Origin: Takakia lepidozioides
Lineage: Eukaryota; Plantae; Bryophyta
Length of the DNA: 64,000 bases
Assembly (NCBI GenBank): GCA_030704615.1
Contig: CM060733.1
Span: 7,936,001-8,000,000 of the forward strand
Reading direction: 5' to 3'
The position numbers and the translations under genes are program-made. The notes beneath the pieces were generated by a model that was given only the letters and a program-made list of their open reading frames with translations, was not told the DNA's origin and ran no database searches. Positions 1-64,000 of the stretch are shown here, in pieces; positions within the stretch are counted from its first letter, which is position 1, and each line of letters begins with the position of its first letter.

Positions 1-1498
<1,498 letters not shown>

Positions 1499-3559
1499 AT
1501 TGCAGCTTGTGTGTTTCTTTGCTCAGTGGCCCTGCTAGGATTGGTTTCTCTTTGCCTGTTGTGTTCGGGGCAGAGAGTTCATGTGCTATGGAGTGTAAAC
1601 TCTAGTGGTCAGCATTGGTGACAGACCAGTTGTTGAGCATTGCTGAAGGGATTCTCAGACAGATATGTGGCAATTTTCAGATAAACCCATGCTGTTTACA
1701 AGTACTAAATTGTCTGCGGAATAGTCTTTACGTTCAACCCCCCTTTCTCTTACTAAATTTCCTGTCAACTTCTTTCTGGGGCAAAGCAGAGAACAGCACT
1801 CTTCCCCCCAAGCCTCCCCCAGGTAATGTTGTTAGCCACATCACCATGTTGGCTTTTTGTTTATGTGAAAAGGGCTGAAAGCAGGCCTGCATTAAGAGAG
1901 ATGCCAATGTTTTTGGAGTAGCTGGTACCAGGCAGCACTCATTTTTACCCTATCGAACTTACCAAGAGAATTTGACTTGATGAGAGCAAAATCTGTTAAT
2001 TAAGTGGACTCAAGATAGGTGCTAAGCAAATTTGTGAGTACTAAAAATAGACAGCTGTTAGTTTGTGGACAATAAAGTGCCTTAGTTAAGTCCAGGTGTT
2101 GTTACTTTCCTGGAAGGAAATAGTGCAGATAGTCCTGCTATTACTCCTGCTGCATTGGGGACATACAAATCTGCCTAAATTCTTCATCTGCACTTCTTGT
2201 AGAGTATGGCTTGTTGTAAGAGAAACTTACCTAGAAAATGATGGCCACCATTAAGGGAGAATAGATAGTTGGTTAACAAACGAGGAATAAACGAATAAAC
2301 ACAGCTTGTCATGCCAAAGGCAAACTTCTCTCACAGCAGTCAAAATAATGGTTGGAGTGGACTACAAACAACATTTGCGGCTTAAAATTTGTTCAAGACA
2401 TGTGGACAAATAAGAAGGAATAAGTTGGAAGACAAAAGAATCAAAGGACATTGACCTTCCTTAAATTGGCATTTACAAACTTTTACCCTGCAATATCCAT
2501 TAGGGAGGCATTCATCCCTAAGAGATGGTACGGTGGCAGAGGAGATCCCCCATGAAAGTCTCCAACCTGGTTTAGCTTACACCTCTGCTCTACATGCTAC
2601 AGGATTAGCAAACCGATCCTGAGTTGCTTAGCAGCAAGCACAGACTACCCAAGTCATGTTAAAAGCTCGGGTAGACCTGGCATCCCTGCAGCTGTATCCA
2701 AAGTTCTCTCCAAAACTATGTCCTTGGTTGTGTCCTTCGTGCCAGCTGCAACCATCCAACCATTTACACCAGCTTCTTAGTATTGCTTGAGCTGCTTTTT
2801 AGCCCCGAACAATCAGCAGGTATACAAATTGGTTTCTCAAACCAGACCTATCTCAAACCAGACCTAACTAAAACCAGGGAGAAACACCCTGAACTCTGAT
2901 TGCTGGAGAATCATTGTTTGTGAACTGTAGGGTCATATAAAACTACATATGTCTCTAAATACTAGGTCTTCAATGAACCTCGCCAGAGGCCAAGGTATCC
3001 AAGCACTTGTATAATGCATTTAAGTTAGAGTGTAAGTAAGGAGAACAATGTCTTTACAGGACCACTTCTGACTTTCTTGCTCCCGTAATAAGATGCAAGT
3101 AAGAATTTGGATAGTGCCAATTTAAGGAGCACCTTCAAGAGGCCGTGGTTTGCGTCTCTCTTTCAAAAGTGCTGGGCGAGGATGATACTGCCTGATGCTG
3201 TCCCCCCCGTTATTAAAAAGAGCAATTATCTCCCTCTCTCTCTCACAGAGATCTTCATCTGAGCTGGGCATGGGGTCCATCGCCAGAAGGCGACAGCAAA
3301 CAAAGTCTGATGAGTATATTCCCCCTCATAGAGAGAGAAAACGGCTCTGGGCGCAGGGTCTAAGGCCACAAGCCTGTCTGTCGACAGGAGGGCCAAAGGG
3401 GCTACAAGTCACTGAAAAGAACACTTAAAACTAAAGAAATCTGAAAAGAGAGTCAAAACATCACACAGAAAAAGAAAGTGCATGTGGAGAGTTGGGTAGA
3501 GCCACACGCCAGGGTATTTCAGACTCTTCGATAATGCCAGCACTTGCACACAACCAATG

Positions 3560-4420
3560 GCAAATTGAGGTTATTCAATGTAATCGTAAGCTGGTGTAGA
3601 ACAGTCATACGAAGTATTACAATGGGTGCCAGGCCATCAGTACCTATCCAAATTGGGCTCCAGAAACACTTCGTACACATCTCCCACACAAGCAGCAATT
3701 TCCTCCATTTCAGGTCTTAACAATCCTTCTCTGCATACCCGGCACCTTCTCCACAGCTTGTTCCGTTTTGCTTCTTGCATCACCTACGCGCAGGAAGAGA
3801 GGTCTTGGAGTGATTGGATAATGTGTGGGAGAACCTGAGCAACTATTTAAGGCCTGGACATCTGTCTGGACCTCTTCCTTCTGGAATTGTTCTATGCGCC
3901 AATTTCGAAGAGATCTCTTGGTGTCAAGAATACACCTTTGATCTTAGTCCAGATAAGAAAGTGGTGAGACGAACCAATATCGGTTCTATCAACCACCGCT
4001 TTGGCACACTGGGGGACAACTTCTTATCCACTATGAGATAATCCACAATGGACCCGCAAAGGGTCTCCTTTTGACCTATTGTTCAAGATCAAAAGCTGAA
4101 GTTATTCCAGACAATTGATAAATCTCTTGCTGAGATTGTAGTTCTGCACATCCTCGCCAAAAAGCCCAATGAAGTCGTCTTGTTGTAGACCCTTGCCCAC
4201 CCGGGCATTTAAGTCACCAACTAAGACCCATGACCTCTGGTGAGGAACTTACTCCGATATTGGCTGCACGGGGAAGCTGGACTCGTCAGCACGGTATTTC
4301 CTAGGAAAGAAGTGAGGCCCCAGTGTCATTGTTCCGTTACGAAAGTGCACGAGAGTGCAAAGGAGTAATAAGTACCACAACAAACATGGCACCATTCACC
4401 CCAACTTGAGCTTTTGCAAC
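3560..4420 (-). mobile_element. Decayed LINE fragment (APE endonuclease region); boundaries approximate
   Basis: The minus strand near 4197-4231 reads WVLVGDLNARVG (GDFNA-type APE motif). 3643-3750 recurs at 63869-63975, so the sequence is repetitive. Confidence 0.55.
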
Positions 4421-5348
4421 GCCGATGGCAGTTCCTCAATGCTCGCCAGGCTGCCCCAACTTCAGCTAATCAAGAATGGCCGGGTTCACAAACAATATGG
4501 TGAAGTAGAGGCCCTGTGAGTAATGAGATTGGTCCTCAATTCACAAGCAGGAATTCTCAATTTCTTTCCTTCCCTACCTCTGTCCTTCCGATTAATTAGG
4601 CTGCCGATAGTTTGGCCAATCGCTTGACACAGCATGGAAAGAGCAACGACTACACCCCGCCCTTTGTCCCTCACGCTTAATCTTCAGTGTTGACCACTCA
4701 CTTTTCTCCCCTCCAAATACAATCTGAACTTGAAAAGGGGCATGAGATCGCCTCGTGTTGCTGCATGCAGTCGCAATGTATGTACGTTGCTGCCTCCAAC
4801 TCCCAGGGTAAAATATAGTAAGTACAATATTGGTGTACTTTGCAGACTAAATGTTTGTGGACAGACTCGGATGGAGTCCGCTGTTAGGAGGAGCTTGGTT
4901 TGTGGAGCCCTCTGTGCGGTCTCTTGATTCTCCCGACATCTCTGCACTTGCTTCAGCACCACACCGTCATGGTGCTACATGAGTTGGTTCGTGAGAGACA
5001 CGCACAATCAACTCAACGCGGCATTGTGGGAGCCAGAGCAGACCTGCTTACTGCAGCCGCTCAACATCAACGTCATCTCTTGAGAGACGTTCCGTAAATA
5101 ATACGCTTTTAGGTCACAAAAGAAAACGACTAAAAGTACCTGCAGGGTGGTAAAAGTACATGTAAAATAGAAATTTCTTATAATATCTCTAGGGACGCAC
5201 ACAAGTTTAGACAGCATGCACTGCATATATAAAAAGGGGCTCAGAACCGAGTATTCTTCTTCACTTGCTGCCGAGCTTTGCTGTTTCACGTCTTTATTCT
5301 TCACGTTGGGAGTGGAAGGGAGAGATTGTGCAGCTACGCACAGCGGCC

Positions 5349-6549
5349 ATGGACCCCTCTGTGTGGGGAAGATTGTCGGGAGACATGGTGGATGCTGTTA
5401 TTACTTCTTGCCAGTTTTCAGTTTACTTCGATTTCGCGTTGTTTGCAAACATTGGTGTTCTTTGATCGATTCTCCTTCATTCCGCAAGACCTCTGCAGAG
5501 ATCGAAGGAGCATCTCCTCTTATGCAATCATTTGTAGGTTTTCTTAAGCATGATTATACTAACGGAGATCATTCTGACGGAGGAGCAAGACGTGGAATTA
5601 ATGCACAATTATGGACGTACGATCTTGTAGCCCAGCGGTGGCAGGCAGGTACTAGGAGCCACCTCAAGAGTGGGTTTTCGCAACAGGGTTTTGGAGCAGG
5701 AGGCCTTTCATGTGCGCTGATTCCCCGTGATAATAAGGTTGGGATGGACATTGAGGTATTCAACCCACTGACAGGTAGCTCTAGAATACTGCCTCATACG
5801 CTCAATCGTTGGCATCTGATCCCAGTGAAGATGAGAGAACAAAGACGTACAAGATTATTATTGCGGGCAATCGTGAGTACTGGGGTGAAGACTAGAGATA
5901 CCAGATCACAGAGATCTACGATGCAGCATTGGGTTCGTGGAAACACGGTGGACGCTTCCTGCCTTGGTATCCATGTTATCACCGGTACATCCTTTGGAAT
6001 ACAATTGGTGTTGAGCACAAAGGGGTTTTGTACTTTGTAGTTCGTACGAAGTGTAGACTATTCCCGAGATTCCGGCTGATTGCGTACAACATTGAACAAG
6101 ATGTATGGAGCGAGATGCCACACATCCTTCCCACAGGAGCCTGCGAACGCGAGGAGTTTGCACTTGTTGAGTGTGAAGAACGGTTATTAGTCGCAGGAGC
6201 AGTTTGTGGGGATCAGTCCAACATCTCAGATTTCAACATCTTGGAGCTGAACACGTCAAGCAAAGAGTGGGTCCCTCTATTCAAAGTTCCACTTCCAATC
6301 GATTGGTATGAGTGGGATCAGAATCTAATTTACAGAGTGGTGTGGGGTAACCAATAGGTTATAAAAAGCATCCGACGCTGGCATGATGTTGCTGAAGGCG
6401 TATTGGTGTACGACATGCTTCAAAACACACTGCGATGTTGTAAATCATTTGAAAATTCGTATCCTCCTGTTGCAGTAGAGTTTTTATTTCGGCCGCCTTG
6501 TTGCGGACACAAGAGTTGTAGAATTATGCAAAGCATGGCGTATAGCTGA
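5349..6549 (+). pseudogene. F-box (kelch/FBA-type) protein pseudogene, intronless
   Basis: MDPSVWGRLSGDMVDAVI, then a frameshift to LPVFSLLRFRVVCKHWCSLI (F-box). Later VFNPLTGSSRILP, AYNIEQDVWSEM, LVECEERLLV and a C-terminal FLFRP. Frameshifts at ~5403 and ~5820 and an in-frame TAG at 6355-6357. Confidence 0.8.
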
Positions 6550-6818
6550 CCAGTTTACATTCTCTTTGAGTTTGCAATCCTTGTAATTTTCTCTTTTTGA
6601 TTTAAGTTGAGGGATTATGTTTTTGCTTAATTTTAAAGCAGGGCTCCTTGTTTTAGAAAATTTATCAACCCGAAAAGATTACCTGTAAGGGAGTAATCTG
6701 CTTTTGTTAAAATGTAACAGGGAGGCAATTCCGACTTTTCTGCCAGATCAGCTAGCTCAAAACCGTTGTTCTTCAGAGACCAGCCTCCCCATCAAGGTCG
6801 CACGAAACGAATGAAAAA

Positions 6819-6820
<2 letters not shown>

Positions 6821-6867
<47 letters not shown>
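6821..6867. repeat. 47-nt poly(T) tract
   Basis: Uninterrupted T run, directly visible. Confidence 0.95.
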
Positions 6868-8720
6868 CACTCGGACTGTTCGCGGCCTTCCGTGGCTCCA
6901 ACCGCCACGACTCCTCACGGCTCGCCCTAGCCGCTCATTGGCCACAGTATGCCCCGTGATATCCCGTGGTACCACACCCACGAGCCGTCACGGCCCGCCA
7001 TCCCCACAATCTGGTCACCGTGCCCACCCGTGGTGTCCGCACCACGACTTCCCAAGGTCACGATCAATGGTCACGGTCAACGGTCACGACCTAGGCTCGT
7101 GGTATCTCGTGATACCGCCCCCACGGACCATCACGGGCCACTGTTCCTGCGTTCCTTGGAACTCCCCACGAGTTCCCATGCGTTTCCGGACGTTCCCACA
7201 CGTTCCCGAGCTCTCCCCGAGATGGTTGTTTTTATTTTTTATTTTTTTATAATCATTTCACTCTGTTCGTGGCCTTCCGTGGCTCCAACCGCCATGACTC
7301 CTCACGGCCCGCCCTAGGCGCTCGTTGGCCACGGGCTGCCCCGTGATACCCCATGGTACCATGCCCACGAGCCTTCACGGCCCGCCATCCCCACGATCTG
7401 GTCACCGTGCCAACCCGTAGTGTCCGCACCACGACTTCCCACGGTCACGGTCAATGGTCACGGTCAACGATTCACTGCGTTCCCAGGAACTCCACACGAG
7501 TTTCCGAGGCGTTCCCACGCGTTCCTGAGCTCTCCCCGAGCTGGGGTTTGCTCCTGCACCTGCTGCCGCTGAGCTATAGCTTCTGCGAAGCCACCAGACC
7601 TGCTGCCATGCTCTCTTGGGCTCTCACGACCCACCAAATGCACCCTAAACTCAACAAACAAGTAATATGCTGCCCAACAAGCTTTATTTCTTCATGAAGC
7701 TCACAAAAACGAATCTAAAAATACACACATTTACAAACTTGGTGCACCTGCACTTCTCATGCATATCCCCTGGCTCTAGGGCGCCTCGTTGCTGCCCTTC
7801 CAGCACTACTCTTGCCACTCCAAGAGCCCTTACACTGCTGAGTTTCAGATTGAAACTCCAACTCAACACATGTTTCACAAGTGCACTGATTTGCACACAA
7901 GAGGGCCAACCCCCTCTCTTCACTCATACCTCTTCATGAGCTTGGAGCTGAAGCTCCCAACAGGCTGCGATGCATCCCCTCGCAGCTCCACTATTCGGCT
8001 GCTCCTCATCTACCCACAACAACTAGTCTCGGACAAAAATACCTGGAGCTGATCATATCATCTCCAACCTGCAACACGCTAGCTTCCCATACGCAGCCCA
8101 CATTCCTGCAGCTCCTTAACTTGGCCTACAGCTGAAGAAGACGACCACCAGTTCGCCCACTCGTGGCCAGCATCTCCTCCGCTTCACACTAGAAGCCCAA
8201 ACTTGGTTGCCATAGCGTTGAGCTATACAACGCCACCATTCAATACAGGCTAACCGTCTCTCTATCCATTGCAAACCTGAAACCTGTTCGCCTTCGCACT
8301 CTATCTGCTTTGGATAGGCTCATGCACGGATCCCTGCATTCTCAGCTGAACCGCTTCTCATAAAAACACAAGTATTACAACTAACTCGAACTTGGCACTC
8401 ACAGACTCAAGCTGATCTTTATCAAATGATAAAAAAAGAATGATACAAGTACACAAGCTCTCTCAAACTCACATATTTGCACATGAAAATATCACCCATA
8501 TATTAAGTTGAGCCAAGTGCACCCCACGCCATGGGGAATCCACACTACGGCGCCATAGCTAGACGCAGTGAGGCTCAACTCAATAAAGATGAGCCCACCG
8601 CGATCTGCCGTGAAGATAACAACGCCAGGTGCCCAAACATATATTGGTCCCTGGATTGACGTTTGGATCAATCCCAAATATCAATATATCAAAACTAACT
8701 ATTTCCTAGCTAGTTTCACA
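6868..8720. mobile_element. Non-coding relic related to the 5' leader/LTR region of the 16.9-27.2 kb Gypsy element, with an internal tandem duplication (6868-7220 / 7259-7540)
   Basis: 7510-7880 aligns with 25380-25830 (e.g. GATTGAAACTCCAACTCAACACATG vs GATTGAAACCCCAACTCAAAACATG). 8590-8620 weakly resembles LTR sequence at 16990-17025. Confidence 0.55.
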
Positions 8721-9183
8721 CTAGTAGTAAAATAACTTGACAAGTTTCGTAAAATTGTTAGTTTCGCCAATTCCGTTTCGTTGTGGAAATTTCGCGAAAA
8801 TTTTGGAGAAATTCGGGGAATATGCCCTTGTGCTCATGTGAGCATGCTCATGCGCTACCTAACCTCCTGCCACTCACATTGCAAAACCTACCTGCACATC
8901 TAAACTAAGGCCTTATCATACGAGCGGCAGTGACCTCCAGTGACATGGAAGTCCTTGGCTAGGAATTGTAGCACATGTACGTAATGGCTGCTCGTATGCG
9001 AGAGCAAGTTGTCAAAGTCTTGAGACCATTATAATCATTTATTGAAACATACAAGCATGTTTGATGTTTTTCTTCTACAATGATATGTGTGTATCTATAA
9101 ACTGAGGCGTGGACTGTGTAACCCATTGACTGAATTGTATTTGGTTTGCGTTGGTGCAACGGGAGTTAGCATGCTTTTGACTC

Positions 9184-9534
9184 TTGCAAATTCCGCCAAA
9201 TTCAACGGAGCAACCTCTACAATGGTGGAGAGGGCACCAGCTACAATTTCCTACAATGGCATATTTGGCGAGACAAATTCTCGGGATCCCTGGCAGTCAT
9301 ATTGAAACTGAACGCATATTTTCAATTTGCTGGGATTCTTACAAGTCCTTGACGTTCAAAAATTTAGAGCAGCTCGTGATCCTCGTGAAAAACTGGCCAG
9401 ACGATCCTTGCGTGGGGCTTGAGGCCGCTATGCAATCCTCTTATGATTTTGGTGAAAAAGAAGCCAACATGGTGGATGATCTCGAAGAAGAATTTGAAGA
9501 AGAACCTGGTCGAGAGGTGTCCAGAAGACAATGA
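9184..9534 (+). mobile_element. hAT transposase C-terminal dimerisation-domain fragment
   Basis: PLQWWRGHQLQFPTMAYLARQILGIPGSHIETERIFS is the classic hATC motif, followed by an acidic tail. The rest of the transposase was not found. Confidence 0.85.
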
Positions 9535-10384
9535 CGACGATAATGGGAGGGTATGTCTAAAACTATATACCCGCACAACAACAGAATATACCAAGACATG
9601 TTACTGCCTATTTCCATCTTAGGGTTTGCATCTTACTTTCTCTCTCTGCAGTTGCATGGTCTTGCTTGTGTTTGTCAATATAGTGAAGGGAAGGATCCTT
9701 TGTGGAGGGATTTCGGACCTTGCCATGTAAGTGAATTGCTCGTGTATCAGCTGCAAGAGTTGGGCTCTACAAGATGATGTTTTGTGCTTGTAGTAGGAAG
9801 AAAAAGATGAACTTGTCCCACGCAAAGTATCAAGTGATCGGCGAGTTTCTCTGGAATGGTAGAAGGAAGATATCCTAGTTGTGGCCATGGCAGGTTTCGT
9901 CCATTTAGCTTTAAGATTTAGACTATAGGAGAATTTGTCTCAGAGACTTAGTAAATATAGTTGATGTTTAAGTTTGCTCTTGAAAATCGCATTCCGCAAT
10001 TTTAGATGTTTTCTTTGAATTCGCTGATGTTGCCATGGACTGAAACTCTAGAAATCGAAATTTTTCTCAGAAGATGATTGTGACGGTCCTTTTCCTGTGG
10101 GGAATGGGCCAGGAAACAGGTCAGGTGAGAAGGTGTCATTCACAGTCACGCTTACTTCAGATCCAAAACTTCCTTACAAAGTGTAATTACTTTTTATGTC
10201 TCCATGTTTGGATATCTGATCTCGCTGACTTGACAGTGATGGTTGTTGACGTTTGACTCTTGCATCTGTAGTTTCAAATCGGTAGTAGTCAAAATTGCAA
10301 TGCTTCTGTGACCATGTAATTGTGTTTGCAATGCTCCTACAATTTTGTTTGGAGGGTGGTGTACCTAGAAGTATTGCAATCCAC

Positions 10385-11974
10385 TCCCTCTCTCTCCTCT
10401 CCCACACACCCGTGCAAATGTCATGCCAGAACTTGCCTTTGTCTCCTTGGTTGTTAACTCTCATGTGATTTCAGCAAACAACAACAAACAACGTCTTATG
10501 AGTACAATCTCATGTGATTTGTGCGGGCTTGCCTGTTGCAGATGGTGTGGGCAACAACCCTCAACAGAGTGCAAGTAAGCAAGTCAGTGAAGTCATCCAT
10601 CTGCCTTTCGTGGTTGGGTTGCATAACCTGTTGTTTTTTAGTTGTAATTGGTTGTTGAAAAACGGGTTAGACCTTCATCAAACCCTAGAGTACTTTTGGT
10701 AGAAGGTTAGCAATGTTAGAGGAGGTGGTAAGCCTAGTGTGTCTCACCATTGAGGGAGTAGATGGAGTCACATATTGCTAGCTCATTGGTTGCATTCTAA
10801 AGCATTCTAAATGTCACGTTGTGTCTGTAGGCAATGTGTTCCTGAAGCATGGATCAGAGTTGTGTCTTATCCCTCGAGACAGAGTGGGCGGTGCTCACTC
10901 CAAGTAAATATTAGATGAAATTTATGGTGGGGTGGGGGAATGTAGTGTCAACGTCCACCTCCTCTTTGGAAGATGGATTTTATTTTCAAATGTTTATGGT
11001 GTTGTTACCAGTCCACCTTGTTTCAAGCTACCTTTGCTTATGACCTGGAAGGTCATCAGTCAATCAGTATGCCCATGGGGGATAATGAGTTGTGTATAGA
11101 AGGTCATGTCTGTAACCTATCAGGGTAAAGAAATTGCTGGATGTGCACCCGATTGTATGTACCTGATTGTATGTACAGTATTCTTCCTTCCAAGATCCAA
11201 ACATTAACCTAGCAACAGCTGAGGATAAAAAATTGTCATCTTTCCAAGGGGGAGAGATGTGTTGTACTGCATCTCGAGTGATATTGGCTAAGGAACTGTG
11301 GTCGTGAGTCTGGCTGATTTCAATGGTTGAGTCTATGTTTATGTTAGAGCAAGCTCTCAAAAGAGTGCAAGAAGTGGGTACAGCCAATGGATTTCTTTGT
11401 TCTTAGTAACAATTGTGCAGATGTTGTACACTATGACCACAGTTCTAAATGTATGCATCAATGCCTGACACAATGTCTACATTCCAGTTGGAAGGAACAG
11501 ATCTTCAAAAGATTGTTTGGGACGAAGTTTGACCTGCCAACAGTAGCGGAAAGAGCTGACTACAATGTCATGCTGCAACCAGCTTACTTTCATATGCTGT
11601 CCATTATAAGAGTTGTTTGAAGTATTGAGGGAATTCCATGTACCACAAAACATATCTTGATTCTTAAGAGTCATACTGGTTGCAACTGAGAAGTTATAAG
11701 TACTGGATTCACTGGAGAAGAGGTACCACAGAAAAGTGATGTCTTACATGTCAATATCCACTGTTGACACTCACATAAAGCCGACAATCAAATTGCAAAT
11801 TTTCCAGCCATGTCAAAGACCAACCCTTGATGAAGAAAGTTGGAATAACTAAGGCCCCGGTTTGCCTTGCTCACAACAACAAGTTTTCTACAAGGACTAT
11901 AGCGAGATATGTACATTTCTGAACTTCTTGAAGAACAAAGTCTATAGACAGAGACCAAGCCTCGTTGGGACATG
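10385..11974 (+). repeat. Copy 2 of the direct duplication
   Basis: Colinear with 1-1498 apart from small indels. The left boundary cannot be fixed because copy 1 is cut by the window edge. Confidence 0.93.
10542..10907 (+). pseudogene. UFM1: UFM1 partial duplicate (exons 10542-10574, 10831-10907)
   Basis: Same two exons as 111-463 but encoding [36 protein letters not shown] (I>N, G>S, R>C at conserved sites). No upstream UFM1 exons recognised in 9.5-10.5 kb. Confidence 0.8.
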
Positions 11975-13287
11975 TATACGGTACACAACTCCTTCCAGGT
12001 CAATTGCATTTTCCTTGCAAACTTCCATTTTACAATTCTGTATGATTTGTTTCTCAGCAAGAAAAATCGAAGAGGCTAAGTTATAGCCTAATTTTGGTGG
12101 GGTTGGGATGGCAGTGGACAGGTGCGGGCTACCTGCGGCAAGTGTCTCGAGGCAATTTAAACAAAACTGGAAAACAGCAAAAGAGTTGAACACAAGCGTG
12201 ACACGCAGCTGGCGTATGTCCACGCGATCCTCATCGACCAGTTGAGACTCGAGACTTTCTGGCATGTGTATACTTAAACGCACACGGAGACTGTGAAAGT
12301 GCCATTGAAAAGTAATGTTTTGGTGGTGTGGCACCGTCAAGCAGGCAAGCTGCTGTGAGCCATCGCGAAGGCGTGACAGATGGAGGACATTGGCTTCGGC
12401 ACTTGTGGTGCCCACCGCACGCACTGCATTGGGGCCCTCAGACTACTGTTTTGAGATGCTGTTATTTCACAAAACTAATCTCGAAGGTCAGACCTGCATT
12501 TGACCAGCAGCAATTGTGGGGGACACTTGGAAGCTGCACAGGCAACACTCTCAAGTCTCCATACTAGGTAAGCATCAATGGCAGATGTTAGCTATCCGTA
12601 GACTGTGTATTTGGGGACCTTCGCCGGGGGATCACCACTGGCCCACCTGGTGCATTGAACCTGGTCGCTCCTCAGTTGGAGGCGATCTTCCTGGGGTCTG
12701 GCGCCACCAAGCTGAAGCTTCTACCGTTCTCTCGTGGACGTCACACAAACATATATACACTGGGTTGATGGGTTGCGGAGTTGTATTGATATGTGGACGG
12801 GAGTTGCAGTTGTCTCCATAAACTTACTCTAGTGTCTGTTGTTCTTTCTCAAGCCTTGCTGGTCTTGGGTGTTCCGCGCTGTGTTGGTAAGGGGTTGATC
12901 GTGTTTCATTCCCTCGGTTCTGCACTGTCTTCGCAGAGGTTTTGTTGTAGCAGCCGGCATTGGCTTCTTGCTTGACCCCAATCTGCAGCTGTCTCTGTCT
13001 TTGTGATAGAACCCAAGTGGAGTAGTTGTGTCGGGGTGATCACTTGTTTCAGAAATTCAGATTGCAAGTGGGGTACATTGATTTATCCTCATTCTGGGTC
13101 CGTCTCTACAATTTGTGATTGAGGCATTGTTGGGTTCTGCCATTTCGTTGGAAGTGTGATTTGGTGGACGAGAGCTAGAGGAAGAGGCAGTGAAGCTAAC
13201 GTCTGAGAAGTGGATTGACAAGTTTGGACTCTTAAGAGGTTGACGTGAGACGTACGCGTCGGTTGCCGTCTGGTTAGAAAGGAAGAA

Positions 13288-14121
13288 ATGGAAAGCGTCC
13301 CAGTGCTCAGGATGAAAGTGGAGGCTATGACATGGGCCTCACAGGCCAAGGATGCCACCATAGCCTCCTTGCAAGCTAAGCTGAAAACCGCTCTTGAGAC
13401 AATGAAAGTTGAGCAAACCAGACTTGCGGCATCAACTTCCCACAACATGGAGCTGGAAAAGGAACTCAAAGCAAGCGTTGCCCGAGAGAGGGCGCTTGAG
13501 AGGCAAGTAGAGGATGTGAAAACCCGGCATCTGCAGAACATGGAGGAGATGAAGGCCGAGCACCTAAGAGAAGTTGGGAACACAAAGTTACGGTACGATC
13601 GGGAAATTCAGAGGCTGAAAGCTGTCCAACAAACTTTGGAGGATGCAGAGGAGAGACTGTGCGTGCAATTGGGCGACATTGAGGTTGAGGCTATGGAGCA
13701 AAACCGGTTTTTCGGTGCCAAGTTAGCATCTCTCTCCTCGCGCTTAGTCGAGAGAGAAGGCGAGTTGGCCCTTGCTCTCTCTCAAGTAGAAGCTTTCCGC
13801 CAGCAGAAGCAGTCGATTAAAGAGATCGAGAACATCGACCTAGCGGCCGAGCTGACGAAGGCAAGAAACGAGTGTGAGTCACTGCAAGAAAAGTTACGGA
13901 CGGTCACTGGTTCCTTGCAAGGTACAAAAGTGCAAATTCAAACCTTGATTCAAAGAGATTTTCCTATTTTGGACAAGGCGGGGCATTTGAGATTAAGAGG
14001 GACAGAGATACCGACTGAGAGAGGAAAATTACAGCGGCAGCCATACACTCTATGTCGAGCAGAGAGCATGAGTTGGGTGGAGTCACAACGAGTAGTACCA
14101 CTGGCGGACGTCTCAGTTTAA
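13288..14121 (+). CDS. Coiled-coil protein of unknown function (277 aa)
   Basis: Long open frame, E/K/L/Q/A-rich heptad-like composition; no family motif recognised. The C-terminal ~55 aa run into a duplicated segment. Confidence 0.5.
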   Translation: MESVPVLRMKVEAMTWASQAKDATIASLQAKLKTALETMKVEQTRLAASTSHNMELEKELKASVARERALERQVEDVKTRHLQNMEEMKAEHLREVGNTKLRYDREIQRLKAVQQTLEDAEERLCVQLGDIEVEAMEQNRFFGAKLASLSSRLVEREGELALALSQVEAFRQQKQSIKEIENIDLAAELTKARNECESLQEKLRTVTGSLQGTKVQIQTLIQRDFPILDKAGHLRLRGTEIPTERGKLQRQPYTLCRAESMSWVESQRVVPLADVSV

Positions 14122-14310
14122 GTTCAAAATACGTTTATTTCAGAGAGATTTTCCTATTTTCGACAAGGCAAGGACATTTGAGATTAAGAGGGACAGTGAT
14201 ACCGACTGAGAGAGAGAAACAGCGGCAGCCATACACTGTGTCGAGCAGACAGCATGAGTTGGGCGGAGTCACAACGAGTAGTACCACTGGCGGACATCTC
14301 AGCTCAAGTC
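13953..14310 (+). repeat. Tandem duplication of a ~170 bp unit (13953-14120, 14143-14310)
   Basis: AGAGATTTTCCTATTTT...GTAGTACCACTGGCGGAC occurs twice. Confidence 0.9.
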
Positions 14311-15036
14311 CATATTTTTTGATCCATGAAGAGATCAGCAATCACATTTCTGAAGAGCACCGGCACACAGTTTTTAGAGATTTGCAGTACTACTAGATTT
14401 CGAAACCCGAACGAAATGAATTGCTAGTACTCCTCCAAGTCCAGTGCTCTGCTTTTTAGGTCACTAATCTTAGCTCGTGTTGGCTTTGACCCAAGCCATC
14501 ATAACTAACAGCCTCTTCCCACTAATCCTGAACTGTAACTTCAAGTCCTTATTGCAGAAACTGCACATAGACCTCTCTATCAACGAAGATGTACAGCGAT
14601 TTGTTAACCATGAATATATACATGTCCTTCGGGAAATCATGTGCTTTTGGACCAATTGAATATCACTGGATTCGGCATGCATTGCTTGATTGCCCACACA
14701 CGACAACGCTGCTCGTGCTGCAGGTTTGCTTTCAATGTTGTCACTTCCACATCAATGGAGTCACATGCTGTCACTGGTGGGGTCATCGATTTGAAGTCTA
14801 TGGCCTTCTTCTATACGTTTCAGATTTCCGTTGTTGGCCGAAAATGTATAGACGTGTAAGGATTTGCATCGATGTGTGAGAGAATGTTAGACACAGGTCT
14901 GATCTGCAAACAGACTCCAAGCACACTCCCTAACGGGGAATTTGTATCTGTCTTTTAAAGTGTCTTTTCGTCTGCATCTGAATTGGTCCTAGAAAAACAA
15001 AACATGTCCGAAAAAGGAAGTGCCACAAAAGACAAA

Positions 15037-15109
15037 TGGAGATGCGGGGTATCGATCCCCGTACCTCTCGCATGCTAAGCGAGCGCTCTACCATCTGAGC
15101 TACATCCCC
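15037..15109 (-). tRNA. trnA-AGC: tRNA-Ala (anticodon AGC)
   Basis: The minus strand reads GGGGATGTAGCTCAGATGGTAGAGCGCTCGCTTAGCATGCGAGAGGTACGGGGATCGATACCCCGCATCTCCA: 73 nt, anticodon arm CTCGC-TTAGCAT-GCGAG, with T-rich sequence downstream. Confidence 0.97.
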
Positions 15110-16857
15110 ATACATATCATTCTGAGGAATTAATTGGCTATATAGTTTTTGTCCTACTGTCCCATTATCTTCGCTCTCCATTGACCCCACGCCCAGTTTG
15201 AGCAGAGACACAGAACAGCTCTGCGCACTCTGTTTCTTCTGCTCTCTAACGATGTCATCTTTTGGCACGAAAGCTTATGCAGAATCCAGACACAGTTCGA
15301 TCCTTAAAAATATGGGTGCCAAGGTGGTGAAGACATCCATGCTGGAAAGTTTCCAGCACATTCAAAAGGGTGGAAAACAGAGGTGCTGTCCAGGATATGG
15401 GACATGCATGTTGCTGGAGCATTGACTGCACCTACTGCCAGCAGCTGCACACATTTACAGCCTACGAGTAATATCTGGACGGATCACAGGGAGGAGCAAA
15501 TTGGTGATGAGTCAAATGAGAGTGCTTGTTCGTTGTGTTAGAGTGAGACACTGCGAGTAGATGCCTACTAGGATACAATCATGAGGGTTTTGCTGGATCC
15601 ATGTTTGCAAGGGCAGGTTATAGTGACACCAGAACTTGTGAAGAGAATGAGAACGGTAGCAAGAGTTATAGTGCCAAGAAACTGCCCTCTCATGCAGTTT
15701 GAGGGGACAGTGCCAGAATAAGGAGATGAATCTTGACATTGAAGACACTGATTTTGGTGTTTGTAGCCAGAAGTTGGGGGATGTATGGAGGGTTGCAGTT
15801 GGAATGATGCAGAAAAGGAAAAAAACCGATGGATCCACACCAATGAGATGGACCGATGGAATAAATACAGAGATATTGTAGGCATTGACTCCCCTATGAA
15901 TGTTGGCCATTCCGCACCCATGAGGATGTAGTGTCCACAAGGATTCTACTTCCGGAGCCGATTGTAGGATTTCACAGAGACAGACAGAATATGGCAAAGG
16001 TCACAGATAAATTAAGTAGTGTTCCATCTTGAGCTTTGCAGGTGGACGAGCAGGCATGTAGCAAGGCCAACAGGAACCTGTAAGGAGTAAGTATTGTGTG
16101 CAACAGGTTTGATGATAGCCGCTGCTGTCAAGAAGTTGGGAAACCGTTCAAAAGACTTCAACATCGTCAGCCTTCTTTACTGTCACCACTACTTCGAACC
16201 GGCGGGCTTCATAATCCCAGTGTTGGTATGGTGCCTATTGACATATGTCTCCTCACAGATGGCGGTCTTGATTCTATTCAAAACCAATTCTTTTTTTTGT
16301 TTTTTTTAAATGAACAAGTGACCGAGGCCCTGATAGTCGATATTTTATTGATAAGGAGGAAGCAAGGAAAAAATAACCTTGCAGCAGCGCCATAAGACCA
16401 ACAGATGAGGCACATGCTCATAAAACCGGAGTTCGAGGAAGGTCCTAACAGAAGGCTACATTGAGAAGTCAGGGGAGCTGACATTCAGCACAAACTGTCC
16501 TGCTAGAGTGAAGGAAAGCAGGGCTAGGGCGAACCAGGCTATCAGCCACCACCCACTGCCTTGCTAGTTTCAAAGGAAAGATGAATTTTGGAACGGGCCT
16601 TTCTAAAGCTGCGCTTGTGGCGCCAGTTAACCCCCGTCAGTGGGAGATCGCTTAACACTGCGTGAACTCCCAGCACGCAGTAAGGGAGTGGTTCCAGTCA
16701 ACTCGCAATTGGGCAAAGGTGCAGAAGACACCTCCATTTCCCCATTTTCTTAAAAAATGGGACCCCCCGCTGGCAGCTCTAGCGGTTTGGCTTGTTTTCT
16801 AATTTTTTCTTAAGAAAATCGGGATCGCCCCAATTAATCCAAAAAAAAAATGGACCG

Positions 16858-17260
16858 CTCTATCACGTTATATAAGTCAAGCCAATGGCACCTTTGCTAA
16901 AGGATTCCACCATACAGACCTCACCCACTCTCCATCTCAAGTACTAGAGATATGGCGGCGAAAGAGGCCTCGGGATGCTCGACTAAAAGAAGACGAGCCT
17001 GCCTACGTCTCACGTGGAGATAACCTCCCCACGTCCTAAGTGAGGTTCGTCATCTCACTTGGCACATGGAACCAAATGAAATCCCAATGCCAACAAAATA
17101 CAAATATAAATGTGTAATGTCTTAATTAGCTAGAAATAACTATTTCTAACTAATCACAAACAAAACCATGACAACTGTCGTACACCTAAGCATCGTGCCA
17201 CAACATACATCGTTGTCCAACCACACTTCCTAGCATATAGTCCTAGAAAGCCACGCCACA
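16858..17260 (-). repeat. 3' LTR (lacks ~33 bp at its outer end); PPT adjacent at 17261-17270
   Basis: On the minus strand AGGGGGCGAT precedes TGTGGCGTGG... 16858-17172 matches 26237-26546 at about 95% (about 14 substitutions, mostly transitions, and one 5-bp indel, counted by eye). Confidence 0.85.
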
Positions 17261-17509
17261 ATCGCCCCCTAGCTGGTGATTAGCTAATACCGGATAGCTT
17301 GCAAGTAACCATCCCAATAAGATCATCGTTTGGTCTTCAATCGCACAAGTCCCACACTGAAGTGAGGCCGGGTGCAAACGTAGCCCCATCGTTAGTCGCC
17401 TTCATGCAATCCATGATCTTCAGTTGAGTATCCATGGCATTGAAGCCCCATTAGCTAGACCTTGGATCACTTGTCCGCCTCATCGTTGTCATGCTCACTA
17501 CCTCTGTCC

Positions 17510-17660
17510 AAGGCATCGTGGACACAACCGTTCTCCGATAGGAACCTCCTCAAGTGGCGGTATCAAGCATCCCATGTGTCACCTCCTTGAGCATTGTCAC
17601 ACCACATGGTTGGTTGCGCGCCCACCAGCATGCCCACATAGCATGCAACGCAACCCTGCA
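17510..17660 (-). pseudogene. PHD finger at the end of the Gypsy pol
   Basis: CMLCGHAGG...CSRR*HMGCLIPPLEEVPIGERLCPRC fits C4HC3 with the typical HxxCLxPPLxxVPxGxWxCPxC tail. Confidence 0.85.
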
Positions 17661-17699
17661 AGTACCACTGCAAGGTTGGGATCTATCATCCCATCCACA

Positions 17700-18990
17700 T
17701 GTGGAAGGTGACATGGCGCACAATTGCGCACATGGTCCTTCCATACCATGCCATCTCGACCCTCCATAATCAACACTCCTGAAGGCAACACCTCTCTGAC
17801 CCTTAGAATCACACGTCTAGCTGTGACATCCAAGGTCGTAAGCGTTGTATGCTACAGATACACATAGTCCCCAGGGTGGAAACGCCGAACACTTGGCCGA
17901 TATCCCCATCCACGTATAGTGGCGTACCTCAATGTGTCTCGTGTGGGCAATAGCAAAGTTCTCAAAAAGCCATAGGCATGACTCTCTTGAACAACTCTAC
18001 CCGCTGGGCACATGCTTGTGTCCACACATCCGGATCATCAAGGTTGAGAACTATTGCAGCCTCCCTGCGAATAGATGCAGGCAAATCCGACTCTCGGCCA
18101 AAGAGAAGAAAGTAAGGTGAGAATGAGGCAAGTGAAGCTTGTTTGCTGAACCTATAGCCCATAGCTAGCCAAAGTATTCTCCTAGGTGTCCCTTCTGCAA
18201 ACCGTACTTGCGCAAACCTCTCTTGACTGTCTGAACAACTCTCTCCGCCAAAGCCATCAGCCTCGGATGATCCGAGAAGTAGTGCGGTGATCTATCAAGG
18301 CTTGCTCATACAAAGCCTGAAACTCCCCAAGAACTCTCCTCCCCTGGTCCGTGAGCCTCGGCTGGAGCACCAAAATGGCTAAGCACTCGATCTAAGAATG
18401 CATACGCAGCCCCTCACTTGCCTGTCAGGCAATGCCACCAGTTCAATCCATTTGGAGAAATGTTCCACCATCACCAGCACATACTGGTTATGGCGAATCG
18501 TCAATGGCAATGGGCCTGCGAAGTCAAGACTCCAACGATAGCCCAAACCCATAATGAATAAATGATGCAATTGTGGAGTAGGGGCGTTGAAAAGAGCCCG
18601 TACTCTATCACACACCATGCACTTTGCCACTAACTGTTGCACATCCGTGTGCATGCCCGTCACCAATACTGCCCTTGCAGCAAACTATGAGTGCGCCGCA
18701 CCCCAAAATATCCAATTCCTCATGGGCATGGCGTACTAATCGCGCCTCGTTGTGTTGGATGAGGCATTATCCTCACTCGTCATCCTCCCATACCCGGAGT
18801 AGATGAGTCCCCTCCCACTGAACCTCTTGCTTCGTTGTAGGACCCGATCTCTCTCCTTAACAGTCACACTGGCTGCTGTCTCTCCGGTACGAAGGTATGC
18901 CTACACTGCTGCATCTTCATGCACATCCTTAGCACCACCAAACTCCTCACTAGTCTATGGATCGTCATGTACGCTATCTACATGACCAAT
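17700..18990 (-). pseudogene. Gypsy integrase (HHCC zinc finger, DDE core, C-terminal module)
   Basis: HEELG...CMVC; RWSLDFAGPLP...VLVMVEHFSKWIE; FSPYFLLFGRE; FHPGDYVYL. Confidence 0.9.
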
Positions 18991-19269
18991 CGCATGGGAT
19001 GGACGCGCTTGAGCTCCCATTGTTAGAAGGCACAAAAGACCAATGCATGTCATCCTGGCACCATCTCCTCATCTGTCTCATCATGCCACCGAGCTCCAGT
19101 ATCATCATGCTCACTCGTGCATGGATTACGACTCAATCCATCTGCATCCCGATTGACAATACCGGCTCGATGCACCACTTGGAAGTCGTACTCTTGAACA
19201 TAATGCCTACGCGTGCAAGCTTCCCTGTAAGCTTGTCTACTCCATCAACCACTTCAATGGTTGGTGATC

Positions 19270-19930
19270 CGTGACAAGGGTGAAGAGATTGTCATAGAAG
19301 TAGCATATGAAATGTGCCACTGCCCATACCGTAGCTAGACACTCCCCTTCATAGGAACTATACTTCATTGCTCGGTTTGTCATGTTCGAGCGCTAGCAAA
19401 TGCCACTACGAACTTCCTCCCTCATCATCCACCTGTGTGAGCACTGCTCCAATCCCCAACATACTCCATCCGTATGTAGCTGGAAAGACCGCCCCCGAAT
19501 AGGCCGCCGCAGAATAGGTGCAGAAGTCAATCGAGCCTTGAGTTTCTCAAATGCTTCCTCCTGCTCCTCCTCCCATTGCCATTCCTGACCCACCTTGGTC
19601 AACTTTGTAAGAGCATTTGCAATGCTGCTAAATCCCTTGACAAACCGTCGATAGTAGTTTGTCAATCCCATGAAAGCACGAACTCTGCTCACATCCATGG
19701 GGCGTGGAATGCATGCAATGGCCTCCACTTTGTCTGTTGAACATCCAATCCTCCAGGTATATCATGTGGCCCAGATACTCCATCTGATTGTGGAAGAAAA
19801 TTGCACTTTCAGGGGTGCAGTTTCAACCTGTGCGCTCTCAAGTGCTCAACACCACCTGAAGGTGTCTCTCATGCTCCTCAACCGTAGCACTAAAGACAAT
19901 GATGTCATCAATATAGCACCGGACGAAGTC
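19270..19930 (-). pseudogene. RT C-terminal half and RNase H; RT N-terminal half deleted
   Basis: LDFVRCYIDDIIVFS; VRAFMGLTNYYRRFVKGFS; WEEEQEEAFEKLKARLTSAPIL; FQLHTD; YSSYEGECLATVWAV. Confidence 0.9.
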
Positions 19931-20850
19931 TAGCCCCGCACTTGGCGGCGTGATGCCTCTGACAGAGCTGACACATCTGTAGTGCCGGTGGCAAATCCCA
20001 TTGCCCGCTCTCGCTCATCCGCATTGGGCTCCACCAATTGCTGTAGCACACTATCACAAACAAATCACCCAGGACCATTGTCTTGGAAAGCATGAGACGA
20101 GTGAAAGCTCATGAGCATAGGCAAGGCCGCACGTGGCTGGCCCACTCGATTGACCACTGCTAGAGGTGGACGATCATCATGTCGCACTCTCTGTGGTTGT
20201 CTCCCTTAGTCCAAAATGCCTTACAACCGTGAAATTGGTGGCCGTTGAATGGAATCGTATGCTCTCTTGAGAGCTCTGGTGGTGCAAGATTGGTCACCAC
20301 AATCGAGTCGACGCACCGCGGATCCCACCACTGCCTGCATCCAATAGCACCGGCGATCCAATCCAAGACCGTACCTGATGCACACTGGCCATTACCCTGG
20401 CCCGATAATCCCCATAAGAGGAACATTCTCCAAGATATAGCCTAGAGGTTGCACTTGCCTTGTCTGCAAGTCCCGCAACACTCGCAACAATCTCCAAAAC
20501 AAATGCGATCGTGCATCATACAAGCCATTCCCATGACCTGCAGGAGAGTGTCCTTGGCAAGGCCATCCGACTATCACCAAGTCAATGGAACCATGCCGCT
20601 CCAAATCATCCACCCCCAGCAGGTAATGTCTGCTGGCAGGGCCTTTTGATACCCTTGAACTGCTGAGAGAAGCAACAACTCAGGATACCGGTGTATGAGC
20701 AAGACAATGTGGCGCATGGAAATACGCCGAGCAATCTCATCCTTATCCCATACAAGTACTTGCGTACTTTAATCCCTGCTTGCAACACTCCTGCAAGCCC
20801 AATGCTCATGCCTCCAAACAAGTCTAGCAACAAATCCCTGAGTCAGGTGG
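19930..20850 (-). pseudogene. C5-cytosine DNA methyltransferase domain, DNMT3-like, inside the retrotransposon polyprotein
   Basis: Motif I LLDLFGGMSIG (20833). Motif IV IDLVIVGWPCQGHS (PCQ at ~20554-20562). Motif VI YILENVP. PVLLDA...RL(W)..TNL. C-terminal EPNADERERAMGFATGTTDVSALSEASRRQVRG, which parallels DNMT3 [28 protein letters not shown]. Confidence 0.9.
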
Positions 20851-21290
20851 TGTCAGGTAATGGGCACTGTGTCCAAATGAGCTAACTCAGGAGGTCCAAG
20901 GGATGTCACTGAACTCCCCTCACTCACCAATGGAAAGGCCTCCCGCCATGCTTGGTGCACACACTCGCCTGCTACTCGATGCAAATTCCCAACCGTACCC
21001 CACAGTGGAATATGCACATGCACATGATGAAGCAAAATCAGCCTTGTATGCCAATTGTTTGTCCTCATCAGGTGATGGCCTATCATCTACATGGCTATTG
21101 CCCTCCAAGAGCTCACCACCCCAAGCCACCACCCTGAGAATGCAGCCAATGTGGGCATCATGTTCCTATGATCCACACGCTACATTCCCAATAAACCACC
21201 TGGGAGCAGTGCACGTCGGCCATCTCTTGACTGCCATTCCGGCCTGTAGGATGTCGTTTCCTCCCAAAAGTCCAGAGTGATCCCATGGGG

Positions 21291-21623
21291 TTATAACACC
21301 GCCCCACCAACAAGCACATCGTAAGACATCGCATCCGTAACAATGGCTTTAGCTCTCATGACTGAGCTGTCCGTAGGATGATCCGGCTGCAATCGAATGA
21401 AGAGCTCATGACGTGTAATCCCTCGTGCCTTCTCTGAACCGCCCAAAGATGTTTGAATTTGGAATGGGTAAGGCTCCAAATCCGTCTTTGAAAGGCCCAA
21501 GCCTGCAATTGCTGCTCTTCCCAACATCAATGGCTGTGCTCCCGAGTCCAACAAGACCCGTAGTGGCCTATACCTCCTCCCGACTGGGCCACCCAACTGA
21601 AACACACCATTCTGATTGTCCAC
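21291..21623 (-). pseudogene. Retrotransposon aspartic protease
   Basis: LRVLLDSGAQPLMLG ... YDVLVG. Confidence 0.85.
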
Positions 21624-22571
21624 CAGGACTACCCAGAGTCACCATACTACGCCAATGGCTGGTCTAGCTGACAACTCCTGCAACCTTGCAGCTGCCGCTT
21701 GCCATGGTGCAGCTGCGGCTGTCTTCACCCTTGAGTCCATGACATCCATTCATTGCACATTATCCGCTATCCCCGCAGATAGTGCCAATGCATCACCACT
21801 CTCACAAAGTCTAGCTGCTAGTCTGAACACAACAGCTGGCCGAATCCCTGGCATTGCAATGGTCATCGCAGACAACAATGGAGCTTGGCAAACCGCCGTA
21901 GCCGCCCCCAACAATGTACTGGCTGCACCCTGCTTTGCAGCACCACCCACTAGCATTTCCCGAGCCACACCAACTCTCCCCACTGATACTCGTGGCTCTA
22001 CCTCTGACACACTTGGGTGAGCGGGTACCATCGATGGCGTAGTTGGCATTGTCTCAGCCAATGTGAAAGACTATGGAAGCCTTGTCTGTCAACTTGCTTC
22101 CCCTCTTTGTGGATCAAAATCCACATCTGCTCCTCTTGGCTCAGGAGCACGCGTTGCTGCTCGAGTGACAGCAGCTGCAGAGTCCACATGCAGTGGTCCA
22201 GCAAGTGCGGCTCCACACATGAAGCCCATACCAATCTGGTCTTCCCTAGGCATAGGAGGTTGTGCAGGTGGGGCTGCCTCAGGCCTGAACTCGGCCTTGG
22301 AGCTGACCCCATATTAGTAGTGGCCACGGCAGCAAGACGTTGCTCTAGTTGGGCAAGCCTATCCACCATGTCTTGGTCATGACCTTGACCTTGACCGTTT
22401 TCTTTGGTTTTGGTTACGACCTCCACCACGATCTCTGCCTCCTCTACCTCTCTAGACTACATTGCCTCGTCCTCGGTCACCATTGTTCCCTTGGAACTGG
22501 CTTGGTCGTAGCTCAGGATGCAAGTCATAACAATGGGCCTCTTCATGCCCATATTTGCCACAATGCCCACA

Positions 22572-23700
22572 CTATAGTTGTGTAGGCTGTGCCTGTGCCG
22601 ACCCTTTGCCTCTCTCCGGGCAATCTCTCTTAACATGGGGTCCTCCACAATCCCAACATATCACACTCGACTGTTGTTGGCCTGAGAATGAAGGAAGTGA
22701 CCTCTGCATTTGAGATCCTCTCTGTCCTTCCCCGGGCTTCGCCTGAGCCCCCTTGTTGCCTTGAGCACGTTGGGGTAGTGGTTGTTGTTGGCTAGGAGCC
22801 CCACTTCGTTGTGTCTCCTTACCAAACCCCACCATGACCGCTCGCTCCTCCACTATATTGAGCTCTATCCGCTCTGCCAGCAAAAACACGTTTGCTAAGG
22901 TGGGTTGGTCTACTTGTAGGAGAGTTGCATCCCGCACCTTTCTCCTTAGGTCTTTGTCCAATATCCCATACCAGAATTGGACTGCTTGAGCTTCCGTAAC
23001 CCCTTAGGTTACATTTATCAATCGCCTCATGCGCGTGTAAGCTTATCTCAAACTCTTAGTAGGCTTGCGCTGGAACTCTTGCAAGCTCCGCAATTTCTCC
23101 GTCCTTATTCCCTGGTAGTTTTTCCTCAACTCTTCGAAGAACTCCACAACTGGGTTAAAGGCAGGCACGGGTGCTGGTGCTGCAGCAGGAGCTTGAGTGG
23201 ATTTCCCAGCTCCATCTTTACTTGTCCCACTACTAGTGCTTGCAGTTGGGGATGTTGGTGTAGCTGCTGGTATTGCCGCTGCCTTTGTGCCTCTAGTGAT
23301 GGAGACATAATCAGGTGACCAATATTGTCGTCACTCCTCAATCTCCACCTCATTTCCCCGCCTAAATTCATGGTAGTCATCCATAAGCGGCCCCTCAAGG
23401 TGCTGAAACAGCCCCTATCACATCAACTATCAAACTCCTGTATGAAATCATCAAGCTCGATGGTGCCCACAGCTCCCGAGTACCGACGTGGCCCCTTGGG
23501 AGCTCCATACATTTCCTCCATCGTATCCCACAACAATGGCACGGAAATGGCTTGCACCCTCGGCGAGAATCCTCTTAACTTTGAGTCTGAACCTTCCTCA
23601 AAAGACATTGAAGATGAGGGTGGCCTAAACCGCACACCTCGTCTTGTATACCCACTAGTATCACTGGTGCTCGTGCCGGCACTCTCCTTAGCAACTGATG
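22572..23700 (-). pseudogene. gag region with CCHC zinc knuckle
   Basis: CWDCGGPHVKRDCP; upstream PRRYSG...LDDFIQEFD; fragmented by stops and frameshifts. Confidence 0.8.
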
Positions 23701-24499
23701 GTACCTCCGTGATGAAAACTCACACTCAAACCGGCTATCAACTCATCTCTAATCCTCATTTCCACAAGGTAACTGGGTAGAGAACCTGTTGCGGCTTATG
23801 GTTTGGAATACTAGGTTCCTATTCTGAACCTGCACCTGCACCTGTATCCACCGCATGCACTCCTATGGTATGCTGGTCTTCAACCCAGCCTCACCATAAG
23901 AGAAACAATGATGGTCTGCTGGTCACCACCCCAGCCTCACCGCCGACAGCACGCTCTAGGATTGGCCGGCCACAATATTTCCTGCACAACCACCTATAAA
24001 AGCAAGCGCCTAAACCAAACTAGCATGGCGCATAGTCAAGCATGCATGTGTGGGAGGAAGATCCAAACACAGGAAACTCAAACAACAACATCTCCTACAC
24101 CTTAAATCAATCGATCTCCTTGCGGCTTCAATAAACCTGCAAGATGGCCAAGTCTCTATCCAAACTAGCTCTGCCTCCGCTTACGGAAAAGCTTTGGCCT
24201 ACAAGAATGATAGAAAACTATAGAGAAGGGAAGCTAAAGCAATCTCTAAACCTAGAATGCTCTCATCCCATTATTCCCCCTATCTTCACACTCACTCTTG
24301 CTCAAGCAATAGATAAGACTATCCTTAAAGAAACTCAAATAACTCTCAAAAGCCCTCAAATTATTGCCATGAACTTCTGAAATCTGCCCTCAATCAGCCC
24401 CTAAAATAGACCCACCGAGGTTCAAGAAGTTCGCAAACTTGGACTCTAAACAGTCCACCAAAAGGCCCTAGGCGCCCGCCAATTAGTGGCCTCCATGGT

Positions 24500-24905
24500 C
24501 TCCAATCAGCCCCCACAATGGCTCCACAAGCCTGCCCAATATGGCCTCCAAGAGTCCTCCAAACAGCCCTTAAGAAGCTCCTCAAATCTGCCAAGTATTT
24601 GGCCTCCAAGGACCTCCAACAGCCCTCCAAAGAACTCTTAGAAAACTCCATAAGCCTGCCCAATATGGGCCTCCAAAGACCTCCAATCGTCCTCCAACCA
24701 GCCCTCACAAGGCTCCACAGGCCTGCCAAACATTGGCCTCAAAGGACCCCAAATAGTCCTTCAAACAACCCCAAGCAGGCTCTACAAGCCTGCAAGATAT
24801 TGGCTTTAATAGACCCCAAATAGTCCTCAAAGCAGGCCCCAATACCTGCAAGATATTGGCCTCAATAGACCCCAAATAGTCCTCAAACAAGCCCCTTTGA
24901 AGGCT
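24500..24905. repeat. Degenerate ~55-70 bp tandem repeats in the Gypsy 5' leader
   Basis: Recurring GCCTGC(C/A)AA..TGGCCTC(C)AA..GACC(C/T)CAA..GTCCT units. Confidence 0.75.
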
Positions 24906-24929
24906 CCAAAAATATCCACAGTCAGTTGA

Positions 24930-25350
24930 TTTTTCATCCGTCACTACCAAATTTCATCCAAAACCGCAATTTTTCATCCGCAGGTCCGATATCTCATCCG
25001 TCGGTGCGATATCTCATCCACTGGCGCGATATTTCATCCACAGGCGCGATTTCATCCGCTGGCGCAGTTTCATCCGTTGCCGCGATTTTTCATCCGATAG
25101 CGCAATAGTTCATCCGCTGCAACAATTTCATCCGCTGATGCAGTTTCATCCGTCGCCGCGATGTTTCATCCGATAGCGCGATAGTTCATCCGCTGACGCA
25201 GCTTCATCCGTCGCCGCGATGTTTCATCTGATAGCGTGATAATTCATCGGCTGACGAGATTTCATCCGCTGGCGCAGTTTCATCCACTGTAACCGATTCT
25301 CATCCAAGAGCGCCAATTTTCATCCACTGGCTCAATAGTTCATCCGATTG
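24930..25350. repeat. Minisatellite, ~22 units of 18-21 bp with core TTCATCC(G/A)
   Basis: The core recurs every ~20 bp with CG-rich variable flanks (e.g. TTTCATCCGCTGGCGCAG). Confidence 0.92.
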
Positions 25351-26204
25351 GACTGGTGGTGCTCCCAACTCTGGGATAATGTTCCCACGCGTTCCCACAA
25401 GTTCCCAAGCGTTCTCACAAGTTCCCTCGAGTTCCCAATGAGTTCACACGCGTTCCCAAGCTAGGGTTTGCGCCGATTTGCCTCTGCGATTACTGCAACG
25501 AGCTATGGCTTCTATGGAGCAACCAGAGGTAATGTTTTTGGTTTCTTGAGCATCAATAGACCACCAAGAGTGCCTCTAACTCCCTGAGCAAGCTATTTGC
25601 CACACAACAAGCTCTCTTTCTCTATAAAACTTATTGAAACAAGCATAAAACAAGCTATTGAGCGTTCTATGGCATACCCTCTTCTAGCCATCGCATGCAC
25701 TCATAGTGTTTCTTTCTATGGCCATAGTGCACCTCTTAGAGCTCCTAATCCAGCCCTGCACTTGCCACTTCCATAGACATGCTCTTCCCAAGCTTGGGAT
25801 TGAAACCCCAACTCAAAACATGCTCTACAAATACACTATTCTGCCCCAAAGAGAAATCAGATGTCTACCTCCAGTCATAGCTCTCCTAAGCTTGAAGTTG
25901 AAGACTCCCACAAGCTGAAACCATGCTCCACACATGCACCGCTTGCTCCCTTAACACCCGAGCTCTTCTTGAACTCATCAAACCCTACAACACTTGCAGA
26001 ACAAGAGCTTCTTCACAAGCTCTCAAATTTTTCAATGGGGCTCTCCTTGAAGACCTCCTCTTGTACATAACACCACAAGGCTTTCTTCTTGCAAACCTTG
26101 CAACACCTTATATCTTAAGAGCTATCTATCAAGCTCTCTTCCACACACAAGTGCTAACTATGCTAACACATTGCACTCATAGATGTAAGCAGGTCTTCTT
26201 CTAG

Positions 26205-27125
26205 TGATACGGAAATGGTGAAAAGAGGAGAAACCACTCTATCACGTTATATAAGTGAAGCCAATGGCATCTTTGCTAAAGGACTCCACCATACAGACCT
26301 CACCCACTCTCCATCTCAAGTACTAGAGCTATGGCGGCGAGAGAGGCCTTGGGAGGCTCGACTAGAAGAAGACGAGCCTGCCTACGTCTCACATGGAGAT
26401 AACCTCCCTACGTCCCAAGTGAGGTTCGTCACCTCACTTGGCACATGGAACCAAATCCCAATGCCAACAAAATACAAATATAAATATATAATGTCTTAAT
26501 TAGCTAGAAATAACTATTTCTAACTAATCACAAACAAAACCATGACGATATCAATACACCCTGATATACCCGTCGGGTTATCAGGGTAATCAATATACCC
26601 GCCCAACACTAATATATTTCCTAGTTGTACAAAATGATGTGACGTGACACTTGCACATCAGCGTCACGTCTAAAGTCACGTCGCCTCAAAAACTAACTTT
26701 ATATTGTGTATTTGTTTTAATTTTTCGTTTTTATATTGCATAGTTTATCATTATAATACGTAAGTCGCCATGTCATATCTAACGATCCCAAATGTTTCTA
26801 AAAAAATTAATAAATCGAGATTGCTAATTTTTGTGGTCCCGAAATTCCTAAGAAAATAGTTAATAAATCAAGACCGCCAATGCTAACGGTCCCGGATTTT
26901 CAAAACAAAAATAATAAATCGTGACCGACAGCTCTAGGAGTCCCTATCTGTGAAAAAAAATAATAATAAATCGGGACAGCTAGCTCCGGCGATCGCGATT
27001 TGTAAGAGATTGTTTAATAAATTCCGGGCCGCCACCTCGATTTTTTTTCAATAAAATTGGGACCGTAAACATTGGCGTTGTCCAACTACACTTCCTAGCA
27101 TATAGTCCTAGAAAGTCACGCCACA
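26205..27125 (-). repeat. 5' LTR, interrupted: 26205-26546 and 27076-27125, separated by ~530 bp of unrelated AT-rich sequence
   Basis: On the + strand it begins TGATACGG and ends GCCACA (TG...CA). Both pieces match the 3' LTR. No canonical TGG-type PBS recognised. Confidence 0.75.
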
Positions 27126-27189
27126 ATAGATACGGAAATGGTGAAAAGAGGAGAAACCACGTGTCGCACGATGCTTAGGTGCACGACAA

Positions 27190-28302
27190 TATATATATAC
27201 CCTGGTGTGGCAAATTTAGGTACTTTGATGTATACCCTTATATTAGGGTATATTTTTATAATATACTCTTATCCTTCTATTTATCCTACATCAAGAAGTC
27301 CAATATACCCTTTTTTGGGAAGGGTATATGTTAAAATGAAGGGTATATCTAATCAGGGTATATAAGATAACATAGCCACAGCGGTAGCATTCAACGATGG
27401 TAGCATAGCAACAACGGTAGCATTCGAGATGACATTTAGCGTGGAGGTATTTTTTAGAGAATCTCACCCATCTAGCAAAATCTAGTAGTTCTTTTTCTAG
27501 GCAGAATAAGAGAGGGATTTTTTTTGGGACATAAGACTAGTGCCATACGACCTTTATGTGCTGTCTTCTCTCTTTTTGTTGTGTTGTTAGGGAGCCTTCA
27601 GTTGTAAGAAACCTCCAATCACAGCTGAAAAAAATGCTACATATCTATAATTCCTAAAATGCCATATAACCCAAAGAAAACCTCTTCAGATCCTACATAT
27701 ATTTTTTGAATCTCAAGCCTCTTTCCTCTTGCATTGGGAATTAAAGCCAAAATAATATGCAATATCTCATCAATTTTCTCTTTTACCATAGATTGTTTTT
27801 TTTGTTGTGTTATTATTATTATTTTTCCAACTGGGGGATTGTATCCCTGTTTAGCTTTATTATAAAATATTTGTTTGGCAAAAAAACCACCTTACAAGTT
27901 ATTCCTGTTCATTCGGGGGAAAAAATTAAAACCCCTTTTATGTCATGAGGCACACACACACACCGTATTCAGTGAATAAAGATCTTGGCCCCTCGAGGAG
28001 GGTGTTGTGTATTGGAAAACATCACAGTTTTTAAAAAATCATTAAATTATATATTGATTTTAATTATCCATACCCAGAAGCATATATATCTTTACGGGGG
28101 GTTATACCGGTATAGAATTTGAAAAGTTAATTTACCCATACCCGGAGGGTAAATAAATTTTTGAGATTTCAACTCCATACCCTGAGGGTAAATGATTTGA
28201 CAAAAGAAAATTACTTATACCCTAAGGGTATATTGAAATCAATATACCCGCCCAACACTGGTTTGTTACCCGGCCAGGCCCTATATACCAGTCCAACACT
28301 GG
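27190..28302. mobile_element. AT-rich non-autonomous DNA transposon remnant (hAT-like end)
   Basis: Many ATACCC/GGGTAT subterminal motifs. ATACCCGCCCAACACT (reverse complement of a CAGTGTT-type end) at ~28244 and also at ~26595. Confidence 0.45.
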
Positions 28303-29829
28303 TTTTCATCATAGGGGAAGAAAAGAAGAAGAAAGGTTAGTCTACCTTAGGGTTTCCAGTGTCTCGCATACTTCCTCAAGGGACTTGCTCAGGGAAAAAC
28401 ATTTGAAGTATTTGCGCAGATCAGTGTGGTCCTGGAGATAGTTTCCAGTTCCTCTCCTGTAGATCAGTGTCACGGCCCTTGCAGAGAGTTTCTCGCATAC
28501 CTCCTCAACCTGAAGGGACTTTTCTGACTTATCCCCCGCCTGATATGTGTTCTTCAGCCTCGAATCTCTTCTTGATCTTGAGAATGTAGTTTCAAGAGGA
28601 TCATTTTTACTTAAGTTCTTTTGAAGCCGGAAAGATTTTGTTTCTATCATGCGCCCAAGGACAAAAGGTGGCTGAAGACTTACACTAGATCAGCCTGGCC
28701 CTGGAAGAGAGTGACCAAATTCTACGACACCTCACCGACGAGGGCTTTATCGGACGACATATCCAAAGCCTGAAACTGACGCTTAATCTGTAAGAAGACG
28801 TTCAACACATCCTTTTCGGTCTGCATTCTTGTGTTTCCTGGTACTTTAGGACCTTCAACTTACAAAACTGAGGTAAATTTCCAGAACAAAGGCAGCCTCT
28901 GAGAGTCGGTTACATGTTGCTCAGGGACTCTCGAGTCTCTATATCAAACATCATGCTTGCTGGCACGCGCAATACTCTATAAGGCACTTGGTTTCATCTG
29001 GAGTGTCGAACTTTCGAATGGAGCCACAGTAGTGAACTTTATCTTAGTCGATCTTTATCTCAGTGTTTGAGCACTACCTAGATATAGTTAAATATTGTAC
29101 TCATAGCATCCTTTTGCAGTCAACCGTTTAGTCAGACGTTTCATCGTCATGCCTTGTTGTCACAGTGGCCAGCCTTGGGCTAGGGACCATTGAGATGGAT
29201 TGCAGAGAGGAAAGCATGTGCAGCCTGGTCAATTTCCCACATCAAGTGGGTCAATTTGTTTCAAAGTTGACAACCTGGAATCTTTTGCACAAGATGCCTA
29301 CAGCAGTGATTATCACAATGGCATACGTGTAGCATTTCCTAGTTCACAATTGCTGCATGGCTGTTGTGCACTTGGAGGCTTTCACTGTATGAACAATTTT
29401 AGTTCAGAAGTAGACAATTTGGGGGCTGCAGGAACTTGGAACGTGGACACTTCAAATGTGACTGAAACTGTAGTAAAATTTATCCAACCTTGCTGAGAGG
29501 TGGCGCCTATTCAGCAGGGTTAGGGCTAAATATTCCTTCATTGATTAACTTTCAGCAATTACAAAAATAGATCTGAGCTATCTTGAACTCTGTCACCTAT
29601 ACTAATAAGTGCTATGGTCAAGATTTCAATGATTGTTGAATCTAGTGCAATATACAAGAAATGCAAGATTAGAAGTTATATTAACTGGAAGGAGGCTTAA
29701 GCACACTGGCAATAGGCCAAAGATCCCTAACATTGAAATTTACAACTTACAGCTTGCACTGTTGAAGGTGCTGAAAGAGTGGTTAGCAATTTTAAGATTT
29801 GCCAAAGTTGATCCTGTCTTTGCAGTCAA

Positions 29830-30630
29830 GTGCCTCTGTCAGCACCTTAATAGCAGTTGAGGAAAAAGAAGTTTATGCTTGTGGTTGAGCTGCAGGGATA
29901 AACTGAACCCTGGTGGGTTCCACTAGGCTGTGGGAAACAATGTCTTATGTGTAGGGTAAGCCTCCGAGTGGAGGTGATTACCGAAATGGAGCCGACACGA
30001 GGAGGCTTACCGTGTGTGAAGAACGCACAGGGAACTGTTGTAAATGCACTGGCCAGCCTTGCGCATAGATTATAGGATCCTGATCCCTGCGACAGCCTTG
30101 GACGCTGGATTCACAGCTTTAAGCTCACCGGTTTCCTTGGAGGGGAAAAGCTGAAAGTTCTATACGAGTATATTCCTGTCTCTCTCTCTCTCTCTCTCTC
30201 TCTCCTCTCCCCCCCCCCTTCTCTCTCGTCTGCCCTACCCTGCCGTGCCCCCTGCTCCATTCCAAGAGTGACATACATGACATTTCTCAGACAGCCCCTA
30301 GGGCTATAAAAACTAAAATGAATAACCTTGCAACCTGGCTGACAAGGCTGACAGTTGGTATATCTTGCCAATAGGTCAATGCTGGAGCATAGAACAGCAC
30401 TGGCAGTAGTTCTATAAGGTTCTCCTCAGTCGTGGTACCGCATCATTGACAAGGTCAGCTCCCCCCCCCCCAACTCTGTCTCGGTCTGCCGTACCCTGCC
30501 CTGCCCTGCCCTGCTCCATTTCAAGAATGACAGACATCTCATTTCTGGGACAGCCCATAGGGCTATGAAATCTAAAATCAATAACCTTGCAGCGGGGCTG
30601 CTGTGTTCACATGTGGACTAGTGTTTCCAA
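29830..30630 (+). repeat. Dispersed repeat family (pieces at 29830-29930, 30230-30340, 30490-30630; also 51310-51490 and inverted at 56530-56700)
   Basis: Shared strings GAGCTGCAGGGATAAACTGAA and ACATTTCT..GAC..CCC..AGGGCTA..AAA.CT.AAAT.AAT.ACCTTGCA. Confidence 0.75.
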
Positions 30631-30914
30631 ATCTGATTATGCTTGAAGGGTACATACCTTCAACCCTAAATTTAGCACGATATTTTTTATCGTTTCTTCA
30701 GGGGAGGCTGTAGCAAAACACAATGTCCAGTGGTCCATTGTTCAAATCCCCACTCCTGCAGATTTGGTTTTGCACAGTATCGTGGCCAGCAGTAGTTTGC
30801 ATTCAACTCCAGAGGGTTTTTGCTGAGGTTTTATTTGTGGTAAATTGCCATTGGGGGTGAATGCAGATCTACCACTTCTCAGACCTAAGAACAGAGGCAG
30901 GACTATAGCAGAAA

Positions 30915-33900
30915 ATGGCAGAGAAGGCAGATAACGGCGATGTCGCCAATTCAGCAGCACATCACCAGGTCGCCAAACCTCCACCGGCTCCTTCACCACT
31001 GCGACTATCGAAGTTCACCTGTGTAAGACATTAAAGGCCTCTGAGTTTGTGCTATGTAGGATCTGGAATTTTGAATACTGGATCCGGGCCACTCCTGTGG
31101 TTTATAACGACAATGGGCACCTCATGCACTTCTCACAGAGATACACTCCCGTGTATAAATTCTGTCCCTCATTTTGGATGGAACAGAAAAGATAGGGTTG
31201 ATACTTGATACCAATTCTCAATCTCACCCTGCAAAGGATGTGCATGGCACCAATCCAACATTGCAAACCTTGTCAGATTCTGATCGAGTGCTTGAAGTTT
31301 TGAAGGAAAATTCTCTACAGCAGTTAACATGTGGTATGAATTCCGTCCCACTAAGGATGGGTGTTGTATGGCACCAAGCCGACTTACGCTTGACTGCAAA
31401 TCTTTTCAGATTGTGTCTAAATGGGTTTTGAAGTTACAATTTGGAAAAGAAATTATCTTCAAGTCATGGTAGCTCAGACAAGCATTAAAGTCCTCCCCAG
31501 CAGTCAGGATAAGATCACTCCATATTCTGCGGGTCTCTTAGAGTGGAAAGTATTTCAAATGTATGAGTCTGAGTTCCAAATCTGTGTTTCTGGTGGAATT
31601 TCACACGGAGAACAAAAGATGCTCTGCTGGAATGTATGCCGGACTTGCATTTACAGATTCTTGCCTCTTGTGTGCAGGCAAAGATGCGGATTTTGGTCAC
31701 AGGAGGTGCAGGCTTTATTGGGTCCCATTTGGTGGACCGCCTTATGGAAGCTGGCACCAATGAGGTTTGACATTGCACTGTACTGTCAAACTTTTTCCTT
31801 GGTAAAGGAAAGAAAATGCTTCACATTTAGTCTGCCTTTTCCAAGACATAGTAGCATGCTGGCCGTTCCTCCAATCACTGAACACATGGTGGCACGTGCG
31901 TGAAATTCGCTGGAATTGATTCAATAGCTTGGGTTTGTTGGCCATTTGACAAGAGTTCCTCTATAGCTGTGAGAATGTACTCATGTGATATTGTTTGCCA
32001 TAGCCTTGTGATATTGATCCTCTATAGCTGTGAGAGAGGATGCGGAAGGGAGAGAACAAAATATTGCCACAATTCTGAAGTTACGTCACCCTCTAGATTT
32101 GCTAATGGAAGATATGTGTTTATGTAGGTCATTGTGGCTGATAACTTCTTCACAGGAACAAAGGACAATCTGAGGAAATGGATTGGTCACCCCAACTTTG
32201 AGCTTATTCGGCATGGTGAGCTCCCACTTGCTTAGCTTGTCTTACTTCTTTTTCCCCTCCTTTAGTGCCCTGCTAGACAGCCAAAACTGTCTCCTACCCA
32301 CGGGAAGGGTGAGACAGAAGGGTGACTGGATTGAGGAACAGAAAGCAGTAGACTGTTATAAGAGGAAGAGAGGGAGGCAATTTTTTTCCAATCTGTAAGC
32401 AGTCAGTGTGCTCTGGATTTTGAAGAACGAGAGGGGCGGGTTTAGAGAGGAGAAGGCTGGCATTCAAGGGTCTATAGGGAAGGACTAAATGGACGAAGGG
32501 GGAGAGGTAGGAGAATAAATGTGGATCAGGCCTTGTGCTCGACTAACTGACAGCAGAGGAGGAGACTCCTGCCAAAGCAGGCATGACTTATGGTGTCCCT
32601 TCACCCCAAAGGGGCTACTAGCTTCCATTTGGAAGGTGGACACTTTCTAACGGCCGTAACCGGGCACCCAAACATTTAGTAACCGATTGACCCTGAACTC
32701 TCCCTTTTGTAGCTGGGTTGGCTATAATGGGTGACGTCCGGCATACACCTATGTGGCTTTGAACCCACAACCACTTGTAAGGCGGCCTTCTGGCCTAACC
32801 ACTCGGCCATCTGCTCGATGCTTAACTGATAGCCTTAAGTATACTCAAATCAAACAAGGCCGATTTTGGTTGTGCAGATGTGACGGAAACACTCTTGGTG
32901 GAAGTGGACCAGATTTACCATCTGGCATGCCCTGCCTCTCCCATTTTCTACAAACACAACCCTGTGAAGGTCTGGACAAGTTCCAATTACTTTTCTTGAT
33001 TGGCTTAACCCTGGAGTGTAACCAGTGCATCTTACAACATATAGCACCTTGTTGTAAGGTCTACTGAAGGCCAAGACAGTGTTACCCTAGATTTGTTCGG
33101 GGTTTTGGGTTGTGGTCACTAATCAAGATTGTAGCTTCTGGATGTATCACAGCGACTCTATCGAAGGACGATTGTAGAACTTTTGGTCACAAGGGGTGAA
33201 TGTGATGCTAGGCATGCTGTATAGATTGAATGCCAGCCTTTTAAGAGTCTGTTCTTCAGAGTGCTATTACCAACATACAGGACATGGATTTGTGGCCATA
33301 TGCTTGAAAAAATTGGTAAGGTGTTCTAAGACTAGCTTTTTTGGTGGCAGACCATCAAGACAAATGTGATGGGCACTTTGAACATGCTTGGCCTTGCCAA
33401 ACGTGTGGGGGCCAGGTGCGTCAATTCTATTGTCTCTGTCTCTCTCCCTTTGGCTTTCTCCTCTAAGCTCCTTGAGCTTCCCATGGACGTATTGAAGTTT
33501 CTTTCTTTCTTTCTCGTTCCTTTCTTTCAATCTTTTCATTGCTTCCTATGGTTCTCCTGTGTTTTTCTCTGTGGACGCAATAAATTTCTTTCTTCTTTGT
33601 CTCTTTTCCTTTTTCCCTTGTGGTTCTACTGTGTTCTTCTCTCATCTCCCCTTTATTTTTTGACAGTGTGACTGGCACTGCCATAATTTGCACAGCCACA
33701 TTTGTCAGATCTGTTTCCAACAGGAGCCTATAGCTGCAGAGATGGAATGGACCTCATACATCATAGTATGAGGCTCAATGCCAGAGCACTGTACAACAAT
33801 AGCCAATACCCTGTAACTCGTCAGCTGTGCACTAGCACTTTGCTAAGTTGGAGCTGAATTTCATATACCCTGGTGAACTGAAACCCCACAATCAACTTTT

Positions 33901-36900
33901 GGACTTTTATTATCCTGTGGGAACTATGCCCTCAAGGAATAATGATTAACTACATTCTCTCTTTCAGAAATTTCTTCTTGTCCCATAGGGCCTGTGGGCT
34001 TCCAGCCATCCTCTTCTTGTGCAATCTCAATGGTCAATAAGAATACTGTAACTGTGTTGAGAGAATAGATGGTGTTCATCTAGAAAGAGGGGTGTGTTGT
34101 GGAGGCCTCGCTAACCTGGGCTTGAAAACGAGGTAGACCCACTTTGAATTCCATACAGAAGCTGTAGCCAATCACTGATCACGCCAATATGATTGCCGTT
34201 ATATCCTCTCTTAGTCTGCAGTTGTCTTATCACTCTTGTTCTGTTTTGATCTCTCTGTTTTACTCTCTGTCTCTAGCCAACTCGATTCTCAAGGATATGT
34301 ATGCAAACTCAAGGGATTACAATGATGGATATATGCTTGGGGTCTGCTGTAACAGAATTTTGCTGACATCAACATCAGAAGTGTATGGGGATCCATTGGA
34401 GCACCCACAGAAGGAGGAGTATTGGGGAAATGTGAATCCCATCGGTCAGCCTCTTACCATTAGCTAGAAGATCTTACTTCCTGCATTTTCGCATTGCACA
34501 CTCCTCGGATATTGAAAATGGCCTTACTAATGAGGATAGTAGCCTATCAATTCATGCTTTATCTGGTAGGTGACTATTCTACATCAAACTCAGCTACTAG
34601 TCTTGCTAGGTTATGTCTTTGTGAGGGTACATCTCCTCTCCGTTAGTAGGGTATGGTATTTGCTTGGTCTTCATTTGGTACCAGTGGCAGAAATTACTAA
34701 GATGCTTGGGTATGGCATAGTTGGGAGTGACCACTCTCGACATGCCTCAAAATCTCCTGCCACCGACTGCTTGTGGGTGCAATAAGTTCATGTGGGAATT
34801 ATGCAAAATGCATGCTAAATTGGGATCTCGTAATGATAATATTGGTTACAGGGGTCAGAAGCTGCTATGACGAGGGGAAGCGGGTTGCTGAGACCCTTAT
34901 GTTCGATTACCATCGGCAGCATGGCATTGGTAAAGTTGTTGCCACAATGTGTAGTGTAGTTTCTTTGTTGATTTCTTCTTGATAGTGTAGCACATGATCA
35001 GGAGATTGGATCAATGCAGTATTGCTTAAGGAGATTAGTGTTTGTTGTAGGCCTCCATAGTTTTCTGGGCCAAGAGCTAGTGAAAGAGAGAAGAGAAATT
35101 TATCCACGGGAGGCCCTCTGTCAGTGGAACTACAAGAGAAAACCAAAAGTTGTAGGCAAGAGAGATTGCACTTAGTTCCCCACCTTCAGCGATTTTCATT
35201 GCAATTTGCTGATGCATGGGACAGGATGCAGTGATGATACGCTTTGCCATCTATACAGATGTTGTAGCCTGTGGCTGGATAAATCTCTCTGGGTTTGTTG
35301 TCACTCATGTTGAGACATGTCCCATAGGGATCAATCTTTCATTTACAAGTTTGGTGTTTGTACTTGCCCATCAGAATGGGGACACAGCAGCAGAGTAGGA
35401 ATCAGCTGACATTTGGCAAGTTCTATGGATTTCATGTCACCACAACCTCTTGGTGCAGAGATCCGTATTGCACGAATTTTCAACACTTACGGGCCCCGCA
35501 TGAATATTGATGATGGTCGTGTTGTGAGCAATTTCATAGCTCAAGCATTGAGGTGTGAGATCCTTCTGGCTCAGTTTATCCTATTGGAGTGATGGTTCTG
35601 TGTACATTGTATACGTCATCTGTCTTGTCTCTTCTCTGCCCCATGCACTTCCTACCCAATTTGTAGCTGTTGGGAAGACAGGAGATTTGTGCTCAATGAT
35701 GCATCTCCAGCAAATTGAAGCCTGCAAGGCGCCAATGGACCTCTTCTGGATTACACTCACATACCTGTGGTTGTGAGATGTCTGTGGGTCGTGTTTGGAT
35801 TTACAATGTGTAGTGCTTTGAATTATGTAGCAGAGTCAGTTTGTGGAAGATTGCACTTATGTTTAAGTGTGTTCCATGGTGGCTGCAGAGGGGAGACTAT
35901 GACCGTGCAAGCACCAGGCACCCAGACTCGCAGTTTTTGTTACGTGTCGGATATGGTAAAGAGGCATATGTGAAGAGGGCTCCTGAACTTAAACAAGTCT
36001 GAGCATGTTCATGTGCTTCCCCCAGAATTAGCATATCGTAAGTTTGTCTGTGGAATCTGGTCACTTAAAGCAGTGATCTCCCCCCTCCATCCCAATTTTA
36101 TTTGTCCTGTTGCTGCAATACTCAGGTGGAGGGACTGATTCGGCTTATGGGTGGAGACTTCACCGGGCCCATCAACATTGGCAATCCTGGTACTGTAATG
36201 CTGCTGGATACTGAAGTGTGTTTGCATCTGATTAGGATGCTGCTCTGACTGGGAGCTGTTGTTTGTCAGGGTAACGTGTATGTAGTAAGTGCCAATGGTT
36301 CAGTAAAAGGCAGAGTGGCCATGTGGCATCATAGTTTCTGCAATTTCAATGGTCCACCACAAATCTTGAATCTCAGATATTGCTACTGACAGATGAGAAT
36401 AACGGCCTTTGGGGGGTATAGTGCTTTGGAATTGCCACTGGTCTATACACAACAAAGAAAACTGACGTATGAGAACGTGAGGGCTTAAGCAGACTATGTG
36501 TATGTGCAGGGGAGTTTACAATGCTGGAGCTTGCAGCAGCAGTGAAGGAGGTACATTGACTTTTCCCATGACTTAGAAAATCATCAAATTCATGAAGGGC
36601 AGGATCAGGACACATGAATAGAGATTTAACTTGTGAGGCAGAGATGTCCTGCCTGGAGTGTTCCTTGCATGCTTATGTCCTTACTGCGCCAAATTTGAGT
36701 TATCCAGCAATTGACTGCACCACTTCTTGCAGCTGGTCATCGAAACTGATACTTGGGAACTGGAAAATAACCATGTTGATGAAGGTAAGTAAACTTGCAG
36801 TGATAGAAGAAGCAGCGGTTGGTTTTAGCAAGAGATTGACTGTAGTTTGCCCTGAACGAGCCCAATACATTAAGCCTCTGATAAGGTATGGTTATTATAT

Positions 36901-37611
36901 TTGTAAATCTCTCTTCCTATCAATGCATACGCTGACAAATTCAAATCTGGTTCTGGGCTCATGGGAACTCAGTTGGTAGAACCGTCTGCGTCTTGGAAGA
37001 TTGTGGAGAACACTCCTGATGACCCACGGAAGCGCAAGCCTGACATCACCAAAGCCACCAAGCTTCTTGGATGGGAACCCAAGGTAAATCTCGTCTCTGG
37101 GTTAAGTATGACAAGTTCAGTATGAAGAAACTCCCAGGGCCCTGCAATGAGAGAGATTTCTCCAGAGACTGCAGTATCTGTGGAAAGGCCCATGCTTGGA
37201 TGTTGGCATGTGCTTCCTTGCCATCTTCAAAACAATAAATCGTGTATATATTTCTGCAGAAGAAACCTGGCAGATCTTTGTAGGGCTGGTTTTGGCAGGG
37301 CCACTTTTTCTGGAAGTGTAGTTCCTCTCTTTTGAATTTTGGTGCATGTCTTGAATTACACCTCCAGAAAAGTAATGCTGCCAAAACTAACTAAATTTGG
37401 ATGACAAGTTCAAGCTTTCTTACCATGGGTCTTTTGAAAAGCAACCTATGCCGTTGACTGCTAATGTTATACAACTTATCCTTGTTCAGTGTTGGAACCC
37501 AGCTCCTAAGCTTGTCTCTGGTTGATATGTGTCTGCCAGGTCACTTTGCGGGAGGGGCTCCCCTTGATGGCAGCTGACTTTCGTGATAGGCTAAACATTC
37601 CCAAGAAGTAA
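30915..37611 (+). CDS. UXS: UDP-glucuronate decarboxylase / UDP-xylose synthase, soluble UXS3/5/6 type; 13 coding exons (30915-31022, 31678-31764, 32128-32215, 32878-32969, 33351-33415, 34356-34444, 34852-34929, 35459-35552, 35889-35955, 36126-36189, 36510-36550, 36973-37083, 37540-37611)
   Basis: GT-AG exons give [86 protein letters not shown] and [16 protein letters not shown]. Confidence 0.96.
32590..32816 (-). mobile_element. tRNA-derived SINE in UXS intron 3; 3' end approximate
   Basis: The minus strand reads GAGCAGA-TGGCCGAGTGG (A box) ... GGGTTCAAAGCC (B box) at tRNA-like spacing, but no proper cloverleaf forms. Confidence 0.65.
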
Positions 37612-38838
37612 GCTGTGGTTGGTAATTTAGCCTCGTACCATTTTGTGTACTCATACAGGCTTGTAGGCCAACATTTTGTATCCCTTATAACCCAAATTGC
37701 TGCATTTTGTGGGAGGGTAAATAAACCGCCTCATGCAGGCATCAAGGCAACTGTAATGGACAATGTTTGCTAAGTGCAACAAACGCATTTACTGCTCTAT
37801 GATTGAGTGAGTCTGGGTCCTTGGTTGGTTGAATGGACAACCTTCCAGTTGGCATGAGTTTCTCTTTGCACAGTACTATGATTGTCTTTAGCATGTGAAA
37901 AGGTGCAAGCACAACTTGAGTTGGCAGCTATTGATCGTATTGAGATTGTACCTACAGTCTTGGTTTGTTATTGGCACCCTTAATTGAGAATGACGAGTGA
38001 TTAGCCCCCTTCAACAACACACAGGAAGCACAAGTTTTAAGATCTCGCTGAGGAGCGCATGATGCATCAGTCACTACCAAAGAGGGTTCTTGGAAGACTT
38101 CAGAAGCTTATTATCTGGTGCTGCCATAGTCACATCTCACTGATCCTCATGTGCTCCAATTGCTGCGGCCTGAGATGGAAAACAAACTTGAAAGCTCAGC
38201 CGCTCTTGCCAAAATATTGTGATTATGTTGCTCAAAACCAGGGCTCTTCTGGTAAGATCTCAATACGAAGTGGCCAGTATGTTCTTCAACAATGTACTAA
38301 AGGCTGTACTAAATATGAAGAAAGAACAAAATGATTATCATTTTTCAACAGGGGAGTTTATGTTTGGATGAGTTTTACATATACGGATGGATGTCGTCAC
38401 ATTCAAATTCAAGTTTATAAAATGTTATTTGTTCCCCCGCCATCAAAGGGTCTCTCCTCTTTTCTCTCTTCCTCTTTTCAGCCGTTCTCTGTTTGTCTGC
38501 TTGGCAGCCTACCTGCACGAGGCCTTCACCCTTACACAATCGCTAGAACGTTAGTTCTTATTCTTGGGTTCTGGATTTCTTCCTCTCATGGTTTCTTCCA
38601 TTTTGTCCCATAAGCTCTATGAGCTTTCCGCGGACGTTATAAAGCACCATTTCATTTCATTTCATTTCTGTTTGCATGGTGTTGTTACGTGAGCTTGTGG
38701 GCTGCCCATTGACGTTATTTCCTTCTTAGTATCTTTCTCTTTCCTTCCCTTTTCACTCCATGGGGGCAAGACTTGTTTTTTCTTGAGGGGTGCCAATTGG
38801 GGCTCCAAATATCTCCGTTGTTTCCCGTAGATTGGGTC

Positions 38839-41800
38839 ATGTTTTCAAACATGTTGCCATTGTCGCCAGACTGCGCCCCTCCACTGAACACTCTATCTCC
38901 AGTCATTTTCCTCTGTGATGCGTGTGAGACGGCGAGAGCGGTGGTGATGTGCATCAACGAGGGGCGTCGGTTTTGCAAGAAATGCAACATGCGTCTCCAT
39001 CCGGCTCAGTCCAACCATCAGGTTGAACCCCTAAGGGCGTCTCTCCTCGTCAAACCCTAAGCTTGTTGGAAAATTAAACTTTCCTAATTGAGATAGATTA
39101 CAGTGAATTTGTAATTCAGAGAAATCCACAACAAGGTAAAATCTCTCATGTTTATGGTTAGGATTAGGAGTCACTGCTGCAATTCCCCAGGTTTGAAATA
39201 CTCATGTGTGTGAAATAAATTTCTTGTTTTGGGTCGTTGGCAGTCCACAAGGATGACAACCATGTTGACAACCATCAATAATGACAGCCATATTTCGTAT
39301 TGAAGGATGTTCATCTCAGAGAATTTGAAGTCAAAGTTACAGTATATGTTTCTTAATTTCAAGTTCAATTTTCTAGACAACCGAAGGTTTATGATTATTG
39401 ATGTGCCGTATTTGTGCCAGGTAACAGCGTATGTGACAATTGCCGAATGCATGAAATGCCATAGTTTGGAGGCAAATTATCAATGCTACGACTGTGCAGA
39501 AAATGGGGAGGCACAATATTTCTGCCAGCTATGTGCAGCCAGTGATGCAAGAAACAATCACAGAGTGGATCCCATCCCTTTAGAATATTTTAAGGATCCA
39601 AGGTGTAAGGAAATTGCACAACACAACATGGCCAAGAGCAAAATGCCAATGGTTCAGGCAGTCAAGACAGATCCGACTGGAGACTCTTGGACCTTCACGA
39701 CTGGATTTCTGCAGAATGCACCACCAAGTGTTGGAAACCCAATTGCAGGGAAAATGGAAGGTGGAATTACAAGTACAGATCATCTTTTGGGGTTTGCTGT
39801 TGTAAATCTTAAGAAATATGCAAGTGCACAACAGGGGTTTGTTAAGCTGGAACCACTCAGGGACAAGCCTAATGAGGGAGGCAAGAATACTGCTAAAAAT
39901 TTGAGTCAAGTGGGTGAGGAGAGCAGCACCATGCCCCATCAAAGTCAGAAGAGGCCAATTAAAGACAAGGAGAATGTGCTCAACCATGCTAATATTCGAG
40001 CAAAAAAACAAAAGGTCTGTAATGGATTTATCATCACACCTTTTATGAGGTTTCTTTCTTTGTGTCTTGTAAGAGTATTGGTGACAGTGAAGCTTCCTCT
40101 GCCCTGGAGCAGGGAATGTGACCAATACCAAAAAGTCATCTTTCCCTCCTTCCTCAGTTCTCCCTTCCATTATTTGTTCCAATCTGTTTCTGAATCGTTG
40201 ATGCGCAGATCTCCCCAAATTGCGTTATGTATACCAGCAACAAGGACTTGAAGAAACAGGCACAAGCTCGGAAGGATGAAACAAAGCCTGGGAATCTGGG
40301 AGGTTGCAAATCGAAAACTGGCACCCAGCAGGCAGGGAGCCTTGGTGTGATTTCATTCAACCGTGACTCTATCTTGATCTCTTTGAGCATTTTTGCAAAT
40401 TGTTTTCCTCTACCAGTTGGAAAAGGGTGATTGAAGTTTTTAAAGTAGCTGTGGATTATGCCTCGTCCTGACCGTGTGACTTTTGCAGATGAGAGTGATG
40501 AGGAGGATGGTGTGCACCACATTAAGCGTGGCTCAGTGTCTTTGGAAGCATTTGTGGTGACTTGTGGCGATCAGGATGATGCTGCCGATATCACAGGTAT
40601 GTCAAAGGAATCACAATCAGGAAAAATACAGAGGCCTACAAATGCATTTTGCATCCATGCCCTTTGCATGATGTACCTTCAGGAAATACCACAGGCAACA
40701 AAGCGTGGCAGCAAGTGAGGAGAGCCACGCAGGGTAACTGCTGTACTGCTTCAATGATTTCCCAAAAATGTTGCTGGGGCCCCTTTCAATTCCCCTGCAA
40801 CTACTATAATGGCACATACCCACAGCCAAACATTTTTGTGAATCTTCAGCCATAATTGAAGATTGCCGTGTTTGAACTGTTCAGGAAAAAGTGGAGAGGA
40901 AGTGAAGGTTGGAGCAGGCATCAAGAACAGGATCCGCAAAATGCTGGAGCTGGGCCTACATCCTGATACACCTGATATTGAAGCCCAACAAGCCTTAAAA
41001 AATGCCCAGCGCCTGCTTACAAAGTATAACCTTGAGCAGGTATGTGCCTGCTGATGCATCACTTAGGGAGCAGGATGCAGGAAAAGAGAGGAACTTTAGA
41101 AAGGCCATGGAACACCCAAGAACGGATCAAGTGAAATGACAAGAAAAAAACATCTGAAGACCAAGGAAGAAAGAAACTATGTAACGCCCAGGGGAAGCCT
41201 AAAGATCTTCTGGGACAACAGTGTAATGAAGAAACAAGAAGAAATGAAATGAAATGAAATGGTACTTTATAACATCCGCGGAAAGCTCAAAGAGCTTATG
41301 GTTATAAAATGTAAAATAACAAGAGAGGAGACAAAGAAAGAAAGAAACTTATAAACGTCCAAAGGACCCAGGGCCCATGTTAATTAGTAGACCATCAAGA
41401 AACCAATCCAGAAAAAACCCATAAATCACTTTCCAAATGTTTGTAAATATCCGAGTCACAAAATGACCCAAAACATTGCTTGGAGATGGATTGTCAATGT
41501 AAGTCGCTGATCAGCACTTATGGTGGCAGAGAAATATACTTTCTAAATCACAGGCTCACAGTATCTTTGCTCCTACAGGGACAGGTTAGGTAGAATGAGA
41601 GGCTGGGATTCAATGAAGAATACTGGCTTAAGACAAGGAACTAGCATAATTGTTGCAGGCAGAGGTCATGAAAGGATCGTTGAAAGACACAAGTGGACTA
41701 AGAGGAGGCATGCGCGTGGTAGAGCTTCGTTGCAAAGGCAAGATTAAACATAGTCGCTTGGAGGCGTGGGTAAAGCAGTTGGGCTGGGTGATTGCCGACA

Positions 41801-43511
41801 ACTTTGACACTCAATACTTTATCCAAGGTGGCCGGCAATCATCACGACCGTTGCGAGTAAGACACTCAACCAAGTGTCTCCTTGTTGAGATCCAATGTGA
41901 AGTGCTGCCACATCTGATGAAAACTGCACCTTTTGTTGTTTTTACCACCTCTTTGTAGTTTACTTTTCCATGTGATCTTGGTTGAGGTGTTTTCTTCATT
42001 GGAGCAATGTCATTCGATATTCCCAGCTCATTGGTTAATCGAAAGCCTTTCCACTTCAGGATTGACATATGTCAACGGCAGTGTATGTTTGTTCCCAAGA
42101 ACTGCTTGGTTCAGGTTGGTGGCAGCCTTCAATCTGTGCTTTAAAATTTGAGCCTTCGATCTCCACATCCCCATCGCGGGCACAACAATTCTGGCCCTCT
42201 GTGGAAGTTGGAAAACAGGTAGCTCAGTTCTTGTGTTGCAAACCGCAACGTTTCCACACTTTTGAGTGCCTGGACTGCCATCATAGCTCCAGGAAGGGTC
42301 ATTTGCTACGTTGTCAGCACTAGCTTTAGCTTATTACTGGACTACTGCGATACTGATGAGGAATCTGGTATGACAGGTTGTGTTCTACGGCATCAGTCAC
42401 AATGCTGACTGTGCTGGCTATGCATTCGCAGCCACATTCAACCGAATTAGTAAAATGTCGGCGGACTTCTCTACTCCACACTCCTCTGATGGACGGGCGA
42501 TCAAGGAGGGAGGAGCAAAGTCCCAACAAGCCAGTCAAAGCACGTCAACCAGAATTGCGAGGGCAAACTATCGCAATGGAATTGTAGCTGGACTTCACGA
42601 GGCTGTCCGACAAGCTCAAGAGCAGCGGAAAGCAACACGAGATGGGTTCAAATCGAGGCACAAGGACTCAAATGCAAACATGCTTGATACTGACTCTGGA
42701 GTTTGCAGTGATGATGAGACAGATTGGGTCCCATGTCATGGTAAATGGTTCCTGACTGCGATTCATATATTGATGATAGTTGTTACTCTCGGCTGGAAGC
42801 CCTTGGAGTTCAGAGACTGTCAATGTACTTGTGAGGTGTGTAGTGGCTAGCCCATGAAGTATGCAAGTCACCAGTTTGAAGATGTTTAGCTGTGTAGTGT
42901 ATTCTCGGAATGAGATGCAGAAACCCCACCTTACAGGCCCATTACAGATCTTTCAAAAGCTGATGATGCAGGACAATCGCCATTAAAGGTATTGTAGCAA
43001 GATAGTAGCGAGAAATAGTTTTTCTCCTTTGTCAGAGTCCTGTGAAAATCCGATGACCCTGCACTCTGATAGAAGGATCTAAAATCTTATCTCGCAGTCA
43101 TACTAGAACTTGTTGTGGAGTGCAATGCTGTACACCTTTTTTTGTACCAGTGCCCCTTGTGATATTGAACCAAAAATTGTTTCATCAGAAGGGGAAGGTG
43201 TTGAAGATAAATGGCCGAGCACTGAGGAGGGAGTTGCCAAAGATTGGGAGAATGCATGGCAGGCAAAGGCTGAAAAAAAGCGGGCTGAGAGATGTATGGC
43301 CATCTCCGCTCTCGTGTTGCACTCAAAGAAAGTTGGTGAAGATTTCTTGAAAGAGCAGGGAATCAAGCTCAAAGTCACCAAGGTAAAACCAAGGGCCACT
43401 GCCTGGAATGCACATGCTTTTGCACAGGGCAAAAGGGATTCAAAATCCATTGACATCAATCAGAAGGGCATCACCGCGGCAAAGGTCAGGAAGAAGCGAT
43501 CAGGAAGTTGA
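38839..43511 (+). CDS. Multi-exon gene: two B-box-like zinc fingers + DUF2786-like helical domain + associated C-terminal domain; start and some exon borders tentative
   Basis: CDACETARAVVMC..FCKKC..H..H and CMKC..CYDC..FCQLC..H. IKNRIRKMLELGLHPDTPDIEAQQALKNAQRLLTKYNL (40886-41039). WVKQLGWVIADNFD, VVFYGISHNADCAGYAF, ARANYRNGIVAGL and AFAQGKRDSKSIDINQ. Coding blocks are flanked by AG/GT. Confidence 0.75.
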
Positions 43512-44277
43512 GTTTACTACAAGAATCGTCATCGAACAACCAATTTGTTCTTTCCAGTGACTGATCAACATAGTCAAACAAGCATTCTTCTGAACACTTA
43601 ATTGTCTCCAAACTTTGTTTGACACAAAGCATGTTTTGAAGAAAGTTAACACTCAATATGATTATTACATACACTCAAATCATGTTCTTGCAAGTTTGTG
43701 GGAAATTCAAATGAGTCTTTTGATAAAGGTGAAGAAAAAGGTGCACAACAGGCAAGTACACATGTCAAATTGCAGTATCAGTCTTGGAAAATAATTTGCT
43801 GTGCCCTTGTCACATTGTTCTGAAGAATCAAGATCTATGGATTCTTCAATGGATCATTAACCATCAAGCAAGGTGAGAACTTTTGCAGATGCATGTTCTC
43901 CTCACCAACAATTTGATCTGTTAGCCAACCTTGCAGATTGCCCCTGATACTGGCACTAGAAGTAAGCAAGTCTTCCTGAGACTGAGCATTGTCACCCACC
44001 TACTTGCTTATCATACAATTTACACTTTCATGTCAAACTTCACTTATCATCAACAAGACTATTTGCATGTGACCAAAACGAGCTGAATATTCTGGTGGAA
44101 GACGGACTGGGGAATAAAATCACTCAGCATTCACTGTAAGCACTGTTGTTTCCTGGACCACTGTAAAAAGTCTGAGGTGTTGGTGAACTTCTTTGTAGAG
44201 AAAGAGCAGTCTGATTTTCAGTAGGGTACACACCCTGGGCGTGGGTGAGAGTTAAGTGAGGGCATTGGTTGTACAGT

Positions 44278-45239
44278 CTAGCTTTTCTGGCTCCCCTCCA
44301 GTGCCCACATGCGTTTCGTAATAAGGTCAATGGCAGCATTTGCCGATGTAAAAGCCCCATGGAAACTCTCCTTGAATGAGAAGGTCTCCAACTCCCTAAC
44401 CATCTGCATCAGAATGTCACCAATGTCAACCTGCTTCTCCATCAGACAGTAGTGGTACACCTTGGCACACCGCCGACTTATCTCCTCATTTGCAGGTTCT
44501 GGACAGTACTCCTCATCCAGCCATTGATGTAGTGCCCCTCTCAGCCATGCAGCTTCCTGTAGACCCAACCGGATCAGAGTGGCAAGACCTAGTGTGACTC
44601 ACAAAAACATGGAGAGTATCATGGCTGCCTTATACACAGTCTTGATCCACAAATCTACACTAGACTTTTGAAGTGGAAGTTCCTTCCAAAGCTTATCATT
44701 TCTACTCAAGCATCACAATTAGGCATGGAGTAGCGACAACTCGAGTTTCTTTCTTCGATCGCTCCTAGCCTGCGACTTGAATGTTGCAAGGTCGTAATTA
44801 GGTCAAAGAATAGACTTCACTGCGAAGGCTTTCTTTCCTGTCAGATTCCAGGACAAAATCGAGCTCCGTTATGCCCCTAAGCATCCACAAACCAAAAAAT
44901 TTCGAAAATCAGAGCATGAGAGGCACATGCCTGAGCTGCAACAGGGGGCTTCACCCACTCTGGCGGGACTTGTAAGTCCTGCAGATATGGCTGCTCGGAC
45001 TCCGGGATCGCCGGTGTACAACACCTAGTTGAGATGCTCGGCAGCGCCACAGTGGAGATCTTCGCGGGGGATAACCACTGATGGAGGCTCAAACGGTGGA
45101 ATGACACAATGCCCCGACTCCGATTCCGTCTGACCATAAAACGAAACTGAGGATACAAAAATGGAGTAAAGACGTGACTGGCAGCTGAGACGTTAATGTT
45201 TCCCACCGCCACCGAGGTTCCTGGGAGCCATACAGCCAT
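44278..45239 (-). CDS. Conserved, probably plastid-targeted protein with cyanobacterial homologues; 2 exons (45239-44931, 44556-44278)
   Basis: Transit-peptide-like N-terminus, then VPPEW..P..A.-EAAWLRGALHQWLDEEYCPEPANEEIS...FSFKESFHGAFTSANAA, recognised from memory as a plant/cyanobacterial conserved hypothetical protein. Confidence 0.75.
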
Positions 45240-46680
45240 GAGAGAGGCACGGATAGTCACAACTAGCACCTGTAGGATCACTGGGAAGGGAGCATACGAC
45301 GACCATATGAGAGTCTAGCAACAATCCGGACACCTAATGATCTGATAAAATCTCAACGGAGGAGAAAGAGAGGGAAACAGGGAAGAATCTGAAAAGAGAG
45401 AGCGCTATAGAGAGAGATTGCAACACACGGCTGCAGAGATTCCAATTTATTTACACAGTTTAAACACCTCGGCATCACAGATCGACAGAAGCGACTCGAG
45501 AAGCATCAACCCTTTAGAGAGCACCACAAACATCTGCCGGCCTCACAGATGTGTGAGCGACATGAAAGCTGCGAACGCCACGCGCACACCTTCTTAGATA
45601 AGCGACCAAAACCCCCCTTAAACATTATTGGTCACAAACCCATTTATCCCATAACCATTGCACTGAAAGCTCTGTCGTGAGCTTACATTCTCTTCCTGAC
45701 TGGGCCTAGGTTCAACTCCCTATGCACCCTTCTTCAAGTTCACAGTAGGGCATCCTCTCGTGCTTGTTAGGATTGCGTCCATGTCTTTAACAGCCTGGCT
45801 CCAGAGCACTTGTTTTTTCTAAATCCAGGAGTTGACTTTACTCCCTTATGATAGTATTTGTTGTAAGACGAGGTTGGATGTTATATATCGTATCACGTTT
45901 GGTCCCAGAGTACAGAAACTATGTACTATGTTTCTTGGAACTGTTTTATGGAATATAATTCGAAAACCAGAAACAAACAGATTCGGAAGTGGAACATGTT
46001 GTGGAGGTGGGGCCAGGACTGTTCCGGGTATTCCTCGGCGTCGTGGTATGTAGCCCTGTCTCCGGTCTTCACTGGAGTGTGCGAGAGAATCGCGCAGCTA
46101 CTTTGTCTGAAGAAGAATCCAGTGCTTTTATGGCCTTCAAACAAATGGATCTGTGTCTGTAGACTGTGATCAACACTAGGCACACTGTGGAGACACACAC
46201 ACACAGAAACAGACAGACAGACAGACAGAGGATGAGAAGAAAGATATAGAGATCGGAAAAAGTGAAAGAGTAGCTAAAACTGCTGATGCCGAGAGACTGA
46301 GGAGTAGGGATTGAGAGGGAGTGGCAAAAGTTACCAAGTAAGTACTTGGACAGTTTGAGAGAGGAGGAAAGATAAGATTCATTGAAAGGCAATGTAGTAT
46401 GAAACTGCTCACCCCAATATTAGCAATACTTTCAGAGGTGGGGGAGAAGCTGAGGACGAGATGCATGTTGAGAAACAGAGTCAGACGCTATCCGGCAAGT
46501 GGGATGTGAGAAAGGGTGCCTGTTTCCTTACCGACTAAAAAGGAGTAGGGGCATGACTTTTTGGATTGCGGCACAAGATTAGGCTATCTGTGCACGAGAA
46601 ACAGAGCACGAGTTCGGTCGGCCGCAAGGAGAGAGGGTGATGGGTTGCGGCATGGCAGGCATGGCTACCTTGCACTGGTA

Positions 46681-49600
46681 ATGTCAAGAACGCCCAAACC
46701 GTTCAGCCGGCGCGCCTTCCGACAGCACCAGGAGGTAAACACCTCTCTATCTCTCTTTATTTCTAGCTCTTGCCGTATCTTTCACGGCGACTGAGGAGGT
46801 TATCTTGATTGATGCCTTGAGCTAAGAGTCTTGGCTAGCACGTGACTTGCCACTGAATAACAATGTGTGATTTCAGGATAGCTGGTTCGGCCAATGCAGA
46901 GGTCGCTGCATCATGAGTTTGTATAGATGTCCAACATGACTACAATGCAGCAACAGATGCTCAAATGCCCATGACATGGAGATCCCTCATGAATTTCTTA
47001 GCAAGGGCTGGGAGATCCAAGAGCCACTGTGCCCTATCCTGTAGATGAAAGGTCAGTTGGAGGTCTTTTATGGGTTTATTAGCAAGCAGTCACGAGATTC
47101 AGGGCCGACTCTGCCCTATCCTGTAGAGAAAGATTGCCGGGGAGAGATGAAAGGCCACTCTGAATTCGATACGAAGAGCGCGAGAAAGATATGCTTGATC
47201 ATCGGCGCTCTTAGAATAGGCGTACTAAACAATATACCAAAAAGATAGCCACGCTCACAACGTCTATTGGTATAGATAGCGCAAGCCTTGCAGCGGCTCT
47301 AGCTGAAGAGACCCTCAAACCTCCAATGACCTTACGGCCATCGACCCTGCGCCCAGTTTGGATGGTAGATCTGTAGTCCTACAGATCAGGTACAGTGGAT
47401 GCTCATTTTTTCATGGAACCACACCAAACAAAAGTGTTGTTGATACCCATAGTTGAGACTGTTGTTCACAATTTTTTAGAGCTTTAAGAGGTTTTGTTAG
47501 GTCTTTTGATCAGCAGAGCCTGCTTTAGAGGGTAAAGTCCATCTAGTAATAAGATGATTAGTTTGTATCCAGCGGGGACTAAGATTACCAGGAAGTTCCG
47601 GAGGTACACCTCTTCCCATAAATGTTGGCAGTCCGGCTTTGACAGTGGGATTTTGGTGTTGCTTATATCGAACCCTACGTGATCATATTAGTGTTCAAGA
47701 GTTATTGGTGAGAAAGTCACATTTGGATTTTGTGGTGACTTAACATATCTCAGAGTCCTGGAAGAAGGATCTTCAAAATTTCCTAGTGGGAGTCATACTG
47801 GTTTTGAATGACTTGTACGATGTGTGTGGGCGCTAGATGGAGCGGAGTGGTTGCTGTGGGAGAGGCTTTTGGTGCCTAGGGTCTTTCTCCCGTAAGCACA
47901 GAAAGCGCATTGTTCCTGCCACTCGGCTTCATGATGGGTCCACACAATCCTCTCATGCATGGGGGGCAAATGGTGCACCACCATCTGGTGCAGAGGACCA
48001 ATTTGTGTTTCTATTCCCTGCCTTGTTGGCCCCACCCTCCTCTCCGGCTTCATATCAGAACTCGGTTGTGCCATCCTCAGTGCAATCCCCTGCAGCATAT
48101 GCTTCGTTGAACCCTCCCTGTTCAACGTCTTCAACAATCCCATTGGAGACAAATTCTAACATGTTTGCTACAGGACCATATGCCCATGAGACTGCACTTG
48201 TCTCGCCTCCTGTATTTTCTACCTTCACCACTGCCCCATCGACTGCACCCTTCACTCCCCCTCCAGAGCTTGCAGCCCACTTGACGACACCATCTTCGCC
48301 AGACGTACCTTTTGCGCAGCTGCTTGCCTCTTCCTTCTCTGAAAAACGGTCCTCAACCAGGCAGCCAGATGCCCCCTATTCTGCTTCTCCATTTGCTTCC
48401 CCCGATTATTATGTTCAGCAAGATGATCTGCAGGCTGCTTATCAACTTTATCCAGGCAGTCCGCTTGCACACTTGATTTCACCAGCTGGAGGAACGGGAG
48501 CCTCCACTCCTTTTGCAGCGGGGGGAACTGGAACATCCACTCCACTTGCAGCTGGGGCTGGAACAGGGGCTTCCACCCCTTATCCAGAGGCAGATAATCC
48601 AATACCACTGACTGTCCTTCCGGCAGTTGTTAGCTCACTTGAGGTGCCGTACACAATTGAGTTTGAACCATTAGCCTTTGGGAATCTTGCCATGGTTCCG
48701 TCTAAAGAGCTGAAATCTCCTCGATCGATGCATAAACCAAAGCAGATGGATCCAAAACACTTAGCAGAAAGCCTGCAACAGCAAGGCCTCCTCGATATCC
48801 AGAGGATTGGGGATGACCGCAAGGTTGAGAGTGACCGACAATCAGATGCAAATTGTATGATGGAGGGAATGTTGAGTTGTACTGGAAGCTCTAATAGACT
48901 GGGAGGAGTCCTGGATATGGGGGCCGGCCACTTCAAAGGCTTGACGGAGAACGCGACTTCTGCAGATAGACTACCATGGCCCACTGGAGATTCAAGTGGC
49001 GAGGAGAAAGCCAATTGTAGACAGTTAGGGCAGGATGCAGTCGGCGAGGAAGATTTGCTTGAGTTGCCAGTACTTGCAGGTTTCAAATTAGTTCATCATC
49101 ATGAAGATAGCGTAATGGATCCAAGTTTGACAAACATAGATTCAAAACAACGTAACGCAGCAGAAACAGGCCTCAAAGTCTACCAGATCAAGGAAATTCC
49201 TTCCTCCAAAATTCTAGGATCCTTTAAAGAGTTGCCTGAAGGGGCCGCCTTAGACCTGGGTTGTCGAAGTGAAGACAATGTATTGGAGTATGAACTAAGT
49301 AGCAATGCAGGGGTTGGGGGGGCAACGCTTGGGTGGGGACCTGTGAACTCCTCTCTTTCTCAGGAACTGGTAAGCCAGTCCTCAAATGGGCCTGATAAAA
49401 AGAACGATAGCAGGGCTTTTGGCAGCATGGAAACCTCAATGTCAAATGCAGTCCCATCTGAAGGCGTGGAGTGCATTAACACGGATGAAGGTCGTAAATG
49501 CCTACTAGTAGAGGCAAGGGGGCTTCCTTCGGAGGAGGGCTTGGATCATCCAGATGGTTTTCCAGGTATAGGTGTTGGCCTCTTAGCTCAAGTCATTTCA

Positions 49601-50576
49601 TCTAGCTAGGTTGTCTTGTGTAGTGAAGTTATCTTTATGTGACATTTCATCCATGATAGATGATGTGTGGGGTACTTTCCAACTGTGTGTAGCTTTCACA
49701 GTTGCTTACCAAAGTTGGTAACTTGTAACTTGAAGGATGTCATTGGCAGCCTGACGGAGTTTGAAGAGTTTCCAGAATGGGAGGTGTATCTCCTGAAACT
49801 TGCAGATATGTTTCTCACACACTGTATGTATGACAGGGTGCTGTCCACAGTGCGAGGAGCTGACATCAAGGTGTCAAACACTGTCATTAGCGCTAAAACA
49901 GGCCGAAGAGAAAGATGCGGAAAATCAAAGGGTAGCCAATGATCGAGAACATAAGTTGAAACAGCTTCTGCAGCAGATGCAAATGGGGGTATGTGCTTTC
50001 ATCCCATCGGACAAGAGTTGTGATTTTCTTTATTCTTTATTTGGAGAATTGGATCAAATTTAATGTTCCACAACTAAAGAGGTCCTTCCACATTTGAAGA
50101 ATGTAGTCTATATACCAGGGCGTTCCACTTCCTTCATTGGTAGATCTATTTTGTATCTTCTTGACACATCCTTTCCCCTCTATTCTGAGGCATAAATGCT
50201 CCATGGAATTCTAGTTTTAGTACATACTGATTCACTGTAATTGTCTTATACCAGTCTTCGGTTTTTCCTTGGTGTTCGACTGTCTCCCATAGGCCATTAA
50301 CCACCAGTCCATAGCCTGTGCAGAGCTTGTGCTAGTGTATGTAAATCGACTTGGAATTATCAAAGTAATCAATCTATTTGCATCCTTAGTTTTAGGTTTG
50401 GTTCCAGGGATAGCTGAGTTGGGGGGTCCTTACCATTCTGTTGATGACTTCTTGGGCTACCAGAAATTGGATATATCTGTTGTTCATGACAACACTATGT
50501 AACCTTTTCGTCACTCAAAATTGTCTGACTGTTGCAGGACAGCGGCGACTTACGAGGCTTTGACCGCCAGGTATAA
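46681..50576 (+). CDS. At1g76660-like Pro/Ser-rich protein; main exon 47837-49565, probable extra exons 46681-46734, 49836-49988, 50538-50576
   Basis: KRIVPA, LLAPPSSPAS, MFATGPYAHETALVSPPVFSTFTT.PSTAPFTPPPELA.HLTTPSSPDVPFAQLL and YQLYPGSP are family signatures. Phase-compatible GT-AG junctions add a CPQC/coiled-coil exon. Confidence 0.85.
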
Positions 50577-51512
50577 AAAGGTCGAGGGTTTGTGGCCGTC
50601 GTCTAAATGCCTCCTAGAGGCCAGGGCAGGCAGGTTTTCCAAGCATGGGGTCCCGGAGAAGTCTTCATTTGTTAAAGCATACTAGTCGCCTACTTACACG
50701 AGTGTATTGTGTGAACCTTGCCTTCTTCTCTGTTGAACTTTCGGCACAGGCCTTGATGGCTCAGCGACTCTTATTCTCTTTGCAAGACCAGGAGAAACAG
50801 CGATCTCTGGGTAGTCTATAGTATATTACTCGTCTCTCAGGCTTCTCTACATATTTGTGATTATTATTGGCTCTCTGCAAATACTGGTAGGAGTGTTGAG
50901 AGAGAGTGAGGTAGACTTGAGTTTATTTAACCCTCTGTATTTGAAAATAATGATTGATTCAAACACCGTCATCCAGTGATGGGTTTGCTTGAGATTCCTT
51001 TCATGACAAATCCAAATTTTTCATTGAGAAGATGGAGCATAGCACCTCTAATTTGAAGCAAACTTTGGCAGAAGATTTTCCTGGCAGATTCTGTGGGTCT
51101 GCAAAGTTGCAGAACAATGGAAAGACCTATGACCACAGGAATACCCAAGAGCTTTTGGAGAAACTATGTAGCTTGAATTACGATGGAGTGCACTCGATAC
51201 ACTCCCGAAGTCAAGTGTACATGAGTACACACTCCGTTCTGTCTCCATCATGTGAATCAATTCCTCTCTCAGCTACACACACTCTCTCTTCCTCTTCAGT
51301 CCTGCGTAATTCCGAAAGCGTTGGCCATGACATTTCTGGGACTCCCCCACAGGGCTACAAAAACTGAAATCAATGACCTTGCAACTGGGTCGCTGAGTAC
51401 ACATGTGGACAAGTGTCTCTCTGAGCATCTTGATGGCAGTTGAAAAAAAATTTAAGGCTTGCAACTGAGCTGCATAAACTGAACCCTCCCATTGAGAGCA
51501 TCACCTTACCCA

Positions 51513-52933
51513 TCATCCTTTGCTGCGCAACATCGTGTCGAGAAGTTCAACCTCCCTGTCGATTGTATCTTTCAATTCTGCTTGGCACATGTGAAAAGTG
51601 GCTGTCTCGAAATCAATCAAGGAGGCCTCCACCTTGCCCCCTGAATCCCGAAACAACACATTGCTCGCTCGCAGGTCATTGTGTATGACTCCAGCTCCGT
51701 GCACTGCAGCCAGGGCCACCCTTGCTGCGGATGCCTCTGCAAGTGTGCAGTTTGCTAGGTCACTCTTTGGCTCACCTGTGTGAGACAAGATCATGCAACC
51801 CACATGCTCGTCCCATGCTGACCCAACCTCCATCACCTTCGGAACACAACTCCCCTGCAGGTTCTGCATCTTAGTGTAACAACTGTACTCTTGGGCAAAA
51901 CTATGCAGGGCGTCTATTGATCGGGAAACACAATAGAGCTTGGCAACTAACTTTTGTTGTGTTGCTGTGTGGTCCAGGTGTCTGACGATGGTTGTCTGAC
52001 TACGTGTGATAACATCTCCCAAGATGGGTGTAATGTCTCCCATCCTAGGACGCTCCTAGGACGCTGTATGAACCAGCTTTCGAATTTTTGAATACTTGAT
52101 GAAGTGGGCAGCTCACAATCACAATCAGTCATTGGAGACTTCCGCTTGTCGCCAACTTTATGGGACGGGTTCGCCCTGCTGTCGGCTTTGGAGTTGCATC
52201 TCTGGGGCCGAGGCTGCTCACTAGCACTAGCACAGGTATTCTTCCCATCTTGGGGAAGAGAGGTTTGTGGGGAGGGCTCCGTGGCTCGTGCTCTTCACTG
52301 GAGTTCATACACGAAGGATCCACTTCTGGGGCTGGCAAATTTGAATACATTAGCCATTTGCCAATGGCTTCAGGTATCAATGGAGGTTTTGACATCTCCT
52401 TCTCCATCGCTGAAGCCAATGCGATAGCCAACATTGCTTTGCGCACAGTGACCTTGTTGTCAATTCAGTGCTGTATGGCCAAACTCGGCCTCCCGAACGC
52501 TCAAGAAGCACGACGATGATTTGCAAACAACATACACAGGTCCTTTACCCGCAGGACACATTTCACGCCGAAGGTGATTTCATCGCGGATGAGGCTCAAG
52601 AACGAGCAATGGTAGTATACAACGTTCTTCGTCCCGTTACATATATTTTGCAACGTAACCTAGGGCTCGGAAGAACTGGAATAAAATGTTTTGGCAGTGA
52701 ACCTGGGGTGCGTGCGTTCGAGGATGGAGGTGTTTACGTGCTGGAGGACGATGAGGAGATCGTAAGAAGGGTCCTTTGTGTCATGGAGATCAAAGGGCCC
52801 TGGCAGCTGCAGTATGCGTACACTGATTCTGTAGGCTTCTCCTTAGATGATTTGAGAGGTGGCGCACCGGAGGTAAGGCTGTATCCAAGAATTGCATGCA
52901 GGTCGGCAAAGCTGGCTGATTGGTCTGCTCCAT
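51513..52933 (-). pseudogene. Disrupted PD-(D/E)xK nuclease-like + protein-kinase-like gene
   Basis: Kinase-like C-terminus VAKLY, LQGSCVPK, HGAGVIHNDLRASNVL, LIDFE. An 11-bp tandem duplication at 52043-52064 breaks the frame. A nuclease-like block lies on the opposite strand at ~52545-52870. Confidence 0.65.
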
Positions 52934-53116
52934 GACGTGGGATCCAAAACAGTGCCAGAATAAAATGGCAATGAAAGGTCTTGGTTCTTGGTCGCCAGAA
53001 GTCCTGCCATCGCTATTCAATGCTCCAGCAATGATTGAGCTAAGTTAGACGGACACCAAATAGTTAGTTTGCATGAACAGAAAGATAGATGGATGTGCGA
53101 CCACTTCTAAACTTAA

Positions 53117-54234
53117 CCCTTCAAGGACGAGCCTGTTTTTGGTGGGCCCCGTCTAAAACCAGACATACCCTCACGGATGAGGGTGTATCTCCCACTGGAC
53201 AAACATCCGAGGGGATGAACCGTTCCAAAGTCATCCTACCTACTTCATGCACCTCAAGTAAAAATTTCAGGAGAATTGACCGTTTAAAGTGGAAGATTAT
53301 AACAAAAAGTCTAGGCTTTTTTTTTTTGTTGGATATATTTTCAACATGAAAATTTGGTTTGACCAAGCAGATTGCCAACCTTTTTGATTTTTCATTGATG
53401 CAGCCTACCCAGATTCAGATTATATGGCACCCACAGCAAAGCCTCCCAAAATTCCAGAGCCAAATTCCAAAAATGCATAATGGTTGCTTTGTATGGGAAA
53501 ACAGGGGGGTCAAAATGCCAATTTCTCTCATGGGAAAAACACACCCCCCAAATGTGGGGCAATTTGTGAGGGAATCCAAATTCCTCTCGTCATGTTGTTG
53601 TTTGCCTACCTACCGAGTACCCTGGAAAAAAAATTCCACATTCTAAGCTCTTTGTAGCCAAAGATTGCCAAAAAACCGAATCCCTACTTGAATTGCCGGA
53701 GCCGGTGGACATTTCCGGCCAAAAAATCCGGCCACGTCATCACAAACCAAGGAAGTCACGGGGCCTCCACCCTGCGTTTCAGCGCTCTCCCTCCATGACC
53801 TGCCAACGGCCACCTGATTGGGCCACGCACTTAAACCCTACGCCGGGTGAGAATCTCCCGCCCCTGCCACCTGATTGGGCCACGTGCTTGGTGTTTCGCG
53901 CGTGCCGGGGTCCGCCGCTGTCCGCACGGGCGGACATGCAGCCCCCCCCCCCCCCCCGTCACCCGCTGCCGGCAAACGCCCACCCCCCAATCCTGCCTGC
54001 CACGTCTGCCAGTCAACCTGCTGACGGCCCAAAACCACAGGATTTTGGGTACCCCTCCAGATTCCTGACGGCGGGGGATTAGATTTTTTAGGGTGCGATC
54101 AACACAGGGGGCCGTAAATATTTATGGGCTACACTTTTCATTCAGGAATCGTTTTCATCCGACATGATCTGCGCATTTATCATCCAATCGAAATTTCGAC
54201 CCCACCCGATACGGGTCGCCTCGTCCTTGAAGGG
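53117..54234. mobile_element. Non-autonomous piggyBac-type element, 1118 bp
   Basis: TTAA|CCCTTCAAGGACGAG ... CTCGTCCTTGAAGGG|TTAA: perfect 15-bp TIRs and a TTAA target duplication; no transposase ORF. Confidence 0.88.
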
Positions 54235-54469
54235 TTAAGTAAGAGGGAATAAGGAGCCAATGTTTACTTGCATGTAGCAATAAAGTTAAGGTCAAATTTA
54301 GAATAATTCTTTACTGTTTTTAATAATAAATATGTGCTTGACATGGGCTGGTTTAGTCAATTTTTACTTCATAACTTTTATAACTTTTATAATTTAACTT
54401 TTGGCATTTGTTTCTTTTTTCTTTTTGTTAGAACAATTTTAATTTAGGTGATAATTAGAACGATGATTG

Positions 54470-56256
54470 TGTTGAAAATCAACTCCCGACCAAGTTACTA
54501 CACCTAGAGTTACTGTGATAACAAGTCAAACTTCCATAATATCATCGCTGACAAGTCACAGTTAACAATAGAGATAAGCCTCAGTTAGCTAAAGGATAGC
54601 TAAAGTTAGCTTCAGTTATTAGTGACTCGAGTCATTGTACCAGAATAACAGGTGGAGATATGATATAGTTATCTCAGCTATTTTTGGATTAGACTTTGAG
54701 TATAAATAGGGAGAGCTCGGAGGGTGGACACAGCTTGTTGTGGTCCTATGGTTGGGTGGAGAGTTCTCAGTAATCAGTTCATATTTTATCTCTATTCTCT
54801 GTCGAATTCCAACATGGTATCAGAGCAAGGTTCTGTGTAAGAGATAGAAGGAGATGAGTATTTGATTTACAACCAATAAGCTTGAGTGCTTGGGTTTAGA
54901 TCTGAAAGCTTGAATGCTTGGAGTTAGATCTGAAAATTTGAGGGTGTTTTATAGTTGGCAAAACATCAAACTAGCATCATGGCAACTTCTGCCGATCATA
55001 CTCGAGTTGAGAAGTTAGATGGTCACAATTTTCATACATGGAAGATTAAGATGGAGTTCATTCTTCATGAGAAAGATCTGTGAGATATCACATCAGGAGA
55101 AGCAGTTGTACAAGATCGTAGCCGCAGGGTTGACTCCTGAGCAACAACTTTTTGCGAAGAAAAGAGTTACAGAGATGTATGGTTCATTGATTTAGGGGCA
55201 TCTCAGTACATGACGTTCCAGAAAGAAGCATTCTCAACCTTCAAAGAACTATTTGTGGGACACAAGGTGTATCTTGGAGACATCAGTACTAGTCTTGATA
55301 TCTATGGAAAAGATATTGTTGTGTTTCAATTATCATCTGGAGTGTCGAAGAAGATCGGAGGAGTTCTCTTTGTTCCTGGATTGACAAAGAACCTATTGTC
55401 AATTAGTCAGCTAACTGAGCAAGGTCTTACGGTTGAATTTTCTACCAATCATTGCAGCTGGGTGAAGTTTGGCAGTGAAGTGATAGCGAAGGCAGTAGCT
55501 CTTATGGTGAAGTGACACCATAAGTTACGTTCCCTTAGGGAGGCATCATACTTTTTAAAAATGTTAGAATTCGACAGAGAATAGAGATAAAAGATGAACT
55601 GATTACTGAAAACTCTCCACCCAACCATAGGACCACAACAAGCTGTGTCCACCCTCCGAGCTCTCCCTATTTATACTCAAAGTCTAATCCAAAAATAGCT
55701 GAGATAACTATAGCATAACTCCATGCTTTTACTTAATTTATCTCTACCTGCTATTCTGGTACAATGACTTGCGTCACTGATAACTGTAGCTAACTTTTAG
55801 CTATCTTTTAGCTAATTGAGGCTTATCTCTATTGTTAACTGTGATTTGTCAGCACTGCTATTATGGAAGCCTTACTTGTTATCACAGTAACTCTAGGTAA
55901 TAGTAACTTGGTCAGGAGTTGATTTCCAACACCCCCACTCAACAAGTTACCAAGTTAAGCACTTAACTACTCCCATCAAGCCTTGAAAGCGTTGAAGCTT
56001 GTATATTGCAACACCAACAACATGGTTGCAGACATACTGACAAAAGGGCTTAGTGCTGAAAAGCTTTCGAGGCTTGATGGGAGTAGTTAAGTGCTTAACT
56101 TGGTAACTCGTTAAGTGGGGGTGTTGGAAATCAACTCTTGACCAAGTTACTACTACTTAGAGTTACTGTGATGATAAATTAGGCTTCCATAATAGCAATG
56201 CTGACAAGTCACAGTTAACAATAGAGATAACCCTCAGTTAGCTAAAAGATAGCTAA
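54470..56256 (+). mobile_element. Ty1/Copia remnant, heavily deleted and rearranged: LTR 54470-54814, PBS 54815-54826, gag/protease fragments, inverted LTR 55562-55931, RNase H tail, partial LTR 56122-56256
   Basis: TGTTG...CAACA LTR; PBS TGGTATCAGAGC (tRNA-iMet); EKLDGHNFHTWKIKM; WFIDLGASQYMT; VLFVPGLTKNLLSISQL; MVADILTKGL; PPT AAGTGGGGG before TG. Confidence 0.9.
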
Positions 56257-58344
56257 ATTCCCTTCACTAATCTTCAATAATGTTCTAAGGGTTTCTTCCC
56301 GGTTTTTTTTAAGAAAAAAGATAATAACTAAAAATAACAAAAAACGATTAAATATAAAAAATAAACTAGTAAATATCTATAAATACAAGACATATGAATG
56401 TAGTAAACAGGGATACGCCTGTTGAGGAAAAAAACAAATATAGATAAATGTTTTTAAAAAACAAATATAGATTATCTTTTCTTGTTGTTTTTGAGATTGT
56501 AGGTGGAGAGGGGATGTGAAAACTATGGAAGATGTCCCAGAAATGTCATGTCTCTCACACTTGTACTATAGCCTCAAAGGGAAACAATAGCCTAGTGGGA
56601 GGGGTTGGCACCCACCAGGATTCAGTTTATCCCTGCAGCTCAGCCGCAAGCATAGACTTCTTTTCCCCCAACTGCTACTAAGGTGCCGACAGAGGCATTT
56701 ACCAATACTTCGAGTAGAGACGCTGCCTGTTGCCTATGGGCATCAGGTACTTGAAGTCAAGGCCAGAGAGACGTGAATTTTAGCAACAAAATTTACCTCT
56801 ATTCCCAGTGCGTTTCTTACTTGAAAAAGACAAAGACCTAACCTTGTAAAAGACAAGTAATGATGCCTGTGACATTTTTGTTTGGTAATAATATATGAGG
56901 GCAAGACTACACTGAGATACGGAAGGGAGGCAGATGGCAGCAGCAAACACGAGTGAGTGACAGGAACCCATGTCAAACGGTATATGAGCCACGCATTCAC
57001 CCTCTCTCTCTCTCTCTGCATGCCTTATGTTCGGAGGAGATCTCGTAACGAAGGGATATGGCAAGCATTACACTCACATCAAGACAATCTATCGAACTGG
57101 AGCACAATCGCCACGCAAGCCGAGCACATAGACAGATCAGACGCTACTAGAAAGAATATGTGCAGAATAGAGTGACTTCAACGCTCGCCTGATGTAATTG
57201 CGACAAATCCTCCAAACCAGAGTAAGAAACAGGAGATAAAGGTAAGCTGCTGAGGTATCGCAAATGGAACGAAATGTACAAAGAACGGGAGTGTAGAGGG
57301 AAGAGGGAGCGTGTGTGAATATGTGTTCAAAGGATGATGGCATCACTTACCGACCCCGCCGGTTTTTGTTCCTGAATACGGGCTATATCCGGATATAGCC
57401 CATCCTCAATCTTTTGTGCCTTTCAAGATTAGATGTGGGTTGTCACGCTTGTTCTTTTCAAAATTGAGGTGTAAAGCAAGATGCAAAGGGCAATAGTTCC
57501 TGCTATAAGAGATGTTGATGAAGTGATGAGCTCCTCTCAAATGTCTGCAGTAAAACGCCGACCCTCCAGAGACACCCTGCTCATTCATGCCTCCAGAGGC
57601 AGAGAGAGAGAGAGAGAGAGAGAGAGTAGTTGGGAGTGGGGTTAGGAGCCATGGAACCTCTCAAGCGTCGGACGAGATTGACTCCCAGTACTGAGCGAGA
57701 GTCAAACTTGCTGATCTGCCCATTGTGCAGGTAGTCCCCCCCAAGCAAACAAGAAACCACCCGTCTCCCCCGCACCCGCCTGCCCCCTTTGAGAAGCATG
57801 AACGACCAAGGATGAGACCGTGAACCCAAACGCAAGACACACACACACAACCCACACGGTGCCACCACTTGTGTGGATTCCACATTATATGCTCCTCCAA
57901 CTGATCTTCACATCCACACCGCGCATAAAGGATTGATACTACCAAGTGCATAGGCTGGGACTTCTACTAAATAAAGCGGTTAAAGAAGGATTACTATTAC
58001 ATGGAGCCAACCATTTCGGCATTTCTCCTCATAAAAGAGGCAAGGGTGTCATTGCTCAGGCAGCTGGAAACATTGATATAGTGAAGAGGAGGCCTTGCTC
58101 ATCCATCACCCAACTTCAAGAGTGGTTCCAAGGCCTTGTATTGGAAGTCCTTCATCAAGCAATGGTGGTAGTAACTTGAGCTATCACCTTGAAGTGGGAT
58201 CAATCACTTGCGTGGTCTGCTCTATGCAGTACAAGATGTATAGCACACTGACTTTCATATGTAATCTAGGTGTCCGTTTATTTTCCAAGGAAATCCTTCC
58301 ACATATTAACAAAATGGGCCATTGAGAAGAAGAGCATGGGTGTG

Positions 58345-61300
58345 TCAAAATACTAGGCTAGGTCTAGCAGCTTCAGATTCATCATCATCAACTTCAGTGT
58401 ACTCATACCATTGAACTGCACTAGCTCCCACTGGCATTGGAGGTCTCACAAATACTTCCACAGCTTTGGGCGTATGTACATTGACTATAAAAGTACCCCC
58501 TATTTCTCTTTGTTTTGCACTGCAGGCTTCATCTAGGAATGGTGCTTGTCTGCTTGTGGTCCCCAGCGTCACCCAACCAAGCCCAGAGATGGTGATATCG
58601 CCTGCAGGTCTGCGCAACACACTCCACATGTCACCCCCAGTTAGCACATTCTTACAGTCCAGAAAGCTGGTCTAAAGTTCTCCCTGAAATTCCATACTGT
58701 GGTATAGCAAATGTGAAACCACCCACTGTTGGAAAGACAAACCCAAAGGTATGAGCACAATATCACATAGGCATATGCTTCTTCTATGGCTAAAGGACAA
58801 CAGGATTGACCTGGAGGCACTGTCAAGTGTAAGAGTGATCACATGTTGATTCACCAACCCAGACCAACTTGCAGCTTTCTCTACACCTGCCGGCGGAAAT
58901 AGGCTTCTGCCAAGCTCTTCCTGTCAAACCTCACATGACATGTTAAGCAATATCCAGGTAATGTAACCTGTTTACAGAGCCAAGTTATTGTAAATTACCA
59001 AAACAAAAACCAACAGAGGACATGCAAAAGGAAGAGCCATACTATGTAGAATGCCTGAGCTTGGGAAGTAGGAACTGTGATAACTGGTATTGAGCTGGGT
59101 CCATATAATGTCAGTGTTGCATTTGCTGGGGCCTGCAACCAAACAAAGACTGCATCAGTACAAATGTCCACAACAACTATAACTTCCTGACTACAAACTC
59201 AACCTAGTGAAAACGCCACCATGGAGAAAGAACTAGAAAACATTTACTCTATTTTAATTCTCCCAGACTTGACTCTCACAATAATTCATTTCAGAATAAT
59301 GCCCTGTTTTAACAAATAATAATAATGAAATTCAAAGAGAAAAACATATGGAACCTAATCTTGCCAGAAAAATTTCAGACCCACAACCTGCACAACATCA
59401 AATCGAGCAATGCCTCCCCACAACAGAGATTGTCCAACGAGACTTGTCGCCTCTGTTGTTTGCCACCCTCTCACTTTTAGATCATCAACTTGACTGCCAC
59501 CCTCTCCTGAAGAACTTAGTTGCTCCGCTGATTCTTCACCCCCTGGCTCACTTGTGAAAGAGGATCCTGTGAGAGGCCTCTCATAAGATGACTTTAAATT
59601 TGTAACAACCCTTCCCGACAGCCGGCGTCTGGGAGCAAGGAGGGGAAGGTCATCTGGACTGACAGCAGCTGCCATGCGATGATGAAGATGCACTCCAGGT
59701 GTGTCATACAAGCTCTGCACCATTCCACCCTGTCTGTAACGTTATCTCAATTGTCCATCTTACCTCAGTGTCTCTGGATCCATCCACAGTGTAGAGGAAG
59801 CCTCTTCAGTGCAACCTACAACTCTTACCTCACTACTGTGCCACAATTCTGGTCCAGCATGATTGTTCTTACTAGGACAGTCACACAAAGTTAGAGATGC
59901 CTACCCCTCCACCGGAAAAAGCTTCGATTTGTATGGGACCAAGGGTGGTGCCAGGCATTGCTGATTGAACCGGTCTGTACCTTTGTGCAGCTGCCGCCAC
60001 AGGATCTCTCTGACCCATCTCCTCTGCAAAAGCAAACCATCTTGGTGCTTACATCAGGTGAACTGCTCAGATCAGAACAATGACCTCTACCAAACCTTAA
60101 TGCCTCAACCTACTAATTACTGTAACAACAATGACAACCTTGGCTGAGGAGAGAGCAGAGTGCTTACGAAGTAATGTATTTATGAGAGCTGATTTTCCCA
60201 CATTAGCTGAACCCTGTATCAGTGCAGAAACATTTGAGTATTCATGACAAGGGAAAGTCATGCTCAAACACTGCCACTGTTTTTTAGCACAAATGTCCCA
60301 AAAGTTTGAGCAAAATAAGCATTGCCTTCCTGAAGATTGGAGCTATGCACTTATCCCCCTTCTTTCCCCATTCCTTCCTTTCTTTGATGTCTCCATGGTT
60401 GCAATGATTCTGCAGTGCTGTTAGAGATGCTTCCATAGGGAGGATGCCATTAAGTGACCACAGGTTATAAAATCGTGAATCAAAATCAACAACAAGGAAG
60501 ATGAGGCTGTCATGGATTGCAGCATAAATCATTGCCAAAGCTTCTCTTTCAGTAGTGCTATAGTTCCTCTCAGCACTGTTCAACAATCTGCTAGCATAGT
60601 ACAACTAGCAGTCATATCCACCGCCACGCCTTACAATGCCCAAATAGGCAAGTGGAACGCACCAAGATGTAGACATCACGGCCCTGCAAGCCGCGCCCAA
60701 CCAAACAAACATGTTTGTAGGTTAAAAATTTGGCATACTGTTGAGCCTTCCACTTCATACTCTTACAAAGACCTATGAATAGGAATCCCTCATCAATGTT
60801 GCTCAATGGCTAAGAGGGATAACTATGGACCGCACTATGTTGATATGTCCTGACCTCCACTTACATTACCATTTTTGGGTTATATGGGACCACTCGAGCA
60901 TGGAGCACAAGCAGAGACTTAAAGTATGCAACCGTAAGCCTACCTGCCTCTGCCGTTGAATAACACCAGCGACTCCAGATATCCCAGTACCCGCCTTGGC
61001 ACTTGTCAAGTGGATGCTAATAACACTGCAACAATCCCAAGCACGTTCACCACAATGTTAGCATTTGAAGGTACATTCTGCATTATGTACCAACGAAATC
61101 ATTTCTGCTGATGTACTGTTGTTCTGGTAATTTTACCTTTCGGAAGTCTGCCAAAGGAAAAAGTTATAAAAGTGGCAACACGTACTTGAGCTTCTTTGCC
61201 AGGGTAGCTTGTATCAACCAGTCACCAACAGCAGCCAGATCAGTACCCTTGGGAAGAAGGTCCACCTTTGATGCACAGTCCAATAACAGTAGGCCTCAGT

Positions 61301-63105
61301 CACAACATAGACAAACCACACCCTTTTGCACATGGCAATCCCTTGAGGGCTACAAAAGCAAACAATTTGTTCTGTGCCATAGAGAAGAAATCTTGTTGAG
61401 GTCTGGCAAATTTAAACAGAGACTTGCATAGGAAGTGGGTGCCCACAAACGAGCAGAATGACATTGCACAACTAACCATAATCTCGGACATGTTTCCGGT
61501 ATATACAGGACTATTTTCTGTGCAAATAAAAATGTGCACTTTAGCCCAATGAAAAAATTTTGTAAATGGAACAATGTGCAGATCAGAACATACTGTAGAG
61601 GGATAAACATGTGAACACCTTTGTAGCAACCAGAATTACGGGATTGGCCCCTATCAGATCACGAACTCGTGTTAAGAAGCTCCCATTGAAGTCCACAATG
61701 TCTACCTGCAAAGCCAGTGGCACCATTACTACTGACACCAACTCACAAAAAAGTCAGACACATCATGTTTCTGTATGTGTTCCCAATGGCCTCTAATGCC
61801 TAGCACCTATCTCGTACTACAAATGGAATGATGAACGTGAGACCAATGCATTGCGGTTAAGATATATTGACAGCCTGGTATTAAGAAGGAGACAAGTCCA
61901 GCTTTGGAAGACTCCACGGTCCAATATTAGAGGAGGCTTGATTTTGTAATGTGGGAGAAAGAAATCACGCCAGCTACTTGTTGTACCTGTTGTCCTACTA
62001 AGACTCCAATAACTAAGCACTTGAAGAGACAGATAGAGCCTCCCTGTCATGGTCAAACAGCGTACCAGCTTCACAATGAGTGCCTTCTCCTGTCGAAGAT
62101 GAGAAAGCTGAGACCGGAGCTCATCTGCTGAAACAAAGCCTTTTCCACTACCATAGCCTCCATTTCCACTCACTGCAGGGATCATATGGCCTTGACTCAG
62201 CAATACACACCTGCCGCAAAGGACAGTCTTCAGTTGATGATGTTTCTTTTTCTGCATCAGAATTGGCAGAAGAATCATGTTTGGGACAGAATTCTCTATC
62301 ACTTGAATGATCTGTATGCAGGGTGCAAAGTCATAAGTGCTATCCTCAAGGTTTGGTCCAAGCTGGTCTGGAGGCCAGACACACATCCATGATGGTCCTC
62401 ACATGTGATATTAAAATTCCTTGGGCGGAAGAAACTTTGTTTGGAACTGCTTGGAACTCTATAGGTAGTTCCAAGTTTCAGGTAGCCAAATTCAAAGTGA
62501 AAACTGTGGAATTCATATATCAACTAAGCCCTAAGCCCTAAACCCTGCACAATAACATCAAACAGGGAAAGGATGGCTGGTACCAATTCGAAAGTATCGA
62601 GAGGGAGATAACCAGGAGCTTCCACAACAGCATATTGGAGGAGAGCGCCACAACCGTAACAGCAAGGCTCAGAGCTTTTCGCTACTTTAGGCTTCTCTTT
62701 CTTCTGAGTGCGTTCTTTTGTTAATTTGAAGCCTGTTGCAGTTTGATCTTGAGTCTTCGCTACACGTCTTTCCAACGCACGCTCCAGGAAAATTTCACCT
62801 CTGCTTTTTCCTGTAATGTGTGCTGTCTTGCCCGACGCATCATCTCTGCCACCTTGTGGTTCGTCTGATTCACTCAAGTTCCTGAGAATCATTTGACTCT
62901 TTGCAACACTGTTACCTCTAATACCCCCTTCCCAGTCGTCCGCTCTTTCCAAAGCTTTCGCACCAGACTCAGTCCGGTAGCGTCTGCCAGGGAGCCACAG
63001 CAAATTGGTCCGCGGGCCCGGAGGCACATCAACACGTGCATAACCCGTGCAGAAGATGGTACCTGAGAAACGGAGACCATGGACTGTGGCAAAGGCTTTT
63101 TCCAT
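58345..63105 (-). CDS. NOA1: NO-associated protein 1 / RIF1, circularly permuted YqeH-family GTPase, multi-exon
   Basis: CYGCGALLQ..PGY; LCGRC.LLSQGHMIPAV; LRQEKALIVKLVDIVDFNGSFL; GANPVILVATKVDLLPKGTD; GSANVGKSALIN; QSAMPGTTLGPIQIEAF; LYDTPGVHLHHR; DITISGLGWV; EVFVRPPMPVG. Confidence 0.94.
60515..60720 (-). mobile_element. Gypsy RNase H fragment in a NOA1 intron
   Basis: YYASRLLNSAERNYSTTEREALAMIYA. Confidence 0.8.
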
Positions 63106-63868
63106 GGCAGACTGCTCAGCTGCTCCTCACCTTGATGCACTTCACAACCCTACACAGTCATGTAAGCAAGCTCCCTGATCACGGAGGGGTGACCTTTGTG
63201 ATGGTCCATATTCTACCTTTCTGCGATTCTCCCTGAGATTCTCCCTGCAATCCAGCGAGAGTAATTTACGATTGCGAAGCAGGGAGCAGGTGGGTGGGAG
63301 GGGCACATCCTCAAATGTATGAAATGTGAAGGCCGCGGTCCATATTGTCTGCATCAAAAGCACAACACTGCTAGCAGCGGAAGAGGAGTCTGCTGCACCT
63401 GTTTCCCCACCTCAAAACTACATAAAAAGTCTAGGTGATAGTCACCCATATTACTCAGAAGAATCCCTACATTACCTACTTATGCAAAGGCAGGCACAAA
63501 CAACCAACTACAGGCTGCCTGCTGAAGTGCAGGGAGAGGGACTGAAAGACAGAGGGCAGCACCAACTTATGGAGCAAAGAAAGAACGTAAGAGAAAATGT
63601 TTAGGGACGGCATCAGTTCGTGGCTAACAAGATACCCCCATCCACCCCTCTAGGGCAAAGCACCAACCTTACCAGCTGATCAAAACCGTCGCCAAAACCT
63701 GGAACAGCGTACGTTGCTGCAGACACGCTGAGCATGCATCCAGCACCTGCTCATCAACGGACCTCCAGTTTTTTATTCATCACAATTCCACACTATCCAT
63801 CTCGGCTGTTCTTATCTAGAAATTCTACTTATTACAGAGGGTTCCAGACTCATCACTAGCTATTTGAA

Positions 63869-63975
63869 CCTATCCACATTGGGCTCCAGAAACACTTCGT
63901 GTATCTAGTACCACACAAACAGCAATTTCTTCAATTTCAGGTGTTAACAATCATTCTCCGCATATGGCATCTTCT
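63869..63975. repeat. Second copy of the 3643-3750 LINE-associated sequence
   Basis: CCTATCCA.ATTGGGCTCCAGAAACACTTCGT...CAGCAATTT...ATTTCAGGT.TTAACAATC is shared. Confidence 0.8.
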
Positions 63976-64000
63976 CTTCAATCCGACGACCGAAAATCTT

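Follow-up and report, generated by a model that had tools for sequence, protein, structure and literature searches.

A decayed DNMT3-like cytosine methyltransferase in a Gypsy-type retrotransposon of Takakia lepidozioides, and a conserved stop codon behind the enzyme in related elements

The window analyzed here is a stretch of 64,000 nucleotides from Takakia lepidozioides (contig CM060733.1, positions 7,936,001 to 8,000,000), and all positions below are counted within it. A decayed retrotransposon lies on its minus strand, with protease (PR), reverse transcriptase (RT), RNase H (RH) and DDE integrase (IN) in the order of the Ty3/Gypsy type. Tandem repeat arrays with periods of 67, about 20/76, and 10 occupy the 5' untranslated region (24553..25458). 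They are followed by a gag capsid-like region (22977..23144; Retrotrans_gag, weak, E 0.0095), two gag CCHC zinc-knuckle motifs (22545..22658; CWDCGGPH at 22635-22658 and CGHCGKYGH at 22545-22571), and an aspartic protease (21423..21569; Asp_protease_2, weak, E 0.014) whose LLDSGA motif is found at 21537-21554. The RT is represented by a C-terminal remnant (19760..19933; RVT_1, E 1.1e-5) with the YIDD motif in LDFVRCYIDDI at 19901-19933. Then come the RT connection and RNase H (19222..19731; RT_RNaseH_2, E 1.9e-15), a decayed integrase (17753..18657; rve, E 0.009) that shares 181 of 259 codons with the integrase of the intact relative L033, and the remnant of a PHD finger at the integrase C-terminus (17513..17650), recognized by its motif and by comparison with relatives. 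In L033 the same region matches PF00628 (PHD finger) with E 2.6e-10.

Several other features are present in the window. Two further repeats, at 94-1397 and 10525-11907, are 89-96% alike and lie about 10.4 kb from each other; between them are part of an F-box gene (5171-6354) and a hAT dimerisation fragment (9181-9531). The stretch 7799-7967 resembles the 5' region of the retrotransposon (68%). A tRNA-Ala(AGC) gene is located at 15036-15110 on the minus strand. The ranges 41650-42847 and 51516-52932 contain DUF7168 fragments, together with a minus-strand ORF resembling a kinase (51516-52055) and an unassigned ORF beside it. An intronless ORF of 590 codons (47837-49606), with no Pfam match, may resemble the plant At1g76660-like family. 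Long inverted repeats (54502-56257) surround a copia-type Pol fragment (55141-55512; Pol_BBD, E 6e-21), and the exons of a YqeH-like GTPase gene (58348-63126, minus strand) contain an RNase H fragment (60287-60604). The Pfam matches of 21 ORFs in the window are not lineage-specific.

Between the protease and the RT, on the same strand, lies a decayed C5 cytosine methyltransferase domain (DNMT; 19933-20842). The first-pass annotation had proposed such an enzyme at this place, DNMT3-like and unpermuted, in a dead Gypsy copy, and its reading of the domain was borne out. All the motifs that it named were recovered by motif search on the minus strand in the canonical order: LLDLFGG (20810-20830), GWPCQG (20551-20568), ENVP (20419-20430), WIGSPVLLDA (20336-20365), TNLAPP (20277-20294), EPNADERERAMGF (19993-20031), and RRQVRG (19933-19950). 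Motifs I, IV (PC), VI (ENV) and VIII (RxW) and an ERERAMG tail can be seen, with the catalytic residues kept. Motif X was deleted from the window copy, whereas relatives show LGQAMD or LGQAID. A single frame matches PF00145 with E 5e-9 and 36.5 bits, against a cut-off of 22 bits. When frameshifts were allowed for, 193 of 295 codons were identical to the Marchantia protein Mp4g09160 (P0022), or about 65%; the alignment score was 875, compared to 37-41 for three shuffles. The two are collinear and no introns were found in the window DNMT. Three stops (20223, 20208, 20067) and five single-base frameshifts (near 20749, 20624, 20415, 20296, and 20273) interrupt the domain, which agrees with the earlier view that this copy is dead.

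Two structural features of the copy went beyond the first-pass annotation. The first is an internal deletion of about 960 nt at about 19938 (junction 19930..19940, minus strand), recognized by comparison with the relatives L023, L024 and L006 and from the junction sequences. These relatives have 960-970 extra bases at the point where the window DNMT tail meets LDFVRCYIDD (L023 11096 to 12057, L024 6639 to 7600, L006 2385 to 3355). The lost stretch held DNMT motif X, the linker, which contains a stop in relatives, and the N-terminal part of the RT; RVT_1 in the window covers profile positions 149-205 only. The DNMT tail adjoins YIDD in the window only because these bases were deleted.

The second feature is the arrangement of the ends. 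In four complete relatives (L014, L021, L024, L025), the terminal repeats are split and follow the layout A1-ORFs-B1-A2-B2, with A of about 330-345 bases and B of about 115 bases. A starts with TGTCATG. B is preceded by a purine run and has CA as its last two bases, and the B1/A2 junction reads CA-nn-TG. Clean 4-bp target duplications (CATA, AAGG, AATC) flank three of the four; the 5' end of L014 is damaged. The same parts are present in the window in rearranged form. Repeat A1 (26206..26546, minus strand) begins [T>C]GTCATG, with ATAT before it at 26548-26551. A polypurine-tract-like run, CCAGCTAGGGGGCG (17263..17276, minus strand), with similar runs in the four complete relatives, stands directly before B1 (17176..17262, minus strand), which ends ...CGACA and is followed by GT and then by the TG of A2. 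Repeat A2 (16854..17173, minus strand) is truncated at its 3' end and is identical to A1 in 299 of 319 columns. Its missing end and the start of B2 form a displaced piece (27076..27160, minus strand), and the end of B2 (...CGACA) lies at 27161-27188 in the opposite orientation, on the plus strand, followed by ATAT; the stretch 27161..27192 is likely the true 3' end of the element with its target duplication. The family shows TG...CA ends and short duplications; the ATAT found at both ends in the window is of low complexity. In contigs of the sequencing runs X1/X2 this A/B junction is also seen, with 17261 linked to 26202/26205. The DNA between the rearranged ends (26547..27075) is single-copy flank; the contigs covering 26581-27108 show 0 other letters, at a depth of 38-50. 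The ends of this copy would be explained most simply if, after insertion, the element was inverted along with 530 flanking bases and a second, small inversion took place as well.

Two full direct LTRs were not found in the window or in the four complete relatives. An interpretation of the 319-bp pair as ordinary LTRs plus an insertion was ruled out by the A-ORFs-B-A-B layout of the relatives. As a mark of a tRNA primer-binding site, a TGG start was looked for by eye directly after A1 and was not seen in these five elements. In the four complete relatives, split direct repeats occur together with a DDE integrase, TG...CA ends, 4-bp duplications and an internal CA-nn-TG. The split repeats with 4-bp duplications suggest that this DDE integrase inserts the element in an unusual way; speculatively, circular cDNA opened at the internal CA-nn-TG might yield split repeats with DDE-type ends.

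The affinity of the enzyme was examined with sequence profiles and with a predicted structure. A profile that included the window fragments matched DNMT3A with E 3e-13 over positions 8-235, the whole length, while the DRM match (3e-7) covered positions 8-129, the first half only, and HhaI gave 3e-7. The intact L033 domain gave the same order of matches. Its AlphaFold model has a pLDDT of 95, and all 31 Foldseek matches listed for this model are DNMT3A, DNMT3B or DNMT3C, with a top TMq of 0.72 at 21% identity. Among the matches listed, the closest solved structures are DNMT3 enzymes and not DRM, DNMT1/2 or bacterial methyltransferases; phage methyltransferases are 23-26% identical in the 8 matches listed for them. 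The catalytic Cys (C97), the Glu of ENV (E140) and the Arg of RxW (R182) are invariant in 49 aligned rows. Motif order, profile and fold agree in supporting the description of the enzyme as an unpermuted, DNMT3-like methyltransferase, a class assignment that rests on best hits and predicted fold. DUF3444, which marks the host DNMT3 of plants (PMC6453930), was not matched in the L033 or L035 ORFs, nor were PWWP or ADD domains in the element DNMT.

Related copies are numerous. Four sequencing runs (X1-X3 from one sample, which may be the source of the window, and one plant metagenome) were mapped to the element at a likeness of at least 80%, and 30,763, 9,948, 14,018 and 863 contigs were placed on it. 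The DNMT bins were covered like the rest of the element, and the flanks were single-copy. The summed contig depth of the DNMT bins in X1 was 56,000-182,000, compared to about 50-59 on unique flank contigs; this excess shows a high-copy family, the depth itself not being a copy number. Among the metagenome contigs, 42 of 117 pattern matches were confirmed as loci of relatives, and many of these loci are collinear with the window through gag, PR, DNMT, RT/RH and IN (blastn). A protein search with the DNMT of L033 returned 62 matches. Those with names include Mp4g09160, Mp8g17980, Mp6g11220 and several MARPO models of Marchantia polymorpha, and a single protein of Sphagnum fallax (BDL97_09G086500). 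A search of cluster representatives with the DNMT of protein P0005 returned 899 clusters at E <=0.001, a number that may include distant methyltransferases. In viral contigs only distant methyltransferases were seen, with 80 of 478 matches kept at 25-52% identity over part of the domain in one search and 1 of 46 in the other. No sequence named Klebsormidium occurred among the protein matches, one of the searches being limited to 3108-5000 aa.

According to the position of the enzyme, 214 proteins could be divided into four groups. DNMT stood alone in 58, followed the protease without an RT in 28, preceded RT or RNase H in one ORF in 17 (5 of them Marchantia or Sphagnum models), and followed RT/RNase H or directly preceded the integrase in 111. 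The Marchantia proteins P0022, P0023, P0027, P0034, P0036 and others are element-type PR-DNMT frames; one Marchantia PR-DNMT model is labelled DNA (cytosine-5) methyltransferase, and several end about 80 residues past the domain. A DNMT tree of 60 rows, chosen from the proteins and loci and built by a quick method with a midpoint root, placed the window in a clade of 15 rows (SH-aLRT 100) with Marchantia, Sphagnum fallax, L001-type loci and P0021. This clade is nested in one of 29 rows (97), and the forms with DNMT between RNase H and integrase are on the other side of the tree (99). An RT-RNase H tree of 32 rows, from which the window copy was left out, gave the same main splits. The large sister group (P0005, P0041, P0048-P0220) has DNMT between RNase H and integrase; the domain either moved within pol or was captured twice. 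Many of its proteins have W-E-C-Q instead of W-P-C-Q with the Cys kept, so the proteins scored without the PC pattern, mostly of this variant, do not amount to a count of dead enzymes. P0217-P0219 of Cymbomonas tetramitiformis, which have the RH-DNMT-IN form, lack the motif IV pattern.

Selection on the domain was estimated from dN/dS, as the first-pass annotation had suggested. The dN/dS of DNMT was 0.105-0.136 for three open-frame pairs, and that of RT and integrase in the three open-frame loci was 0.03-0.08; the RT row for L006/L033 was dropped because only 37 codons aligned. For the window DNMT against L006 and L002 the ratio was 0.13-0.14, a rough value like all between-family ratios here, as dS is near saturation. 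The linker is weakly constrained (0.46-0.54). Among decayed copies of one family the ratio was 0.35-0.83, as expected after insertion. The CpG observed/expected ratio was 0.53 in the element and 0.55 and 0.42 in the flanks, and no CpG or CHG depletion beyond that of the flanks was found as a footprint of self-methylation. It is almost certain that DNMT is a family trait; the domain is under purifying selection, and the DNMT and RT trees are congruent.

The relatives have a stop codon between DNMT and RT. L033 has a gag-PR-DNMT frame of 1369 residues, one TAG, and then an RT-RH-IN-PHD frame of 1047 residues in the same phase, and L035 and L031 have the same junction. The stop is followed by CAG TTA in L033, CAA TCA in L035 and CAG TTA in L031, so that TAG-CAR-YYA is found in all three open-frame loci. 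Although dS between L033 and L035 is 1.3, the only differences between their stop contexts are at the R and Y positions. The closer family, the one nearer to the window copy, consists here of decayed loci, and 24 of the 25 that extend to the RT start have TAR YAA CYC ATG at the same place (17 TAG and 7 TAA; L002 and L004 are duplicates, and L042 is without a stop). Both groups together give a conserved stop in 27 of 28 such loci. Other stops in the closer-family loci are scattered, unlike this one. In both families the two ORFs share their frame with the stop, and the linkers, of 307, 412 and 424 nt, differ by whole codons. Of the 28 PR-DNMT proteins, 22 end 75-170 residues past the domain, many of them at the residue that matches the L033/L031 stop, and 6 end within 18 residues. 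The stop is not universal, since 12 further proteins have DNMT and RT in one ORF, and five Marchantia or Sphagnum gene models continue into RT, RNase H or integrase. The junction of the window copy itself is deleted, and a stop would be attributed to its family from the nearest relatives in the tree. The earlier view is thereby revised. A test for one continuous PR-DNMT-RT frame had been suggested, and the relatives have a conserved in-frame stop after DNMT instead; in them the enzyme is the C-terminal part of a gag-protease ORF and not part of an RT-level Pol.

The context of this stop resembles that of known readthrough signals. Stops of the CAR-YYA type occur in other plant retroelements, SIRE1 and RIRE2. 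In tobamoviruses, UAG-CAR-YYA is the readthrough consensus of TMV, with about 10% readthrough in vivo, and a spacer and stem 3' of the stop is a known stimulator (available text of PMC2754532 and PMC3159437). The exact motif is found in L031, L033 and L035, together with a spacer and a predicted stem. For both groups a stem spanning about 90-100 nt is predicted, beginning 9-11 nt past the stop, and its support is modest. Pairing is found in 94.8% of stem cells in the larger group, compared to 38-60% when the stem is slid; covariation is weak (5 pairs, a level reached by 48 of 500 shuffles), and of 5 single folds, 2 do not outperform shuffles. Differences from the tobamoviruses are that the closer family has CAA-CCC, without the final A of CAR-YYA and with an in-frame ATG after it, and that the element stop would act after gag, protease and DNMT rather than after gag. 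Readthrough of the DNMT/RT stop is likely and would put DNMT at Gag levels.

The reading preferred here, to which a probability of about 0.6 is given, is that a Ty3/Gypsy-type family has its DNMT3-like enzyme at the end of a Gag-PR-DNMT product bounded by a leaky stop, packages it, and methylates its new cDNA. Most ribosomes would stop at TAG and yield abundant Gag-PR-DNMT, and a minority (about 10% in TMV) would read through to the rarer RT-RNase H-integrase-PHD. Placement before a leaky stop would give DNMT a near-Gag copy number in the particle, where cDNA is made. The enzyme would enter the particle with Gag, the protease may cut it free, and it would methylate new cDNA, either to let it pass as host-like chromatin or to limit the activity of the element itself. 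A wider form of this proposal, in which an old and large clade of the green lineage loads particles with DNMT at Gag number through the leaky stop, methylates its cDNA ahead of insertion, and uses its DDE integrase at a CA-nn-TG inside split repeats, is tentative and clearly less probable than its core.

The stop may also be bypassed differently. With the same element and enzyme, RT-RH-IN could be produced by splicing of the stop linker or by re-initiation at the ATG 6 nt past the stop, and this is considered unlikely though worth weighing. The sequence TAG CAA CCC ATG G of the closer family would suit re-initiation. Splicing is favoured by the weak constraint on the linker and by the Marchantia model P0026, which skips the linker so that the RT start directly follows the end of motif X, if that model is right; a precedent exists in Ogre elements, in which a stop-containing PR-RT spacer is removed by splicing. 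Nevertheless, splicing would not need a stop in frame with both ORFs, nor linkers differing by whole codons. Re-initiation is at odds with the first Met of L033 ORF2, which is at residue 117 and well inside the ORF, and with the variable Met position among loci (117 in L033, 14 in L035, 5 in L031), while CAR-YYA is kept despite a dS of 1.3.

The role of the enzyme is likewise subject to alternatives. DNMT may be a family trait that leaves the cDNA in particles unmarked and works instead on chromatin, during or after integration at a site picked by the PHD finger, or serves as a non-catalytic DNA-binding module; this is somewhat less probable again than the splicing or re-initiation routes. It agrees with the PHD finger at the integrase end in relatives, with the lack of extra CpG loss in the element, with the Cymbomonas proteins whose DNMT lies between RNase H and integrase without the motif IV pattern, and with the inactivity in yeast of the Klebsormidium domain, KnitGypsy-Dnmt3, a result called inconclusive by its authors (PMC5890265, available text). 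However, the catalytic residues do not vary across the 49 aligned rows and are kept in the window copy, and placement in the Gag ORF points to the particle. A single insertion of a host DNMT3 gene fragment into this copy is very improbable. A source would be at hand, since host DNMT3 genes are present in non-flowering streptophytes, bryophytes among them (PMC6453930, available text), but the shared architecture refutes it: dozens of relatives found in other hosts carry the domain at this very place, the stretch with DNMT is covered by many different contigs of the same organism, introns and DUF3444 are absent, and the DNMT tree agrees with the RT tree. The first-pass annotation had likewise assigned the methyltransferase to the element family, and packaging of the enzyme with Gag is the reading retained here.

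The question of why a retrotransposon carries the class of enzyme that silences it has been open since 2018, in part because the known hosts, Symbiodinium and Klebsormidium, are hard to work with. Now that the element is seen in Marchantia polymorpha, where gag-PR-DNMT frames are open, the question can be tested in a genetic model that has methylation mutants. The conserved stop predicts far more methyltransferase than RT. Also, some annotated bryophyte 'DNA methyltransferase' genes are element ORFs, which is a caution for annotation. If the proposal is true, bryophyte genomes, that of Marchantia included, would receive DNMT3-type methylation from an unrecognised source, the particle-loaded DNMT, and the clade would persist in liverworts and peat mosses.

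Several known systems can be compared. Host DNMT3 of animals and non-flowering streptophytes (PMC6453930, available text) shares the motif order, and the best sequence and fold matches of the element enzyme are DNMT3A/B; the element DNMT is only 21-23% identical to human DNMT3A/B and lies inside a mobile element. Other C5 methyltransferases borne by retrotransposons are SymbioDIRS-Dnmt3 and SymbioLINE-Dnmt of Symbiodinium, the former methylating CG de novo in yeast (PMC5890265), and the EpiLTRs of Cymbomonas and Euglena (10.64898/2026.05.21.726589), as described in the available text of these sources. The Symbiodinium elements belong to the tyrosine recombinase or LINE classes, unlike the element here, and the EpiLTRs carry, at the end of pol, a DNMT4-sister domain together with DAM and a chromodomain, none of which is found here. 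In the literature searched, which took in 10.1101/363937, PMC11982613, PMC10952607, PMC9516144, PMC13468544 and PMC3441728 and left subscription papers mostly outside, no land-plant report of such elements or of the stop was found; PMC12344493 and the preprint 10.64898/2026.05.21.726589 mention such elements, in their available text, just as from 'streptophytes'.

The nearest known counterpart is KnitGypsy-Dnmt3 of Klebsormidium nitens (de Mendoza et al. 2018, PMC5890265), compared here by description from the available text. It has DIRS-like repeats and carries DNMT in one ORF with RT and RNase H. Both it and the present family have an unpermuted Dnmt3-type DNMT in a Gypsy coding region without introns, A-coding-B-A-B repeats with Gypsy domains, and purifying selection on the DNMT (Ka/Ks under 0.2 in Klebsormidium). 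The kinship in design that the first-pass annotation had pointed to is supported. The relatives found here live in land plants (Marchantia, Sphagnum fallax), and the nearest of them have a stop between DNMT and RT, in contrast to the uninterrupted frame of the algal element. The family resembles KnitGypsy-Dnmt3 save for one described feature, the single ORF.
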